From: an uncultured Ruminococcus sp.
GTDB lineage: Bacteria > Bacillota > Clostridia > Oscillospirales > Ruminococcaceae
Length of the DNA stretch: 64,000 nucleotides
Reading direction: 5' to 3'
NCBI RefSeq assembly: GCF_902762735.1
Contig: NZ_CACWPP010000001.1
Coordinates: 34,613 to 98,612, forward strand
Of this stretch, positions 1-64,000 are shown in pieces; within the stretch, counting starts at the first letter, position 1, and every line of letters starts with the position of its first letter. Under the pieces are notes generated by a model. It had not been told where the DNA came from, searched no databases, and worked only from the letters and a program-made list of their open reading frames with translations. The position numbers and the translations under genes were made by a program.

Positions 1-80
1 TTATCGACGAAAAGACAGAGCTGAACGCATTTGAGCAGCAGCTTGAACTTCTTGACTTGATGGCAAAACTCAAAAAATAA
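1..80 (+). CDS. 3' end of a CDS cut by the window edge (...IDEKTELNAFEQQLELLDLMAKLKK*), function unknown
   Basis: Frame 3 is open from the window edge to TAA at 78-80. A strong hairpin follows. Too short to classify. Confidence 0.35.
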   Translation, partial: IDEKTELNAFEQQLELLDLMAKLKK

Positions 81-150
81 GTGCCTCAGACAGGCAATAA
101 GACAGAGCATTCCAGACAAACCTTTTCCAATACATGGTACTTTTACCGCA

Positions 151-197
151 GAACAAAGCAGACAGCCTCACAATGAGCGCTGTCTGCTTTGTTTATA
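151..197 (+). terminator. Hairpin, candidate terminator of the truncated upstream gene
   Basis: Perfect 15-bp stem aacaaagcagacagc (152-166) / gctgtctgctttgtt (179-193) with a 12-nt loop. The T tract after it is weak (tttat). Confidence 0.5.
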
Positions 198-245
198 TCC
201 CAATTTGGTTTTGTATCATCAGCAATACACATCAAAATTGGGAGT
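195..245 (+). repeat. R1 intergenic imperfect-palindrome repeat, copy a
   Basis: atatcccaatttggttttgtatcatcagcaatacacatcaaaattgggag. Near-identical copies at 45062-45110 (reverse) and 17057-17159 (interrupted); diverged copy at 4766-4805. The outer 9 bp tcccaattt/aaattggga pair perfectly. Confidence 0.8.
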
Positions 246-272
246 TGTTTATATCTATCCGAATTTATGTAC

Positions 273-302
273 AAAAAAAGAGCGCTGATATGCTCAGCGC
301 TC
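273..302 (-). terminator. Rho-independent terminator of the 322..1707 gene
   Basis: Stem gagcgctga (280-288) / tcagcgctc (294-302). On the minus strand it is followed by a 7-T run (A-run 273-279). Confidence 0.75.
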
Positions 303-321
303 CGAAACAGCATGATATGGT

Positions 322-1707
322 TTACTTCTTCTTGCGAAGTACAACAGCAGCAGCGGCAGCCAGTGCGGCAGCAGCGAAAGCGCCCGCAGCAGAATTGCCT
401 GTCTTGGTGTTGTCAGAGTCAGCAGCAGAGCTGTTTGCAGTAGCATCAGATGCCTTTGAAGAAGTAGTTTTAGTTGTGGTAGTTGTAGAAGCCTTTGACG
501 AAGTAGTTGTACTTGCCTTAGAGCTGGAATTTGCAGCCTTAGACTCGGTATTGTTCTCCTGTGCACCGCCCTTGCTGGTGGAAATGCCTGTGATGTCGCA
601 ATTTTCACCCGTCAGGAACACATAAAGACTGTCAGGAAGAGACTTGCCTGAAACAGCGGTGGACTTAACGGTATAATTACCGATCTTGGCGCTGTAAGTC
701 AGCTTATCGCCGTCCTTGCTCAGTGTAGCCTGAACATTGTAGCCGTTCTGTGCGCCTGCCTGCCACTCGTCCCAGTTAACGTCAGACTCGAAAGCCAGCT
801 TGTTGCCATCAGCATCAGGTGCTACAAAGTCGGACATGCCGCCGCCCCAGCCCCATGCGTCAGCTCTGAGTACCAGAACTTCCTGGTCAGCACCGGTGTA
901 ATCCTCACCCGCTGCGCCTGTAACGCCCAGTATGAAGTTCTCATAGTTGTTTGAGCCGTTTGACTTGGCATTGAAATTAAAAGTAACACTCTCGCCGTTG
1001 TTGAGCTGAACAGCATCTGACTTACTGCTGAAGAACGAACCAACATTCAGGTCGCCCGAAAGGCTGTCTACCACTTTGAGACCTGCCTGAGTCTTGTTGT
1101 TTATGTCGTCCTGATTAGCGCCGCCCTTAGAAGTGCTGAAACCTGTCAGATCGCATTTTTCACCTGTAAAGAATATATAAACGCTTTCAGGCAGATCAAC
1201 GCCCGATGTAGCGGTGAGCTTATCGGTGTATTCGCCTATCTTTGCGTTGTAAGCAAGGGTATTGCCTTCCTTGCTGACAGTGATCTCAACGTCCATACCG
1301 CTCTGGCACTCATCAGCCCAGAGATCCCAGTTGATGTCAGTCTCGAAATTCAGCTTGTTGCCGCTGGCATCAGGTGCAACGAAATCGGAGTAGCCGCCGC
1401 CCCAGCCCCAGTTATCAGCTCTTACGACCAGTATCTCCTGATCTGCGCCTGTGTAAGCCTCACCGACCTCACCTGCGACGCACATAACGAAGTTGTCCCA
1501 GTTGTTGGTGCCGTTGGACTTGTTGTGGAATTTGAATGTAACACTCTCGCCGTCATTCAGCTGAACGGCATCTGTCTTAGCGCCGAAAAAATCGGTAACG
1601 TTCAGGTCACCTGTGATGGCATCTGTCTGCTCTACCGCCAGAACTGCGGGGGCAGATGCCATCGCAACAGCAGCAGCAAGTGCAGCTGTAAAAATCTTTT
1701 TTTTCAT
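322..1707 (-). CDS. Secreted cell-surface protein with two tandem ~190-aa putative carbohydrate-binding repeats, Ser/Thr linker and C-terminal membrane/cell-wall anchor
   Basis: ORF 322..1716; start moved to ATG 1707 (AGGAGGA 8 nt upstream). Signal peptide MKKKIFTAALAAAVAMASAPAVLA. Two paralogous repeats (GDLNV..FF..K.DAVQLN.GESVTF.F..KSNG.NN..NF...G..YTGADQE.LV.RAD.WGWGGG.SDFVAPD..GNKL.FE.D.NWD) each end in TSKGG. Low-complexity S/T/A tail, then AAGAFAAAALAAAAAVVLRKKK. Confidence 0.85.
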   Translation of the reverse strand: MKKKIFTAALAAAVAMASAPAVLAVEQTDAITGDLNVTDFFGAKTDAVQLNDGESVTFKFHNKSNGTNNWDNFVMCVAGEVGEAYTGADQEILVVRADNWGWGGGYSDFVAPDASGNKLNFETDINWDLWADECQSGMDVEITVSKEGNTLAYNAKIGEYTDKLTATSGVDLPESVYIFFTGEKCDLTGFSTSKGGANQDDINNKTQAGLKVVDSLSGDLNVGSFFSSKSDAVQLNNGESVTFNFNAKSNGSNNYENFILGVTGAAGEDYTGADQEVLVLRADAWGWGGGMSDFVAPDADGNKLAFESDVNWDEWQAGAQNGYNVQATLSKDGDKLTYSAKIGNYTVKSTAVSGKSLPDSLYVFLTGENCDITGISTSKGGAQENNTESKAANSSSKASTTTSSKASTTTTTKTTSSKASDATANSSAADSDNTKTGNSAAGAFAAAALAAAAAVVLRKKK

Positions 1708-1769
1708 GTAGATCATCCTCCTGAAGTATAGTTTGATAAAAAAATCCCAAACTAATCTTTCCCTAGCTT

Positions 1770-1798
1770 ATTATACACATTTTTACATTCTTTGTCAA
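1770..1798 (-). promoter_or_regulatory. Sigma-A-type promoter for 322..1707
   Basis: Minus strand TTGACA (1793-1798), 17-nt spacer, TATAAT (1770-1775). Confidence 0.6.
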
Positions 1799-1972
1799 TA
1801 GAAAACCACTGATTTTTTGAAATTTGGTAAAAATATCGCCGAAAATCAAACAATTAAATACAATCTGCCCAATACAACTTACACAATATTAACAGACCCG
1901 AGTTACCTTTATCTTTATGTGACATATATTAGCATTTACTGTTCATATTCTATAATATTTTATCAAAGATGG

Positions 1973-2001
1973 TTGAAATTATATTTATAATGTGCTATAA
2001 T
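1973..2001 (+). promoter_or_regulatory. Sigma-A-type promoter for the CotH/dockerin gene
   Basis: TTGAAA (1973-1978), 17 nt, TATAAT (1996-2001) preceded by TGc (extended -10). Confidence 0.6.
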
Positions 2002-2066
2002 AGGCAGGAAGTTCATTGGTCGTATCGTTAGCGCAACGATTTCATATTTTAATAGGAGTGAATAAA

Positions 2067-4586
2067 ATGAAAAACAAAATGACTGCCGCATTCATCGCGG
2101 CACTGCTGACAGTTTCGGGGGCGGCATCTGCATTCTCCGTTTCGGCTGAGACCTCTCCCGCTGTGCTTATAAGTGAGGTCTGCACAGGCAACACAGGTAC
2201 AAACGGCAATCTTACCGACCTCAAAGACTCAAAAGACAAGTTCTGCGACTGGGTAGAACTTTACAATCCCACCGATAAGGACGCAGACATCGGCGGGCTG
2301 TACCTCAGTGATGACGAAGCCGAACTTGCAAAGGCGAAGATACCCGACGGCACAAAGATACCTGCGGGCGGCTGTTTGACAGTCTACTGCGGCAAAAACA
2401 TCGAAGCTGTAAGCACTCCCGAAAAGCCCATAGCTCTGTTCGGGCTGTCTGCAAAGGGCGAAACTGTCATTCTTTCTGATGGCACGTCCGTTATAGATAA
2501 GGCAGAAGTCCCGGCGCTGGCTGATGACACAGTATACGCACGCATACCTGCCGACGGTTCGGGATTTGTTATCGCGAACCCGTCGCCTAACGCTGTAAAC
2601 TCGGAGGAACAGCTGTTCTCAGCACCCGAAGCACCTGCTTTCTCCCGCGAGAGCGGAATGTTCGCGGACAGCTTTGAACTGGAACTGACTGCCGCTGACG
2701 GCGCTGAGATATACTATACCACCGACGGCAGTGCCCCCACCGAAAATTCCACAAGATACGAGGGCGCTGTGACCATAGAGAATGTGAGCGACGACCCCAA
2801 TGTGCTTTCAGCTATGGACAGGTCGCTGTTCACCGACTGGTACACATGGGAGCAGAAGAGAAAGCCCTCCGTCAAAGTCGATAAAGCTGTGGTCATAAGG
2901 GCAGTCGCAATAAAAGACGGTCAGGCGAGCGGAGTGGTAACAAAGTCTTACTTTGTGGGCTATGATGACACCACTTACAACGGCGTAGGCGTAATGTCGA
3001 TAGTTGCCGACAGCGACGATCTCTTCGACAAGGAAAAGGGCATATACCTTAAAGACAACGCCATGAACAGGGGCAAAGAGTGGGAGCGTCCCGTGCATAT
3101 AGACTTCATCGACGGCGGAAACACCGTGCTGTCGCAGGACTGCGGCATGAGGATCCAGGGCGGCTATTCAAGGCAGGATTATCAGAAGAGCCTGCGTTTC
3201 TACGCACGCGAAGAGTACGGCGCAAAGAAGTTCAGCTATCCCCTGTTTTCAGGACTGACTTCCCGTGACGGCGAGGGCAGAGAGATAAACGATTTCGAGA
3301 ATTTCGTGCTGAGAAACGGCGGAAATGATGCAAACTACACCAAGTTCAAAGACCAGCTCTTGCAGAGAATGAGCGGCGGTCTTGAACTTTCGACACAGAC
3401 AGGCAGACCTGTTGTGGCGTTCATAAACGGCGAATACTGGGGTCTTTACACTATGCAGGAGGACTACTCGGACTCTTATGTAAAAGACCACTACGATGTC
3501 AAAAAGAAAAATGTGGTGATAATGTCCACCAATTATGAGGACAACAGCCCGAAAGTCGATGAGGGCGAAGATGCCGACATCGAACTTTGGAACGAGATGG
3601 ACAGCTGGATAAGAAGTGCTGACCTCACCGACCCCGAACAGTACAAGAAGTTCACCGAGATGTTCGATGTGCAGGATCTGGCAAACTATCTGGCGGCTGA
3701 GATATATCTGACAAATGAGGACTGGTCTGTAAAGAACTGGCGCTTGTGGCGTTCCCGCGAGGCTGACGAGAACAACCCCGATTACAGCGACTGCCGCTGG
3801 AGAACAATGTTCTATGACACGGAAATGGGAGCTTATATGTGGGGCAACAAGGGCGAAAGCTCCACCAACAACAAGCTGATACAGATATACGAAACAGGCA
3901 AAAAGGGCGGTGACACGCTGGCTGTGATCACTTACAAGGCACTTCAGAACGAAAAGTTCAAAGAGATCTTCCGCAGTTCGATGGCGGCTGCCGCCGATTC
4001 TTTCAGCGGTGAGAACTACGACAAACAGCTCGCCGAGATAAAGGACGGCTATTACAAGAACCTGCCCAAGTACTTTGAGCGCTTCCCGTCGGGCTCGGCT
4101 ATGTGGTCTGCCGACCAGTGCATCGGCTGGATGAATGAGTTCTTTCACGGCAAGGGCACTACGCCTTCACGCGAAGAATACTACCCCACCATGCTGAGGG
4201 CGCTGGAACTCTTGCAGAGATACGACAACGCCGATCTTGACAGCCTCAGCGAAGAAAAGCGCAACGCGATCGACAGCGCCCACACCAGAGCGCTCAGGAA
4301 CGCAACAAACGGAGGCACAGGCATAAAGCCGCAGAACACCTCGCTGGACGCACTTGAAACTGCCCTCAACGATGCTTTCGGTTCAGCTGAACTGCCGCGC
4401 GGTGATGTAAACGGCGACGGAGCTGTGACAGTGACCGATATTTCCGTTTCCGCCGCTCATCTGAAAAATCTGAAACCGCTCAATTCACAGGCACTTGCAC
4501 GCGCTGATGTAAACGGTGACGGCAGACTCAACGTCACTGATGTTGTTTCCATCGCGGCACATGTAAAGGGCATAAAGAAGCTCTGA
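2067..4586 (+). CDS. Secreted CotH-family protein with N-terminal lamin-tail (LTD) domain and C-terminal dockerin
   Basis: ORF 2016..4586; start moved to ATG 2067 (AGGAG 7 nt upstream). Signal peptide MKNKMTAAFIAALLTVSGAASAFS. LTD-like LISEVCTGN...CDWVELYNPTDKDADIGGLYLSDD. CotH-like HIDFIDGGN..CGMRIQGGYSRQDYQKSLRFYAREEYG..KFSYPLF..NFVLRNGGND. Confidence 0.85.
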   Translation: MKNKMTAAFIAALLTVSGAASAFSVSAETSPAVLISEVCTGNTGTNGNLTDLKDSKDKFCDWVELYNPTDKDADIGGLYLSDDEAELAKAKIPDGTKIPAGGCLTVYCGKNIEAVSTPEKPIALFGLSAKGETVILSDGTSVIDKAEVPALADDTVYARIPADGSGFVIANPSPNAVNSEEQLFSAPEAPAFSRESGMFADSFELELTAADGAEIYYTTDGSAPTENSTRYEGAVTIENVSDDPNVLSAMDRSLFTDWYTWEQKRKPSVKVDKAVVIRAVAIKDGQASGVVTKSYFVGYDDTTYNGVGVMSIVADSDDLFDKEKGIYLKDNAMNRGKEWERPVHIDFIDGGNTVLSQDCGMRIQGGYSRQDYQKSLRFYAREEYGAKKFSYPLFSGLTSRDGEGREINDFENFVLRNGGNDANYTKFKDQLLQRMSGGLELSTQTGRPVVAFINGEYWGLYTMQEDYSDSYVKDHYDVKKKNVVIMSTNYEDNSPKVDEGEDADIELWNEMDSWIRSADLTDPEQYKKFTEMFDVQDLANYLAAEIYLTNEDWSVKNWRLWRSREADENNPDYSDCRWRTMFYDTEMGAYMWGNKGESSTNNKLIQIYETGKKGGDTLAVITYKALQNEKFKEIFRSSMAAAADSFSGENYDKQLAEIKDGYYKNLPKYFERFPSGSAMWSADQCIGWMNEFFHGKGTTPSREEYYPTMLRALELLQRYDNADLDSLSEEKRNAIDSAHTRALRNATNGGTGIKPQNTSLDALETALNDAFGSAELPRGDVNGDGAVTVTDISVSAAHLKNLKPLNSQALARADVNGDGRLNVTDVVSIAAHVKGIKKL
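4401..4583 (+). other. Dockerin module (two 22-aa Ca-binding segments)
   Basis: GDVNGDGAVTVTDISVSAAHLKNLKPLNSQALARADVNGDGRLNVTDVVSIAAHVKGIKKL. Confidence 0.85.
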
Positions 4587-4596
4587 TAACAGGTCT

Positions 4597-4632
4597 ATCC
4601 CGTCATTGTAATTTCAATGGCGGGATTTTTTG
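4597..4632 (+). terminator. Rho-independent terminator
   Basis: atcccgtcattg / caatggcgggat stem (one G-U), 7-nt loop, then tttttt (4627-4632). Confidence 0.75.
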
Positions 4633-4717
4633 TGACTATCAACAAAATTTAGATTAATATTTCGTCGGTTTAACGAGATAAAAAAATCAAAATATTGCTG
4701 ATTTATTTCACTTTTTA

Positions 4718-4726
4718 TGTTATAAT
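4718..4726 (+). promoter_or_regulatory. Extended -10 promoter element (TGtTATAAT)
   Basis: tgttataat at 4718-4726. No good -35 at 17 nt. Confidence 0.4.
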
Positions 4727-4765
4727 ATAAATGCAATCAATTCTTTCATTTTTGTTAATAAAAAT

Positions 4766-4805
4766 ACCCATTTTGTATCATCAGTAATACACAACATGAT
4801 CGGGA
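4766..4805 (+). repeat. R1 repeat, diverged copy d
   Basis: acccattttgtatcatcagtaatacacaacatgatcggga. It shares tatcatcag-aatacaca with the other R1 copies. It lies 73 nt upstream of ATG 4878 in sense orientation. Confidence 0.55.
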
Positions 4806-4877
4806 CATTCAGATCAGAATAGAGAGATCAAATTGCAGAGCGCAGAAAATCCGAAAATAAAAAGGAGGATCAATACA

Positions 4878-7800
4878 ATGAAAAATAAAAACAAGCGCCT
4901 GAAAAGCAGGATGCTCAGCGGGCTGACTGCATTATGCGTTACAGCAAGCATCGGTGCTATGCCCGTGTGGGCATACGAACCTGAGGAAGTGACCGCAGGT
5001 GACATAGTCTATGGCTTTGACGGCTACACTTCCGATGACCCTTCTACCGCATGGGTTGATGAAAACGGTGCGCTGAGGGCATTGAAAGCAGGCACTGTAA
5101 CACTCAGGGCTGACGGCAGCGAAAGAACTATACCGATAAAAGAGTATGATGATGATTCTCAGGTAGTGGGTCAGCTGAAAATTCTCGCCAGATACAATGA
5201 CAGCATGCAGTTCTATGACGGTCATGTATATCTGCTGTTCACTTCCTACAAGGATAATGTGGAAATTACTGTAAACGACCTGTATGCAGGATATGAGATA
5301 AGCGATGACTACTACTGCGATATAAGGGACAGTATCTCCAACGGCTCAAACCACACAGGAACAGATACAGAACCGTATTTCACTTTTGACGACAGCATGA
5401 ACTCTGTCACTCTCGACAAGGGTGAAATAGTAACGATAGGCATGTACCGCGATTTTGACCTGACTGTTCAGCAGGCGGCTCTGGGCGCTCTTAAAAACAG
5501 CAGTATGTGGGGAAATATCAGCGATGCCGCAAAGACCGATATTATCAATACTATATGGTCAGTTGCGGACAAACGCGGCATCGGCGACGAAAGTGCGCTC
5601 GGCGAGCTGATCAAAAAGCTGGAAAAAGAAAATATAGACATATCATCTCTGCTTGACGGTGTTGTTGACGGCGGTGTTTGCTTCAACCGCGAGCTTTACA
5701 ACCAGAAGCTGGAATGGGATCAGTATGAGAATGTCACCTATGAAGTCGATATAACCGAAAAACAGCTTGAAAACATGACAGCTTACCTTCAGGGCAACCT
5801 CAATAAATTCTCTATGCTGAAAAACAGCTGTGTCACCGTTGCACTCAGGGCGTGGAACGCCGCAGTCGGCACAAGGGACGGCGAAGATACCGCATACCAT
5901 CTCAAACCGTCGGGTGAAGGCATTTTCAGTTACATAGATGCGCCTAAGACCGTCAAAGACGAGATCATAAAAAAGCTGCCCGGATATTATCTCAATAACG
6001 CTGACGGCGTTCAGGAGCCTGATGCAGGCTATCAGGACGAAACAGGCTGGGTATATGTCAGCGCACCCGAAGCCGATATTCCCGGCGGCATTGATACAAG
6101 TGCCGAGACACCTGCACTGACTGTGCGAATCACGGGCGATGCCATTCACGAAACTACCGTTTACCGCAAAAGCGAAAGCGGCGAGGAGATCATCATACCG
6201 ACAGACAAAGTTACCGAGCTTGATGAGGGCACAGAAGTTTTTGTGCGCACTTCACTTGCAAATGAGGACTATTGCCACCTGTTAAAAAACATTAGTCTGG
6301 GTTCGGAGTCGCTGATGGACAGCTATGATGAAAAGGAAAATGCATACAGATTTGTGATGCCTGCTAAAAAGACAACGCTCAGAATATCGTATGCAGAAGC
6401 AAGGGTCGAAATGCTGAAAAATACCTTTATCCAGGCAGGCGCAGGCGACAAGCTCGATATTAAAGATTTTGCCGAGCTTTATCTGGACAGCGAGAGCGTC
6501 GGCTCTGATGACCTTAGCTGGGACGTTTTCTACACTGTTCCCGACGGCGCTGCCGTTATCGAAAATGATGGCAGGACGATCTATTTTACAGAACCTTGTC
6601 AAGGTTCATTGACAGTCAATTGCAACAGCAACAAAAATGTCAATAACCAGTATATTATCGAGGTATACGATAACATTGATAATATGGCGAATGTGAAATA
6701 TAATGTTGAAGGCACTGTAAATGTAAACTTCAACAAATCGGAAGATGAGATGTTTGAGGACTGTCTCCCGTACTCCGACTACTTTGTGCCGAAGGGTACA
6801 AAGCTGAGAGTCGAGCCTGAGATAATGGAACCGTCTGTGCTGAGCAAATTCACTGTCAACGGCAAAAATGCAGACATCAGTGAGCCGATCTCGGTCGATG
6901 CCGATACCACTATCGACATTGCTTTCCGCCCCGCTGTCATAAAGGGCATGCCTGGCATGATAAGGTTAGACAGCAAAGATGACAGCTATGTGTTCGATGC
7001 AAAAGTCAAGTACAGCGAGCTTAAATACACTCTGCTGCCAGTATTCGACCCGAGCGTTACTTATGTTTCGTCCGACCCGCTGGTATCTGTTGACGCAAAC
7101 GGCAAACTGACCGTAAACGGTGAGATACCCGAAGAGGGCAAGTGCGTTATCATCACAGCTTATGCAGGTTCGAGCTTTAACAGCGTTAAGGCGCAGACAA
7201 AAGTTATACTCGGTGACTACGCGGGTGCAAGACCTGTGGGCAGACTGACAATATCAGCCAGAAGACCCAGTCAAAATCAGCTTATAGCTCACGGCGTTGT
7301 GACATATACCGCTTATGAAGATACTGACTTTGATGTAAGCTATTACAACTTCTACAAGCCCGAACAGAAATACATCGACATGATGGAGGACTACAAAGAG
7401 CATCCCGAGAAATATCAGGGCGATCCCGCATTATTGAACGGCGCTGACGGCATCGAAAACAGACCGAGCTACTTCAGCGTCAGCCACAATGAGGAGGGTA
7501 AGACCTCTAAGATAAGCCTCCAGGCAGGTGAAGGCATGACCATTACCAACTACGGTTATTCATCTACAAATATCCAACAGGTGCTTGATTCACTCGAAAC
7601 AAGTTCTATCGCACAGAATAATGAAAATGTCAGCAAGCTGATCGAACAGATGAGATACTATATCGAAAACGGCAGGATCGACGATCCGACGGCTTTTGAC
7701 AACACGTTAAAGGTGCTGATGCAGGCTTATATGACCGTCAGCATAACAGGTCATAATCCCATTGACGGACATGTACCCGGCGGTCTTGATATAAACCGCG

Positions 7801-8876
7801 AGGTATACAACCAGTTCGTCAGAACGGATACACAAGTACCAAATAACTATTACACCGTTGAGGTCACAGCTGAGGAACTTGATGCGCTGAAAGCATATCT
7901 TGCCTCGCCTGAGAACAATTACTATTCGGTATTTGACAAGAACTGCGCAACAGGTGCAGTTGATGCATGGAATTCGACTTTCTTTGACAGACCTGATCTT
8001 CAAATCAAAGGCAATTACACCAATTTTTGCGTTGACCCTATCTCGCTGTACATCGAACTCGGTCTGATGAGAATGGGAACAGGCAAAACTTTCAGCGGCA
8101 CAGGCGAGGGCGGCGGCGTTGATTTTGTTCCGCATATCGCATCTGCTTATGATCCTGCTGAAAATTCTGTACCGATGCCTAAGCTGGGCATGATCTACAA
8201 CGGTGAAGCTATGGAACTGGCATTCCCGCCCGCAGAACCGAACGGCACTGTCATATATGCACTTTCCGACAGTGACACTGCCCCCGCTGACGGCTGGAGC
8301 GAAGAGATACCCACTGCTGTAAACGCAGGCACATACCGTGTGTGGTACAGGATCACTGACGATACAGGCTATTCTGAATATGAAGGCGGTGCAAGATACC
8401 TCGAAACTACCATAGCGCCCGCAGAGATAACTGCAATCGCAGAAGATGTCACCGTAAGCTATGACGGCGCATCTCACGGTATAAACGTCAGGGTCGATGA
8501 ACCTGCCGCAGGCTTCACCGTGACATACGGTACGGAAGAGGACGACTTCACGATGACAGAATGCCCTGTATTCACCGAAGTCGGCGAATATGTGGTATAC
8601 TTCAAAGTAACAGCCGACAACTACAACACCTACATAGGTTCGGCGGCAGTTACCATAACCGAAGCTGACATTTCCGCTTCCACTAAAGGCGATGTCAATG
8701 CAAGCGGCAGAATAGACGTTACTGACATAGTTCTGGCAGCTGCACATGTCAAGGGCATACGCGCACTTGATGCTGATGCGCTCGCACGCGCTGATGTAAA
8801 CGGTGATAACAAGTTGAATGTTTCTGACGTTGCACTTATTGCGGCACACGTAAAGGGCATCAGACCCCTCAAATAA
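4878..8876 (+). CDS. Large (1332-aa) secreted multidomain dockerin protein with a duplicated ~270-aa His/Cys module and Big_2-like domains
   Basis: ORF 4833..8876; start moved to ATG 4878 (AAAGGAGGA 8 nt upstream). Signal peptide ends ..MPVWAYEP. Two paralogous modules share GHVYLL/AHGVVTY, NRE.YNQ, Y.V..T...L..L.AYL and NSCVTVALRAWN/KNCATGAVDAWN. Big_2-like VTYVSSDPLVSVDANGKLTV. C-terminal dockerin. Confidence 0.85.
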   Translation: MKNKNKRLKSRMLSGLTALCVTASIGAMPVWAYEPEEVTAGDIVYGFDGYTSDDPSTAWVDENGALRALKAGTVTLRADGSERTIPIKEYDDDSQVVGQLKILARYNDSMQFYDGHVYLLFTSYKDNVEITVNDLYAGYEISDDYYCDIRDSISNGSNHTGTDTEPYFTFDDSMNSVTLDKGEIVTIGMYRDFDLTVQQAALGALKNSSMWGNISDAAKTDIINTIWSVADKRGIGDESALGELIKKLEKENIDISSLLDGVVDGGVCFNRELYNQKLEWDQYENVTYEVDITEKQLENMTAYLQGNLNKFSMLKNSCVTVALRAWNAAVGTRDGEDTAYHLKPSGEGIFSYIDAPKTVKDEIIKKLPGYYLNNADGVQEPDAGYQDETGWVYVSAPEADIPGGIDTSAETPALTVRITGDAIHETTVYRKSESGEEIIIPTDKVTELDEGTEVFVRTSLANEDYCHLLKNISLGSESLMDSYDEKENAYRFVMPAKKTTLRISYAEARVEMLKNTFIQAGAGDKLDIKDFAELYLDSESVGSDDLSWDVFYTVPDGAAVIENDGRTIYFTEPCQGSLTVNCNSNKNVNNQYIIEVYDNIDNMANVKYNVEGTVNVNFNKSEDEMFEDCLPYSDYFVPKGTKLRVEPEIMEPSVLSKFTVNGKNADISEPISVDADTTIDIAFRPAVIKGMPGMIRLDSKDDSYVFDAKVKYSELKYTLLPVFDPSVTYVSSDPLVSVDANGKLTVNGEIPEEGKCVIITAYAGSSFNSVKAQTKVILGDYAGARPVGRLTISARRPSQNQLIAHGVVTYTAYEDTDFDVSYYNFYKPEQKYIDMMEDYKEHPEKYQGDPALLNGADGIENRPSYFSVSHNEEGKTSKISLQAGEGMTITNYGYSSTNIQQVLDSLETSSIAQNNENVSKLIEQMRYYIENGRIDDPTAFDNTLKVLMQAYMTVSITGHNPIDGHVPGGLDINREVYNQFVRTDTQVPNNYYTVEVTAEELDALKAYLASPENNYYSVFDKNCATGAVDAWNSTFFDRPDLQIKGNYTNFCVDPISLYIELGLMRMGTGKTFSGTGEGGGVDFVPHIASAYDPAENSVPMPKLGMIYNGEAMELAFPPAEPNGTVIYALSDSDTAPADGWSEEIPTAVNAGTYRVWYRITDDTGYSEYEGGARYLETTIAPAEITAIAEDVTVSYDGASHGINVRVDEPAAGFTVTYGTEEDDFTMTECPVFTEVGEYVVYFKVTADNYNTYIGSAAVTITEADISASTKGDVNASGRIDVTDIVLAAAHVKGIRALDADALARADVNGDNKLNVSDVALIAAHVKGIRPLK
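8688..8873 (+). other. Dockerin module
   Basis: GDVNASGRIDVTDIVLAAAHVKGIRALDADALARADVNGDNKLNVSDVALIAAHVKGIRPLK. Confidence 0.85.
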
Positions 8877-8896
8877 CGCGAATACACTAAAACATA

Positions 8897-8935
8897 AAAG
8901 CCCTTTCTTCCGCTTATCGGAAGAGAGGGCTTTTT
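8897..8935. terminator. Bidirectional terminator between convergent genes
   Basis: 16-bp stem aaagccctttcttccg / cggaagagagggcttt (one G-U), with A-run on the left and T-run on the right. Confidence 0.75.
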
Positions 8936-8954
8936 GTGCAGTTTCAGATGATCG

Positions 8955-9797
8955 TCATGTCAGCTCAAAACCGTCACTGCGCATGCCGTCTATCAAGTCG
9001 CCCAATATCTGTGCGTTGGTGGCAGACACCGAATGAAGCAGATATACCGCACCGGGATGAGCCGCCTTTTTCAGCTTTTCAAGCGCCGCTGACGGTTCGG
9101 GCTGGTCGTCAACGTTCCAGTCGGCGTAAGCAAAGCTCCACAGCAAAGTTTCGTAGCCGCAGTCAGCAGTGACCGCCAGCGACTTCTCCGAAAACTCACC
9201 CATCGGCGGACGGAAAAGCGTCATCTCCACCCCGAAATTCTCTTTCATATATTCGTGCAGACCTGTTATCTCAGCGCGGCATGTCTCCTCAGTCAGCGAC
9301 GGCATGGAGTAATGGTGTACCGAGTGATTAGCCACCGTATGCCCCTCATCTATCATGCGCTGCACCAGTTCGGGATTTCGCTCGGCATAGTCCTGCACCA
9401 GAAAGAACACTGCCTTTACGTTTTTCTCTTTCAGCGTATCGAGTATCTGCGCAGTGTAACCGTTCTCGTAGCCCTGATCGAAAGTCAGCGTTATCTTTTT
9501 ACTGTCCTCTCTGATGGCTTTTGCATTATATTTTCCATAGGTGTGGTTGAAATCCAGCGCACCCAGAGTGCGGTTCTTTTCATCGACCTGTACGCCCTGC
9601 CCGTAACCGTGACACTCGTTAGACAGCGCCGAAAAGTCTGCCTTTACACCGTTTGCAGTTATCATAACAGGCTCAGCCGCCGCCGATGAAACGGTGATGT
9701 CGTCACCGCTTTCGCCTTTTTTTGATGACATGCCGCATGCTGTCAATACGCCCGCCGTGAACACTGCGGCAAATCTTGCAAGGATCAACTTGTTCAT
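8955..9797 (-). CDS. Polysaccharide deacetylase (CE4/NodB domain, PdaA-like) lipoprotein
   Basis: Lipobox VLTAC. ITLTFDQGYENGYTAQILDTLKEKNVKAVFFLVQDYAERNPELVQRMIDEGHTVANHSVHH. RBS AGGAGG. Confidence 0.85.
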   Translation of the reverse strand: MNKLILARFAAVFTAGVLTACGMSSKKGESGDDITVSSAAAEPVMITANGVKADFSALSNECHGYGQGVQVDEKNRTLGALDFNHTYGKYNAKAIREDSKKITLTFDQGYENGYTAQILDTLKEKNVKAVFFLVQDYAERNPELVQRMIDEGHTVANHSVHHYSMPSLTEETCRAEITGLHEYMKENFGVEMTLFRPPMGEFSEKSLAVTADCGYETLLWSFAYADWNVDDQPEPSAALEKLKKAAHPGAVYLLHSVSATNAQILGDLIDGMRSDGFELT

Positions 9798-9845
9798 TCT
9801 GCATTCCTCCTTTTTGCATATTATTTGCAGTCAGGCGAAGAATAA

Positions 9846-9878
9846 ACAAAAAAGGGGACGGAAATAAATCCCGTCCCC
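9846..9878 (-). terminator. Rho-independent terminator after ireB-like gene
   Basis: ggggacgg / cccgtcccc stem. On the minus strand it is followed by a T-run (plus-strand acaaaaaa, 9846-9853). Confidence 0.7.
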
Positions 9879-9892
9879 AGAAAATAGCATTA

Positions 9893-10144
9893 TTATTCTG
9901 TTTTCAGATAATTTTTAACAAGCGCCTGCAGAAGCTCGTCCCTGTCGATATGACGGATCTTGCTCCTCGCATTGTTGTATGTGGTTATGTAGGTAGGATC
10001 CTCAGAGAGGATATAACCTACTATCTGATTTACAGGGTCATAACCTTTTTCTTTAAGCGCATCATATACCAGAGTCAAAGTTTCTTTCAGCTGTGTCTCT
10101 TTATCAACAGGCAGCGAAAACTCCTGAGTTCTATCTGTGATCAT
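9893..10144 (-). CDS. ireB: IreB-family (UPF0297) small regulatory phosphoprotein
   Basis: 83 aa. [55 protein letters not shown] matches the UPF0297 pattern. Confidence 0.75.
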
Positions 10145-10267
10145 AAATGCTCAACTCCTTGCTAATTGTCCTTGATTATATTATACTCCATTTTTTCAAA
10201 AATAACAAGGGGTAGAATAAAATTTATCGGATTGCACAAATTTAGCAACACTTTTTTTACAATTTCT

Positions 10268-12679
10268 TTATCTGAGTTCAGCACCGATCGCGCTAAGTTC
10301 CTTAACAGCCTTCTCCATAGCCTTATCAGCCTGATCGTCTGTCAGTGTACCTTCGAGAGATCTCATGGAAATTGAGTAAGATACAGACTTCTTGCCTGCC
10401 TCTATCTGCTCACCCCTGTAAACGTCGAACAGTGTAACGCTTTCGAGAATGCCGCCGACAGCCTTGCGTATCACCTTTTCAAGAACAGCCGCAGGCACTT
10501 CCTCATCGCATACCACCGACAGATCTCTTGTGGTCGCAGGGAACTTTGGCAGAGGCTTGTAGGTCTTGGTATCGCAGGAAAGTTCCATCAGTTCGGGAAT
10601 GTTTATCTTTGCAGCATAAGTCCTTGCTTCGATGCCGTAGTTCTCCATCACCTTAGGGTGAAGTTCACCGAATATGCCTATCTGTCTGCCGTCTACCTTT
10701 ACAACAGCGCATCTGCCGGGATGGAAAGCGGAAACTTCATCGAACTCGCAGTCATCAGCAGGTCTTTCATACTCTATGTTCTCAGCGCCCACAGCATTCA
10801 TCAGACCCTCTACCATGCCCTTGAGGGTATAGAAGTCAGCACCTGTTTCGGTATCATAGAAGCCGATGCCCAGTCTTACAGGCTCGTTGGGAAGAACTTC
10901 GCCCTCAACAGGGATATACTCGTTGCCCAGCTCGAACACGTAGCACTCAGGGTTGCGGTAGCTGTAATTTCTGCCCACAACTTCCAGTATAGAAGGAACT
11001 ATTGTAGTTCTCATAACGCTGGTATCCTCACCAAGAGGGTTCATTATGGTGACAGTGTTTCTCAGCTTGCTGTCAGCGGGCAGAGCTATCTTGTCAAAGT
11101 ATTTCGGCGAGATGAAGGAGAATGTTTCGATCTCGTTCAGACCCATCGAAAGCATAGCCGCCTTGACCTTCTTCTCGAAGTTCTGCTTAGGTGTACGCTG
11201 TGCATTTGCAACGCCCCTGATGATGGTATCGGGTATGCTGTTGTAGCCGTATATCCTTGCAACTTCCTCAGCGATGTCTGCCTTGCAGCCGATGTCAACT
11301 CTGAACCAAGGCGCGTAAACTCTGCCGTCCTTTACGGTGAACTCCAGCTTTTCAAGTATGCGTACCATCTCGGCTTCGGGTATATCAGTACCAAGGAAAT
11401 TGTTTATCCAGTCAGCACTGAACTCAACATTAAGAGGAGTTTCGCTCTGATAATTCTCGTCGATAACAGTCTTTACTACCTCACCTGCGCCCAGTTCTTC
11501 TACCAGCTGGCAGGCTCTCATCAGTGCCTCATAGCACTCGTGCGGGTCAAGACCCTTATCGTATCTCGAAGATGCATCAGTCCTCATGCGCAGTTTCTTT
11601 GCGGTTGTGGCAACGCTTGCGCCGTCAAAGCAAGCCGACTCGAAAACAACGGTGGTGGTGTCGTCCATGATACCGCTGTACTCACCGCCCATAACGCCTG
11701 CTACTGCAACGGGCTTCTTAGCGTCGGCGATGACCAGCATATCCTCACTCAGTTCTCTCTCGATGCCGTCAAGAGTGGTTATCTTCTCGCCTGCCTTAGC
11801 GTTGCGGACATTTATCTCTGCACCCTCAACATAGCGCAGGTCAAAAGCGTGCATCGGTCTGCCGTATTCCAGCATTACATAGTTAGTTATATCAACAAAG
11901 TTGTTTATCGGACGAACGCCGCTTGCTCTCAGTCTTTCGCGCATCCATCTGGGTGAAGGACCTATCTTTACATTCTTAACGATAGCGCCGATATATCTCT
12001 TGCAGAGGTCGGTGTTATGTATCTTGACTTTGAGCATCTCGTTAACATCGCCGTCAACGCCTTTGAATTCGGGCTTAGCGACTTTCAGTTCCTTGCCGAA
12101 AGTTGCCGCAGTCTCCCTTGCAAGACCGATGACCGACATGCAGTCAGGTCTGTTGGAGGTTATCTCGAACTCAACAACAGTGTCGTTGAAACCTATTGCC
12201 TCGCGTATATCCTTGCCGATGGTCTTGTCACAGTCATCGCCGAGTATGAATATGCCGTCCTCGATGGCATAAGGGAAATCATGTATGTTAAGACCCAGTT
12301 CGCCCAGTGAGCAAAGCATGCCGTTTGAAGCCTCGCCCCTCAGCTTGCCCTTTGTTATCTTCACGGGCTTGCCGTCATGCAGTACGGTGGACTTGTGCTT
12401 TGCAACAGGCACAAAGTCGTCCTTTTTAACGTTCTGCGCACCTGTAACTATCTGCACGAGCGAACCCTCGCCAACATCAAGCTGACAGATGAACATGTGG
12501 TCGGAATTGGGGTGAGGAACTATCTCCTTTACCTGACCTACCACAACATTCTCCAGATAATCGCCCTCTTCATTATAGCACTCAACTTTTGAGCCTGAAA
12601 GGGTTATACCCGAAACAAAATCCTTTATAGGCATATCGCAGTCAACGTAATCTGCGAGCCATTTCATTGAAAGATCCAT
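10268..12679 (-). CDS. pheT: Phenylalanine--tRNA ligase beta subunit
   Basis: 803 aa. N-terminal tRNA-binding fold (VVGQVKEIVPHPNSDHMFICQLDVG), B3/4 and B5 regions, C-terminal FDX-ACB-like domain. Sits with pheS in a T-box-controlled operon. Confidence 0.95.
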   Translation of the reverse strand: MDLSMKWLADYVDCDMPIKDFVSGITLSGSKVECYNEEGDYLENVVVGQVKEIVPHPNSDHMFICQLDVGEGSLVQIVTGAQNVKKDDFVPVAKHKSTVLHDGKPVKITKGKLRGEASNGMLCSLGELGLNIHDFPYAIEDGIFILGDDCDKTIGKDIREAIGFNDTVVEFEITSNRPDCMSVIGLARETAATFGKELKVAKPEFKGVDGDVNEMLKVKIHNTDLCKRYIGAIVKNVKIGPSPRWMRERLRASGVRPINNFVDITNYVMLEYGRPMHAFDLRYVEGAEINVRNAKAGEKITTLDGIERELSEDMLVIADAKKPVAVAGVMGGEYSGIMDDTTTVVFESACFDGASVATTAKKLRMRTDASSRYDKGLDPHECYEALMRACQLVEELGAGEVVKTVIDENYQSETPLNVEFSADWINNFLGTDIPEAEMVRILEKLEFTVKDGRVYAPWFRVDIGCKADIAEEVARIYGYNSIPDTIIRGVANAQRTPKQNFEKKVKAAMLSMGLNEIETFSFISPKYFDKIALPADSKLRNTVTIMNPLGEDTSVMRTTIVPSILEVVGRNYSYRNPECYVFELGNEYIPVEGEVLPNEPVRLGIGFYDTETGADFYTLKGMVEGLMNAVGAENIEYERPADDCEFDEVSAFHPGRCAVVKVDGRQIGIFGELHPKVMENYGIEARTYAAKINIPELMELSCDTKTYKPLPKFPATTRDLSVVCDEEVPAAVLEKVIRKAVGGILESVTLFDVYRGEQIEAGKKSVSYSISMRSLEGTLTDDQADKAMEKAVKELSAIGAELR

Positions 12680-12709
12680 TTATTTATCCTCCGATCTGTT
12701 ATTTTCCGA

Positions 12710-13270
12710 TCAGAACATACCGCTGTTCTGCATCATCGCCGCCGCATGCTGCTGCACAAGTGCAGTGAACTCGGCAGGCGCTTTTAAAAACGTGCCATAG
12801 TCTTTGATATTTATGTCGATGCTCGGTCTGCCGTCAGTGAACTCAATGTTCACAAAAACGCTCTGCTGACCTGCCTTGCTCACCCTCACGGAGTTTGCGT
12901 GTATATCCTTTATCTTATCGTACCTTATAAGCGCATAAGCAGACGGTGCGCACAGATACCTCTCTGTGAAATAGAAAGTGCTGTAATAATATGGCTGAGG
13001 AGGGAAATTGCCCAGACTTGCAAAGTCGTCTGCCGACATTCTCTCCATCTGTTCTTTCAGCTTAGGCATGCTGAAAAGCATCGACTTGCCGCCCTGCACT
13101 ATCATCAGCACACCGAACAGCGCCAGCAGTACGTTCAGCACGCTTATGACCGCAGTGAAAAGCATTATGCCCACCAAGACCAGCAGCACGCCCACCACGA
13201 TAAAGACGATGTTCTTTCCGCCCTGTTTTGAGCATGTCTTATAAAACCAGTTGTTTTTGTAATCATTCAT
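12710..13270 (-). CDS. Hypothetical 2-TM membrane protein inserted between pheS and pheT
   Basis: 186 aa. Two adjacent hydrophobic helices (IVFIVVGVLLVLVGIMLFTAVISVLNVLLALFGVLMIV), then a ~110-aa soluble domain. No recognised motif. Confidence 0.7.
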   Translation of the reverse strand: MNDYKNNWFYKTCSKQGGKNIVFIVVGVLLVLVGIMLFTAVISVLNVLLALFGVLMIVQGGKSMLFSMPKLKEQMERMSADDFASLGNFPPQPYYYSTFYFTERYLCAPSAYALIRYDKIKDIHANSVRVSKAGQQSVFVNIEFTDGRPSIDINIKDYGTFLKAPAEFTALVQQHAAAMMQNSGMF

Positions 13271-13339
13271 TTGTATTCACCCAAATGTCTCCTATATATA
13301 CCGCATAAATATCAGTTCTGAGCTGTCATTGACAGTTCA

Positions 13340-14359
13340 TCAGAACTGCTCCAGGAACCTCATATCATTCTCGTAAAGCAGACGCATATCGTTTATGCTG
13401 TAACGACCCATTGTTATTCTTTCAAGGCCGATGCCGAATGCGAAACCGCTGTATACCTCAGGGTCGATGCCGCATTCCTCAAGCACCTTAGGGTGTACCA
13501 TACCCGAACCCAGCAGTTCTACCCAGCCTTCCTGCTTGCACATCGAGCAGCCCTTGCCGTGACAGTTGAAGCACATCAGGTCAACTTCCGCAGATGGCTC
13601 GGTGTACGGGAAGTGGTGAGGTCTGAACCTTACCTGAGTTTCCTCGCCGTAAAGACGCTTCATCAGCAGTTCAAGAGTGCCCTTGAGGTCAGCCATAGTT
13701 ATGCCCTTGTCGATGACCAGACCCTCTATCTGATGGAACAGCGGCGAATGTGTAGCGTCCACCGCATCAGAACGGTAAACTCTGCCCGGTGAGATTATCC
13801 TGATAGGAGGCTTTCTGTTCTCCATAGTTCTTATCTGAACGGAGGAAGTCTGTGTTCTCAGCAGAACGTTCTCATTTATATAGAAAGTATCCTGTGTATC
13901 TCTTGCGGGGTGATGCTTGGGCATATTCAGCGCCTCAAAGCAGTAGTGGTCTGTTTCTACCTCAGGACCTTCAACGATGTCAAAGCCCATGCCAAGAAAT
14001 ACTTCCTCGACCTGTTCGAGGGTAACGTCCAGCGGGTGTGCCCTGCCTATCTTCTGCTTTTTGCCCGGCAGAGTAACGTCCAGCGTTTCTGCTTTCAGGC
14101 GCATCTCCTCAGCCTTGCTTTTCAGTTCATCGCGGCGTGCTGTCAGAGCGGCTTCAATATCGCCTCTGACCTTGTTAGCCAGCTGACCTATAACAGGTCT
14201 TTCCTCAGCGGAGAGTTTGCCCATCTGTTTCAGAATGGCAGTCAGTTCACCCTTTTTGCCCAGAAATCTTACTCTCAGTTCTTCCAGCGTCTTGATGTCG
14301 CTGACCTTTGAAAGTTCTTCCTTAGCGCTTGTTTCGATGTTTTGCAGCTGTTCTTTCAT
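13340..14359 (-). CDS. pheS: Phenylalanine--tRNA ligase alpha subunit
   Basis: 339 aa. Class II motifs (..[11 protein letters not shown].., ..[10 protein letters not shown].., ..[11 protein letters not shown]..). Confidence 0.95.
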
Positions 14360-14371
14360 TTCTTATCCTCC

Positions 14372-14668
14372 TAACAAAAATAAAGGTCTTGTCCTAAAAT
14401 CAGGACAAGACCGACATTGACGTATCTTGTTACGGCTGTTTACACAGACGTTGACCACCCTAGAGAACCAACATTCCCCTTTCCCTTAACGCAGGCACAA
14501 CGTCCGCGCTTACAAGCAAAAGCCTTCGGCACAGCCACTCACAAGTGAACTTCGGCACTCTGCGAAATAAGCCGCTTGCAGCTCACGAAAAATACGCGGC
14601 GGCTCTCTCTGTAAGTCGTATTGAATGCTTACTCTCTTGGTCACAGTGTTTATGTGATATTATTTTAC
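14372..14668 (-). promoter_or_regulatory. T-box leader (Phe specifier UUC) with intrinsic terminator, controls pheS-X-pheT
   Basis: Minus strand shows the stem-I AGAGAG element (CAGAGAGAGCC), a specifier-loop context GCCGAAGUUCACUU with UUC at 14547-14549 followed by A, and the T-box sequence UAGGGUGGUCAACG (14451-14462). The terminator is ggtcttgtcct/aggacaagacc (14385-14412) plus a U-rich tract. Confidence 0.8.
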
Positions 14669-14674
14669 TATATT

Positions 14675-14703
14675 ATATTAGCACAGTTTTCGAGGAATTT
14701 CAA
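14675..14703 (-). promoter_or_regulatory. Promoter of the pheS T-box leader
   Basis: Minus strand TTGAAA (14698-14703), 17 nt, TGcTAATAT (-10 at 14675-14680). Confidence 0.55.
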
Positions 14704-14740
14704 GGGGTTTACAGAAAGTTTACAATTATAATTCCATAGA

Positions 14741-15595
14741 TTACTGCTCTTCCCAAACACAAGTTACATACATTCTCAATCCAGCCCAATTTTCCTCTTC
14801 GATAACTAATTTGAAATCATAGCTGTTGTATAAAGCGTTCGCTTCTTCGTATCCACTAGTTCCTAAACTAGCAAGGACAGTTTTGCTGCCATCTTCAAGC
14901 GTTAATTCAAATTCACCACTATTAGTGTTAAAATCAGCACCTATAATTTTAAGAGGTGTGTTTTCTCTTACTAAAGCGATGTAATCCTTATACAATGATT
15001 TTTCTTGATTTGCATCTTCAAAATTCGATTTATCGATTGGAGTATAATCTATATCATTATAATAGATTATATATCTGTAATCAAAACGATTTTCATATGC
15101 CACTTTAAAATATTTATCATTGGAATATAATGCCAACGCTTCCTCTTCTGATAAAAAGTGTGGTAATTCCAAAAAAATCACTTCATTGCCATCAACGGTT
15201 GCTTCATATCCACCATCTCTGTACGAAATACCTGTAACCTTTTTGTCTAAGTACTTTTCAATATAGCCAATAAAAGCCTCTTTTAAATCAGCGTACACAA
15301 CTTCCGGTTCAGACACCTGCTCAACTGTGGAAACTTTTGTTTCAGCTGTACTCTCATCAGCTATTTCAGTGGTAGTCGTCGTGGTTTCAGCTTCTGTCAC
15401 CTTAGTAGTTGTAGTTTCTTTTTCTTTGTGAGTTTCCGTGGATGTAACTTCTGTCGTTGTTGTTTCTGCGGCTGTGGTAGTCGTTGTGGTAGTTTCAGCC
15501 TTGCTTTCTGCGGACGGCTGTGCTGTTTCGCCGCATGAACCCAACGCGGTGCAGGTCATTATAATAGTTAGTGTCAGTGCAAGTATTTTTTTCAT
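14741..15595 (-). CDS. Hypothetical lipoprotein with Thr-rich linker and two internally repeated ~70-aa modules
   Basis: Lipobox ALGSC. TTTTTTAAETTTTEVTSTE linker. Repeat ..ISYRDGGYEATVDGNEVIFLELP..EEEALALYSNDKYFKV vs ..DFNTNSGEFELTLEDGSKTVLASLG..YEEANALYNSYDFKL. Looks AT-rich by eye. Confidence 0.7.
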   Translation of the reverse strand: MKKILALTLTIIMTCTALGSCGETAQPSAESKAETTTTTTTAAETTTTEVTSTETHKEKETTTTKVTEAETTTTTTEIADESTAETKVSTVEQVSEPEVVYADLKEAFIGYIEKYLDKKVTGISYRDGGYEATVDGNEVIFLELPHFLSEEEALALYSNDKYFKVAYENRFDYRYIIYYNDIDYTPIDKSNFEDANQEKSLYKDYIALVRENTPLKIIGADFNTNSGEFELTLEDGSKTVLASLGTSGYEEANALYNSYDFKLVIEEENWAGLRMYVTCVWEEQ

Positions 15596-15827
15596 AAAAG
15601 AACTCCCCTTTCAAACTGATCGTTTCCCCCGCCTACGACGCGGAAAACAATTCACGACATATTAAGATAATGTTATTATAACACGTATTTTGTCTTGTGT
15701 CAATAGCATTATGCTGTTTTTAGTAAGTAAATGACTTGTGAGAGTAATATTATCACTTTTCATACAAGGTTTACACTTTCCTCTTTTATGCCTATACTTA
15801 GTTATATAACAGTAACGGAGGGTGAAA

Positions 15828-16055
15828 ATGAAACCTGAGTACAAGAATTTATACGAAAAATTCGGGCTGAATGTGGCATATTACCGCAAAGCCAAAAAGA
15901 TAACACAAATACAATTAGCCGAACTGGTAGATGTTGACCGCTCCCACATCAGCGCCATAGAACTCGGAAATGTCGGCGTTTCCTTTGACCTTATATTCAA
16001 GCTGTGTGAAGTACTTGAGATAAAGCCGCGCCAGCTTTTCGATTTCAGAGATTGA
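15828..16055 (+). CDS. XRE-family helix-turn-helix transcriptional regulator
   Basis: ORF 15822..16055; ATG at 15828 after GGAGGG. ITQIQLAELVDVDRSHISAIELGNVGVSFDLIFKLCEVLEIKPRQLF is an HTH_3 pattern. Confidence 0.85.
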   Translation: MKPEYKNLYEKFGLNVAYYRKAKKITQIQLAELVDVDRSHISAIELGNVGVSFDLIFKLCEVLEIKPRQLFDFRD

Positions 16056-16061
16056 CTCCTG

Positions 16062-16093
16062 CCCATCGTTCTGCAACGACGGGTATTTGTTTA
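16062..16093 (+). terminator. Weak candidate terminator after the XRE gene
   Basis: cccatcgtt / aacgacggg stem (one wobble), then tatttgttt. Confidence 0.4.
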
Positions 16094-16136
16094 CACTTTG
16101 TTTACGTTTATCCGTCAAGCAAGTCACAAGTCACCC

Positions 16137-16166
16137 TTGACTAACAGGGGGTGCAGATGGTATAGT
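16137..16166 (+). promoter_or_regulatory. Candidate promoter of the flavodoxin gene
   Basis: TTGACT (16137-16142), 18 nt, TATAGT (16161-16166). The inverted repeat GTTAG-N6-CTAAC at 16174-16189 lies just downstream. Confidence 0.5.
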
Positions 16167-16271
16167 ATATATGGTTAGAAAATACTAACTCTATAAGTTT
16201 GTTAAAGCTAACTATTTGCATAATGGGCAGTTTTTTGCCCATACTATACTTAAAAACGGAGGTTTCACAAA

Positions 16272-16676
16272 ATGAAAACAGCAGTTATCTATTGGAGCGG
16301 CACAGGCAACACTGAAGCTATGGCTAAGGCAGTAGCAGAGGGTGCAGGCGTTGAGGCAGTTACTTTTTCCGAGTTTTCGGGCGATGTTTCCGAGTATGAT
16401 GCAGTAGCACTGGGCTGCCCCGCTATGGGCGCAGAAGAACTGGAAGATACCGAAGTAGAACCCTGGTACACCGCTAACGAGAGCAAGCTCGCAGGCAAAA
16501 AGGTAGTTCTGTTCGGCTCTTATGACTGGGGCGACGGCGAATGGATGCGTATCTGGACTGACAGAGTAAAGAACGCAGGCGCTGAGGTAGTAGGCGGCGA
16601 AGGCTTCACCGCTAACAACACCCCCGATGATGATGCTCTGGCTAAGTGCAAGGCACTGGGCGAGCAGATAAAGTAA
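16272..16676 (+). CDS. Short-chain flavodoxin
   Basis: 134 aa. MKTAVIYWSGTGNTEAMAKAV FMN-phosphate loop. ..GCPAMGAEELE.. ..LFGSYDWGDGEWM.. Confidence 0.9.
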   Translation: MKTAVIYWSGTGNTEAMAKAVAEGAGVEAVTFSEFSGDVSEYDAVALGCPAMGAEELEDTEVEPWYTANESKLAGKKVVLFGSYDWGDGEWMRIWTDRVKNAGAEVVGGEGFTANNTPDDDALAKCKALGEQIK

Positions 16677-16803
16677 GCCAAGTCTTTTTCATTTTTCATA
16701 AGTCAGACGCGCTCTCATGCTACGGTGTGGGGGCGTGTTCTTTTTCTGCTGAGCGGCAAAGACCTTATCCTTATAAATGCAGGGATATATTCCGCAATAT
16801 ACT

Positions 16804-16925
16804 TTATGACTATCCCTTTAGCACACCACTGCAAAATACCTTTATCAATGAGGAAAAATATACGCCAAGAACCTTAAATTCTGTATAGCCGCTGTTTTTT
16901 GTGGTGTGTCAGCGGGATAATCACA
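16804..16925 (+). mobile_element. R2 MITE-like repeat, copy a (122 bp)
   Basis: Ends ttatgactatccc ... gggataatcaca form 10/12 terminal inverted repeats. The first ~55 bp and last ~25 bp are near-identical to 52719-52884. No coding capacity. Confidence 0.65.
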
Positions 16926-16942
16926 AAATATTTTTGGGGCTG

Positions 16943-16971
16943 TTGACTTATTTACGATAAAGTTGTATAAT
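16943..16971 (+). promoter_or_regulatory. Sigma-A-type promoter upstream of the GAD-like gene
   Basis: TTGACT (16943-16948), 17 nt, TATAAT (16966-16971). Implies a ~215-nt leader containing R1 copy b. Confidence 0.6.
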
Positions 16972-17056
16972 CATTTATAATGGCAGTATTCAGCTTGCAG
17001 ATAAAGAATCGTGACCGCAAAGCCGATCGGAGCAAAAAGCGTTATCGCCAAAAAAA

Positions 17057-17159
17057 TATATCCCAATTTGGTTGTGTATTGTTCCCCAGCCGCAGGCGGG
17101 GGAACAATACGAAAGAACAGCCATTTTGTAACATCAGCAATACACATCAAAATTGGGAG
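17057..17159 (+). repeat. R1 repeat, copy b, interrupted by a 51-bp insertion
   Basis: atatcccaatttggttgtgtat [insert] acatcagcaatacacatcaaaattgggag. The flanks match copy a. Ends 34 nt before ATG 17193. Confidence 0.75.
17076..17110. repeat. P palindrome (GC core), copy 1, nested in R1 copy b
   Basis: gtattgttcccc agccgcaggcg ggggaacaatac: 12-bp perfect arms plus gcc/ggc pairing in the centre. The core tcccc-gccgcaggcggggga is shared with 52784-52820. Confidence 0.8.
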
Positions 17160-17192
17160 AAAAATATCTGTATTTTGCAAAAGGAGAAATCA

Positions 17193-18320
17193 ATGGATAA
17201 CAAGGTGTTAGATGATTTTGAAAAAGTTAATGATGTAAGTCCCGAGACTATCAAAAAATATGAGGGCATGCTGCCGCCGGAATGGGTAGAGTTCTGGAAA
17301 GAGTACGGCTACGGTTCGTTCATGGACGGATATTTCAGGGTGATAGATCCCGAAGAATATGAGGGGTTTTATAAGGAAAGCGTTATAATGCTGTACAAAG
17401 AAGTTCCGATACCTGTTATGGTAACTGCTTTCGGAGACATCATAGCTTTTATATCCAAATTTAAAGATGGTGAGCTGAAGTGGAGTCTGGAGTGCGTATA
17501 TTACAGATATATGCGCTACGAATTTTTTCTCCCATCGGTAGAGGATCTCTTTGAGGGTCTCAGCGAACCTAAAACTTATGGACGTGAAAGACAATATACG
17601 TTCATAAAGTATTCTGAGGCTGCTGAGAAACTCGGTAAACCAAAATACGATCAGTGTTTTGGGTATGAACCGATATTAACTAAGCGAAGCAAAGAAAAGC
17701 TGAAAGACCTTCGTATAGTTGATACTAAGGCTTACTTAAAAGCAGTTTTTGAGCAGAATGGGCAGGTAGAAGATCCTTTGCCCGACAATAAAGCAATAGA
17801 AGTCTCATATTTTGCAAAAACAGAAAAGAAGCCCAAGAGGGTGATCGTTGACAGCCCGTATGAGTTAAAGCCGATAAACGTACCTGCACTTAAATTCGAT
17901 AATTTCAATTTCAAATTATGTATCATACAGGTGCTTATGTATGAGAAAGAACTGCTTAGCCCCAAATTCGATATATATGAGTTTGCCAAGTATTACCCGC
18001 CGCGTGAGATAGATATAGATGAAGAAGGCTATGATCCGATAAAGCCTGCCATTGATTATTTTAAGAAACTTGAGATACCCGCATCTCTTGCACCTGAAGT
18101 CGAAGAGATCATAATGGACGGCGGAAATGATATTTATGGTCAGATATATCCGTTCTGGGACGGAGAGGATGGGTATTTTGACCTGAAAAGAGTTTCGGAT
18201 GAAGAGCTGTCGCAGTTTGCGGGTCTTAAACATATAGAACTTATGAACAGCCCTGAAAATATGGGCAAAACGCTGATAAACAGATTGAAGAAACACGGCA
18301 TCGAAATATCTAATTTATGA
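17193..18320 (+). CDS. GAD-like/DUF1851-type (SMI1/Tdi1-like immunity-family) protein with an uncharacterised C-terminal half
   Basis: ORF 16980..18320; start moved to ATG 17193 (AAGGAG 7 nt upstream), since the upstream part of the ORF runs through repeats. N-terminus LDDFEKVNDVSPETIKKYEGMLPPEWVEFWKEYGYGSFMDGYFRVIDPEEY resembles the GAD-like/DUF1851 pattern (recalled from memory, not searched). Confidence 0.6.
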   Translation: MDNKVLDDFEKVNDVSPETIKKYEGMLPPEWVEFWKEYGYGSFMDGYFRVIDPEEYEGFYKESVIMLYKEVPIPVMVTAFGDIIAFISKFKDGELKWSLECVYYRYMRYEFFLPSVEDLFEGLSEPKTYGRERQYTFIKYSEAAEKLGKPKYDQCFGYEPILTKRSKEKLKDLRIVDTKAYLKAVFEQNGQVEDPLPDNKAIEVSYFAKTEKKPKRVIVDSPYELKPINVPALKFDNFNFKLCIIQVLMYEKELLSPKFDIYEFAKYYPPREIDIDEEGYDPIKPAIDYFKKLEIPASLAPEVEEIIMDGGNDIYGQIYPFWDGEDGYFDLKRVSDEELSQFAGLKHIELMNSPENMGKTLINRLKKHGIEISNL

Positions 18321-18328
18321 TCGGATGA

Positions 18329-18435
18329 ACTATAGCAATCCAACTATTTAAATTCACAAAATCCAGTCGCAAAAGCTCGAATCTATGGGTTTGGTGACTG
18401 GATTTTGTCTGAATTTTAAGGCGGATTGCTATAAG
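18329..18435. repeat. 107-bp long imperfect inverted repeat (40-nt arms, 27-nt loop)
   Basis: Left arm actatagcaatccaactatttaaattcacaaaatccagtc (18329-18368). Right arm gactggattttgtctgaattttaaggcggattgctataag (18396-18435). The inner 13 bp and outer 11 bp pair perfectly; the middle pairs with an indel. Confidence 0.75.
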
Positions 18436-18464
18436 ATCCGGTTTTGCAAATAAACACTTTCCTG

Positions 18465-18499
18465 CGGCAGTGAGAGGCGAACTCTCTCTGCCGTTTTTT
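18465..18499 (+). terminator. Rho-independent terminator after the GAD-like gene
   Basis: cggcagtgagag / ctctctctgccg (one mismatch), followed by tttttt (18494-18499). Confidence 0.7.
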
Positions 18500-18600
18500 C
18501 ATGCCGATGTTTCTTTCTCGGGACAGCCCGTCAGTTCTGCAAAGAAGGTCTGTCCATTGAAAAACCAACAACAAAAAACAGGCATGTTATGTCAGAACAG

Positions 18601-18629
18601 TTGAAAAATTCATATTAATGTGATATAAT
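18601..18629 (+). promoter_or_regulatory. Sigma-A-type promoter of the 18657-20600 operon
   Basis: TTGAAA (18601-18606), 17 nt, TATAAT (18624-18629). Confidence 0.6.
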
Positions 18630-18656
18630 TGAATTTTTGTAAAGGGGGTGTCTTTA

Positions 18657-19295
18657 ATGGCGCTTATCTATGAGTTCCCGCCAAAACTGTCACGCACAGA
18701 AAAGCAGGCTAAGGCGATAAACGACCTCGCTGAACACCGCAAAATGTCGCGGCAGATGTATAGGAACCTTATACTTGCGGGCATAATATTTGTGCTGGCG
18801 GTCATCGTCAAGGTCATGCTGATAAAAGTTCTGCTGATGGCGGTGGCAGTGGCAAACGCGGCAGTCGGAGTACTGCTGTATCGGTATTACAGCCTTTCGC
18901 GGGATACCCGCCTGTATACGCGGATATATCCCGACAGGACAGAACATCTGCAAAAGCTGGGTCTTTTGGGTGATATGCTTGAAGTCACCCTCTATTACGA
19001 TGAAGTTGAAAAAAGCGAGCAGGACCCTCGCGGCAACATGTGCTTTCACCTTAAAGCGGCTGAAAAGTCGGCTTTTTACAAGATCGGCCGCAAGGGCGAA
19101 CGCCGTGAATTTCAGCCAAAAGACGGCATTCTCGTGCTGAGATTTATCGACACCAAAGCCAAGCTGACGCTGATAGACAAGCTGCACGAAGAGATAAAAT
19201 ATCCCAAAAAGAATTACAATGTCATCACCGATGATGACGATTATTACAGTGAGGAAGATATGGAGTGGGACAAACTCCACAAACACGGATTATAG
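18657..19295 (+). CDS. Hypothetical 2-TM membrane protein with a cytoplasmic C-terminal domain
   Basis: ORF 18648..19295; ATG 18657 after AAAGGGGG. Helices ILAGIIFVLAVIVKVMLIKVLLMAVAVANAAVGVLLY. Acidic tail DDDDYYSEEDMEWD. Confidence 0.7.
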   Translation: MALIYEFPPKLSRTEKQAKAINDLAEHRKMSRQMYRNLILAGIIFVLAVIVKVMLIKVLLMAVAVANAAVGVLLYRYYSLSRDTRLYTRIYPDRTEHLQKLGLLGDMLEVTLYYDEVEKSEQDPRGNMCFHLKAAEKSAFYKIGRKGERREFQPKDGILVLRFIDTKAKLTLIDKLHEEIKYPKKNYNVITDDDDYYSEEDMEWDKLHKHGL

Positions 19296-19306
19296 GAAGT
19301 GGTAAA

Positions 19307-19714
19307 ATGAAAGCAAAGCTGAGTCCGCCCGCGCCGAAAACTGCGGCGGGCGTGAATATCTCGGAGGAAAAGGCGGCTGTCATAAGCGAGGTGATGTCTG
19401 CGCTGGGCGGCAGTTTTCAGGCGGCTGACAAAGACTGCGGCGCTGACAGCATCGGCTTCATATGCGGCATAAAAGGATACGCAAAAAGCGAACAGCGACT
19501 CGATGTTTCGGAAGAACTGCTGATCTTTTCGGGTCTTACACCGAATGAACTTAACAAGGCAGTCAACAAACTGAGAGATAAGGGGTGCAGTATCCCGCTG
19601 AAAGCTATGGTAACACAGCACAACCGCGAATGGACGGTCTCTGCGCTTGCTAAAGAACTTGCGGCTGAACATGAGTATATGACCAGCCGCAGAAAGCGTG
19701 ACGGAAATGGTTAA
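19307..19714 (+). CDS. DUF3783-like small protein
   Basis: ORF 19265..19714; ATG 19307. ..LLIFSGLTPNELNKAVNKLRDKGCSIPLKAMVTQHNREWTVSALAKELAAEHEYM resembles the DUF3783 pattern (from memory). Confidence 0.6.
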   Translation: MKAKLSPPAPKTAAGVNISEEKAAVISEVMSALGGSFQAADKDCGADSIGFICGIKGYAKSEQRLDVSEELLIFSGLTPNELNKAVNKLRDKGCSIPLKAMVTQHNREWTVSALAKELAAEHEYMTSRRKRDGNG

Positions 19715-20600
19715 AAAGAAGTACAAAGCCGTCATTTACATAGTTCTTTCGGCGTTCTGCTTTGCGCTGATGGGGCTTTTCGTGACAGAATCTGGCGACC
19801 TGCCCACCATGCAGAAAGTATTTTTCCGCAACCTTTTTGCACTGTTCATCGCCATTGTTTCGCTGAAAAAGAGCGGCACTAAGTTCGAGATAGGCAACAA
19901 AAAGAACCATGCAGTACTGTTTGTCAGGGCGTTTGGCGGAACTATCGGCATGATAGGCAATTTCTACGCGCTGGGCAGAATGAACCTCTCCGATGCGCTT
20001 ATGCTGAACAAGATGTCGCCCTTTTTCGTCATCGTATTTTCGTACATTTTCCTGAAAGAAAATCTGACCATATTCCAGCTTTTAACTGTGCTGGGCGCAT
20101 TCGGCGGAAGCCTTTTCATAATCAAGCCCACCTTCTCAAATGTCGATCTTATCCCCTCTATATGCGGTTTTCTCGGAGGAATGGGCGCGGGTCTTGCGTA
20201 TACATGTGTACGCTATTTAGGACAGCATGGCGTGAAAGGACCTGTGATAGTTGCGTACTTTTCGGGCTTTTCATGCCTGTTCACACTGCCATTCCTGATA
20301 TTCGGGTTCAAACCGATGACGTTGGCGCAGTTTCTCTGCCTGCTGGGTGCGGGCATCTCGGCGGCAGGCGGACAGTTCTCCATAACAGCCGCATACTCCC
20401 ACGCCCCCGCAAAAGAGATATCAGTCTACGACTACTCACAGCTGATATTCACGACCATACTCGGCATGATATTTCTCGATCAGTTTCCCGATAAATGGAG
20501 TTTTGTCGGATATATCATCATCATCACGATGGCAGTGCTGGTGTTTATATACAACAACTTCAGCCACAAAGAAAGCGATGCCGAAAACAAGACTGCATAG
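19707..20600 (+). CDS. EamA/DMT-superfamily transporter (10 TM)
   Basis: Two EamA-like halves. The start is ambiguous (GTG 19698 or ATG 19707). It overlaps the stop of the preceding gene. Confidence 0.85.
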   Translation: MVKKKYKAVIYIVLSAFCFALMGLFVTESGDLPTMQKVFFRNLFALFIAIVSLKKSGTKFEIGNKKNHAVLFVRAFGGTIGMIGNFYALGRMNLSDALMLNKMSPFFVIVFSYIFLKENLTIFQLLTVLGAFGGSLFIIKPTFSNVDLIPSICGFLGGMGAGLAYTCVRYLGQHGVKGPVIVAYFSGFSCLFTLPFLIFGFKPMTLAQFLCLLGAGISAAGGQFSITAAYSHAPAKEISVYDYSQLIFTTILGMIFLDQFPDKWSFVGYIIIITMAVLVFIYNNFSHKESDAENKTA

Positions 20601-20602
20601 CA

Positions 20603-20637
20603 AAAGCCGCTGTACCCACCGTACAGCGGCTGTATTT
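20603..20637. terminator. Bidirectional terminator between convergent genes
   Basis: agccgctgtac / gtacagcggct 11-bp stem, loop ccacc, flanked by caaaa and gtattttt. Confidence 0.75.
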
Positions 20638-21408
20638 TTAGCTTTCTCTCTGCTCGCCGACATTATTGCAGCTGTTCATGCAGCCGTTCGTTTCAAGTCC
20701 TCTGGGGAAAAATTCGTTGGTGGGGAAATCTATCTGCTCGAACATCTCGCAGGGAGTACCGCTTGATGATGTGCATTCCTTGCCAGGCACGCAGTAGTCA
20801 TAGACGGGCACCATCAGCGGAACGGGGCGTGAAAGCGAGATTATCGCGAACAGCCCCACCGTGACAAGCACTGTGCGCTCCCCTGTTTCGGGGTCTGCGG
20901 CGGTCAGCTTGGTGTCAAGGCACATGGGTTCGACAAGACTGACAGAAGCAGTCGGCAGTGTGCAAAGCGACTTGCAGCACGCACAGCCTGTTGTCGGCGA
21001 CTCCTGCGTGGTGACAAGCCCGCTGTCGGAAACAAATCGCTGTGTGCCGCCGTCACTGCCGTAGAGTATCACTTTCTTCGTGAAAGGCGCAGTGCCGTAC
21101 AACACCACAGGCGGCGTGCTGTCGCCGTTGTAGACCTCTATCTGTGCGCGGAAATTGTAAGTCACGTCCACCGAATAAAAACCCTGATTGAAAGCCACAG
21201 GGCTTATGCCGAAATTAACGTCCGTCACATCAATCGACTGTGTTTTGATGTAAGCCGCATCGTCGATGATCGCCTGATCCTCTGTGCTGAAAACGAATGT
21301 CAGGTCTTCGAGACAGTCCTGCGCACTGCACGAATCGAAAATGCGCATAGCGTCGATGCAGACAGCTTCTTTGAAACTGCCGTTTGGTCTGAAAATATTC
21401 TCGCTCAT
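20638..21408 (-). CDS. Hypothetical Cys-rich protein (256 aa)
   Basis: ORF 20638..21450; start moved to ATG 21408 (GGGAGG 7 nt upstream). 15 Cys including CACC and clustered C-terminal Cys. No signal peptide or TM. Confidence 0.7.
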   Translation of the reverse strand: MSENIFRPNGSFKEAVCIDAMRIFDSCSAQDCLEDLTFVFSTEDQAIIDDAAYIKTQSIDVTDVNFGISPVAFNQGFYSVDVTYNFRAQIEVYNGDSTPPVVLYGTAPFTKKVILYGSDGGTQRFVSDSGLVTTQESPTTGCACCKSLCTLPTASVSLVEPMCLDTKLTAADPETGERTVLVTVGLFAIISLSRPVPLMVPVYDYCVPGKECTSSSGTPCEMFEQIDFPTNEFFPRGLETNGCMNSCNNVGEQRES

Positions 21409-21482
21409 AAAATTACCTCCCGCGATGTGATATTGAAGTTTTGGCTTCACTACATCATATTCGCAAAAGGCAGACAGTGTGC

Positions 21483-21513
21483 AAAAAAGCTCTCCTTTTT
21501 ATGGGAGAGCTTT
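21483..21513 (-). terminator. Rho-independent terminator ending the his operon
   Basis: aaagctctcc / gggagagcttt stem. On the minus strand it is followed by a T-run. Confidence 0.75.
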
Positions 21514-21517
21514 CATT

Positions 21518-21856
21518 TTAAGTATTCTTGTCAACAGTCTTGAACTGCTTTAAGTTGCCGATCTTTTCGTTGCGCTCGTCAAGTACCTTCTCAACATCAG
21601 CCCAGTCAAGACCCTGATTTACTGCCAGCACCATCACATGGTACAGCAAATCGTTTATCTCGTTTTTCAGCTCGTCATTGTCGCCGTTTTTAGCCGCGAT
21701 TATAGTTTCGGCTGCCTCCTCGCCGACCTTCTTGCAGATCTTGTCAACGCCCTGCTGATACAGGTAGCATGTATAGCTCTTCTCAGGTGCTTCGCCCTTG
21801 TCGAACTGTTCCTTGCGTGCTTTCAGCACCTCAAATATCTCCTGATAAACTGTCAT
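21518..21856 (-). CDS. hisE: Phosphoribosyl-ATP pyrophosphatase
   Basis: 112 aa. ..SYTCYLYQQGVDKICKKVGEEAAETIIAAKNGDNDELKNEINDLLYHVMVL.. Confidence 0.9.
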   Translation of the reverse strand: MTVYQEIFEVLKARKEQFDKGEAPEKSYTCYLYQQGVDKICKKVGEEAAETIIAAKNGDNDELKNEINDLLYHVMVLAVNQGLDWADVEKVLDERNEKIGNLKQFKTVDKNT

Positions 21857-22218
21857 TATTTTTCCTCCTCATTATACATTTCCTTGAAAAAACAGCTGTA
21901 TGAACCTGTATGGCAGGCAACGCCTGTCTGCTCAACATTCACCAGCAGCGTATCATCGTCACAGTCACCGTAGATGGATACTACCTTTTGCAGATGTCCG
22001 CTGGTAGCGCCCTTGTTCCAGTATTCCTGCCTCGACCTGCTCCAGAACCATGTGTAGCCCGTTTCCAGCGTTCTTTTAAGGCTCTCCTTGTTCATGTAAG
22101 CCAGCATCAGCACCGTCTTTGTGTTGACCTCATAACATATCGCAGGTATCAGCTCACTCTTCACAAAATACTTGTCCAGATCATTTATGTCGATCTTGAT
22201 CTTATTATTATCAGCCAT
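21856..22218 (-). CDS. hisI: Phosphoribosyl-AMP cyclohydrolase
   Basis: ORF 21856..22287; start moved to ATG 22218 (GGAGGAG upstream). ..[54 protein letters not shown]. Confidence 0.9.
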
Positions 22219-22702
22219 TTTCTCCTCCGTCATTATCAAGATATTTTTCGGGAACATTGTAGCCGTTCGCCAGCAGGTCAGCCACATACTGCTTATCTTT
22301 CATGCGCTCCTCGCTCTCGGCAAGGAACTTCTGATTTGCCTTGTCCAGCGAGCCGCTCACTATACGGATATACTGTATGACACACCCGACTGTCGCGATG
22401 GGCAGCATCACCAGGAAACCAACCTGATAATTGGTATAGTACCCCAGTTCTCTCGTGGTGAACCTGTACCACATCACCACAAGCACCAGCAGTGCCGCAC
22501 ATATTATCCCCGATTTTTTATAGAGGTTCGGGTCGGTAGTCCTTTTATCGAACCCCTGTACCGCAGGCTCGCGATAACGCCTGTTCAGGTATTTCTGACC
22601 GCACTTTCGGCAAGTTCGTATGGGACTGCCGTACATATATGCATTGCACCTCTCGCGGTCCATCTTGCCGCAGTGAGGGCATTTTGCTTCGCTGTATCCC
22701 AT
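22211..22702 (-). CDS. Zinc-ribbon protein with two TM helices, unknown function
   Basis: ORF 22211..22726; start moved to ATG 22702 (GGAGTGAG upstream). CPHCG..(17)..CRKCG zinc ribbon. TM helices [14 protein letters not shown] and [19 protein letters not shown]. Acidic C-tail. The 3' end overlaps hisI by 8 nt. Confidence 0.7.
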
Positions 22703-22712
22703 GATAGATCTC

Positions 22713-23447
22713 TCACTCCGTTCCAAACAGCTTTGCTATCATTCTCTTCGGGTCGTTCAGGAAAGCCTTGCTGACGCTGACAGTTTCAGTCTCCTCATAG
22801 CGCCTGCGGGCTATCTCCCGCTCGTCAAGCTCATATATCAGCGCATCGGGATATGCCAGCAGTACAGGCGAATGTGTAGCTATGATAAACTGGGAGTTTT
22901 TTTGTACCAGTTTATTCATGCGTATCAGCAGACCCATCTGCCGCTGCGGTGAAAGCGCCGCCTCAGGCTCGTCCAGTATGTAAAGCCCGTCACCCCTGAA
23001 ACGGTTCATCACCAGCGCAAAAAAACTCTCACCATGCGACATCTCATGCAGTGAAACGCCGCCGTAGCTGTTCAACACCCTACTGCCTAAACTGTCGATA
23101 TAGCTTGCAGCATTGTAAAAACTCTCCGCCCGCAGGAAAAATCCGTCTCTCGGGCGCGAAAAGCTCTTTATGACCCGCAGATGTTCATACAGCGGCGAGT
23201 GCGTTTCATTGGTGGCAAAGCTGAAATTCCTGCTGCCGCCTTCGGGGTTGAAACCGAACGCCACAGCTATGCCCTCCAGCAAAGTAGACTTGCCTGTGCC
23301 GTTCTCGCCCACCAGAAAAGTCACACTGTTGTCAAAACTCAGCCCGCCCATATCGGCAAGGTGCTTCACGGCAGGCAGGTCAGCGATGTAACTCCGCTCG
23401 TCCTCCATGCCGAAAAGTTCGATACTGCGGATATATCCTCCGCCCAT
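22713..23447 (-). CDS. Stand-alone ABC/SMC-like (AAA_21-type) ATPase, 244 aa
   Basis: Walker A GENGTGKST, signature-like MSHGES, Walker B LYILDEPEAALSP, H-loop ATHSP. No transmembrane or substrate-binding partner. The start overlaps the hisF stop (TAATG). Confidence 0.85.
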   Translation of the reverse strand: MGGGYIRSIELFGMEDERSYIADLPAVKHLADMGGLSFDNSVTFLVGENGTGKSTLLEGIAVAFGFNPEGGSRNFSFATNETHSPLYEHLRVIKSFSRPRDGFFLRAESFYNAASYIDSLGSRVLNSYGGVSLHEMSHGESFFALVMNRFRGDGLYILDEPEAALSPQRQMGLLIRMNKLVQKNSQFIIATHSPVLLAYPDALIYELDEREIARRRYEETETVSVSKAFLNDPKRMIAKLFGTE

Positions 23448-24202
23448 TACCTCACGATGATGCCCTTGCTGCGGCAGTCAGCCTTTACCTCACCCACAGT
23501 CAGTTCGTGGAAATGGAACAGGCTTGCCGCCAGCGCCGCAGAACAGTCGGTCTTGAGGAAAGCCTCAGCAAAGTCGCCCAGCTTGCCCGCGCCGCCCGAT
23601 GCGATGACGGGTATTTTCACAGCGTCCACAACAGCTTTAAGCATCGGCAGGTCAAATCCGCCGCGCACGCCGTCAGTGTCTATGGAGTTCAGGCATATCT
23701 CGCCTGCGCCCAGCTGTTCGCACTTTTTCACCCAGTCGATCAGGTCTATCTTCATGTCGATGCGCCCGCCGTTGATGAAAACTGTCCACTTATTCTCCCC
23801 GACAGCCTTAGCATCAACACCCACGCAGATGCACTGACTGCCGAAAATATCAGCGCCGTCCTTTATAAGCTGAGGGTTCTGCACCGCCTGCGAGTTCACC
23901 GACACCTTGTCAGCGCCCGCTCTCAGCGTGTCGCGTATGTCATCAACAGTCTTGATGCCGCCGCCGACAGTCAGCGGAACGAACACCTTTTTCGCTGTTT
24001 CGCGAACAACGTCAAGCATAACTCCCCTGCCCTCATGGGACGCGGTTATGTCATAAAAAACTATCTCGTCAGCGCCCTGCTGATTGTACTCCATCGCACA
24101 GGCAACGGGGTCGCCGACTTCTTTTATTCCTTCAAAATTAACGCCCTTTACCACCTTGCCGTCACGCACGTCAAGGCAGGGTATTATTCTTTTAGCAAGC
24201 AT
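23447..24202 (-). CDS. hisF: Imidazole glycerol phosphate synthase cyclase subunit
   Basis: [32 protein letters not shown]...VPLTVGGGI...ASGGAG. Confidence 0.95.
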
Positions 24203-24211
24203 ATTTGCCTC

Positions 24212-24700
24212 CTATAAAAATCTGTTGTAATCCTCATCAATGCAGTCCATTTCATCGGACTCTTCTGCATAGCGCCATCTCAAAGACCTTGCGATAACAA
24301 AGGAGTCATTTGCTTTTTTCAGGTCTATGCCGAAATTTTCAAGATCGTTCAGCTGTCTGAAATCTGTCCAGACTATCACCCTGTCATCACGGGTCTTTCC
24401 CATGAGGTCTGTGCGGAACTCCAGCACACATTCGTGTATCTCAGATGAAGATCTTTCACAATATCCCTGCACAGCATGGTAGACCACTCCGCTGAAAAGC
24501 ATCTCTATCCTGCCTAACCACCCGCTGTCAACAGTGAGCAGAAGAGCATTGTCAGGCGCAGAAACTATCATCATATCGCCGTCTGTGTTATGACAGCCGC
24601 TTACATAATTTACCGAAACTATGACCGAATCGTGCAGACTGCCGTTTTTTTCCATAAAATCGTCAATATCTGCCTGTGTGTTTATCTCACGCCAGCTCAT
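24212..24700 (-). CDS. Hypothetical acidic cytoplasmic protein (162 aa) at the position normally held by hisA
   Basis: ATGA overlap with hisH. The stop lies 10 nt upstream of the hisF ATG. No recognised motif. Too small for a (beta-alpha)8 HisA. Confidence 0.7.
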   Translation of the reverse strand: MSWREINTQADIDDFMEKNGSLHDSVIVSVNYVSGCHNTDGDMMIVSAPDNALLLTVDSGWLGRIEMLFSGVVYHAVQGYCERSSSEIHECVLEFRTDLMGKTRDDRVIVWTDFRQLNDLENFGIDLKKANDSFVIARSLRWRYAEESDEMDCIDEDYNRFL

Positions 24701-25305
24701 ACATTCAGCTCAGCAAAATTCTTCAGTATTTTCAGACCCGTTTCGCCGCTTTTCTCAGGGTGGAACTGACAGCCGTAAACGAACTTTCCATCGCCCACCA
24801 CCGCAGGCACTTTCGAGCCGTAGGTGCAGTAAGCGTACAAATTTTTGTCCTCGCAGAAAGCCTTGTAGCTGTGTACGAAATATACATATTCCTCGTTGCC
24901 CAGCCCGTCAAACAGGCGGCAGTCGCGGTTGTATTCCAGCTTGTTCCAGCCCATGTGAGGTATCACCAGTCCTGGATCTGTTATCCTGTCAACATAACCG
25001 CCGACCATGCCAAGCCCCGCGCACTCTTCAAACTCATAACTCTTGTCAAATATGAGCTGCATGCCCAGACAGATGCCCATGAAAGGCTTCACCTGTGCCT
25101 GCGCCTTTATAGTATCCACCAGCCCGCTGACTTTCAGCATGTTCATCGCCCACGGGAAAGCCCCAACGCCCGGCAGTATCACTCTGTCAGCGGCGATGAT
25201 GTCCTCTTTTTTGTCAGTCAGCTTATTTTCATAACCCAGATGGTCGAGCGCATTTTTCACCGAGAAAATATTGCCCGCACCGTAGTCAACTATCGCTATC
25301 ATCAC
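24697..25305 (-). CDS. hisH: Imidazole glycerol phosphate synthase glutaminase subunit
   Basis: MIAIVDYGAGNIFSVKNALDHLG...GICLGMQL...VQFHPEKS-type motifs (CQFHPEKSGETG). Confidence 0.95.
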   Translation of the reverse strand: MMIAIVDYGAGNIFSVKNALDHLGYENKLTDKKEDIIAADRVILPGVGAFPWAMNMLKVSGLVDTIKAQAQVKPFMGICLGMQLIFDKSYEFEECAGLGMVGGYVDRITDPGLVIPHMGWNKLEYNRDCRLFDGLGNEEYVYFVHSYKAFCEDKNLYAYCTYGSKVPAVVGDGKFVYGCQFHPEKSGETGLKILKNFAELNV

Positions 25306-25880
25306 AGCACTCCTTTTGTCGAAAGCACGCCCTTGCCCGTTTCAGTCATAGCGTCCTTCAAAGCATGCGCCACCGCCTTGAACATCGCTTCGATGATGTG
25401 GTGGTCGTTCTTGCCGTATTCTTCTCTGATATGCAGTGTTATGCCTGAATTAAAGGCAAATGCGCGGAAGAATTCCTCCGTCAGGCAGGTGTCGAAATTT
25501 CCGCACCTGTCATCATGGAACTCAGCGTCAAACACCAGAAAAGGTCTGCCGCTTATATCCAGCGAGCAGAAACTCAGCGCTTCGTCCATCGGCACATAAG
25601 CCGAACCGTACCGCGCGATACCTCCCTTGTCGCCCAGCGCTTCCGCAAAAGCCTTGCCGATGCAGATGCCTGTGTCCTCCACCGAATGGTGGGCATCAAC
25701 ATAAAGGTCGCCGTCGCACTTTACAGTCAGGTCAATGCCGCTGTGTACGCCGAAGGCTGTCAGCATGTGGTCAAAAAAACCGATGCCCGTATTTATATCG
25801 ACTTTCCCGCTGCCGTCAAGGTCAACGAACACCTCTATGTCCGTTTCGCGGGTCTTTCGTTTTATCTCTGCTTTTCTCAT
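25302..25880 (-). CDS. hisB: Imidazoleglycerol-phosphate dehydratase (monofunctional)
   Basis: 192 aa. RKTRETDIEV..GIGFFDHML..HHSVEDTGI..GKNDHHIIEA. No HAD phosphatase domain. Confidence 0.95.
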   Translation of the reverse strand: MRKAEIKRKTRETDIEVFVDLDGSGKVDINTGIGFFDHMLTAFGVHSGIDLTVKCDGDLYVDAHHSVEDTGICIGKAFAEALGDKGGIARYGSAYVPMDEALSFCSLDISGRPFLVFDAEFHDDRCGNFDTCLTEEFFRAFAFNSGITLHIREEYGKNDHHIIEAMFKAVAHALKDAMTETGKGVLSTKGVL

Positions 25881-25925
25881 TTAAATCACCATTTTCTAAC
25901 AAATGCACCGTCAGTCGGTCGTTTT

Positions 25926-27185
25926 TCACCATATAACATAGTCAGCAGGCGCTTCTACGCTAAGTGTGCCGAAGGCAAGTTCCTCTTCCTTCACGCCGCT
26001 TTTGAGAGCTTTCATCGCGCTTTCAAAACGTGCGCTCATCGAGAATATGTTCTGGTTGAACTCATCGCAAGGCTTGTTCTTTTCAAGGAAAGACTCCACC
26101 TCAGACTTTATGACCCTCATCGGCGAGATCTGGAACTCAGTCAGTTCAAGCTCTCTGTCGCCTATCTTCATGCTGACCAGTCCCGTGCCCTTTATCTTGA
26201 AAAACCACTGCACATATATCTCTGGCAGGAAAGTCATTACCTCCCACGCCGAATGTGCATCGCCTGTGACCGCCTGCACCTTTCTGAACAGTTCATTATA
26301 AGATTCCAGCACCGACGACTGCCCCATCAGCGGTATGCACTGACGGATATACTTGTACATATTATTGTACGCATCATTGTATTTCGGCTTTACTCTGACA
26401 TATGTCCTGTCAGACTGCACTATCAGCTTCTGCTCCTGCACCTGCCCGCAGATCCCCTCAGTGAAATACCTGCGTGCCTTATCCTCGACCAGTTCTGACA
26501 GCCTGCCTATCTCTTCGTTGTTTATCCTGCACTTTGCCGACACATGGTCGCCGCTGTACAGCGCTTCCATACTCAGCCAATAGTACTTCTTAGCCCCGAG
26601 ATATGCTGGCAGTTCGTCCTCTATCTCGCTGTAAAAGCCCTTTATTTCCTGCAAATCAGGAGCGCCTACACAGCTTACCATGCTTTCTGTTTCATACCTG
26701 TATACATGCGCTCTGCCGTCAAAATAATTCTCTATCAGGTCATCGTCAGCACCGTCTATCAGTTCAAACATATCATTCAGTATCGCCGCGAATTTCTTTA
26801 CCGCACCTGCAACAGCGCCGTTTATAGTTTCACCGATGCTGTCATAGTGCTCGGTAAGAAGCGTTTCGGCATTTGGCAGTGCTATGAAAAAGCGCACCTC
26901 AGCTGTATACGGATTTTTCGTCCTGTTGTCGGAGAGCAGCGTTTTAGCCTCCAGCAATGTCACCTCAAAATCATACTTTGGATATGTCACCTGTATCTTA
27001 TTGCGCACACCGCCTGTGGTGTTCTCCAACAGCGTCCTTATCGCCACTTCGTCTTTTGTGAACGAAGTGTTTTTGGTAGCTTTTGCCAGTCTTTCAAACT
27101 GGCTCGCCTCTGAGCCGTTCTTTTTTGCGCCTGCCTTCACCATGCTGACAGCCGCTTTCAGTACGAATGTTTCCAGCAGTCCCAT
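25926..27185 (-). CDS. Hypothetical cytoplasmic protein (419 aa) between hisD and hisB
   Basis: ORF 25926..27305; start moved to ATG 27185 (AGAGAGGG upstream). No TM, no PLP-lysine aminotransferase motif, no other motif I recognise. Confidence 0.65.
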   Translation of the reverse strand: MGLLETFVLKAAVSMVKAGAKKNGSEASQFERLAKATKNTSFTKDEVAIRTLLENTTGGVRNKIQVTYPKYDFEVTLLEAKTLLSDNRTKNPYTAEVRFFIALPNAETLLTEHYDSIGETINGAVAGAVKKFAAILNDMFELIDGADDDLIENYFDGRAHVYRYETESMVSCVGAPDLQEIKGFYSEIEDELPAYLGAKKYYWLSMEALYSGDHVSAKCRINNEEIGRLSELVEDKARRYFTEGICGQVQEQKLIVQSDRTYVRVKPKYNDAYNNMYKYIRQCIPLMGQSSVLESYNELFRKVQAVTGDAHSAWEVMTFLPEIYVQWFFKIKGTGLVSMKIGDRELELTEFQISPMRVIKSEVESFLEKNKPCDEFNQNIFSMSARFESAMKALKSGVKEEELAFGTLSVEAPADYVIW

Positions 27186-27347
27186 TATTTTCCCTCTCTT
27201 TATGTTCCCCTTGTGTACACAACACATTTGCAATATGAACGCATATACGGCGATGTCATCTTTCCCGCGCCGCTGCGCAGCAAAGATGACCGCCGCCATT
27301 ATCAAACGTACATGAAATGCTCTTTGTTTCTGTGTGTAAACAGTACG

Positions 27348-28640
27348 TTATTCAAATCTTACCTTTATCGCATTAGCGTGTGCAGTCAGACCCTCTTTTT
27401 CAGCCACAAGAACTATATCGTCCTTAGCCTTGCGCAGAGCGTCCTCCGTGTAGTAGATGAAGCTGGAGCGCTTCTCAAAGCTGTTCACGCCCAGCGGCGA
27501 GAAAAATCTTGCAGTGCCGCTTGTGGGAAGAACGTGGTTCGGACCCGCGTAATAGTCGCCGAGCGGTTCGGAAGCATACTGCCCCAGAAATACCGAGCCT
27601 GCATTGTCAAGCCTGCCCACATATTCCAGCGGGTTCTCAAACAGGACTTCCAGGTGTTCGGGCGCACATCGGTTAGCCATATCAACAGCCTCGTCCTTAG
27701 TGTTGCAGATTATCATAGCACCGTAGTTCTCCAGCGAGTACCTGATAATATCTTTTCTCTCCAGATATTCCATCTGACGCTCTATTTCAGCAATAGTTTC
27801 ATCAGCCAGCTTCTCGCTGGTGGTAACGAGTATCGCAGATGCCAGCTTGTCGTGTTCAGCCTGCGACATAAGGTCTGCCGCAACGAACTTGGGCTTTGCT
27901 GTTTCGTCAGCCATTACCAGTATCTCGCTGGGACCTGCCACCATGTCTATATCGACCACGCCGTAAAGCAGTTTCTTTGCAGTTGCAACGTAGATGTTTC
28001 CGGGACCTACTATCTTATCGACCTTAGGTATTTCCTCAGTTCCGTAAGCAAGTGCCGCGATAGCCTGTGCGCCGCCTGACATGAAAACTCTGTCAACGCC
28101 GCAAAGACCTGCTGCGACCAGTATATCCTTATTAGGTGTACCGTCCTTGAGAGGAGGTGTCACCATGATTATCTCCTTAACGCCTGCTATCTTAGCGGGA
28201 ACAGCGTTCATCAGCACTGAAGAAGGGTAAGCCGCCGTACCGCCCGGCACGTAAAGACCCACCTTGTCAAGACCTCTCACCTTCTGTCCCATGATACAGC
28301 CGTCAGCCTTAGCGTTGACAAAACTCTGGGACTTCTGCCTCTGGTGGAAATCTGTGATGTTCTCGATGGCATTGAGCAGAGCCTCAACAAAAGCGGGGTC
28401 TGCATCAGTCATAGCATCGTTTATTACTTCACGGGGAACTTCGTAATACTGGGGCAGTTTGCCGTCAAACTTCTCGGTGTACGCCTTTACTGCGCTGTCA
28501 CCGCCCTCTCTTACAGTTTCGATTATCTCGTTTACGACTGCGGAAACTTTCTTGTCAGTTTCGCCGCTTCTCTTTTCCAGCTGCTTGAAAAACTCGACCT
28601 CGTCCTTGCCGTTTACGTAGATCTTCTTGATAAATGACAT
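27348..28640 (-). CDS. hisD: Histidinol dehydrogenase
   Basis: ORF 27348..28682; start moved to ATG 28640 (AAGGAGGAG upstream). ..LMSQAEHD.. ..CAPEHLEV.. ..GDYYAGPNHVLPT.. Confidence 0.95.
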   Translation of the reverse strand: MSFIKKIYVNGKDEVEFFKQLEKRSGETDKKVSAVVNEIIETVREGGDSAVKAYTEKFDGKLPQYYEVPREVINDAMTDADPAFVEALLNAIENITDFHQRQKSQSFVNAKADGCIMGQKVRGLDKVGLYVPGGTAAYPSSVLMNAVPAKIAGVKEIIMVTPPLKDGTPNKDILVAAGLCGVDRVFMSGGAQAIAALAYGTEEIPKVDKIVGPGNIYVATAKKLLYGVVDIDMVAGPSEILVMADETAKPKFVAADLMSQAEHDKLASAILVTTSEKLADETIAEIERQMEYLERKDIIRYSLENYGAMIICNTKDEAVDMANRCAPEHLEVLFENPLEYVGRLDNAGSVFLGQYASEPLGDYYAGPNHVLPTSGTARFFSPLGVNSFEKRSSFIYYTEDALRKAKDDIVLVAEKEGLTAHANAIKVRFE

Positions 28641-28653
28641 TTCTTTCTCCTCC

Positions 28654-29286
28654 TTACAGATTTTTTTCCACCAGCGTGACAAAATTCTCTATCTCGCTCT
28701 GGCGCATCTTCATACTAACTGTATTTACTATCAGTCTTGCAGATATGGGGCAGATGTTGTCCTCGATTATCTCCAGACCGTTTTCTTTCAGTGTAGTGCC
28801 TGTTTCAACTATATCAACGATACCGTCAGCCAGTTCCAGCAAAGGTGCCAGTTCTACCGAACCCTCTATCTTGATTATGTCCACGTCCATGCCCTTGCTC
28901 TCAAAATGCTTGCGGGTGATGTTCGGGTACTTTGTCGCGACGGTCTTTACGTTGTAGCCGCCGTAAAAGCTCTGACCCTTTTTGGCAGCAAGTGCAAATC
29001 TGCATTTGCCGAAGCCCAGATCCACCAGTTCATAGAACTTGCCCTGCATCTCCTGAATGGTATCCTTGCCGACAACGCCCATGTCGCACACGCCGTGCTC
29101 AACATACGTTATAACGTCGTTAGCCTTAGCCAGCACGACCTCCAGATTGCCGTCAGGGACAGGCAGTATCAGCTTTCTGCCCTTTTCGCGAATGGCTGTG
29201 CAGTCATAGCCTATCTTCTCCAAAAGACCAACAGTATCTTTTTCCAGTCTGCCCTTAGTAAGAGCAATTCTCAAAGGTTTATTCAT
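28654..29286 (-). CDS. hisG: ATP phosphoribosyltransferase, short form
   Basis: 210 aa. LRIALTKGRLEKDTVGLLEKIG. Short HisG lacks the C-terminal regulatory domain, consistent with the adjacent hisZ. Confidence 0.95.
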   Translation of the reverse strand: MNKPLRIALTKGRLEKDTVGLLEKIGYDCTAIREKGRKLILPVPDGNLEVVLAKANDVITYVEHGVCDMGVVGKDTIQEMQGKFYELVDLGFGKCRFALAAKKGQSFYGGYNVKTVATKYPNITRKHFESKGMDVDIIKIEGSVELAPLLELADGIVDIVETGTTLKENGLEIIEDNICPISARLIVNTVSMKMRQSEIENFVTLVEKNL

Positions 29287-29309
29287 CTCACTTTTCCTCC
29301 CGATCGCCC

Positions 29310-30509
29310 TTATATCTCATTTTCGGTGATGTCCTCACCGACTCTGATGACTTTCTTTATGCCCTTTGACTTGGCATACTCCACAGTTTCCTCGTAGGAG
29401 TTGAACAGCGAATGCTCGACCTTGCTGCCCTCGCGCACCAGCTTCTGTGCATAAGCCATAGCTTCTACCACAAAACCCTTGTCGCCGAAGATAACAGCGT
29501 CAACGGGCTTGCCAGCGGGACTTGCGCCGATCCTTTCGAGATGCAGTGCCACCGAGTCAACATTCACGCCGAAGCCGACTGCGGGCATTTCCTTGCCGAA
29601 AGAACCTATCAGATTGTCGTATCTGCCGCCTTTCAGCACCGACTGTCCCACTTCGGACAGATAGCCCTTGAACACGATGCCTGTGTAGTAATCGGTATGG
29701 CTCACGATACCGAGATCGACGGATATTTTGCCCTCATATCCCAGACTTGACAGCCTGTTGAACACCTGTCTCAGGTTATAGAGAATGCCTGTTATCTTGT
29801 CGTTTGCATATATATCGCTCGCCTTGTCAAGGACATCGACCCCGCCGAACAGGCTTGGAAGCTGTTTCAGTGCGCGGGTGATGTCATTGTCGCCTATCTC
29901 GTCCAGCAGGTCGTTGAGCGCAGGGAAATTCTTTGAAGATATGAGCAGTCTGATCTCCTCGATGACATCTTCATCAAGGTTCAGCTGAGCCACCAGCTCC
30001 TTAAAATAGCCGATATGACCTATCTCCAGCCTGAAATTCTCCTTGTCGAAACTAGCCAGCGCCTCAACAGCGGTACACAGCACCTCCAGATCGGCACGCT
30101 TTTCATTATCGCCGCCTATCAGCTCGATACCTGCCTGTACCACCTCATCAGATCTGCCTTTGAGCAGTGCATTGTTTGAGAAAACGCTCTGATTATAGTA
30201 AAGTCTCAGCGGTGTGTCAGACTCTTTCAGTCTTGTTGCCGCCAGCCTTGCTATCGGTATGGTAGAATCGGGGCGCAGAACTATCAGCCTGCCCTTTGAA
30301 TCGGTCAGTTTATAAAGGCTCTCCTGCCTGAAATTTCTCGTACTGCCGCTGAAAGCATCATAAAACTCGATACCCGGAGTGACTACCTCACTGTAACCGA
30401 AGCCCTCAAACAGCGCCGCCAGAGTCTTCTCCACCTTGCGCCTTGCAAGGCAGTCCTCAAACAGCAGATCTCTTGTACCCTCAGGGGTTATAAGGTCATA
30501 TCTTTTCAT
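29310..30509 (-). CDS. hisZ: ATP phosphoribosyltransferase regulatory subunit (HisRS paralogue)
   Basis: 399 aa, class-II aaRS-like core. Directly upstream of short-form hisG as first gene of the his operon. Confidence 0.8.
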   Translation of the reverse strand: MKRYDLITPEGTRDLLFEDCLARRKVEKTLAALFEGFGYSEVVTPGIEFYDAFSGSTRNFRQESLYKLTDSKGRLIVLRPDSTIPIARLAATRLKESDTPLRLYYNQSVFSNNALLKGRSDEVVQAGIELIGGDNEKRADLEVLCTAVEALASFDKENFRLEIGHIGYFKELVAQLNLDEDVIEEIRLLISSKNFPALNDLLDEIGDNDITRALKQLPSLFGGVDVLDKASDIYANDKITGILYNLRQVFNRLSSLGYEGKISVDLGIVSHTDYYTGIVFKGYLSEVGQSVLKGGRYDNLIGSFGKEMPAVGFGVNVDSVALHLERIGASPAGKPVDAVIFGDKGFVVEAMAYAQKLVREGSKVEHSLFNSYEETVEYAKSKGIKKVIRVGEDITENEI

Positions 30510-30649
30510 ACTATCTTTCCTTTATGTAAAATAATTTATAGTAAACCGAACATCTTCGATCAGACCGATACTATGTCTTGACAATTCTTTATCGGTGGCA
30601 TTTTATCATAGTAAAGTGCTAACATAGTATCATAGTATCAACATGATAT

Positions 30650-30678
30650 ATTTTAGCATACTGACAAAGATTTGTCAA
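30650..30678 (-). promoter_or_regulatory. Sigma-A-type promoter of the his operon
   Basis: Minus strand TTGACA (30673-30678), 17 nt, TAAAAT (30650-30655). Implies a ~130-nt leader before the hisZ ATG 30509. Confidence 0.6.
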
Positions 30679-30717
30679 CCGATTTGTGCAAAAAAGCAGA
30701 ACCAACTTGTAAATTAA

Positions 30718-31743
30718 CTATGAACGCCCATCCGAGTTTTCTGCGTACTCGTCATAAAAAACTCTTTCGCTACCCTCTGCATCGGTGATATAACAATAAC
30801 TTATCCTGCCTGACGCATCACAGGAAACTATCCCATATTGCTTGTTTTCATCATCAAATGCCAGTTCATAGCAATAGTCATTTCTCAGGATCCCGTTTTC
30901 AAACCCAAAGAGATCCCTGATGTCGTTTATGTCTTTTACTTCATGTGACTTATTCATAAAATCATCTGCTGAAACATTGTTTCCATAATCAACAAACAGC
31001 CACGCATTTCCGTCAACACTTCTTGAGGTCAGTTCATACTCGGGTGGCGAACCCAGAAGATACGGTCTGTAACGGGTCACGTATTCATCAAGCCCAAGAT
31101 CAATATCCTTCCGGGCTATCAAAATATGTGACGAATAGTCAAATTCGGGAGCATTCGCCGTATCGTCCTTCGCGCCGTTAGAAAGTTCCCAATAATCAAA
31201 AGCCGCGCAGGCAGCCTCATCAAAGATATAAAAATATGACAGTCCCTCTTTTTCGGGGTAAGGTTCACATTTTGCATAGCCGCTCATAAACGCATAATAG
31301 TATTTTCCGTTGCAGTTTATCTGCTTGTAATGCCGTGTTATAGGCATTGTGAGCTTACCGTTATCAGTCCCCCAGCCACTGTCTAACCTATCTTTCTCAT
31401 ATTCCAGTTCTGCAAGACCGTCAGGCACATTCTTTATAAATTCATCTAACTGCTCTTCAAAACCATCTTTTTGCTGTACTTCTTCCGAGAACAGTTTGCG
31501 CAGTTTTTCTTTATCCCCGCTCTCGGCGGCTGTCATAACATCTTTAATTATCTTTCCCGCATCAGGTCTTGGTGAGTGATAATCATTCCATTCATCGCGA
31601 AAATCTGCATAGGAATTATCAGCGTTCATTCTGTCTTCCACTACATATTTAACACCTTTAAATATATTGCACGATGATAAACAAACCGCACTCACCGTTA
31701 CCATAGCAAGCAATAAAGATTTTTTCAGACCACTACCAATCAA
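30718..31743 (-). CDS. Hypothetical lipoprotein (341 aa)
   Basis: TTG start after GGAGA. Lipobox CLSSC. Looks AT-rich by eye. No recognised domain. Confidence 0.7.
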   Translation of the reverse strand: MIGSGLKKSLLLAMVTVSAVCLSSCNIFKGVKYVVEDRMNADNSYADFRDEWNDYHSPRPDAGKIIKDVMTAAESGDKEKLRKLFSEEVQQKDGFEEQLDEFIKNVPDGLAELEYEKDRLDSGWGTDNGKLTMPITRHYKQINCNGKYYYAFMSGYAKCEPYPEKEGLSYFYIFDEAACAAFDYWELSNGAKDDTANAPEFDYSSHILIARKDIDLGLDEYVTRYRPYLLGSPPEYELTSRSVDGNAWLFVDYGNNVSADDFMNKSHEVKDINDIRDLFGFENGILRNDYCYELAFDDENKQYGIVSCDASGRISYCYITDAEGSERVFYDEYAENSDGRS

Positions 31744-31763
31744 ATATATTTCTCCGTTTTTTC

Positions 31764-34700
31764 TCAGAAATTAAACAGCGATATCTGGCTCGACTTCGGC
31801 AAGTCACCGAACGCACCGATGTTCTCCAGCGCTTCAACGACTGCTTTGGTAACACCGCTGTCGCTCTGGAACTCTTCTATCGAGATAAAGTCGTTCTTCT
31901 GCGCTTTTTCGTATATGGCTATCGCCGCATTCACGCCGACACCGTTTATCGCACAGAACGGCAGTCTTATCTTGCCGTCCTCAATCTGGTAGATGAAAGC
32001 GTGTGACTTGTTTATGTCTATCGGCAGAAATTCATAGCCGCGCGACATCATCTCATTGGTCAGCATCAGCATATCCAGCACGCCGCTGTCCTTGCCCGAA
32101 CGCTCGTCCTTTGACATATTGCTCAGCTTGTCTATCTTGTCGCGCACCATGTAGATGCCTTTCAGCGTAGTTTCAGCATCAAAGTCCTCGCCGCGCACCG
32201 TGAAATACGTAGCGTAGAACGCCAGCGGCTCATGCACCTTGAACCAGCACAGTCTTATCGCCGCCGTTACGTATGCCGCCGCGTGCGCTTTCGGGAACAT
32301 GTACTTTATCTTCAGGCAGCTGTCAATGTACCACTCAGGAACATCATGCGCCCTCATATCCTGCTTCATCTCTTCTGTCAGCAGTTTTGGCGCTTTACCC
32401 TTACGGGTTATCTCCATTATCTTGAACGCCAGCTTTGGTTCAAGGTGATGTTCCAGCAGATACACCATGATACTGTCACGGGTACCTATAACGTTGGAAA
32501 TATCACAGGTGCCGTTTTTGATGAGTTCCTGTGCGTTGCCCAGCCATACGTCAGTACCGTGTGAAAGTCCCGAGATTTGCAAAAGGTCGGAGAAATTCTT
32601 CGGCTTTGACTCCAGCAGCATTCCTCTTACGAAAGGCGTACCCATTTCGGGTATGCCCAGCGTGCCTGTTTCGCACCTGATGTCCTCAGGCTCAACGCCC
32701 AGCGATTTGGGCGATGTGAACAGCGAGTACACAGCAGGATCCGACATGGGGCACTCGTTTATGTCCATGTGAGTGAAGTCTTCGAGGTACTTATACATCG
32801 TAGGTACATCGTGACCCAGCTCGTCCAGTTTAAGAATGGTATCGTGCAGTGAATGGAAGTCAAAGTGAGTCGTGACCATGTCCGAGTCTGCCTTGTCAGC
32901 AGGGTGCTGAACAGGCGTGAAGTCATACACCTCATAGTCACCCGGTATAACGACCATTCCTCCGGGGTGCTGTGAAGTCGTTCTCTTAACATCGACACAG
33001 CCGTTTACAAGCCTCTGTATCTCAGCGGGGCAGGCTGTCTTGCCGCGCTCATCGAGGTATTTTTTCACATATCCGTAAGCGGTCTTATCAGCCACCTTGC
33101 CGATAGTTCCCGCCTTGAAAACGTGATCCTCACCGAACAGTTCTTCGGTGTATTTATGTACCTTAGACTGACAGTCGCCCGAGAAGTTAAGGTCTATATC
33201 AGGCGCTTTATCGCCGTCAAATCCAAGGAATGTTTCAAACGGTATCTTGTGACCGTCGCGGTGCATCGGTATGCCGCAGTTAGGGCAGTCCTTAGGCGGC
33301 AGGTCAAATCCCGAACCGTACTCACCGTTCTCAAAGAACTCCGAATAGTGGCACTTTCGGCAGATATAGTGCGGTTCAAGCGGATTTACCTCCGATATGC
33401 CCGACATTGAAGCTACGAATGACGAACCTACCGAACCACGCGAACCGACCTGATAGCCGCACTGATTAGAGTACGCCACCAGCTTCTGCGAGATCATGTA
33501 CAGCACCGAGAAACCGTGTTTGATTATCGAGTCAAGCTCACGTTTAAGGCGCTTGAACACCAGCGGGTGGACATGCTCCTCAAAATAAGCCGAAACGTCC
33601 ACATCTTCGCCCTCAGGCACTTCTATTGACATCGGGTCGCAGTCGCCGTAAAGTTCACACGCTTTGCGCCAGCAGATTATCTGCAATTCGTACACCGCAC
33701 CCTCAATGAAAGGCGTATATGTCCCCACAGGGAAAGCCTTCAGGTCGGGGTCTATCATGTCAGCCACGTTGTTAGTGTTGGTGACCACCACTTCGTAAGC
33801 CTTTTCCTTGCCGAGATATGCCAGTTCATCAAGCATCTGGGTTGTTGATTTCAGGTAGAGCGGTGCCTGATTGTCGCAGTCGGTAAAGCCCATAGAAGCC
33901 TGTATTATCGCCCTGAATTTAGCATCTTCCCTGTTGAGGAAATGCACGTCGCCCGTCGCACAGACAGGTATGCCCAAGTCATTTCCCAGCCTTACGATAA
34001 AGCGGTTAATATCCTTGACATCTTCTTCGGTGCGTATCCTGTCATAAGGCGGCTTTTCGGCGGTCAGCATGAACATGTTATTGCCGTCGGGCTGTATCTC
34101 CAGATAGTCATAGAAGCTGGCTATCTGCTTTATCTCATCATAGCTTTTGCCCTCAAGATAGGCTTGTATGACCTCGCCCCTCTCGCAGGCGCTTCCCAAT
34201 ATCAGACCCTCGCGCAGTTTTGTCAGTTCGCTTTTGGGTATGCGCGGGCGGCGCTTGAAATATTTGAGATTTGAGTAGGATATGAGCTTATAAAGATTTT
34301 TCAGCCCTATATTGTTCCTCACCAGTATTATCTGGTGGTAAACATCTTTCGCCTCTGTTACGCGGTCTGTCTCGCCCAGCAGACCATTCAGCATATCTAC
34401 GGTTATCAGCACCAGCGGGAACTGTTCCATGAGCATTTTGGCAAGTTCAATGAATATCTTGCCCAGCACTTCAGCATCGTCACAGCCGCGATGATGCTGG
34501 AAGTCGCCATACCCGAAATGCTCAGCCACAAAATTCAGCTTATGCTTTTCAAGCTGAGGGAGCATCAGCTGTGACATCGGCACAGTGTCTATGCTCGAAA
34601 ACTCGAACTTTATGCCTTCCCTTTCACAGGCATGCTTTATAAAGCCCGTGTCGAAAGGCGCATTGTGCGCCACAAGGCAGGGCTTTTCTCCGCAGAACTC

Positions 34701-36257
34701 CACAAATGCTCCCAGTGCAGTCTTTATGTCAGACTGACCTTTCAGCATATCATCGGTGATATTTGTCAGGTTTGAGATGAACTCAGTCAGCGGACAGCCG
34801 GGGTCTACCAGCATATCGAATTTATCGACTATCTCCAGCCCTCTCAGCTTGACCGCGCCTATCTCGATTATCTTGTCATCTCTGGGATTAGTGCCTGTGG
34901 TCTCCAGGTCAAAGCAGATGATCTCGTCTGTCAGTTCGCGCTTGTCAACGCCCTTGAATATCCTCGCATCGTTGTTGACCTCGTAAGCCTCACAGCCGTA
35001 GATTATCTTGAACTCCTGCCCTGACTTGCGTATATCGGCACACTTGTTGCCCGCTTCGGGGAAGCCCTGCACCACGCCGTGATCGGTGATCGCCAGCGCC
35101 CTGTGACCCCAGCCTGCCGCCTTAGCCACCAGCTTTTCGGGGGCTGCCAGTGCGTCCATCATCGACATATTGGTATGGCAGTGCAGTTCGACACGCTTTT
35201 CCTCAGCAGTGTCCTTTTCTTTTTCACGCCCGACCAGCATTATATCATCAGCCATAAGGTAGATGTTGTGGTCGAATTCGTCATCCTGCAATTCGCCCCT
35301 TGCCATGATGGTAGCACCCTTTTTCATACAGCCCAGCATCGCTTCCAGACTTTCTCTCGTCAGTCTGACGAACTTGCCCTTTTTGTTTGAGCCTATCAGC
35401 TTCATCGCAACAGAGTTGGTATAGTCGGTAAAGAAGATAGTTGCTATCAGCATGCCTGTCTTGGTCTCTTTGGTATCCACCTGGAAAATATCGCCCCAGA
35501 CAGTCACCTTGTCATTGAAATGCTCCAGCGCCGCCGCTTCCATCGGCAGGTTTGCCATGCTGTGAACACGGCTGTCGCCCATGATAGGACCGCCTTTCAG
35601 CACAGTTGCGCCCTCGCCCAGCAGATGCAGGCTCGTAAAGTCAACATCGACCTTGCGGAACTCTGTCTGCGCAGGTGCGCCGCCCTGCTGTTTTGCCGCC
35701 GCCGATTTCTGCTCATATGCCGCTATATCGGGCTGCGGCAGTGACGCAAAGAACTCCTGCTGAGCCTTTTCATGCTCTTCCATATCGTTGAAAAGCACAC
35801 CGTCAAGTTCAATATCAGCCTTAGTGGAGAAAAGTTCCCACACCAGCCCGCTGAAAGCATTGTTCACGCCTGCTTTTTTCATAAGTTCATAGCCGCCGTG
35901 TTTCAGCGTCACCTTGAACACACTGCCGTCCATGACTACCTCAGCATCATCGAAAAAGCCGTTGACAAACGGAAATCTGCTCTTCATAAACTTGCAGATG
36001 TCTCCGAAATAATCGACCGAAAGCAGGTCGGGCGTAAACTTGGGGCTTAGCTTGAATGTGCTGTTCAGTGCCTTTCTCATGCGTGACTCAAACTGCGCCA
36101 CCGAGTCAAAGCCGACCGTTTTCTGAAAAGCCGCCACACACTCGATACCGGTCAGCCCCTCGTCAAAGATCAGCCGTAATATCTTGCCCTCACCTATATC
36201 AGCAGATATGGCATCTGCAAAATCTTCAAAATATTCACTTATCTTTACCGTTGCCAT
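31764..36257 (-). CDS. polC: DNA polymerase III PolC-type (alpha subunit with 3'-5' exonuclease)
   Basis: 1497 aa. PHP motif ELHCHTNMS, exonuclease insert ICFDLETTG..HNAPFD, Zn module CRKCHY..CPNCG, polymerase core. Confidence 0.95.
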   Translation of the reverse strand: MATVKISEYFEDFADAISADIGEGKILRLIFDEGLTGIECVAAFQKTVGFDSVAQFESRMRKALNSTFKLSPKFTPDLLSVDYFGDICKFMKSRFPFVNGFFDDAEVVMDGSVFKVTLKHGGYELMKKAGVNNAFSGLVWELFSTKADIELDGVLFNDMEEHEKAQQEFFASLPQPDIAAYEQKSAAAKQQGGAPAQTEFRKVDVDFTSLHLLGEGATVLKGGPIMGDSRVHSMANLPMEAAALEHFNDKVTVWGDIFQVDTKETKTGMLIATIFFTDYTNSVAMKLIGSNKKGKFVRLTRESLEAMLGCMKKGATIMARGELQDDEFDHNIYLMADDIMLVGREKEKDTAEEKRVELHCHTNMSMMDALAAPEKLVAKAAGWGHRALAITDHGVVQGFPEAGNKCADIRKSGQEFKIIYGCEAYEVNNDARIFKGVDKRELTDEIICFDLETTGTNPRDDKIIEIGAVKLRGLEIVDKFDMLVDPGCPLTEFISNLTNITDDMLKGQSDIKTALGAFVEFCGEKPCLVAHNAPFDTGFIKHACEREGIKFEFSSIDTVPMSQLMLPQLEKHKLNFVAEHFGYGDFQHHRGCDDAEVLGKIFIELAKMLMEQFPLVLITVDMLNGLLGETDRVTEAKDVYHQIILVRNNIGLKNLYKLISYSNLKYFKRRPRIPKSELTKLREGLILGSACERGEVIQAYLEGKSYDEIKQIASFYDYLEIQPDGNNMFMLTAEKPPYDRIRTEEDVKDINRFIVRLGNDLGIPVCATGDVHFLNREDAKFRAIIQASMGFTDCDNQAPLYLKSTTQMLDELAYLGKEKAYEVVVTNTNNVADMIDPDLKAFPVGTYTPFIEGAVYELQIICWRKACELYGDCDPMSIEVPEGEDVDVSAYFEEHVHPLVFKRLKRELDSIIKHGFSVLYMISQKLVAYSNQCGYQVGSRGSVGSSFVASMSGISEVNPLEPHYICRKCHYSEFFENGEYGSGFDLPPKDCPNCGIPMHRDGHKIPFETFLGFDGDKAPDIDLNFSGDCQSKVHKYTEELFGEDHVFKAGTIGKVADKTAYGYVKKYLDERGKTACPAEIQRLVNGCVDVKRTTSQHPGGMVVIPGDYEVYDFTPVQHPADKADSDMVTTHFDFHSLHDTILKLDELGHDVPTMYKYLEDFTHMDINECPMSDPAVYSLFTSPKSLGVEPEDIRCETGTLGIPEMGTPFVRGMLLESKPKNFSDLLQISGLSHGTDVWLGNAQELIKNGTCDISNVIGTRDSIMVYLLEHHLEPKLAFKIMEITRKGKAPKLLTEEMKQDMRAHDVPEWYIDSCLKIKYMFPKAHAAAYVTAAIRLCWFKVHEPLAFYATYFTVRGEDFDAETTLKGIYMVRDKIDKLSNMSKDERSGKDSGVLDMLMLTNEMMSRGYEFLPIDINKSHAFIYQIEDGKIRLPFCAINGVGVNAAIAIYEKAQKNDFISIEEFQSDSGVTKAVVEALENIGAFGDLPKSSQISLFNF

Positions 36258-36274
36258 TGACCTACCGTCCTATC

Positions 36275-37312
36275 TTATAGCTTTTCTATCTCATCCATCA
36301 GTGCTTTCAGCGCCTTGTCCTCAGAAACCGTATACAGTTTTTTGCCGTGAGCGAATATAACAGCCTGTCCGACACCTCCCGCGATGCCTATATCAGCCTC
36401 GCCCGACTCACCGATACCGTTGACTACACAGCCCATGACCGCGACCTTAATATCCTTATCAACATTCTTTGTCATTTCCTCCACCTGCTTTGCCAGACCT
36501 ATCAGGTCTATGCGCGTCCTGCCGCAGGTAGGACATGAAACTATCTGCACGCCGCTCCCTCTGCCAATGGCTTTGAGTATATCCTTTGCGGCGTATATCT
36601 CCTTTTCGGGATCGTCTGTCAGCGAAACTCTTATGGTTTCGCCTATTCCGTCAATCAGCAGTGAACCTATCCCCACCGCCGACTTTATTATGCCCATGCG
36701 CTCGGTACCCGCCTCTGTAACGCCAAGATGAAGCGGATAATCGCACATCTTCGACAGTTTGCGGTAAGCCTCTACCATTATATTCACATCAGATGATTTT
36801 ATCGAAATGACTATCTCATTGAAGTCGCACTGTTCCAGTATCCTGACATGCCCCATCGCACTCTCGACCAGCGCATCTGCACAGGGCTTGCCGTATTTTG
36901 CCAGCAGTTCCTTTTCCAGCGAACCGCCGTTCACGCCTATCCTTATCGGTATGCCTTTTTCGGTACACTTTTTGACAACAGCTTTCACCCTGTCCATATC
37001 ACCGATATTTCCGGGATTTATGCGTATCTTGTCTATGCCTGCATCAGCCGCCGCCAGTGCCAGCTTGTAGTCAAAATGTATGTCCGCCACCAGCGGTATG
37101 CTTATCTTCTCCTTTATCGCAGGGATAAGCGCCACAGCCTCCATATTCGGTATGGCGGCGCGGACTATCTCACAGCCCGCCTTTTCAAGCCTTACCGCCT
37201 GTTCTACCGAACCCTCGATGTCGGTAGACGGCACGTTCAGCATCGACTGGATATATATATGCTTTCCGTCAAGCGTCGATCCGCCGACCTTAACGGGTCT
37301 GACATTTCTCAT
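36275..37312 (-). CDS. ispG: 4-hydroxy-3-methylbut-2-enyl-diphosphate synthase
   Basis: 345 aa. VKVGG..IQSMLNV.. and C-terminal 4Fe-4S ligand context SCPTCGRT..MGCVVNG. Confidence 0.95.
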   Translation of the reverse strand: MRNVRPVKVGGSTLDGKHIYIQSMLNVPSTDIEGSVEQAVRLEKAGCEIVRAAIPNMEAVALIPAIKEKISIPLVADIHFDYKLALAAADAGIDKIRINPGNIGDMDRVKAVVKKCTEKGIPIRIGVNGGSLEKELLAKYGKPCADALVESAMGHVRILEQCDFNEIVISIKSSDVNIMVEAYRKLSKMCDYPLHLGVTEAGTERMGIIKSAVGIGSLLIDGIGETIRVSLTDDPEKEIYAAKDILKAIGRGSGVQIVSCPTCGRTRIDLIGLAKQVEEMTKNVDKDIKVAVMGCVVNGIGESGEADIGIAGGVGQAVIFAHGKKLYTVSEDKALKALMDEIEKL

Positions 37313-37325
37313 TTTAAGCTCTCCT

Positions 37326-38261
37326 TTATCTCAGAAGTTTTTCCAGCAGTTCATCGACCTTTTCCTTTTCGCGCAGACTGTTCAGCCATCTTTCGGGTAT
37401 TCTGTCCACACCGTAGACTATTCCCGCCAGACCGCCCGCGACACAGGCAGTGGTATCAGTGTCATCACCCAGCGCCACCGCGCCTTTAACGACCTCTTCA
37501 TAGCTTTTGGAATTTCTCATAAGCATCACCGCGCCCCGCAGTGTGTCCACTACAAATCCGCCGCCCCTGCCGACCCATATATCCTTTTCATCGGGTCTCA
37601 GCGAAAACTCAAATTCGTCCGCATATTTCGGCTTATCTGCATATATGCGCCTTAAACGCGCCACCGCATCGGTCAGCGCCGTATCAATATCAGCGCCGCC
37701 CAGCAGACTTCTCGCCATAAGCACATAAAGTGCGCAGCACACCTGATTTGTGATGTTCCCGTGTGTGATAAGGCACTGTCTGTGCGCATCTTCTACCAGC
37801 TGTTCGTCACTGCCCTCATGCCAAAGCGCCAGCGGAAGTACTCTCATAAGTGCGCCGTTTCCCTTGCCTTCGGGTCTGACAAAGCCTGCCTTTTCAGCTT
37901 TTACGCCGCCCCTGTAAGCATTGAGCGCCATGCTTGTCTGTATGCCCACATCAAAGACTTTTCCGCCCACAGCCCAGAGACCCTTATCATACCACGCCAG
38001 CACCCTGTCAGAAAAATCGTCAAGGTCGAACTTTCCCTTTTCTGCCAGACTGTCCAGCAGGCAAAGCGCCTGTGCGCCGTCATCGGACCACGTTGCGGGC
38101 GCAACGCTAAAATGTGCCCGCATGAAACCGTCGGGCGGTGTCATCTCTATCTTTTCATAAGGCGGTATATCCTCTGCTTTATGGAACTCGTAGGGCACGC
38201 CCAGCGCGTCCCCCACCAGCATGCCGAAGATGCCGCCTTTTACCATGTTTACGTCTTTCAT
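37326..38261 (-). CDS. ADP-ribosylglycohydrolase (DraG/ARH family)
   Basis: GMLVGDALGVPYEF near the N-terminus and GDDTDTTACVAGGLAGIVYG near the C-terminus, the two metal-binding motifs of the family. Confidence 0.85.
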   Translation of the reverse strand: MKDVNMVKGGIFGMLVGDALGVPYEFHKAEDIPPYEKIEMTPPDGFMRAHFSVAPATWSDDGAQALCLLDSLAEKGKFDLDDFSDRVLAWYDKGLWAVGGKVFDVGIQTSMALNAYRGGVKAEKAGFVRPEGKGNGALMRVLPLALWHEGSDEQLVEDAHRQCLITHGNITNQVCCALYVLMARSLLGGADIDTALTDAVARLRRIYADKPKYADEFEFSLRPDEKDIWVGRGGGFVVDTLRGAVMLMRNSKSYEEVVKGAVALGDDTDTTACVAGGLAGIVYGVDRIPERWLNSLREKEKVDELLEKLLR

Positions 38262-38264
38262 GCC

Positions 38265-39320
38265 TTATACCAGCTTTGTTATATCACTTACCGTCACCAC
38301 TACCATCATAAGCAGCAGCGCAGCCATTCCGATAGTGTGTACCAAGCCCTCTCTCTCAGGGGGAACGGGCTTTCTGCGTACAGCTTCTATCAGCAGGAAG
38401 ATAAATCTTCCGCCGTCAAGTGCAGGCAGAGGAAGCAGGTTGAACACGCCGACATTTATCGTGATGAACGAGGAAAGAGACAGCACCGAGTCGATAAGAC
38501 CTTTCCAGTTTATCTTGCCTGTTTCCTGATCGCGCTCGCTGTCTATCACATCGCCTATCGAGTCAACTATGCCCACAGGACCGCTCATATCCTTCAGCGA
38601 ATACTTGCCTGTTATCATATCAGCCAGCGAGATATAGATAAGTCTTGCATCGGTAGCAGTCTGCCTGAAAGCCTGCGTTATGATGCTTTTTGGTGTTATT
38701 TCTCCCGGTTCTACCCAGAAATCATAGTGTACGACTTCCTTGCCGTCCTCACCGACAGATGTTGACAGCTTAACATTTTTCAGGCTGACCTGCTCGCCGT
38801 TCCGCACCACCACCATATCGTAAACGCCGTCCTCATCGTTGGTGAATTTGTATGACATATCCATCGAAGTGAATATCCTCATGCCGTTGATGGCGATTAT
38901 CTTATCGCCCACCTCAAGACCCGTTTCGTGGCTGACAGCGCCATCTTCAAAATTTGCTACCGTTGTGGTGACTATGGCATCGCTCATGCCCGTCTGCACC
39001 ACCAGAAGCACCAGACCAAGTATCATGTTCATGCACACGCCTGCAACAACGATTATCATTCGCCGCCACACTGCCTTATTGCCGAAAGCCCTGCCGTCTG
39101 AACTGTTTTTGTCCTCGCCCTCCATAGCGCAGTAGCCGCCTATCGGGAAAGCCCTCAGCGCATACAGCGTTTCGCCCCTCTGCTTTTTCAGCAGTGCGGG
39201 ACCCATGCCTATCGCAAATTCGTTGACCTTTACGCCATTCAGCTTAGCGGCGATAAAGTGTCCGAATTCATGGATAGTTATTATCAGACTGAAAATTACG
39301 ATCGCTATGATTATACTCAT
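38265..39320 (-). CDS. rseP: RIP metalloprotease RseP (M50 site-2 protease)
   Basis: HEFGHF zinc motif in the first TM, a PDZ domain, and C-terminal NLLPLPALDGG. Confidence 0.9.
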   Translation of the reverse strand: MSIIIAIVIFSLIITIHEFGHFIAAKLNGVKVNEFAIGMGPALLKKQRGETLYALRAFPIGGYCAMEGEDKNSSDGRAFGNKAVWRRMIIVVAGVCMNMILGLVLLVVQTGMSDAIVTTTVANFEDGAVSHETGLEVGDKIIAINGMRIFTSMDMSYKFTNDEDGVYDMVVVRNGEQVSLKNVKLSTSVGEDGKEVVHYDFWVEPGEITPKSIITQAFRQTATDARLIYISLADMITGKYSLKDMSGPVGIVDSIGDVIDSERDQETGKINWKGLIDSVLSLSSFITINVGVFNLLPLPALDGGRFIFLLIEAVRRKPVPPEREGLVHTIGMAALLLMMVVVTVSDITKLV

Positions 39321-40474
39321 TGATACTGCCCTTCTTCTATTCGTTTCGCAACATATTCCCTTGCCGCCCTGTCAGCCGCAAGAATGTCATCGACATTATG
39401 TATCTCTTTATTTTCGGTATTTTCCAGCACCTCAGTCACCAGCTCACCTATCGCGAGGAAGCTGATCTTCCCTGCCAGAAAAGCCGCCACAGCCTGTTCA
39501 TTCGCGCCGTTGACCGCCGCAGGGAGTATCCCGCCCGCAGTCACCGCCTTTATGCAGGCGGTCAGGCACTTGAAAGTGTCGTAGTCGGGCTTTGCGAAAG
39601 TCAATCTGCCGTAGTCTGTCAGTGAAAGGTGCTTTACATCGCAGTGTACCCTGTTGGGGTAAAGCAGTGCGTACTGTATGGGTATCTTCATATCGGGCAC
39701 GCCCAGCTGTGCTATCACTGAATTGTCCTCATACTCCACCGCTGAATGTATCACACTTTCGCGGTGTACGACTATCTCTATCTGTTCGGGTCTGAGGTCA
39801 AAAAGCCACATGGCTTCGATAAATTCAAGACCCTTGTTCATAAGCGTAGCGGAGTCTATGGTTATCTTGCTGCCCATCGACCAGTTGGGGTGGTTCAGCG
39901 CCTGTTCGACTGTTACGCCGTGCAGTTCTTCGGTGGTCTTTCCGTAGAAAGGTCCGCCCGAAGCCGTCAGTATTATCCCTTTGACACGATTCATGCTGTT
40001 GCCCTGCCGCGACTGGAATATAGCCGAATGTTCGCTGTCAACGGGGTATATCATAACGCCCTTTTCCTTAGCCGCATTTATGACCAGCTTGCCGCCTGCC
40101 ACCAGCGTTTCCTTGTTTGCAATGGCGATGTCTGTGCCATGTTCGATGGCTGTCAGCGTAGGCACAAGCCCCACCATGCCGACCACCGAGTTAAGCATTA
40201 TGTCAACACCGTCAAGCTGTGCGATAGCTTTCAGCCCCTCCATGCCCGTCAGCAGAGCGACACCCCTGCCTGCCAGCAGTTTCTCCAGTTCACCCAGTTT
40301 TTTCTCGTCATAAATGCAGGCATACTCAGCCCCGAATTCTATGACCTGTTCAGCCAGCATCTTCACATTAGAGTGCGCCGCCAGCGCCTTTACCTTAATT
40401 TTATGCTCACGGCAGACCTCCAATGCCTGTGTGCCGATGGAGCCTGTCGAGCCTAAAATAGTGATAGTTTTCAT
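39317..40474 (-). CDS. dxr: 1-deoxy-D-xylulose-5-phosphate reductoisomerase
   Basis: ORF 39317..40492; start moved to ATG 40474. ILGSTGSIGTQAL.., ..PVDSEHSAIFQ.., ..NKGLE.. Confidence 0.95.
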   Translation of the reverse strand: MKTITILGSTGSIGTQALEVCREHKIKVKALAAHSNVKMLAEQVIEFGAEYACIYDEKKLGELEKLLAGRGVALLTGMEGLKAIAQLDGVDIMLNSVVGMVGLVPTLTAIEHGTDIAIANKETLVAGGKLVINAAKEKGVMIYPVDSEHSAIFQSRQGNSMNRVKGIILTASGGPFYGKTTEELHGVTVEQALNHPNWSMGSKITIDSATLMNKGLEFIEAMWLFDLRPEQIEIVVHRESVIHSAVEYEDNSVIAQLGVPDMKIPIQYALLYPNRVHCDVKHLSLTDYGRLTFAKPDYDTFKCLTACIKAVTAGGILPAAVNGANEQAVAAFLAGKISFLAIGELVTEVLENTENKEIHNVDDILAADRAAREYVAKRIEEGQYQ

Positions 40475-40542
40475 AAAAACAACCTCTGTCAAAAACGTTC
40501 AAAAGGGGTAAGCCCGTTTGCAGACCTGCCCCTCGAAAATAT

Positions 40543-41427
40543 TTATGCAATAAGCAGTCCCTGTGACGCGAGATAGCAGATGAACGGCACAACAAGCAGT
40601 GCGCTGTCAAATCTGTCCATAACGCCGCCGTGACCCGGCATTATCTTGCCGTAATCCTTGATGCCTGTCTGACGCTTTACCATAGAAGCAGTCAGGTCGC
40701 CCACCAGACCGATGAGCGCAGCCGCCATTCCCGCAAGGAAAACCAAGATATAACGCACGCTGAACCCCTTGTTCACCACATCGAACACGATGCTGGTAAT
40801 AACAAGTATCAGACCGTTGGTTATAACGCCGCCCACCAGACCTTCCAGCGTCTTGTTGGGGCTTATCTCAGGCCAGGGGTGATGCACCTCTCTGCCTGTC
40901 TTATTGAAGAAAGTGCCCACAAAGTAAGCACCGCTGTCTGCCAGCCATGCCGCCGCCAGCGAAATGACTATCAGGTAGACCTGTGCCCTGCCCTGCGAAT
41001 TCGCTTCAACATTTGCGACCAGCGAGTTGTCCTGCGCCAGCTTTATCAGCGTACCGAACGAGTAGCTTATCAGCACAGTAACACCTGTCATGCCGAAGAA
41101 ATCCTTGAAACTGTATTTTTTATGATCCCTGAGATACAGTATGCACATGACCAGCATAAAAATACCCAGATAGAAACGATAACTAAAAAAATACAGTGTG
41201 TTGAGCCTGAACATGAAGTAGGGCATAACAGCATCAAAAGCGGCAAATGCAAGGCACGCTGCCGTCTGATGCCTGAATTTGTCGTAACCCACTGCCTTGA
41301 AAAGTTCCATGACAGCGATCACCGACAATGCGCCCACCGCCAGATTCATCAGCGGTGTCGCATGAAGTGCCACAAGGACGATGGCTATGACCAGCGCCAC
41401 TGCGGCGGAAATTATTCGGGTAGACAT
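40543..41427 (-). CDS. cdsA: Phosphatidate cytidylyltransferase
   Basis: Signature SMVKRQTGIKDYGKIMPGHGGVMDRFDS. Multi-TM. Confidence 0.9.
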   Translation of the reverse strand: MSTRIISAAVALVIAIVLVALHATPLMNLAVGALSVIAVMELFKAVGYDKFRHQTAACLAFAAFDAVMPYFMFRLNTLYFFSYRFYLGIFMLVMCILYLRDHKKYSFKDFFGMTGVTVLISYSFGTLIKLAQDNSLVANVEANSQGRAQVYLIVISLAAAWLADSGAYFVGTFFNKTGREVHHPWPEISPNKTLEGLVGGVITNGLILVITSIVFDVVNKGFSVRYILVFLAGMAAALIGLVGDLTASMVKRQTGIKDYGKIMPGHGGVMDRFDSALLVVPFICYLASQGLLIA

Positions 41428-41430
41428 TCC

Positions 41431-42159
41431 TTAAATTCCTCCGAATCTTCTGTTTCTTTCACAAAAATCCAGTATCGCCCTGTCAAAATCAGCATTTTTG
41501 AAATCGGGCCAGAGAATGTTTGTGTAGTAAAATTCAGCATAAGCCGCCTGCCATATCATAAAGTTTGACAGCCTCTGCTCGCCGCTGGGTCTTATCACCA
41601 GATCAAGGGGCGGTATCTCTTCGGTATAGAGGTTTCTCTCTATCATATCCTCAGTGATGTCCTGCGGGTCGAGTTCACCCCGCTTGACCCTCTCTGCCAG
41701 CGTCTTTACGCTGTGGCAGATCTCATCGCGCCCGCCGTAGTTGATGGCAAGCACCAGCGTCATCGCATCAAAGTCCTTCGAGGTCTCCTCTGTATCCAGC
41801 ATCTTCGCCTGTAAAGAGGGTCTTAGCACAGACCTATCCCCGATGAAACGTATGCGTATATTTTCTTCGATAAAGTCCTTTACCTCGTCAAGGTACTTCT
41901 CAAAGAGATCCATTATCGCGTCAACTTCGTCTTTGGGTCTTTTCCAGTTTTCGGTAGAGAACGCATAGTAAGTGATATAGTCAACGCCCACCGCCTTAGC
42001 GTGTCTTGTTATCGCACGGAAGGTCTTTGCACCCTCGCGGTGTCCGAACTTTCTCGGCAGACCGCGTTTTTTCGCCCATCTGCCGTTTCCGTCCATGATA
42101 ACGCCCACATGTGCGGGCGGTATGATATTTTCGCCTAAACAGCTAATCTTCCTTGCCAT
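41431..42159 (-). CDS. uppS: Undecaprenyl-diphosphate synthase
   Basis: HVGVIMDGNGRWA.., ..YAFSTENWKRP.., ..RLSNFMIWQAAYAEF.. Confidence 0.95.
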   Translation of the reverse strand: MARKISCLGENIIPPAHVGVIMDGNGRWAKKRGLPRKFGHREGAKTFRAITRHAKAVGVDYITYYAFSTENWKRPKDEVDAIMDLFEKYLDEVKDFIEENIRIRFIGDRSVLRPSLQAKMLDTEETSKDFDAMTLVLAINYGGRDEICHSVKTLAERVKRGELDPQDITEDMIERNLYTEEIPPLDLVIRPSGEQRLSNFMIWQAAYAEFYYTNILWPDFKNADFDRAILDFCERNRRFGGI

Positions 42160-42167
42160 CAGTCACC

Positions 42168-42722
42168 TTAGATAGAGAGTATCTCTTTTTCCTTCTCGGC
42201 TACGTGAGCGTCGATCTCCTTAACGAACTTGTCGGTCAGCTTCTGGATAGCTTCCTCACCGTCCTTCTGCTCGTCCTCAGTGATCTCGTTGTTCTTCTTC
42301 TTAGCCTTTATCTTCTCGATAGCGTCACGTCTTATGGAACGTACTGCCACCTTGCAGTCCTCGCCGCCCTTTTTAACGTCCTTTACTATCTCCTTACGTC
42401 TGTCCTCAGTCAGCTGAGGGAAGATCAGTCTGATAGTCTGACCGTCGTTCTGGGGATTGATGCCGATGTCGGAAGCCTGTATAGCCTTCTCAATGGACTT
42501 GAGCGTGCTTTTATCCCAAGGAGTTATAACGAGTATCCTCGCCTCAGCAACGGATATAGCTGCCATCTGGTTGACAGGGGTAGGCGCGCCGTAGTACTCT
42601 ACCTTGACCTTGTCGAGAACAGCGGGATTAGCCCTGCCCGCTCTTATAGCCGCAAAATCGGAAAGCATAACGTTTACCGACTTTTCCATTTTTTCCTTAG
42701 CCTTGTTTTTTATTTCATTCAT
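42168..42722 (-). CDS. frr: Ribosome recycling factor
   Basis: 184 aa. ..FAAIRAGRANPAVLDKVKVEYYG.. ..LTEDRRKEIVK.. Confidence 0.95.
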   Translation of the reverse strand: MNEIKNKAKEKMEKSVNVMLSDFAAIRAGRANPAVLDKVKVEYYGAPTPVNQMAAISVAEARILVITPWDKSTLKSIEKAIQASDIGINPQNDGQTIRLIFPQLTEDRRKEIVKDVKKGGEDCKVAVRSIRRDAIEKIKAKKKNNEITEDEQKDGEEAIQKLTDKFVKEIDAHVAEKEKEILSI

Positions 42723-42743
42723 GATCTGTATTCCTTTCGTGAT

Positions 42744-43454
42744 TTATTCAGCTGATACCAGTGTGCCCACATTTTCGCCCATGCAGGCATCATAGATGTT
42801 GTCGGGTCTTGCCAGATCGAACACCAGCACGGGGATATTATTGTCCTTGCAAAGTGCCGCCGCAGTTGAATCCATTACCTGCAAGCCCTTTTCAAGCACT
42901 TCGTTGAATGTCAGTGAATCGTACTTGACAGCATCAGAGTACTTATGGGGATCCTTGTCATAAACGCCGTCTACCATAGTTGCTTTGAAGAAAATATCAG
43001 CTTCTATCTCAGCAGCCCTCAGTGCAGCAGCAGTGTCGGTGGAGAAGAAGGGGTTGCCCGTGCCGCAGCCGAAGATGCACACTCTGCCCTTTTCAAAATG
43101 GCGCATAGCCTTGTTCCTGATATAAGGTTCAGCCACCTGCGGCATCGAGATAGCAGTCTGCACTCTTACTTCCATTCCGCAGTTTTCAAGACCGTCAGCC
43201 ACAGCCAGTGCGTTCATGGCAGTTGCCAGCATACCGATGTGATCTGCTCTTGTCCTGTCCATAGCGCCGCTGGAACGGCCTCTCCAGAAATTGCCGCCGC
43301 CGACAACTATGCCGACCTCGACACCTGCGTCAACTACTTTCTTTATGCTCTTGCCGAAAGTGTTGATTATGTCATAATCAAGACCGATCTTCTTGTCTCC
43401 CGCCAGAGCTTCACCGCTCAGTTTCAGGAGGATACGCTTATATTTAGCACCCAT
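42744..43454 (-). CDS. pyrH: UMP kinase
   Basis: [13 protein letters not shown].. ..[11 protein letters not shown].. ..[17 protein letters not shown].. Confidence 0.95.
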
Positions 43455-43510
43455 AGATTACACTCCTTTAACATATTTTTGCACATTTGCGTAAAATTAC
43501 TAACACTAAA

Positions 43511-43539
43511 ATTATACTATATTTTTCGTCTCTTGTAAA
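43511..43539 (-). promoter_or_regulatory. Sigma-A-type promoter of the pyrH...polC cluster
   Basis: Minus strand TTTACA (43534-43539), 17 nt, TATAAT (43511-43516). Confidence 0.6.
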
Positions 43540-43561
43540 GGGGTTTGATGTAAATTCTCTG

Positions 43562-43594
43562 AAAAAAACTGCGGAGCGCAAAAAACTCCGCAGT
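43562..43594 (-). terminator. Rho-independent terminator after yjbQ
   Basis: ctgcggag / ctccgcag stem. On the minus strand it is followed by a 7-T run. Confidence 0.75.
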
Positions 43595-43611
43595 AAATGG
43601 TAAAATATGTA

Positions 43612-44010
43612 TCAGCCCTTGATTATCTTGACATAGAACGTCCTCAGGCGCGGACCGTCGAACTCGGCAAAGTATATGCCCTGCCATGTTCCCAGCAGAA
43701 GGCTGCCGTCCTCGATGATGACAGTCTCGGAAGCGCCCACACAGCTTGATCTCAGGTGTGCCGCAGAGTTCCCTTCCACATGCCTGAACTGCGGTCTGTC
43801 GGGGTAGGTCTTGTCCAGCGCGAACAGCAGGTCGGTCTGCACATCGGGATCGGCATTCTCGTTAATAGTTATCGCCGCAGTGGTGTGCGGGCAGAAAACC
43901 ACAGCTATACCGCTTTCCACCCCCGATTCGTTGAGTGTCTGGCGCACATAGCTGGTAATATTATACAGTCCTGTTTCATCTGTCTTGATATTATACTTTC
44001 TCAGCATCAC
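43612..44010 (-). CDS. YjbQ/UPF0047 family protein (secondary thiamine-phosphate synthase type)
   Basis: 132 aa. ..VFCPHTTAAITINENADPDVQTDL.. ..GNSAAHLRSS.. ..GTWQGIYFAEFDGPR.. Confidence 0.85.
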   Translation of the reverse strand: MMLRKYNIKTDETGLYNITSYVRQTLNESGVESGIAVVFCPHTTAAITINENADPDVQTDLLFALDKTYPDRPQFRHVEGNSAAHLRSSCVGASETVIIEDGSLLLGTWQGIYFAEFDGPRLRTFYVKIIKG

Positions 44011-44019
44011 GCACCCCCG

Positions 44020-45024
44020 TCAGCTCAGGAAATCGCTCTCGGTCTCATTTTTCGAGGGTCTGCCCATCAGCTTCTTTATGCTCTCACCCACAGGCGCACC
44101 CTCAAACAGCACTTTTGCCAGTTCTTCGGTTATGGGCATCTCGATACCCATTTTCTTAGCAAGATCGTAAGCATTCTTCGTGCAGGAATAGCCCTCAACA
44201 GTGCCGACCTGTCTTACCGCTTCGGCGGGGTCTGTGCCCTTGCCGATAAGTATGCCCGCGCGTCTGTTGCGGCTGTGCATCGAACAGCAGGTAACTATCA
44301 GGTCGCCGATGCCGCTCAGTCCCGCAAAAGTATCCTGTTCAGCGCCCATAGCCATGCCAAGTCTCGTTATCTCGCGTATACCTCTTGTCATCAGCGCCGC
44401 TTTGGTGTTGTCGCCCAGCCCCAGACCGTCGCACACGCCTGCCGCCAGCGCGATGACATTCTTCAGCGAGCCGCCTATCTCACAGCCGATGACATCATCG
44501 TTCACATAAACGCGGAAGGTGTTGTTCGAGAGGGTCTGCTGAATGAAATTCGCCGCTTCCCTGTTCTCGCATGCCGTACAGACGGTCGTGGGTATGCCGC
44601 GCGCAACTTCCTCCGCATGCGAAGGTCCTGTCAGCACAGCAATTATATTGTCGGGGAAACATTCCTTTTCCACCTCAGTCATTCGTTTAAGGCTGCCCGC
44701 CTCAAGACCCTTTGCGGTGTTCACGATTATGGTTTCCTTGTCTATGTAAGGTGCGGCTTCTTCGCAGACGCTTCTCACAAAATTGGAAGGTATGCCCACA
44801 ATGACCATATCCTTTCCCTTAGCCGCCGAAATATCGGTAGTCAGCTTGATGGTCTTGTTGACCAGCACGCCGGGCAGTTTGCTTTTCAGCTCTCCTGTTC
44901 GGTTGATGGTGTCTATCTCGTCCTGAAACTTGCTCCAAACCGTGACATCATGCCCCGCATTGTCGCACATTATAGCCAGCGAGAGCCCGAATCCGCCCGA
45001 GCCGAGAATAGTAATAGTTGCCAT
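44020..45024 (-). CDS. gpsA: NAD(P)H-dependent glycerol-3-phosphate dehydrogenase
   Basis: ITILGSGGFGLSLA Rossmann motif. ..GSLKNVIALAAG.. ..TCCSMHSRNRRAG.. Confidence 0.95.
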   Translation of the reverse strand: MATITILGSGGFGLSLAIMCDNAGHDVTVWSKFQDEIDTINRTGELKSKLPGVLVNKTIKLTTDISAAKGKDMVIVGIPSNFVRSVCEEAAPYIDKETIIVNTAKGLEAGSLKRMTEVEKECFPDNIIAVLTGPSHAEEVARGIPTTVCTACENREAANFIQQTLSNNTFRVYVNDDVIGCEIGGSLKNVIALAAGVCDGLGLGDNTKAALMTRGIREITRLGMAMGAEQDTFAGLSGIGDLIVTCCSMHSRNRRAGILIGKGTDPAEAVRQVGTVEGYSCTKNAYDLAKKMGIEMPITEELAKVLFEGAPVGESIKKLMGRPSKNETESDFLS

Positions 45025-45061
45025 TTGTCATACCTCCCGTTTATTGATCGTTGTCAAAAAA

Positions 45062-45110
45062 CTCCTAATTTTGATATGTATTGCTGATGATACAAAACCA
45101 AATTGGGATT
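45062..45110 (-). repeat. R1 repeat, copy c (reverse orientation)
   Basis: The reverse complement aatcccaatttggttttgtatcatcagcaatacatatcaaaattaggag matches copy a with 2 substitutions. It lies 38 nt upstream of the gpsA ATG in sense orientation. Confidence 0.8.
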
Positions 45111-45182
45111 CAAAAAATATTGATCGTTTACCAGATTATATCCCAATTAAGTGACAGTTATGTGTGCATATGGCGAATATTA

Positions 45183-46127
45183 TCACTTTTCCGCCGAACT
45201 GTCTTTCTTTCTGCCCATAAGATACAGCACCGCCCACAGCACGCAGAAGCCTGCCCACACAGCCACCGATACGATGCCTATACTTATTTCAGAGCAGAGG
45301 TCAATATTCCACCAGAATGCCATCAGCGCCGTAGTCACCTTTGACCTGTCAGCCAGCTTTACAGCGGCAAAATGCTCCTTTTTCACAGCTTTGACCGCTA
45401 TGACCTCACATATCGCGAGAAACGCGATCAGCACAGCATGCGGCACAAGTATCAGCCACTTGCTCATGTACCTGTCAAAATTTCCAAAATAAGCCAGACC
45501 TGCATAATTGGGGTCAAAGGCATATCTTTCATCACTCGGCATTCTTTCGCTTATAAAAAAGAAAATCAAAAGAGCGCACACCTCGATGAGCCATGCGGCG
45601 ATACGGCTGAGCCTTATGCCCTTATTGGGATCGTCCTTCTTTTCGGCTTTATCCTTGTGGGTCGCATAAATAACTATCAAAGCGGTAAGCCCTATAAGAA
45701 AAGAGAAAAAAACACTCGTCATAAAAAGGGCCCTAACATTTTTGTCGATGCCCTGCTGTATGATGACACCCCTCGAAGCACTTACGAACATAGCATTGAA
45801 AGACAAAAGCACAGCATCAGTTGTGAAAGTTATCACCGTCCTGAAAAGCCTTTCGCCCTTTTCGTTCATTTTCAGACCCACATTTTTCCTGCTTACAAGG
45901 TAATTGACCAGTGCCGCGCCGCCTGTTGCCAGCCCGCCCATCAGCTGCCAGTAAAGTCCGTAATATTTTGAAGCGATAACATCAAAATTACCGTAAGGAT
46001 CAAAATGCACGCCTATCTCCTGCGGGTAGCTGTTCCACTTCATCAGGTAGATCACCAGCGTCACCACGATCGCGGTCGGGTTAAGCCAGAATAATATCCT
46101 GTGTATCACTTTTAGTGTTTTGTTCAT
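45183..46127 (-). CDS. Multi-pass membrane protein with two DUF1648-like repeats
   Basis: ORF 45183..46169; start moved to ATG 46127 (GGGAGA upstream). Repeated motif YPQEIGVHFDPYGNFD / PSDERYAFDPNYAGLAYFGNFD, each followed by TM helices. Confidence 0.75.
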   Translation of the reverse strand: MNKTLKVIHRILFWLNPTAIVVTLVIYLMKWNSYPQEIGVHFDPYGNFDVIASKYYGLYWQLMGGLATGGAALVNYLVSRKNVGLKMNEKGERLFRTVITFTTDAVLLSFNAMFVSASRGVIIQQGIDKNVRALFMTSVFFSFLIGLTALIVIYATHKDKAEKKDDPNKGIRLSRIAAWLIEVCALLIFFFISERMPSDERYAFDPNYAGLAYFGNFDRYMSKWLILVPHAVLIAFLAICEVIAVKAVKKEHFAAVKLADRSKVTTALMAFWWNIDLCSEISIGIVSVAVWAGFCVLWAVLYLMGRKKDSSAEK

Positions 46128-46225
46128 GTCGTTCTCCCTGTTTATCCCATGATACGCCCATGCGTACAAAAGCGCAGTATTTCAGCGTCCCTGTACGCAT
46201 GTCAGCTTTTATAGACTTATTTCTG

Positions 46226-46546
46226 TCAAAGACCGTATTTCTCACCAATATCAAGCAAGTAATGCCCGAACACAGCACGTTTCCGCACATCGACAACTAT
46301 CACGGCATAAGTATCCTCCCGCACACCGTAAAGCAGTACATGCTGATAACTGCCGCCGCCATTCTCATAGACAGCCTCGATCAGCCTGTTTTCAAAGCCG
46401 TATTCGGAGATCACCTCACGCACCCCGCTTTGTGAAGCATAAGCCCATATATCTGTAAGCCGTTCAGCCGTATCGGTAACATTCTTCATACCGTCCGACA
46501 TGGTGGCAAGATACTCTTTTTCGGTGAGTTTGCGGGCTGAGATCAT
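46226..46546 (-). CDS. Hypothetical small cytoplasmic protein (106 aa)
   Basis: ATGA overlap with the plsY stop (46543-46546). No recognised motif. Confidence 0.6.
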   Translation of the reverse strand: MISARKLTEKEYLATMSDGMKNVTDTAERLTDIWAYASQSGVREVISEYGFENRLIEAVYENGGGSYQHVLLYGVREDTYAVIVVDVRKRAVFGHYLLDIGEKYGL

Positions 46547-47223
46547 TTATCTTCCTCTTTCACAGCCGCCTTTTTCTGTCCAAATTTATTCTCAGTGCCA
46601 TTCATAAGGCGCTTGATGTTAGCGTGATGAAGTGAGATTATCAGCACACAAATGCACACGCCCATCAGTGTATTTGGTACGACTGCATAGCCGCCCTTGT
46701 AGACAAATCTCTGCAAAATAAAGGTGAATGTGGGGTAGGCGACAGATGCGAATATCGAACCGACAGACACATATTTCGTTGCCGCCAGAAGTATCCCGAA
46801 CACAGCCAGTGCGCAAACGCAGGTCAGAGGGTCGATGGCGAGCAGGGTCGTCGCCGCCAGCAGTACGCCCTTTCCGCCGTGAAAACCGTAAAACACAGGG
46901 AAACAATGCCCCAGCATAACGCACAGACCAGCCACATAGCCGATGAAATGCGGGTCGTCGAAAAATTCAACGCCCATAGCCTTATGCACTACCAGACGAC
47001 AGACTACCACTGCAATAACGCCCTTCGCCAGGTCGCAGAGCAGTGTTGCCAGCGCAGGACCCTTGCCGTAAACGCGAAGCACGTTCGTCAGCCCCGCGTT
47101 TTTGCTGCCGTAGTCGCGTATATCCTGCTTTTTCCATAGCCTGCACACGATTATCGCTGAATTCAGGCTTCCCAGAAGATACGAAAAGAAAACTGTGAAT
47201 AATATAGCCAAAACGTCTTTCAT
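46543..47223 (-). CDS. plsY: Glycerol-3-phosphate acyltransferase PlsY
   Basis: ..YLLGSLNSAIIVCRL...DIRDYGSKNAGLTNVLRVYG.. Multi-TM. Confidence 0.9.
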   Translation of the reverse strand: MKDVLAILFTVFFSYLLGSLNSAIIVCRLWKKQDIRDYGSKNAGLTNVLRVYGKGPALATLLCDLAKGVIAVVVCRLVVHKAMGVEFFDDPHFIGYVAGLCVMLGHCFPVFYGFHGGKGVLLAATTLLAIDPLTCVCALAVFGILLAATKYVSVGSIFASVAYPTFTFILQRFVYKGGYAVVPNTLMGVCICVLIISLHHANIKRLMNGTENKFGQKKAAVKEEDK

Positions 47224-47233
47224 GTTTATGCTC

Positions 47234-48565
47234 CTACTTTACATCATCTCTGTCACGTTCTCTTATCTTGAATACTATGGGCGTACCGTCCAGCGAGAAT
47301 GTTTCGCGTATCTGATTTTCAAGATACCTCTGATACGAGAAGTGGAACAGTTCAGCCCTGTTCACAAAGTAAACAAATGTGGGCGGGTTTGTGGAAACCT
47401 GCGTCATGTAGTATATCTTGAGTCTTCTGCCCTTGTCGGAGGGCGGCTGAACGCGCTGTGTCGCGTATGCCAGCACTTCATTCAGCTTACCTGTCGCTAT
47501 GCGCACAGAGTTCTTTTCCTTGACATATCTTATCATCTCAAACAGCTTGTCCACGCGCAGACCTGTCTTTGCAGACACGAAAACGAACGGCACATAACTC
47601 ATAAAGCTGAAATCATTCTCCAGCTTTTTGCGGAACTCGTTCATCGTTTTGCCGTCTTTTTCCAGCGCGTCCCACTTATTGACAGCCACAACGCAAGCCT
47701 TGCCCTTTTCGTGAGCGTACCCCGCAACCTTGCTGTCCTGCTCGGTAAAACCGACAGTCGCATCTATGACTATGACAGCCACATCAGCCCTGTCCACCGC
47801 CATATAAGCCCTCAGCACCGAATATTTCTCGACTGTTTCCAGCACCTTAGACTTGCGGCGTATGCCCGCAGTGTCGATAAAAACGAATTTGCCGAACTCA
47901 TTTTCGATGTCCGTATCCGTCGCATCACGGGTAGTGCCTGCAATATCCGATACTATGACTCTCTCCTCGCCGCAAATGCGGTTTATCAGTGAAGATTTGC
48001 CCACATTGGGCTTACCGATGACTGCCACTTTGACAGCTTCATCGTCATCTTCATCAGCAGAGATCTCAGGCAGATATTTCAGCACCTCGTCCAGCATATC
48101 GCCCGTACCGTGACCGTGTACCGATGACACAGGGAACGGTTCACCCAGACCGAGATTGTAAAATTCATACAGTTCCATCGGAGGTTCGCCCACGTTATCG
48201 ACCTTATTCACGCACAGCACCACAGGCTTGCCTGATTTCATCAGCATCTGTGCGACCTCCATATCAGTCGATGTGACACCGCTTTTTATATCGGTGACAA
48301 GTATTATCACATTAGCCGAAGTTATAGCCAGTTCAGACTGTCTGCGCATCTGCGACAAAATAATATCATCGCTCTCAGGCTCGATACCTCCCGTATCCAC
48401 CAGCATAAATTCTCTGCCCAGCCATTCACATTTACCGTAGATACGGTCTCTTGTAACGCCCGGTGTGTCCTCGACTATCGAAAGCCGCTGACCTATAAGT
48501 TTATTAAAAAGTGTTGATTTGCCCACGTTGGGTCTGCCGACAACGGCAACAACAGGCAGCACCAT
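47234..48565 (-). CDS. der: Ribosome-associated GTPase Der/EngA
   Basis: Two G domains (GRPNVGKST, GKPNVGKSS) plus a KH-like C-terminus. Confidence 0.95.
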   Translation of the reverse strand: MVLPVVAVVGRPNVGKSTLFNKLIGQRLSIVEDTPGVTRDRIYGKCEWLGREFMLVDTGGIEPESDDIILSQMRRQSELAITSANVIILVTDIKSGVTSTDMEVAQMLMKSGKPVVLCVNKVDNVGEPPMELYEFYNLGLGEPFPVSSVHGHGTGDMLDEVLKYLPEISADEDDDEAVKVAVIGKPNVGKSSLINRICGEERVIVSDIAGTTRDATDTDIENEFGKFVFIDTAGIRRKSKVLETVEKYSVLRAYMAVDRADVAVIVIDATVGFTEQDSKVAGYAHEKGKACVVAVNKWDALEKDGKTMNEFRKKLENDFSFMSYVPFVFVSAKTGLRVDKLFEMIRYVKEKNSVRIATGKLNEVLAYATQRVQPPSDKGRRLKIYYMTQVSTNPPTFVYFVNRAELFHFSYQRYLENQIRETFSLDGTPIVFKIRERDRDDVK

Positions 48566-48627
48566 AATATCCTCTCCTTCCGATCATACTCTTTTTATTA
48601 TACCATATCGCTCAAAAAAAATCAAGC

Positions 48628-48661
48628 AAAAATAAAAGCAGAGGAAACAGAGTTCCTCTGC
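48628..48661 (-). terminator. Rho-independent terminator after rpmF
   Basis: gcagaggaa / ttcctctgc stem. On the minus strand it is followed by ttttattttt. Confidence 0.7.
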
Positions 48662-48703
48662 CTGTATAGCTTGTCTTTTCAGACCTCTAAGGCACCAAAA
48701 GGC

Positions 48704-48886
48704 TTATGCATCCTTCTTGATGACCTGAACGCCCTTATAGAAACCACAGTTCTTGCAAACTCTGTGGGGCGAAGTCAGCTCGCCGCAGTTTGAACATCTG
48801 CTCAGTGCAGGCGCATCGAGCTTCCATACAGCCGAACGTCTCTTATCACGTCTTGCCTTAGAAACTTTTCTCTTTGGTACTGCCAT
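48704..48886 (-). CDS. rpmF: 50S ribosomal protein L32
   Basis: MAVPKRKVSKARRDKRR... with CSNCG..CKNCG zinc ribbon. Confidence 0.95.
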   Translation of the reverse strand: MAVPKRKVSKARRDKRRSAVWKLDAPALSRCSNCGELTSPHRVCKNCGFYKGVQVIKKDA

Positions 48887-48931
48887 TTTGGCACCTCCTC
48901 TTCGGTAGTAATATGACCTATCCCAAGACTA

Positions 48932-49390
48932 TCAGTCTTTCGGACAATCGCAGTCGCCTTCATTCAGATCTTTGCCGCATTTAAAGCACAGTCCCCTGCA
49001 ATCCTCCCTGCAAAGTATCTTTGTGGGAAGTGACAGCAGCATATCTGAGATTACCAGCTCATCCAGTTCAAGCACATTATCCTCACAGACCACATATTCA
49101 TCATAGTCATCGCGCCCGCTGTGGAGCTGTCTGACCAGTATATGCGAGAAATCGTAAGCATACTCACGCTCAAACTCTTTAAGACATCTGTCGCAGACCT
49201 GTGACAGGGTAAACTTTACCCCGAAATCAAGCGTTACAACGCCTGCACGGTTTTCAGCCCTGCCCCTGACTGCCATAGGTGCTGTAAAATCATAAGATGA
49301 ATACTCTCCGATCTGTTCAGGCTTGATCTCATAATCAAACTCCTTGACCTCGCCGACAATATCGAAAAGCTCTTTCAGATGTATTTTCAT
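48932..49390 (-). CDS. YceD/DUF177 family protein
   Basis: ORF 48932..49402; start moved to ATG 49390. C-terminal CREDCRGLCFKCGKDLNEGDCDC. Conserved pairing with rpmF. Confidence 0.85.
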   Translation of the reverse strand: MKIHLKELFDIVGEVKEFDYEIKPEQIGEYSSYDFTAPMAVRGRAENRAGVVTLDFGVKFTLSQVCDRCLKEFEREYAYDFSHILVRQLHSGRDDYDEYVVCEDNVLELDELVISDMLLSLPTKILCREDCRGLCFKCGKDLNEGDCDCPKD

Positions 49391-49416
49391 TGTACACCTC
49401 AAACATCACAAACTCC

Positions 49417-49445
49417 ATTATAACCCGAAGTCTGCGATTTGTCAA
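49417..49445 (-). promoter_or_regulatory. Sigma-A-type promoter of yceD-rpmF
   Basis: Minus strand TTGACA (49440-49445), 17 nt, TATAAT (49417-49422). Confidence 0.65.
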
Positions 49446-49547
49446 TAGTTTTTCTGATTTTTTTTGTTAATTCACAGTAAATTTTGATTTCACAGGGAAA
49501 TGCCGCCCCGCCTTATGACAGGGCAGCACACCCGCAATATCAACGAT

Positions 49548-49952
49548 TTACTTAATGAAAGCTCTTACCTTAGCAGGCAGATCTTCAACATCAGCAGATA
49601 CTGTGAAAACGATGTTTATGTCCTTAGCCAGAACAGCGATGGACTCCAGCATGCTGCCCAGTTCATCGTAATCCCTGCCGCCTATCTTCAGGATACCGTC
49701 AACAAAGATCTCCTGAATGTCGTGGTTGCCTGCCAGCAGACCTGCAACAAAACCATAAAATCTCTCATAGTTGCTGATAGCATAGTCCTCAGCATCCACC
49801 AGTCTTACACTGTGGGGAATATCGTAAGTGAGCTTCATGCCTCTCTCGATGCAGACAACGTTGCCCGTTGCCTTCTCGGCAGCCTTTACAATGGAGTCAA
49901 CAAGTACCTTAGTCTTGCCTGTACCCTTTTTGCCCGGAATTAAATTGATCAT
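49548..49952 (-). CDS. Small (134-aa) P-loop NTPase-like protein, unknown function
   Basis: ORF 49548..50021; start moved to ATG 49952 (GGAGAG upstream). Walker A PGKKGTGKTK. Candidate Walker B EIFVDG. Confidence 0.6.
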   Translation of the reverse strand: MINLIPGKKGTGKTKVLVDSIVKAAEKATGNVVCIERGMKLTYDIPHSVRLVDAEDYAISNYERFYGFVAGLLAGNHDIQEIFVDGILKIGGRDYDELGSMLESIAVLAKDINIVFTVSADVEDLPAKVRAFIK

Positions 49953-50036
49953 AATAACTCTCCATTCTGCTTTAAAAGCATTTATTTTAAGCGGCATCTG
50001 CCTAAGCGGTTTCAGCCGCATAATTCCTTGTTTTTA

Positions 50037-51368
50037 TCAGCCCAGCCTTGCTTCCAGCGCAGCCTTCTGATCCTCATAGCCGGGTTTGCCCAGCAGTGCG
50101 AACATGTTCTTCTTGTAGCTTTCAACGCCCGGCTGATTGAACGGGTTAACGCCCAGCATATAGCCCGAGATAGCGCATGCCTTCTCGAAGAAGTATATCA
50201 GTTCGCCCAGATTTTCCTCATCTATCTTGTCCATGTCGATAACAAGGTTAGGCACGCCGCCCTCAGTGTGAGCGAGTATAGTGCCCTCGAATGCCTTGCT
50301 GTTTACAACAGACATATTCTGGTTGGACAGGAAGTTCAGACCATCTCTGTTCTCAGCATCTTCCTCGATGAAGAAGTCCTGCTTCGGGGTCTTGATGTTC
50401 ACAACAGTCTCAAACATTATGTCCGAACCGTCCTGAATGAACTGACCCAGTGAGTGCAGGTCTGTGGAGAAAGTAGCGGCAGACGGGAAAATGCCCTTGC
50501 CGTCCTTGCCTTCGCTCTCGCCGAACAGCTGCTTGTACCACTCGCCCATCAGTGTGAAAGCGGGGTCGTAGGATACCAGCATCTCGACCTTCTTGCCCTT
50601 TCTGTAAAGGATATTTCTTGCAGCAGCGTACTTATAGCAGTCGTTGCCGTCATCGTTCGCATACTTCTGCTGAGCGTTTCTTGCGCCCTGCATCAGTGCG
50701 TCGATGTCGCAGCCCGCAACAGCTATCGGCAGCAGACCAACTGCTGTCAGTACGGAAAATCTTCCGCCTACATCATCGGGCACAACGAAAGTTTCGTAGC
50801 CCATCTCGTCAGACAGCTCTTTAAGAGTGCCCTTAGCCTTATCGGTGGTAGCGAAGATCCTCTCCTTAGCCTCATCCTTGCCGTACTTGTCCTCCAGCAG
50901 CTTCTTGAATACTCTGAAAGCCAGTGCAGGCTCAGTGGTAGTACCGGACTTGGAGATAACGTTGACACATATATCTCTGCCCTCACAGATGCTCAGCACC
51001 TCGTTGAGGTAAGTAGCGCTTATGTTGTTGCCGACAAAGTAGATGTCGGGGGTATCCTTCTTCAGGTTGTTGTAGAAGGGTGACTTCAGCAGCTCGATAG
51101 CAGCCCTTGCGCCCAGATAAGAACCGCCTATGCCGATAACGACCAGCACATCAGCCTTAGCCTTTATCTTCTCGGCAGCAGCCTTTATCCTTGCGAACTC
51201 CTCCTTGTCATAATCGGTAGGCAGCTCGACCCAGCCCAGAAAATCGTTGCCGGGACCGTTTTTAGCAGCAAGGGTATTGTGGGCAGCAGTGACAGCAGGA
51301 GCGATAGCATCAAACTCATGGTCAGCTACAAAGCCCTCAAGATATTTTGTTCTCAAAGTAAGTGACAT
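50037..51368 (-). CDS. pgi: Glucose-6-phosphate isomerase
   Basis: ~443 aa Gram-positive type. ..[14 protein letters not shown].. ..SKSGTTTEP.. ..[14 protein letters not shown].. ..[11 protein letters not shown].. Confidence 0.95.
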
Positions 51369-51483
51369 TTCCAATCAGCCTTTCTTTCAATATTACTTTT
51401 ATTTATTATACAATATTTTTCTAAACTTTGCAAGCAATTTCACTCAGACTTGTCACTTTTGTTCATTCAGTACAAAATTCCTA

Positions 51484-52647
51484 TTAAATTTTAAGCATAT
51501 TTATCAACAACTGTTTCAAATTAAATGCAAAGCTGATCTTCCTGACTGCTTTTTCAGTCACCAGTTCGGCAGAATACATCTCCCTGCCGCCCAGCGTACA
51601 TATCAGCCTGCCGCAGACCTGTCCCTTTTTGACGGGAGCTGTCAGCTGTTCCTCTTTTTCAAATTTGATGTCAAAACTCGATGAAGAGCCTTTCGGAATG
51701 ACAGCGGCGGGCAGTTTTCCGAAAGTAACAGCCACTTTTTTCTGCTCACCGCCCGTCACAGGGATCTTTTCCAGCATTTCGGCAGTAGGTTCGGGGGAAT
51801 AGAGCGAGTAGCCGTCAAAGCACATATCAAGGAGCTTTTTCGCCATATCATCGCAGTTCTCACGCCTGTCACAGCCTATTATCACCACCGCTATGTCCAT
51901 ATCGCGGCGGCGGGCTGTTACGACTGCGCACTCCCCTGCCGCCGATGAACTGCATGCTTTCATGCCCGTAATGCCTTTATAGCTTCGCACAAGGCGGTTA
52001 AGGTTGACCAGTTCCGCCCTGCCGCCGCGAACATATTCCAGCCACGATGTAAAATAGGGTATGAGCATCTCGTGCCTCACCAGTTCCGCAGCCAGTTTAG
52101 CTGTATCTGCCGCATCCGAAAGGGTGCGCTCGTCGATGCCGCAGACATCTGCATACGTGGTCGAGCGCATGTCAAGCGTTTCTGCTTTGCGGTTCATCTC
52201 ATTCACCGCATTTTCCGCATTTCCGAAGATATGCTCTGCCAGTGCCACAGCACCGTCATTCGCGTTGCTGACGGTTATGGACTTCAGCAGTTCATCGACT
52301 GTTATCTTCTCATTTTTCTCCAGCCATATCTGCGGGGCGGGCTGGGCGTTGGCATTTGCGGAAGCTGTCACAGTATCATCGGGCAAAAGCTCACCGCTTT
52401 CCAGCTTTTCGGCTGTCAGCAGTACCAGCATGAGCTTGGCAAGGTGCGAAACTTCTGCCGTCAGCTCCGAATTTTTCTCCATAAGTACCTTTCCCGTGCT
52501 GCACTCGACAGCTATTATCTCATCTGCGGGCATCGCGGCGAGCAAGTCCTCCACCATGACCGTCTCGGCACATACGCGGCGCGGTATCGCCCCGTACAGC
52601 ACTGTCAGGCATATGAACATTATCGTCAGCTTTTTTCTTAGCTCCAT
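51484..52647 (-). CDS. Peptidase S11 (PBP5/DacB-like D-Ala-D-Ala carboxypeptidase) homologue with divergent active-site motifs
   Basis: Signal peptide. Overall S11 layout plus a PBP5_C-like tail. The expected SxxK, SxN and KTG boxes read VSHLAK, SNAND and KAC. Confidence 0.75.
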   Translation of the reverse strand: MELRKKLTIMFICLTVLYGAIPRRVCAETVMVEDLLAAMPADEIIAVECSTGKVLMEKNSELTAEVSHLAKLMLVLLTAEKLESGELLPDDTVTASANANAQPAPQIWLEKNEKITVDELLKSITVSNANDGAVALAEHIFGNAENAVNEMNRKAETLDMRSTTYADVCGIDERTLSDAADTAKLAAELVRHEMLIPYFTSWLEYVRGGRAELVNLNRLVRSYKGITGMKACSSSAAGECAVVTARRRDMDIAVVIIGCDRRENCDDMAKKLLDMCFDGYSLYSPEPTAEMLEKIPVTGGEQKKVAVTFGKLPAAVIPKGSSSSFDIKFEKEEQLTAPVKKGQVCGRLICTLGGREMYSAELVTEKAVRKISFAFNLKQLLINMLKI

Positions 52648-52718
52648 ATATATTCCTCCTTTTTTATTAATGATATGCAGACATGCCCGATAAATTACTG
52701 CTGCGCCGATATTTTAAA

Positions 52719-52884
52719 TTATGACTATCCCTTTAGCACACCACTGCAAAATACCTTCATCAATGAGGAAAAACTGAGTTGATGTTATCTTTCCCCCGCC
52801 GCAGGCGGGGGAAAGATAACCGCCAACGGTATTCAGTTCCTGATATAATATCATTTATTTTGGTGTATCAGCGGGATAATCACA
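52719..52884 (+). mobile_element. R2 MITE-like repeat, copy b (166 bp) with nested palindrome and 7-bp flanking direct repeat
   Basis: Same termini as 16804-16925 (ttatgactatccc...gggataatcaca). TTTTAAA directly abuts both ends (52712-52718 and 52885-52891). Confidence 0.7.
52784..52820. repeat. P palindrome (GC core), copy 2, nested in R2 copy b
   Basis: gttatctttccccc gccgcaggc gggggaaagataac: 14-bp perfect arms plus gcc/ggc. Absent from the corresponding point of R2 copy a. Confidence 0.8.
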
Positions 52885-52955
52885 TTTTAAACTGCATGAG
52901 TTTCATATTTTGGTCAAAGCGCATAAAATTTACAAAAACAATTCACTTTGCACTA

Positions 52956-52984
52956 TTGCAATTAGGCAAAAAGTATGGTATAAT
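52956..52984 (+). promoter_or_regulatory. Sigma-A-type promoter of the GH5 gene
   Basis: TTGCAA (52956-52961), 17 nt, TATAAT (52979-52984). Confidence 0.6.
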
Positions 52985-53062
52985 ATAGTTGCTTGTAAAG
53001 GTCAGGGCGAGGGGCTTTGACTGACGTTTAATATTTTAACATTTGTGATAGGAGAGATACAA

Positions 53063-55090
53063 TTGAAAAATGCTATCAAAAAACTGACAGCTCTTGCGGC
53101 AGTCTGTGCCATGTCATGCCAGGTATTCGGTATGTTCTCGGCAAATGCGGAAGAGGCTGTTACAGGTGATCTGAACGGCGATAACAAGGTCAATGTTACG
53201 GATATTTCACTGCTGGCGGCAAACGTGAAGGGCATCAGACCGCTCGCCGCAGAAAAGCTGGACGCTGCCGACCTCAACGGCGACAACAAGATAAATGTCA
53301 CCGATATTTCACTGCTGGCGGCACATGTAAAGGGCATAAGACCGTTAGTACCGAAACAGCCCGCAAAAGACGATTTCGGGCAGGAAGCCTTCACAAAAGC
53401 TATGGGGCTGGGCTGGAATCTCGGCAACACTTACGAAGCTGTCAAGTCTACCGACAAACCGCTGATAGATGTTGACGGTCAGCCTGCAAAGTACGCAAAC
53501 GGAGAATCTGTTTACGAGATGACTCCCGACCCGACCGCGTGGGGCAATATACCCATGAACGCTGATCTTGCAAAGACCATCAAGGATCTCGGTTTCTCCT
53601 CTGTCAGAATGCCTGTGGGCTGGCTCGACAATATAGGCGAGGGTCCCGATTACAAGATAAAAGACGAATGGCTGGCGCAGGTCAAGGAGTCTGTTGACTA
53701 TATGGTTGCAGAGGACCTCTATGTAATAGTAAACATGCACAGTGACGGCTACCACACCATCGCAGGCGGCTGGCTGTACTGCGATGCCCCCGAAGATCAG
53801 CAGGCTGAGATAAGGGCTAAGTATGCCGCTGTGTGGACTCAGATAGCTGAGATGTTCAAAGATTATGATGAACATGTCATTTTTGAGTCGATGAATGAGG
53901 AATTCGCACGCAAGCGCGATGTAGCTTACAAGAACTTCACCACCGATGAAGGCACTGAAGCCAACTGGGGCGACCCCGACCTCGAATCCTATCAGAACAT
54001 CAATAAGTTCAACCAGACCTTCGTTGACGCTGTCAGAAGCGCGGGCGGCGAGAACACCGAAAGATGGCTGCTGGTACCCGGCTGGAACACCAATATTGAT
54101 TACACTGTCGGTGACTACGGTTTTGAGATACCCACTGACAAGCTCTGCACCGCACCATCAAACAGGATAGCTATATCTGTACATTATTATGACCCGTATA
54201 ACTTCGCGCTGAACGAAAGCACCAGATATACCCAGTGGGGAGCTGATTTCACCAACAGGGCAAAGCTGGATACCACAGGCACGCTGAGCGGTCTGAAAAA
54301 ACAGATGGCAAAGCTGAAAAAGTTCACCGATGAGGGCTATCCCGTCATAATCGGCGAGTTCAGTCCCACCGACAAGACCTACGCAGACCCCGACAACACC
54401 GAATTCAGGAGACAGTGGTGCGAGAATGTCGTAAAGTACGCCAAAGAGAACGGCGCTGTTCCCGTATACTGGGATAACGGCGCTAAGGGCAAGGGCGGCT
54501 GCCGACTGTTCGACCGTAAAACAGGCAAGGTGGATTACCCCACCATCATTGAAGGCATGCTGAGAGCGATCAACGCTGAGGGTGACTACGAAGTTCCCCA
54601 CGTCGTTCCATATGAGGAAGAACCCGATGATCCCGATGCACCTGTTGAAAAGATAGATGCAGTCGCAGTGCTGGGTTTTGCTGACGGCAACTGGGAACCG
54701 CAGACCACTTTCACACCCGGAGAGGGCGCTGTTCAGACGAATGTGGTAAACGGTGAGAACACACTGGTCTACAACAGCTTCGCGGCTGACGGCATGAAGC
54801 TGGAGAGCGCGGCTGTTTTCGTGGTTGATCTCATCGACTGCGCAGACAAGCTCAAAGACCTCAAGATAAGCGATGTCAAGGTATTCGTTGACGGCACCGA
54901 GCTGTCAGTTGACCAGACAAAGCTCCAGAAAGGCGATATTGAGGGCAAGAACAATTATCGTATCGAGATATACAACGATTACGGCAATACCAAGAGCGAT
55001 CCCGCTGTCGACCGAACAAAACTCGTCGCTGAAAGTGAGCTGAAAGTCACTTTCACTGCCGAGAGCAAGTACCTCAAAGACGCTGAATAA
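53063..55090 (+). CDS. GH5 endoglucanase/glycanase with N-terminal dockerin and C-terminal ~160-aa uncharacterised module
   Basis: ORF 53045..55090; probable TTG start at 53063 (AGGAGAG 6 nt upstream). Signal peptide. GH5 motifs GWNLGNTYEA, FESMNEE (acid/base), IIGEFS (nucleophile). Confidence 0.88.
   Translation: MKNAIKKLTALAAVCAMSCQVFGMFSANAEEAVTGDLNGDNKVNVTDISLLAANVKGIRPLAAEKLDAADLNGDNKINVTDISLLAAHVKGIRPLVPKQPAKDDFGQEAFTKAMGLGWNLGNTYEAVKSTDKPLIDVDGQPAKYANGESVYEMTPDPTAWGNIPMNADLAKTIKDLGFSSVRMPVGWLDNIGEGPDYKIKDEWLAQVKESVDYMVAEDLYVIVNMHSDGYHTIAGGWLYCDAPEDQQAEIRAKYAAVWTQIAEMFKDYDEHVIFESMNEEFARKRDVAYKNFTTDEGTEANWGDPDLESYQNINKFNQTFVDAVRSAGGENTERWLLVPGWNTNIDYTVGDYGFEIPTDKLCTAPSNRIAISVHYYDPYNFALNESTRYTQWGADFTNRAKLDTTGTLSGLKKQMAKLKKFTDEGYPVIIGEFSPTDKTYADPDNTEFRRQWCENVVKYAKENGAVPVYWDNGAKGKGGCRLFDRKTGKVDYPTIIEGMLRAINAEGDYEVPHVVPYEEEPDDPDAPVEKIDAVAVLGFADGNWEPQTTFTPGEGAVQTNVVNGENTLVYNSFAADGMKLESAAVFVVDLIDCADKLKDLKISDVKVFVDGTELSVDQTKLQKGDIEGKNNYRIEIYNDYGNTKSDPAVDRTKLVAESELKVTFTAESKYLKDAE
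53165..53347 (+). other. Dockerin module (N-terminal position)
   Basis: GDLNGDNKVNVTDISLLAANVKGIRPLAAEKLDAADLNGDNKINVTDISLLAAHVKGIRPL. Confidence 0.85.
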
Positions 55091-55097
55091 TGCTTCT

Positions 55098-55140
55098 GCC
55101 CCCTCGTCAGCAGTATCTGCGGGCGAGGGGCTTGCTTTTT
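55098..55140 (+). terminator. Rho-independent terminator after GH5
   Basis: gccccctcg / cgaggggc stem, followed by ttgcttttt. Confidence 0.65.
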
Positions 55141-55296
55141 CCTGCGGTCGGTCAAAAATATCCGTATTTTTAATATATAAACGTTTTTGTGCATTATAGA
55201 TAGCAAATGTATGAAATGACAGTAAAAAATCTATCTGCGAAAAGGTTTGCGTTAACTATTGGTTAATAAAATGTTTTTATAAAGTTTTTTATTTTG

Positions 55297-55305
55297 TGCT
55301 ATAAT
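55297..55305 (+). promoter_or_regulatory. Extended -10 element (TGcTATAAT)
   Basis: tgctataat, 77 nt upstream of ATG 55382. Confidence 0.4.
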
Positions 55306-55381
55306 ATTTTCGTTAAAATATATGTCAACATTGAAAATATGAAGTTCGGGCATATCACAGAACGGAAAATGAGGTTAAAAG

Positions 55382-56674
55382 ATGGTAAAAAGCAACATTA
55401 AACTAATGATCGGTCTGGCTGTTGTTCTGGTGGTTCTTTTTTCAAGCGTATTTATAAAATATAAGATGAAACAAGACCCCAGAACTGTCAGTCATTCGGA
55501 CAAAAAAGTTTCACAGAGCGGCGACACAAGACCTTCAATTGATTCATCGGGTGATGAGAGTGCTTCACTGCTCGACACTGACGAAGATCTGCTGACCACT
55601 CTGGGCGGCAGTGAATCGCAGGACCCCGAGCTGGAAGACAGCGCTCCTATGGTGACACAGTCAACCGAAAAGCTGGACAACCGCCGCAAGACCGAGACTA
55701 CCACTACAAAGGCTTCGGCAGATTCAGCTTCATCTTCAGGCAATTCATCTTCAGGCAATTCGGCTGAGGATAAGAAAGAAAAAGCTGCACAGGCACTTCA
55801 GAATGCTGAGGCAAGGCTGAATGAAGCAGCCGCAAAGCTCGACAGCGTACAGGCTTCACTGGACGAAGCAAAAGGCAATCGCGACAGATTACAGTCCGAG
55901 TTCGAGAATGCGAAGGCAAAGCTGGAAGAGGCAAAGCGCGGTTATGACGCAGAGCAGGCTGAAAATTACAACAGAGGTCTTTACGGCTTCTATGAGAGCA
56001 TCGGCAACGCAGACGGCATGAATGCGTTCAATTCATCTGAATATTCCTATATCGTTGAAAAAGGCAACAGCAGCGATGCGGCTTCACTGGAGAATGTCAA
56101 GCGCAGTATAGATTTCCTGAACGAAGCAAATCAGCTGAGAGCTAACGAAGGCAAATCGGAACTCAGAGTAAGCTATAAGCTGATGGCGCTGGCTGTTCTG
56201 AATAACGATATGTGCGCGGGCAGCGGTCAGAGTGCAAATAATACAGGCTTTGAAGAAGATCTGGCATTCGGCTTTGAAGATCCCTTCGACGGCTGGTACA
56301 GCAATGAACGTGACAGCGGCGGAGATAACTACAACAGACTCGTCAGCGATAAGGCAGTTGCGATGGGCTTCGGTTTCAGCACCAAGAACAGCACTACACA
56401 CAACATTCTTTTTGCGGCTGATGACCAGGACGCAGGTGAGACTGTATCGGTCGGTGAGTTTGCAGACAAGTTCAACGATTACTACAACAACGCGATCAAG
56501 GGCAAGAGCATCAATGCTCAGGAAGATGCTTACAAAAATGCTGAAACTGCACTGAATAACGCAAAGCAGACAGTCAGCGATAAAGAGAACGAGCTTAAAA
56601 CAGCTTCTGCGGCATACGGCTCTGCTAAGACCGTATATGACGACAGACTGAAAGCATATCAGGCATTAAATTAA
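55382..56674 (+). CDS. Membrane-anchored protein with disordered Ser/Asp-rich region, coiled coil and CAP/SCP (PR-1-like) domain
   Basis: N-terminal TM LMIGLAVVLVVLFSSVFI. Coiled-coil EARLNEAAAKLDSVQASLDEAKGNRDRLQSEFENAKAKLEEAK. CAP-like NEANQLRANEGKSELRVSYKLMALA...EDLAFG..DPFDGWYSNE...AMGFGFS. Confidence 0.65.
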   Translation: MVKSNIKLMIGLAVVLVVLFSSVFIKYKMKQDPRTVSHSDKKVSQSGDTRPSIDSSGDESASLLDTDEDLLTTLGGSESQDPELEDSAPMVTQSTEKLDNRRKTETTTTKASADSASSSGNSSSGNSAEDKKEKAAQALQNAEARLNEAAAKLDSVQASLDEAKGNRDRLQSEFENAKAKLEEAKRGYDAEQAENYNRGLYGFYESIGNADGMNAFNSSEYSYIVEKGNSSDAASLENVKRSIDFLNEANQLRANEGKSELRVSYKLMALAVLNNDMCAGSGQSANNTGFEEDLAFGFEDPFDGWYSNERDSGGDNYNRLVSDKAVAMGFGFSTKNSTTHNILFAADDQDAGETVSVGEFADKFNDYYNNAIKGKSINAQEDAYKNAETALNNAKQTVSDKENELKTASAAYGSAKTVYDDRLKAYQALN

Positions 56675-56677
56675 ACC

Positions 56678-56713
56678 AAAAGCTGCCTTATCGGTCGATA
56701 AGGCAGCTTTTTT
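56678..56713 (+). terminator. Rho-independent terminator, only 13 nt before the GH30 ATG
   Basis: aaaagctgccttatcg / cgataaggcagctttt 16-bp palindromic stem followed by tttt. Confidence 0.7.
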
Positions 56714-56726
56714 AGAGAGGAACAAA

Positions 56727-58451
56727 ATGAGAGGCAAGAAGATCATAGCATTTTTGCTGACCGCTGTTACGTTATTTGAGCAGATGTCAGTCTGCTGTAC
56801 GGCGGGTGAAGCAGAGACTGTCAGCATATCGGCTGAGAACAGCTTTGCCGTATGTGACGGCTGGGGCACGGCACTTTACAGATGGGGCGAAAGGCTGGGC
56901 GAAAACGACGAACTTATGGAGCAGGCGGCAGCTCTGCTTTACGGCGATGACGGGCTGGATATGAATATAATACGCTATAATATCGGCGGCGGCGATTCGC
57001 CCGAACACAGCCACTTTACTGACAGCGATACAGTCATACCTCCCTGGTGGAGCGCGGAAACGCTTGACGAGAACAGCATGAGCTTCACCATATCACCGCA
57101 GGATAAAGCACAGATCGCTGCACTGAAAACAACAGCCGCAGCAGCAGGAGATGGGGCAAAGATAGAGCTTTACTCCTTCTCGCCGCCCTATTTTATGACG
57201 GAGAGCGGCTGTACGGCAGGTGCTGTATATTCGGGATATGACAATATCAAAAGCAGCTGCTTTGACGATCATGCAAAATATCTGGCTGACGTAACGGCGT
57301 ATTTAAGAAAATCGGGGCTAAAAGTCAGCAGCATATCTCCGATGAACGAGCCTTCATCATATCATTGGAAGGCGGGAGGCACTATGCAGGAAGGCTGCCA
57401 TGTTTCACAGGGGGCGGCACAGTCTAAGCTGATCGAGGAACTCAGGTCAGCGCTGGATAAAAACGGTTCAAAAGATGTGAAGATAGCAGCAGCCGATGAA
57501 GCTGACCTAAAAGCGGCGGCAGACGGCTATTCTGCACTGAAAACGAAAGCAAAAAAAGCTGTCGGCAGGCTGAATGTTCACAGCACCGATAAAGCATCTC
57601 AAGAAAAGTATCTAACTGCATCGGCAGGCAAAAACAGCTGGATAACCGAAGCTGACGGTCTTTACACCGTCGGCAGTGACGCAGGAGAGATGTCGGCGGC
57701 GCTGGGACTGGGCAGGCAGATGATCGCCGACCTGACAAACGCTGAGGCTTCTGCGTGGGTGATGCGGCAGGCTGTCACCAACAGCGGGAGCGGTCTTGGG
57801 CTGATACACGAAAACGCCGATAACACAGGGCTTGAACTGACTCAGCGATACTACGCTTACGGGCAGTTCAGCAGATATATACACGCGGGTTCAACGCTTA
57901 TCAGGGCAGATGAGAACACCATAGCTTCTTATGATATGAAAACGCAGACACTCAGCATAACAGCACTTAATTGCAGCGGCGAGAACAAAACTGTCAGATT
58001 TATTACAGACGGCTACGATATACTTAAAAGCGGAAAAGTCAGTGCGGTGCGAACATCAGGTCAGGCTGACGGCGGAGAACACTGGCAAAGCCTTGATAAT
58101 GCCCCAAAACTGTACAGGTCGGGCTTCTCAGCTGAACTCGCACCCTATTCGATAACCACATTCACTGTCAGCGGGGTAATGCTGAGGTCAGACGGGAATA
58201 TCGGTGACGTAAATGATGACGGCTTTATTAATGTGACAGATATTTCGCTGACAGCCGCACATGTCAAGTCAATAAAAGCGCTTTCGGCTGAAAAACAACT
58301 GCTTGCTGACGTAAACGGCGACGGCAGCGTAAATGTCAGTGATATTGCACTTATCGCGGCACAGGTCAAGGGTATCCGCAGGATAGAACGGTCATCGCGG
58401 TACACCGAAGATGAACTGCTGACAGATGAAGAGACCACTTCGGATATGTGA
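56727..58451 (+). CDS. GH30-family glycoside hydrolase with dockerin and acidic C-terminal tail
   Basis: Signal peptide. NIIRYNIGGGDSPEH, ELYSFSPPYFMT, ISPMNEPSSYHW (acid/base context), SWITEADG. Dockerin followed by ERSSRYTEDELLTDEETTSDM. Confidence 0.82.
   Translation: MRGKKIIAFLLTAVTLFEQMSVCCTAGEAETVSISAENSFAVCDGWGTALYRWGERLGENDELMEQAAALLYGDDGLDMNIIRYNIGGGDSPEHSHFTDSDTVIPPWWSAETLDENSMSFTISPQDKAQIAALKTTAAAAGDGAKIELYSFSPPYFMTESGCTAGAVYSGYDNIKSSCFDDHAKYLADVTAYLRKSGLKVSSISPMNEPSSYHWKAGGTMQEGCHVSQGAAQSKLIEELRSALDKNGSKDVKIAAADEADLKAAADGYSALKTKAKKAVGRLNVHSTDKASQEKYLTASAGKNSWITEADGLYTVGSDAGEMSAALGLGRQMIADLTNAEASAWVMRQAVTNSGSGLGLIHENADNTGLELTQRYYAYGQFSRYIHAGSTLIRADENTIASYDMKTQTLSITALNCSGENKTVRFITDGYDILKSGKVSAVRTSGQADGGEHWQSLDNAPKLYRSGFSAELAPYSITTFTVSGVMLRSDGNIGDVNDDGFINVTDISLTAAHVKSIKALSAEKQLLADVNGDGSVNVSDIALIAAQVKGIRRIERSSRYTEDELLTDEETTSDM
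58203..58385 (+). other. Dockerin module
   Basis: GDVNDDGFINVTDISLTAAHVKSIKALSAEKQLLADVNGDGSVNVSDIALIAAQVKGIRRI. Confidence 0.85.
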
Positions 58452-58469
58452 CACAACATTTGGAACAAT

Positions 58470-58505
58470 GCCCGAAAACGCCTTGTTTTTCGGGCTTCCT
58501 TTTGT
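58470..58505 (+). terminator. Rho-independent terminator after GH30
   Basis: gcccgaaaa / ttttcgggc stem, followed by ttccttttg. Confidence 0.7.
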
Positions 58506-58516
58506 ATTAAAGACAA

Positions 58517-58545
58517 TTGACATATTGTGAGAAACGAGTTATAAT
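58517..58545 (+). promoter_or_regulatory. Sigma-A-type promoter of the LRR-dockerin gene
   Basis: TTGACA (58517-58522), 17 nt, TATAAT (58540-58545). Direct repeat ATTGTGAG / ATTTGTGAG flanks the -10. Confidence 0.65.
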
Positions 58546-58590
58546 ATCATTTGTGAGTGTTCTGCTTTTTTAACAAGTGAGGTACTATAA

Positions 58591-59508
58591 ATGATGAATA
58601 AAAAACTTGCGGCTGTGCTTACAGCGGCTATATTTGTTTTCGGAGGAGCTGCTGTAAAGCCCGAAACGGCTTTTGACAGCGCAGTTACCGCATCAGCTGA
58701 CAGCTACGGCGATCTTGAATATGAAAAAGTCAGCGGCGGCATTAAGATAACTCAGTGTTATCAGGAAAGCGGAAAGGTCGAGATACCGTCGGCTATCGGC
58801 GGTGCAAAAGTTGTCGCCATAGGTGATGACGCTTTTTCCATGCTTGACGGCATCACGGCAGTGACTATACCAAATACGGTAAAAGAGATCGGTGTGTGCG
58901 CTTTTTCAGGCTGTACAGGGCTTAAAAGCATCGTACTGCCCGAGTCGGTGAAAAATGTGCATGAAGCCGCTTTTGCTGACTGCACTTCCCTTTCGGCTGT
59001 GACAGTGCCCGATAACGGCATAGCTTTTGCAAGTGAGGCTTTTTTGGGGTGTACCGCACTAAAAAGCGTGACCCTGCCATTCAATGTCAGCAAGATAGGC
59101 ACTGCTGCTTTCGGCTTTTATATCAAGGACGATGAAAGTGCGGCATACGGCAATATAAACGGTTTCAAGCTGAAATGCTATATGAATTCGCAAGCTTACA
59201 TATATGCTTACGATAATTCGCTCTCGTATGAGATACTTGACCCCGATACGATCGACACAACTTTCTCAACGCCTGTACCCGCCGACGATGATACCACTGA
59301 CGGAGAATCGCACACAAACGGCGATGTCAATGGTGACGGCTTGGTGAATGTGACTGATATTTCACTTGTAGCAGGTCAGGTTAAGGGCAAAAAGAAGCTG
59401 GAGGCTCCCCGTTTAAGACGTGCTGATGTCAACAAGGACGATTATGTGAACGTAACAGATATAGTGCTGCTGGCGGCACATGTCAAGGGCATAAGAAAAC
59501 TTAAATAA
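58591..59508 (+). CDS. Leucine-rich-repeat (BspA-type) protein with C-terminal dockerin
   Basis: Signal peptide. Repeats of the form I.IP..V..IG..AF..C..L..V.LP. Dockerin at 59320-59505. Confidence 0.85.
   Translation: MMNKKLAAVLTAAIFVFGGAAVKPETAFDSAVTASADSYGDLEYEKVSGGIKITQCYQESGKVEIPSAIGGAKVVAIGDDAFSMLDGITAVTIPNTVKEIGVCAFSGCTGLKSIVLPESVKNVHEAAFADCTSLSAVTVPDNGIAFASEAFLGCTALKSVTLPFNVSKIGTAAFGFYIKDDESAAYGNINGFKLKCYMNSQAYIYAYDNSLSYEILDPDTIDTTFSTPVPADDDTTDGESHTNGDVNGDGLVNVTDISLVAGQVKGKKKLEAPRLRRADVNKDDYVNVTDIVLLAAHVKGIRKLK
59320..59505 (+). other. Dockerin module
   Basis: GDVNGDGLVNVTDISLVAGQVKGKKKLEAPRLRRADVNKDDYVNVTDIVLLAAHVKGIRKLK. Confidence 0.85.
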
Positions 59509-59519
59509 GGCATGAACTT

Positions 59520-59557
59520 TCTCCCGAACGCCGTGATGCGAACGGGAGATTTTTTTT
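59520..59557 (+). terminator. Rho-independent terminator
   Basis: tctcccg / cgggaga stem followed by tttttttt. Confidence 0.7.
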
Positions 59558-59583
59558 ACGGGCTTTACAATGTGTGAAAAAAA

Positions 59584-59592
59584 TGCTATAAT
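59584..59592 (+). promoter_or_regulatory. Extended -10 element (TGcTATAAT) before the response regulator
   Basis: tgctataat, 19 nt upstream of ATG 59611. Confidence 0.4.
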
Positions 59593-59610
59593 GCTTCTGA
59601 AAGGCAGGAG

Positions 59611-60297
59611 ATGATATTGAAATACAGCATAGCAGTTATCGAGGACGACCCTGAGATAAACAACATACTCTTTCAGCTTCTTACAGACAGCGGCAATGAA
59701 GCTGTTCAGGCATTTGACGGAAGTGAAGCTTCACGCCTGCTGAAAACACGGGACTTTGATCTGGTGCTGATGGATCTTATGCTTCCGTACAAAAACGGCG
59801 AGCGCCTTATAGCTGAAATACGAGAAACTTCGCAGACACCTGTTATCGTTATCTCTGCAAAGTCGATGATGGAAACAAAGCTGGAAGTCCTGCGGCTGGG
59901 GGCTGATGACTACATTATCAAGCCATTTGACATTGATGAAGTGCTGGTGCGCATAGAAGTCGTACTGCGGAGGACAAAAGCAGATCGGCAAACACGCATA
60001 CTGGATACCTGCGGGATAGTTTTCAACACCGATGATAATTCCGTCACGATAGATGGCAGACCTGTAAAACTGACCGCAAAGGAACTTATGATGCTAAGGC
60101 TTTTTATGGAACACCCGCAGAAGGTCTACACAAAAGCCGAACTGTATGAGAGCGTATGGAATGAAAGTTACTGCTACGAGGACAACACCATCAACGTACA
60201 TGTCAGCAACCTGAGAAGCAAGCTGAAAAAAGCAGGCGGGCGTGACTACATCGACACGGTATGGGGCATCGGCTACCGCCTTAAAGGTGAAGGCTGA
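59611..60297 (+). CDS. OmpR-family response regulator
   Basis: Receiver (IAVIEDDPE..DLVLMDLMLP..) plus winged-helix output (..VWGIGYRL). TTG 59617 is an alternative start with better spacing from AGGAG. Confidence 0.9.
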   Translation: MILKYSIAVIEDDPEINNILFQLLTDSGNEAVQAFDGSEASRLLKTRDFDLVLMDLMLPYKNGERLIAEIRETSQTPVIVISAKSMMETKLEVLRLGADDYIIKPFDIDEVLVRIEVVLRRTKADRQTRILDTCGIVFNTDDNSVTIDGRPVKLTAKELMMLRLFMEHPQKVYTKAELYESVWNESYCYEDNTINVHVSNLRSKLKKAGGRDYIDTVWGIGYRLKGEG

Positions 60298-61181
60298 TGG
60301 TATGGGCGATAGTTATACTGTCAGCTGTCAGCATCGCACTGCTTATCTACCTGCTGGCGCTGAAGCATCAGCTGCGTGAAATGTCTCGCGGGCTGGAACG
60401 CACAAGCCGTGCCGATTATGACAGGCTTCTGCTGATAGAGCTTTTCGATAAGGACGCAAGCGAACTCGCCTGTACCATAAACCGCACCATAGACAATCAG
60501 CGCCGCCTAAAGATAGATGCTGAACAGGCTGAACTTGCGCTGAAACAGTCGGTGTCTGATATAGCGCATGACCTGCGCACTCCGATGGCTGTCATAAAAG
60601 GCGACCTCCAGCTTATCCTGCGGGACAGGGAACTTTCCCCAAAAAGCCGAAGCTATGCCGAGATATGTCTTGAAAAGACAGGTCAGCTTAAAACCATGAC
60701 CGATGAGTTTTTTGAACTTGCCGTGCTTGAAAGCGACCGCGCTGAGGTCAGTCTCGCAAAGGTGGATATGACACGTCTGCTGATGCAGTTTCTCGCAGAA
60801 AATGAGGGCGTTATAACGGCGGCAGGGCTTGTTCCCGAGATCGTTTTTCCGCCTAAAACGGTATTCGTGCAGGCTGATGAGGGGCTTGTCAGGCGAATGC
60901 TCGACAATCTGCTGGGGAATGTGCTGAAATATTCACGCAAAAGTTTCACGCTTAAACTCAGCGAGAACGGCGGTGTCAGCATTTCCAACCCTGTTCACGG
61001 CATGGATATTTCTGCTGAACGGCTTTTCGAGCGCACCTATCGCGGCGACAAAACTCGCAGCGGCGGCGGTGCGGGTCTGGGACTTTATATCGTCAGACTG
61101 CTGGCTGAAAAGCAGGGCGGCGAGGTAAGCGCAGATGTCAGCGGCGATACGCTGACCATCACGATAAAATTCAGAACATAA
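60297..61181 (+). CDS. Sensor histidine kinase with a single N-terminal TM and no extracellular domain
   Basis: H-box SDIAHDLRTPMAV, N-box LLGNVLKYS, G-box GGGAGLGLYIV. ATGA overlap with the regulator gene. Confidence 0.9.
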   Translation: MVWAIVILSAVSIALLIYLLALKHQLREMSRGLERTSRADYDRLLLIELFDKDASELACTINRTIDNQRRLKIDAEQAELALKQSVSDIAHDLRTPMAVIKGDLQLILRDRELSPKSRSYAEICLEKTGQLKTMTDEFFELAVLESDRAEVSLAKVDMTRLLMQFLAENEGVITAAGLVPEIVFPPKTVFVQADEGLVRRMLDNLLGNVLKYSRKSFTLKLSENGGVSISNPVHGMDISAERLFERTYRGDKTRSGGGAGLGLYIVRLLAEKQGGEVSADVSGDTLTITIKFRT

Positions 61182-61209
61182 AAAGCGGTACGGGCTGACC
61201 GCTTTTTTT
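61181..61209 (+). terminator. Rho-independent terminator after the kinase gene
   Basis: gcggt / accgc short stem followed by ttttttt. Confidence 0.55.
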
Positions 61210-61327
61210 GTTGCCATCATAATTATGAACTTTTTGTAAATATTAAAGATATTTAAGAAATTCTTTATGTTTGTATTTTACTATAATATCAAGGAAATTT
61301 CCGGATACCCGAAAGGAGCGAACAAAA

Positions 61328-62290
61328 ATGTCTGATACGATAATGACAGCATCATCGCTGACAAAACAGTACATGAAAAACACAGTCGTAAAAGGGGTCA
61401 GCTTTAAGATACGCAAGGGCATGATATGCGGTCTTGTTGGACCAAACGGCGCAGGCAAGACCACCATAATGAAAATGCTGGGCGGGCTGACCATACCTAC
61501 CTCAGGAAGTATGGAGATATTCGGTGAGCGCGATGAGAAAGGTCTTGCACACTCGCGAAGCAGGATGAGTTTTATGATAGAAACGCCATACGCAAAACAG
61601 AATATGACCGCCATGCAGAACATGGAGAAACTCCGCCTGCAAAAAGGTCTGCCCGATAAGGGGCGCATCAAGGAAGTCCTTGAAATGGTGGGACTTGCCG
61701 ATACAGGCAAAAAAGTCGTCAAGAATTTCTCGCTGGGCATGAAGCAAAGACTGGGCATCGCGGGCGCTATGCTGACAAAGCCCGAAATAATGGTGCTTGA
61801 CGAACCCGTGAACGGTCTTGACCCCGAAGGCATAGTTGAGATACGCGAACTTCTGCTGAAACTAAACCGCGAAGAGCATGTTACCATACTCATATCCTCC
61901 CACCTGCTGAGCGAACTTTCTCTGCTGTGTACCGATTATCTCTTCATTCGTCACGGCGAGATAGTGCAAGATATATCCGCAGATGACCTGAATCGCACCT
62001 GCCACGAATACTTACGCATCAGCACCGACAACAATTCGCTGATGCCTGCTGTGCTTGAAAACAAGCTGGGGCTGAAAGACTTCACTGTGCAGAAAGACGG
62101 CTCGGTTCACCTCTACGAAAAAACAGAGGATATAAGGCTCATATCAAAGACCCTTTTCGAGAATAATATCATACCCACCGAGATACACATGCACGATGCA
62201 AATCTCGAAGAATACTATATGAAACTGGTAGGTGATGACGATGTTCAACGTGATAAAAGCGCAGATATATCAGCTGTCAAGAAGCATTAG
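61328..62290 (+). CDS. ABC transporter ATP-binding protein (LanF/bacitracin-type exporter ATPase)
   Basis: ORF 61271..62290; start moved to ATG 61328 (AAAGGAG upstream). Walker A GPNGAGKTT, signature FSLGMKQR, Walker B IMVLDEP. The 3' end overlaps the next gene by ~50 nt. Confidence 0.9.
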   Translation: MSDTIMTASSLTKQYMKNTVVKGVSFKIRKGMICGLVGPNGAGKTTIMKMLGGLTIPTSGSMEIFGERDEKGLAHSRSRMSFMIETPYAKQNMTAMQNMEKLRLQKGLPDKGRIKEVLEMVGLADTGKKVVKNFSLGMKQRLGIAGAMLTKPEIMVLDEPVNGLDPEGIVEIRELLLKLNREEHVTILISSHLLSELSLLCTDYLFIRHGEIVQDISADDLNRTCHEYLRISTDNNSLMPAVLENKLGLKDFTVQKDGSVHLYEKTEDIRLISKTLFENNIIPTEIHMHDANLEEYYMKLVGDDDVQRDKSADISAVKKH

Positions 62291-63032
62291 TACCTATATC
62301 ATACTCATCGTAAGCGCAGCGATACTTGTGCTTTTCTTTGCGGCAGAAGGCTTCGGCAGCGAACAGTTGAACGGAAGCTGTTTCGCCGTAAATTCGGCTG
62401 AATTGTATTCAGAATGCCTGCCGATGTTCGCGATGCTTTACACTGCCATAATATGCGCAGGCGACATGAAAGACAAGACCATGAACTATGAGATGCTTTC
62501 AGGCACAAAGCGAATATACGTATACTGCGGCAGGATCATTGTCAGCCTTTTGGTGAACACTCTGCTGACAGTGATACTGTTTGCTGTGCCGACACTTATC
62601 ATCAGCGCCATATACGGCTGGGGCTACGCAGTACCCGTTTCAGATGTCATACTGCGCTGGGTATCGGCACTTCTGCCCATGATGCGCCTTACCATGTTCT
62701 ACGCTATGGTCAGCTTTATATTCAAAAGCCCCATATTGGTGTGCACACTGGGTTATGTGCTGACATTTCTGGAAATGATACTATCATTGTTCATTCAGGA
62801 GATGTTATCAGCCAAGATAATACCCATGTACTGCCTGTCGTTCTACAATATGACCAAACTTCTCTGCCCTGAAAATTACGGCTACGGCTTTGCCGAAGAG
62901 AAAGATATAGTGGTAGTAAAAGACCTGCTCCGGACTTCCACCGCTTTACACGGCATGGCGGCAGGAATGCTGGGCATAGTGATATTCGGGGTGCTGGGCT
63001 ATCTGGCATTCAGAAAGAAAGATATGGGGTGA
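62241..63032 (+). CDS. ABC-2-type permease (LanE/G-like), 6 TM
   Basis: Start MFNVIKAQIYQL (or 62232). Hydrophobic 6-helix profile. Paralogous to the next gene (shared N-terminus ..IKAQIYQ../..IRAQIYQI.., ..KDKTMNYEMLSG../..KDKTANYELMSG..). Confidence 0.8.
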   Translation: MFNVIKAQIYQLSRSISTYIILIVSAAILVLFFAAEGFGSEQLNGSCFAVNSAELYSECLPMFAMLYTAIICAGDMKDKTMNYEMLSGTKRIYVYCGRIIVSLLVNTLLTVILFAVPTLIISAIYGWGYAVPVSDVILRWVSALLPMMRLTMFYAMVSFIFKSPILVCTLGYVLTFLEMILSLFIQEMLSAKIIPMYCLSFYNMTKLLCPENYGYGFAEEKDIVVVKDLLRTSTALHGMAAGMLGIVIFGVLGYLAFRKKDMG

Positions 63033-63036
63033 GCGC

Positions 63037-63825
63037 ATGAAAGACCTTATAAGGGCGCAGATATACCAGATACTGCACACAAGAGTTTACTTCTGGGTAC
63101 TTATCGCATGTCTGACGCTGGCGGCGCTTTTCGGCGTGTCTGAATATCTCAACGGCGCAGATAACCTTGACGATGGAATGCTTCTGACAGCCTCAGACTT
63201 TTTCACCCGCTGCGGCATGGTAGCAACACTGTTTCTGGGATTTTCGGGATTTTTCGTTTCATTCTTCACAGGTGATGATTTCAAGGACAAAACTGCCAAT
63301 TATGAACTTATGTCGGGCAGACTGAGAAAGCAGTCATTCTTCGCGCGGGTGACGGTCACTGTCGTTTTCAACATACTGCTGGGATCTCTGATGATGGTAT
63401 TCCCGCTGACTTTATACGCCCTGCTGACAGGCTGGGGCAACAGCATACCCGTCAGCGCGGCAGTTACGCGCATACTGCTGATGGCATTCCCGTTTTTCAG
63501 ACAGGTGTGCTTTTACATACTGCTGACATACATCATCAAACGTCCTGGTTATGCTTTTCTGGCTTGCTACGGCTACATGTGCATTCTTACGCTTCTGCCC
63601 GCGCAGGCTGACCCCACAGGTGCAGTGCTGGCATTCACAAGCATACAGAACCTTCTGCACTTCGACTATTGGGCGACTTTCGGGCTTGAACGTGATGCAC
63701 AGGTCATCTACGACCCAAATATCGACACTGCACTTGCTGTACGCATCATCATTTCTTCGCTGGCGGCAGGCGCGGCATACCTCTGGGCGGCATACAGCTA
63801 CTTCCACAAAGACGATATAGAATAA
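63037..63825 (+). CDS. ABC-2-type permease (LanE/G-like), 6 TM
   Basis: Paralogue of the preceding permease. Confidence 0.8.
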   Translation: MKDLIRAQIYQILHTRVYFWVLIACLTLAALFGVSEYLNGADNLDDGMLLTASDFFTRCGMVATLFLGFSGFFVSFFTGDDFKDKTANYELMSGRLRKQSFFARVTVTVVFNILLGSLMMVFPLTLYALLTGWGNSIPVSAAVTRILLMAFPFFRQVCFYILLTYIIKRPGYAFLACYGYMCILTLLPAQADPTGAVLAFTSIQNLLHFDYWATFGLERDAQVIYDPNIDTALAVRIIISSLAAGAAYLWAAYSYFHKDDIE

Positions 63826-63837
63826 GGGGGCAAAAAA

Positions 63838-64000
63838 ATGGATAGCATAAAAAATATCGACCTTGTCATCATCGCACTTATGCCCCTTAGCGGTGTACTG
63901 CTTTGGGCACTGGCGAACTACGCCGAAAAAGTCAGGAGTTCGCGCTGGCGCATCTGCTGGCTCGTCCCCGCCTTTCTCACCGCGATACTCACCTACCTCG
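63838..64000 (+). CDS. 5' part of a membrane protein gene running off the window
   Basis: ATG 63838 after AAGGGGG. MDSIKNIDLVIIALMPLSGVLLWALANYAEKVRSSRWRICWLVPAFLTAILTYL is open to the window end. Confidence 0.45.
   Translation, partial: MDSIKNIDLVIIALMPLSGVLLWALANYAEKVRSSRWRICWLVPAFLTAILTYL

Follow-up and report, generated by a model that had tools for sequence, protein, structure and literature searches.

A predicted histidine-biosynthesis operon with four interspersed unrelated genes in a Ruminococcus albus-type genome

Histidine operons in related bacteria

The his operons of Lactococcus lactis and Corynebacterium glutamicum contain non-his ORFs interspersed among the biosynthetic genes. 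The canonical order in Firmicutes is hisZGD(C)BHAF(IE), seen among others in insert-free loci of Ruminococcus relatives (L088-L099 and L187-L191), and some relatives have compact polC|hisZGDCBHAFI(E) operons that carry no inserts. In R. albus 8, the HisR-regulated operon has been tabulated as '?-hisZGD-??-BH-?-F-????-(IE)E' (pegs 2875-2889), with HisA at peg.346, HisC at peg.3323 and HisJ at peg.2760/3600 (Ashniev et al. 2022, PMC9413887 Additional files 2 and 4). The same supplementary files write the R. bicirculans operon as hisZGDBHFIE and place its HisA at peg.365, and Additional file 2 annotates HisA, HisC and HisJ of this species at distant loci. The '?' genes of R. albus 8 are tabulated in these files, and discussion of them was not found in the passages of the article that were consulted (PMC9413887). 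In Roseburia and other Lachnospiraceae, hisA and hisC also lie outside the main his operon, and in Roseburia hisH and hisF also form a separate operon and hisI-hisE are fused (PMC7478625). 'Alien' or ORFan genes inside operons are also a general concept (cited in PMC10138114). The initial annotation of the present locus had suggested that interspersed unknown ORFs have a precedent, and one is indeed published, for Ruminococcaceae in the tables of PMC9413887 and as a general concept in the work cited in PMC10138114.

The locus considered here lies within a 64-kb stretch of DNA, hereafter the window. Very probably, it is a normal histidine-biosynthesis operon of an R. albus-type Ruminococcus from gut or rumen, with four unrelated passenger genes. 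Its core is hisZ, hisG, hisD, hisB, hisH, hisF, hisI and hisE, and the full order is hisZ-hisG-hisD-[419 aa]-hisB-hisH-[162 aa]-hisF-[244-aa ATPase]-[163-aa Zn-ribbon membrane protein]-hisI-hisE. ORF calls and Pfam and NCBIfam matches upheld the gene content and order given in the initial annotation, and family assignments and order upheld its description of a mosaic in which unrelated ORFs sit among his genes, much as in other biosynthetic operons with co-directional 'alien' genes. The identical arrangement occurs at 99-100% identity in at least four independent assemblies (loci L001-L004), which rules out an assembly artefact.

The likeness to R. albus 8 extends to the core order, to the three slots holding unknown genes (3' of hisD, hisH|hisF and hisF|hisI), to the lack of hisA and hisC in the operon and to the predicted HisR site of the promoter, which is the same in both. 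The two differ in the number of passengers per slot, 2/1/4 in R. albus 8 versus 1/1/2 in the window, and probably in passenger identity; the related isolate R. albus AR67, whose HisF is 95% identical, has only the Zn-ribbon ORF in common (74% identity, same slot, locus L008). With the canonical operon the window shares the same enzymes and order, HisZ with a short HisG, a monofunctional HisB, polC upstream and a conserved Cys-rich 270-aa gene downstream, but it lacks hisA and hisC, adds four foreign ORFs and keeps hisI and hisE separate. Unlike Roseburia, it retains hisH and hisF in the main operon. Since his operons with passengers are widespread in Ruminococcus, and the published table already records this layout in R. 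albus 8, the locus does not represent a novel variant of the pathway.

Layout and expression signals of the locus

A strong promoter and a terminator flank twelve ORFs, each of them encoded on the minus strand (Table 1). Earlier, one promoter and one terminator had been said to bracket 13 ORFs; both signals stand, and the count is corrected to 12. HisB was rightly called a monofunctional dehydratase, as the dehydratase domain alone was found.

Table 1. Features of the his locus in order of transcription, with window positions
Feature	Position	Strand	Description or match
Promoter TTGACA-17-TGcTAAAAT (extended TG)	30649..30678	(-)	top promoter-like site of the region, 11/12
Predicted HisR operator TTTGTCAGTATGCTAAAATA	30649-30668	(-)	overlaps promoter; equals R. 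albus 8 his-operon HisR site
Second predicted HisR-type operator CACTTTACTATGATAAAATG	30599..30618	(-)	5' leader; 1 mismatch to published consensus
hisZ	29310..30509	(-)	regulatory subunit of ATP phosphoribosyltransferase; TIGR00443 304 bits, cut-off 272
hisG, short form	28654..29286	(-)	TIGR00070 206 bits; PF01634
hisD	27348..28640	(-)	430 aa from ATG with Shine-Dalgarno; PF00815 583 bits
Passenger 1, 419-aa DUF6348 protein	25926..27185	(-)	PF19875 36.1 bits, cut-off 27.7
hisB	25302..25880	(-)	monofunctional imidazoleglycerol-phosphate dehydratase; NF002111 290 bits, residues 1-192
hisH	24697..25305	(-)	TIGR01855 230 bits
Passenger 2, 162-aa alpha+beta protein	24212..24700	(-)	uncharacterised family; 286 family representatives at E<=1e-3
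hisF	23447..24202	(-)	TIGR00735 358 bits
Passenger 3, 244-aa minimal ABC/SMC-head ATPase (AAA_21)	22713..23447	(-)	PF13304 69 bits
Passenger 4, 163-aa Zn-ribbon membrane protein	22211..22702	(-)	N-terminal CxxC...CxxC and two hydrophobic segments, read from translation
hisI	21856..22218	(-)	PF01502 124 bits
hisE	21518..21856	(-)	PF01503 80 bits
Intrinsic terminator	21483..21513 (hairpin at 21486-21513)	(-)	3' of hisE; 11-bp stem, 5 GC pairs, then TTTTTTG

The 20-mer overlapping the promoter is letter-for-letter the same as the R. albus 8 HisR site (PMC9413887 Additional file 4), with 0 such matches expected by chance, and the published HisR consensus is cacTTTAnnnnnnTAAAgtg (PMC9413887). A search of 21000-31800 for a T-box or other Rfam element found none. 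Judged by its operator sequences, the operon is probably under HisR repression.

The junctions had been described as operon-tight, and this holds where hisH and the 162-aa ORF share an ATGA overlap (24697-24700), where the TAG stop of the 162-aa ORF lies inside the hisF Shine-Dalgarno (TAGGAGG), 9 nt 5' of the ATG, where hisF and the ATPase gene share a TAATG overlap (23447) and where the Zn-ribbon ORF overlaps hisI by 8 nt, but not between hisD and the 419-aa ORF, which are 162 nt apart. Moreover, hisI and hisE are joined by a TAATG overlap, the ATPase gene and the Zn-ribbon ORF are spaced by 10 nt and the 419-aa ORF ends 45 nt before hisB, so that all junctions other than hisD|419-aa span -8 to 45 nt. 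Most of them imply translational coupling, as had been proposed and as can be read directly from the sequence. Since the passengers are co-directional and three of the four are coupled to their neighbours, all four would most likely be transcribed from the his promoter. It is rather unlikely that the cluster forms several transcription units, with inserts such as the 419-aa ORF using their own promoters and the his genes divided into sub-operons. A weak promoter-like match (9/12) does occur in the gap upstream of the 419-aa ORF and an 11/12 site lies inside hisZ, but such sites are only in modest excess across the region (21 versus a shuffle expectation of 13.2), no convincing internal terminator was detected (12 candidates versus 9.3 expected) and the hisD|419-aa junction is the only loose one.

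The inserted genes and the absent his genes

In all likelihood, none of the four ORFs is a histidine enzyme. By sequence comparison, all four are genuine genes maintained by purifying selection, but by the same measure their evolution outpaces that of the his genes several-fold. No flanking repeats were found around the inserts, and their GC content is near-native. The 419-aa protein gave no PADLOC, PHROG or PDB match and showed no aminotransferase or phosphatase signature in Pfam, NCBIfam or PDB; a homologue of 33% identity occupies the same slot in L045, with a dN/dS of ~0.34 at saturation. In L040, L041, L045, L071, L072, L081, L083 and L116, the corresponding slot is filled by homologues of the ATPase (52-67% identity, dN/dS ~0.15). 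The Zn-ribbon protein has no family match in Pfam, NCBIfam, PADLOC or PHROG, and its dN/dS is ~0.10.

The ATPase matches AAA_21 as well as the PADLOC models of AriA, PtuA and GajA, and its gene directly adjoins that of the Zn-ribbon protein. A two-gene defence or toxin-antitoxin-like module, inserted between hisF and hisI as a unit, is nevertheless improbable. The defence matches are limited to the Walker A and signature/Walker B ends, the protein is shorter (244 aa) than the defence models (370-630 aa), and a nuclease partner is absent. In addition, L045, L071, L072, L081 and L083 have the ATPase but no Zn-ribbon ORF, and L008 has the Zn-ribbon ORF but no ATPase. In fact, each passenger has its own phyletic pattern, which argues for independent cassettes rather than one system. 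The view that the inserts are long-standing holds for at least two of them, as ATPase homologues are found after hisF, and 162-aa homologues (41-56% identity) before hisF, in genomes where HisF itself is only ~80% identical.

The reported absence of hisA, hisC and a histidinol-phosphatase gene from the locus applies to the whole window, where tblastn detected neither hisA nor hisC and Pfam gave no PHP/HisJ match among ten ORFs of 226-294 aa. All loci of the R. albus-type clade, including the window, are without hisA and hisC in the operon, and these two genes would have left it in that lineage. No locus examined had the histidinol-phosphatase gene in its operon. Going by the R. albus 8 and R. 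bicirculans tables, all three genes would be encoded at other chromosomal positions; searches aimed at an R. albus-group hisA outside the operon matched in-operon hisA genes in every case. The earlier statement that hisA is close to invariant between hisH and hisF fails for the genus, since ~33 of 80 Ruminococcus species loci are without it.

Given the gap in the pathway genes, the inserted ORFs might have been recruited, the 162-aa ORF (or the methyltransferase-like ORF of relatives) serving as HisA and the 419-aa ORF as HisC or histidinol-phosphatase. The 162-aa ORF does occupy the exact hisA slot, coupled at both ends, and its close homologues always adjoin hisF. Even so, recruitment is highly improbable. 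The hisH|hisF slot in the R. albus-type clade holds the 162-aa ORF, a methyltransferase-like ORF or nothing at all (gap -1 to 5 nt), and 162-aa homologues lie upstream of hisF in R. flavefaciens-type genomes that keep hisA, so the 162-aa protein is no HisA replacement. Its AF2 model (pLDDT 89, pTM 0.86) is a small alpha+beta fold and not a (beta-alpha)8 barrel; the protein has no Pfam or NCBIfam match and no PDB match by fold or by sequence. Distant family members occur in unrelated contexts, one adjoining a GH26 gene, or are fused to DUF3885, CPCC or GNAT domains. The missing signatures of the 419-aa protein, and HisA, HisC and HisJ at other loci in R. albus 8 and R. bicirculans, complete the case against the proposed substitutes. 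The initial annotation had allowed that the ORFs might be hitch-hikers if canonical hisA and hisC lay elsewhere and all four had clear unrelated families; the former was found in the nearest cultured relatives, the latter for only two of the four.

Rather than passenger status, the position of all close 162-aa homologues found, directly 5' of hisF, could reflect a functional link to the synthase. The family might conceivably assist imidazole-glycerol-phosphate synthase (HisH/HisF) in an accessory role, for instance as a regulator or as an assembly or protection factor, which would account for the gene remaining directly ahead of hisF throughout the genus. The spot is the same in R. albus-type and in R. 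flavefaciens-type species even at 41-56% identity, and the ORF is translationally coupled. Such a role is nonetheless doubtful, and decidedly so: the family occurs in a minority of species and has a distant member outside his operons, unrelated genes also occupy the slot, and the ORF evolves ~9x faster than HisF (for one genome pair, dN is 0.34, versus 0.04 in hisF and 0.05 in hisH). The position has other explanations as well, either vertical descent combined with loss or recombination through the strongly conserved flank that hisF provides.

Passenger genes across the genus

A survey covered 80 species-level Ruminococcus loci, in which inserts were taken from mechanical ORF calls of at least 60 aa, so some may be spurious. 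Of the 80, 62 had one or more co-directional inserts in gaps of more than 200 bp between his genes, a density and turnover across the genus, with dozens of families, that is unusually high compared with other 'alien'-gene cases. Inserted ORFs were co-directional in 174 instances and antisense in 19. The variable slots are hisD|hisB/C, hisH|hisA, hisA|hisF and hisF|hisI, and the types read from representative sequences include GNAT, cytidine-deaminase-like, methyltransferase-like, phosphatase-like, flavodoxin-like and membrane proteins. Precomputed Pfam annotation adds a single locus with Imm51, Macro and SdpI inserts. Inter-gene slots would thus hold variable cargo throughout the genus, the four accessory genes of the window being one instance.

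Two other operons in the window, pheS|ORF|pheT and rseP|ADP-ribosylglycohydrolase|ispG, are likewise housekeeping operons with an embedded ORF. Passengers of this similar kind suggest that the his mosaic is one example of a style found across the genome rather than an adaptation specific to histidine.

Organization and predicted regulation of the his operon

The locus is a his operon of the R. albus type, probably under HisR control, in which "alien" genes are embedded; this arrangement is already tabulated for R. albus 8. In Additional files 2 and 4 of Ashniev et al. 2022 (PMC9413887), the R. albus 8 operon is listed as '?-hisZGD-??-BH-?-F-????-(IE)E' (pegs 2889-2875). ORF calls place 12 co-directional genes in the cluster studied here, one fewer than counted in an initial annotation made from the sequence alone. 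Eight of the 12 are hisZ, short-form hisG, hisD, hisB, hisH, hisF, hisI and hisE, all with Pfam/NCBIfam scores far over threshold. Together, in one co-directional cluster, these eight make up the whole core of the HisR-regulated his operons of Firmicutes. The same searches bear out that hisB is monofunctional and encodes only the dehydratase.

The other four genes are passengers that encode a 419-aa protein between hisD and hisB, a 162-aa protein between hisH and hisF, and a 244-aa ATPase and a 163-aa zinc-ribbon protein between hisF and hisI. All operon junctions were read directly in the sequence, and most are tight or overlapping. The hisH gene and the 162-aa ORF share an ATGA overlap, and the TAG stop of the latter lies inside the hisF Shine-Dalgarno. 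TAATG overlaps join hisF to the ATPase gene and hisI to hisE, while 10 nt separate the ATPase gene from the zinc-ribbon ORF, which in turn overlaps hisI by 8 nt. The mosaic layout first proposed is therefore borne out by ORF calls, Pfam/NCBIfam and junction reading, although its uniformly operon-tight junctions are not, given the loose junction (162 nt, with a weak promoter-like match) between hisD and the 419-aa ORF; 45 nt follow that ORF. At least four assemblies made independently of one another, MAG GCA_003529985.1 among them, show this arrangement at 99-100% identity. Compared with the window and three other assemblies, the copy of the locus in this public MAG (comparison locus L002, DPTV01000219.1) has the ATPase gene, hisG, hisD and hisF in pieces or truncated, which suggests consensus errors in the MAG.

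The cluster begins at the best promoter of the region and ends 3′ of hisE with a terminator hairpin, behind which the minus strand has a run of T. The HisR operator has been described as a 20-bp palindrome located in the promoter region, with the consensus cacTTTAnnnnnnTAAAgtg given in PMC9413887. A predicted operator in the window overlaps the -10 box and is identical to the site listed there for the his operon of R. albus 8, and a second HisR-type site differs from the published consensus by one mismatch. The occurrence of such sites in the promoter and leader suggests that the operon is most likely repressed by HisR with histidine. In R. albus 8, hisR is listed at a distant locus (peg.1254; PMC9413887). 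The his leader also contains repeated motifs, and no T-box or other Rfam element was found in 21000-31800 at E<=1.

Coordinates of features in the window and in three comparison loci (L-numbers) from the genome and metagenome scans
Locus	Feature	Position	Strand	Remarks
Window	his cluster	21483-30678	minus	12 genes
Window	Promoter	30650-30678	minus	11/12, extended TG
Window	Predicted HisR operator	30649-30668	minus	tttgtcagtatgctaaaata
Window	Second HisR-type site	30599-30618	minus	CACTTTACTATGATAAAATG
Window	Repeated leader motifs	30567-30641	minus	ACTATGATA / CATAGTATC
Window	270-aa Cys-rich protein	20638-21450	minus	just past his terminator
Window	341-aa DUF5104 protein	30718-31743	minus	20 nt after polC stop, before his promoter
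Window	pheS	13340-14359	minus	
Window	186-aa membrane ORF	12710-13270	minus	weak DUF308
Window	pheT	10268-12679	minus	
Window	pyrH-frr-uppS-cdsA-dxr-rseP-ispG cluster	36275-43454	minus	conserved
Window	ADP-ribosylglycohydrolase gene	37326-38261	minus	between rseP and ispG
Window	446-aa protein	16980-18320	plus	GAD-like, T6SS_Tdi1_C and DUF6892
L101 (metagenomic)	Imm51, Macro-domain and SdpI-family genes	6486-7730		tandem between hisF and hisI
L051 (Oscillospiraceae MAG)	Largest insert found	5640-10000		4.4 kb between hisH and hisF
L128 (metagenomic)	Phage genes abutting hisA	1-6685		at contig end

Probable relocation of hisA, hisC and the phosphatase gene

The absence of hisA, hisC and a histidinol-phosphatase gene, first noted for the locus, holds window-wide. 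Queries with the HisA proteins of E. coli and T. maritima and with E. coli HisC found, by tblastn, neither hisA nor hisC across the 64 kb, hisF being the only HisA-like sequence, and Pfam identified no PHP-type phosphatase among ten window ORFs of 226-294 aa. The 270-aa Cys-rich gene was considered as a candidate phosphatase and set aside, since it has no family match, is situated past the terminator, and occurs regardless of operon type. It is conserved 3′ of hisI or hisE at nearly every related locus (34-79% identity), inserts or not.

In HisR-regulated Firmicutes operons the place of hisA is between hisH and hisF, a slot that is filled here by the 162-aa ORF. The initial annotation regarded hisA in this slot as close to invariant, but a HisF scan with one genome per species, in which the his genes were mapped on each of 80 Ruminococcus and Oscillospiraceae loci, showed that it is absent from the slot in about 33. 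In a neighbour-joining tree, the window's HisF groups with those of R. albus AR67, FC2018, FB2012 and many rumen MAGs in a coherent clade, every member of which lacks in-operon hisA and hisC; at none of the clade's loci was a HisA-like sequence found within 10 kb. The slot occurs in this clade in three states: empty (a gap of -1 to 5 nt, with the hisF Shine-Dalgarno within the 3′ end of hisH), filled by a methyltransferase-like ORF of 245-272 aa, or filled by the 162-aa ORF. A mirror image of the window's layout was seen in many contigs of gut Clostridia (L142-L145 and L154-L181), where the operon reads hisZGD(C)B-hisA-hisI-hisE and is without hisH and hisF.

Such an absence could be taken for auxotrophy, for replacement by one of the passengers, or for relocation. 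The SEED-based table of PMC9413887 lists HisA (peg.346), HisC (peg.3323) and HisJ (pegs 2760/3600) of R. albus 8 away from its his operon, and for R. bicirculans it gives the operon 'hisZGDBHFIE' with HisA at peg.365, HisC at peg.1266 and HisJ at peg.591. In Roseburia, too, hisA and hisC lie apart from the his operons (PMC7478625). Relocation of hisA is thus on record for the closest relatives in culture, and among Clostridia it is not unusual. The pathway is very probably complete, hisA, hisC and hisJ being expected elsewhere in the genome, so that a "missing hisA" reported by automated annotation of this clade's MAGs is better interpreted as relocation than as auxotrophy. The consequence for histidine biosynthesis itself is small.

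Plasmids, homologues and metagenomes were searched for a hisA gene of the R. albus clade lying outside the operon, and gave in-operon genes only. Neither Ruminococcus HisA (by tblastn) nor HisF had a Ruminococcus match among the plasmids of PLSDB, a collection that covers the R. albus megaplasmids. A search with R. bromii HisA returned 120 homologues, all at least 77% identical, and all seven of the contexts inspected had hisA in the operon. A HisA profile scan of JGI metagenomes gave 80 loci, with a sole apparent orphan, L128, which was rejected because a near-identical protein (P0092) is encoded in-operon and because its hisA lies at a contig end beside phage genes. At this contig end, phage terminase, portal, head-morphogenesis and truncated capsid genes abut a Ruminococcus hisA; the contig is probably an assembly chimera, but could be a prophage within a his operon. 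No his genes appear in the supplement to the transcriptome paper on R. albus 7, and a literature search on R. albus auxotrophy gave nothing useful.

As for replacement, nothing points to the passengers supplying the missing enzymes, a possibility implied by the initial annotation. The obvious candidate by position, the 162-aa ORF, has no PF00977 match, and HisA is a (beta-alpha)8 barrel of about 240 aa, whereas the AF2 model of the 162-aa protein has an N-terminal helix packed on an antiparallel sheet. (This model, built from 75 sequences, has a pLDDT of 89; one from seven sequences reached 57 and was unusable.) Members of the 162-aa family also co-occur with hisA in six loci (L058, L067, L083, L087, L114 and L183), showing that the two distributions are not mutually exclusive. 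Since the predicted fold is not a TIM barrel and the family coexists with hisA elsewhere, the 162-aa protein is judged not to be a HisA substitute.

The four passenger genes

The 162-aa protein has no family match of its own. Its family comprises 286 cluster representatives at E<=1e-3, and 75 members gave no Pfam match; occasional fusions join it to DUF3885, Cys_rich_CPCC or GNAT domains. The model has no significant PDB match by fold (Foldseek, best E 0.12), nor has the protein one by sequence; the highest-probability Foldseek match, 5v77, an uncharacterised Neisseria protein, had a non-significant probability of 0.66. Homologues lie directly 5′ of hisF in R. flavefaciens-type species (41-49% identity) and in other R. 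albus-type species (56-88%), and a distant member adjoins a GH26 gene outside any his context. Within one and the same genome pair, dN is 0.34 for the ORF, 0.04 for hisF and 0.05 for hisH.

The 419-aa protein carries a DUF6348 domain (PF19875; 36.1 bits vs a cut-off of 27.7), matched at residues 128-275 of a 459-aa reading, or about 88-235 of the 419-aa protein. A homologue with 33% identity follows hisD in one MAG, and dN/dS is about 0.34, at saturation.

The 244-aa ATPase is a minimal ABC/SMC-type head, for which AAA_21 (69 bits) is a better match than PF00005 (26.9 bits vs a cut-off of 25). Homologues occur 3′ of hisF in eight loci (52-67% identity; dN/dS 0.15). An ABC transporter ATPase would be expected to have a permease gene next to it; the adjoining zinc-ribbon ORF, with a CxxC...CxxC motif, has only two hydrophobic segments and is missing beside most of these homologues. 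An assignment to the defence proteins PtuA, AriA or GajA (Septu, PARIS, Gabija) was also considered and rejected, as those models are 370-630 long and align only at residues ~36-65 and 127-215, matching just the Walker A and signature/Walker B ends. No nuclease partner lies beside the ATPase gene, whose neighbours are hisF and the zinc-ribbon membrane ORF. The latter has a homologue before hisI in R. albus AR67 (74% identity), a dN/dS of 0.10 and, within one genome pair, a dN of 0.17 where hisF has 0.03. The two genes do not form a module, since each occurs without the other.

Each of the four passengers is distributed across the loci in a separate pattern, and all are under purifying selection while evolving faster than their neighbours. 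PADLOC and PHROGs gave no match for three of the four. Marks of a mobile cassette were not found at the passengers: repeats occur only at chance level, there is no compositional break (GC 0.45-0.53 in the inserts vs 0.45-0.57 in the his genes), and neither ORF calls nor Pfam revealed a recombinase gene in the his cluster. Considering that passenger homologues occupy the same slots in relatives, the long-standing co-expression proposed earlier stands insofar as the mosaic is real and partly old.

Passenger turnover in conserved operons

Comparison across Ruminococcus and Oscillospiraceae, as the initial annotation had suggested, showed that the window's four ORFs fit a genus-wide pattern of inserts. 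Some relatives have a tight, insert-free polC/hisZ-G-D-C-B-H-A-F-I(-E) arrangement followed by the conserved 270-aa gene. Most loci are gapped, by 250 to >4000 bp, at hisD/hisB or C, hisH/hisA, hisA/hisF and hisF/hisI, and 62 of the 80 carry one or more co-directional inserts in gaps >200 bp. Among gap ORFs of at least 60 aa, 174 are co-directional vs 19 antisense, and the inserts whose junctions were read are tightly coupled.

The inserts cluster into dozens of unrelated families. Representative sequences, as read, include GNAT acetyltransferases (23 members, in three different slots) and cytidine-deaminase-like, class-I methyltransferase-like, tyrosine-phosphatase-like and flavodoxin-like proteins, together with many small membrane proteins. 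Precomputed Pfam matches identified the tandem Imm51, Macro-domain and SdpI-family genes of L101, in which the hisD-hisB gap also holds a DUF6440 ORF and an 85-aa ORF. The L051 insert has about 6-8 co-directional ORFs, whose translations include deaminase-, NUDIX-, methyltransferase- and carbamoyltransferase-like proteins.

Similar inserts occur in other operons of the window. The pheS and pheT genes are normally adjacent; here, the 186-aa membrane ORF lies co-directionally between them, with gaps of 69 and 30 nt. The ADP-ribosylglycohydrolase gene is fitted into the rseP-ispG junction, flanked by gaps of 3 and 13 nt; proteins of this kind often serve as immunity against ADP-ribosylating toxins. 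The DUF5104 gene, whose product has a signal-peptide-like N-terminus, looks like an insertion as well, since in the insert-free loci L088 and L094 hisZ is the next gene after polC, at ~65 nt. Housekeeping operons with embedded foreign ORFs seem to be habitual in this genome.

The remaining point of interest is that passengers turn over inside conserved operons across the genus, with a strong co-directional bias. It is conceivable, if doubtful at present, that Ruminococcus housekeeping operons (his, pheST, the rseP-ispG cluster and the 3′ end of polC) are systematic landing pads for small accessory genes, which may be fast-evolving, co-directional and translationally coupled. Several of these genes look like immunity, detoxification or modification proteins, as with the Imm51, SdpI, Macro and ADP-ribosylglycohydrolase matches in Pfam and the GNAT-like and deaminase-like sequences. 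They possibly arrive and turn over through recombination via conserved flanking genes, without a mobile-element signature. If true, landing pads would be a distinct, undescribed mode of organizing and expressing an accessory genome; if the carriage of foreign ORFs in operons is general, it would offer a clean natural setting in which to study how operons gain new genes, and would explain how accessory and immunity-type genes are expressed without promoters of their own. In a narrower form of this reading, the 162-aa family may be a genuine partner of HisF.

The window also encodes, about 3 kb from the his operon and on the opposite strand, a 446-aa protein with an immunity-protein-type architecture.
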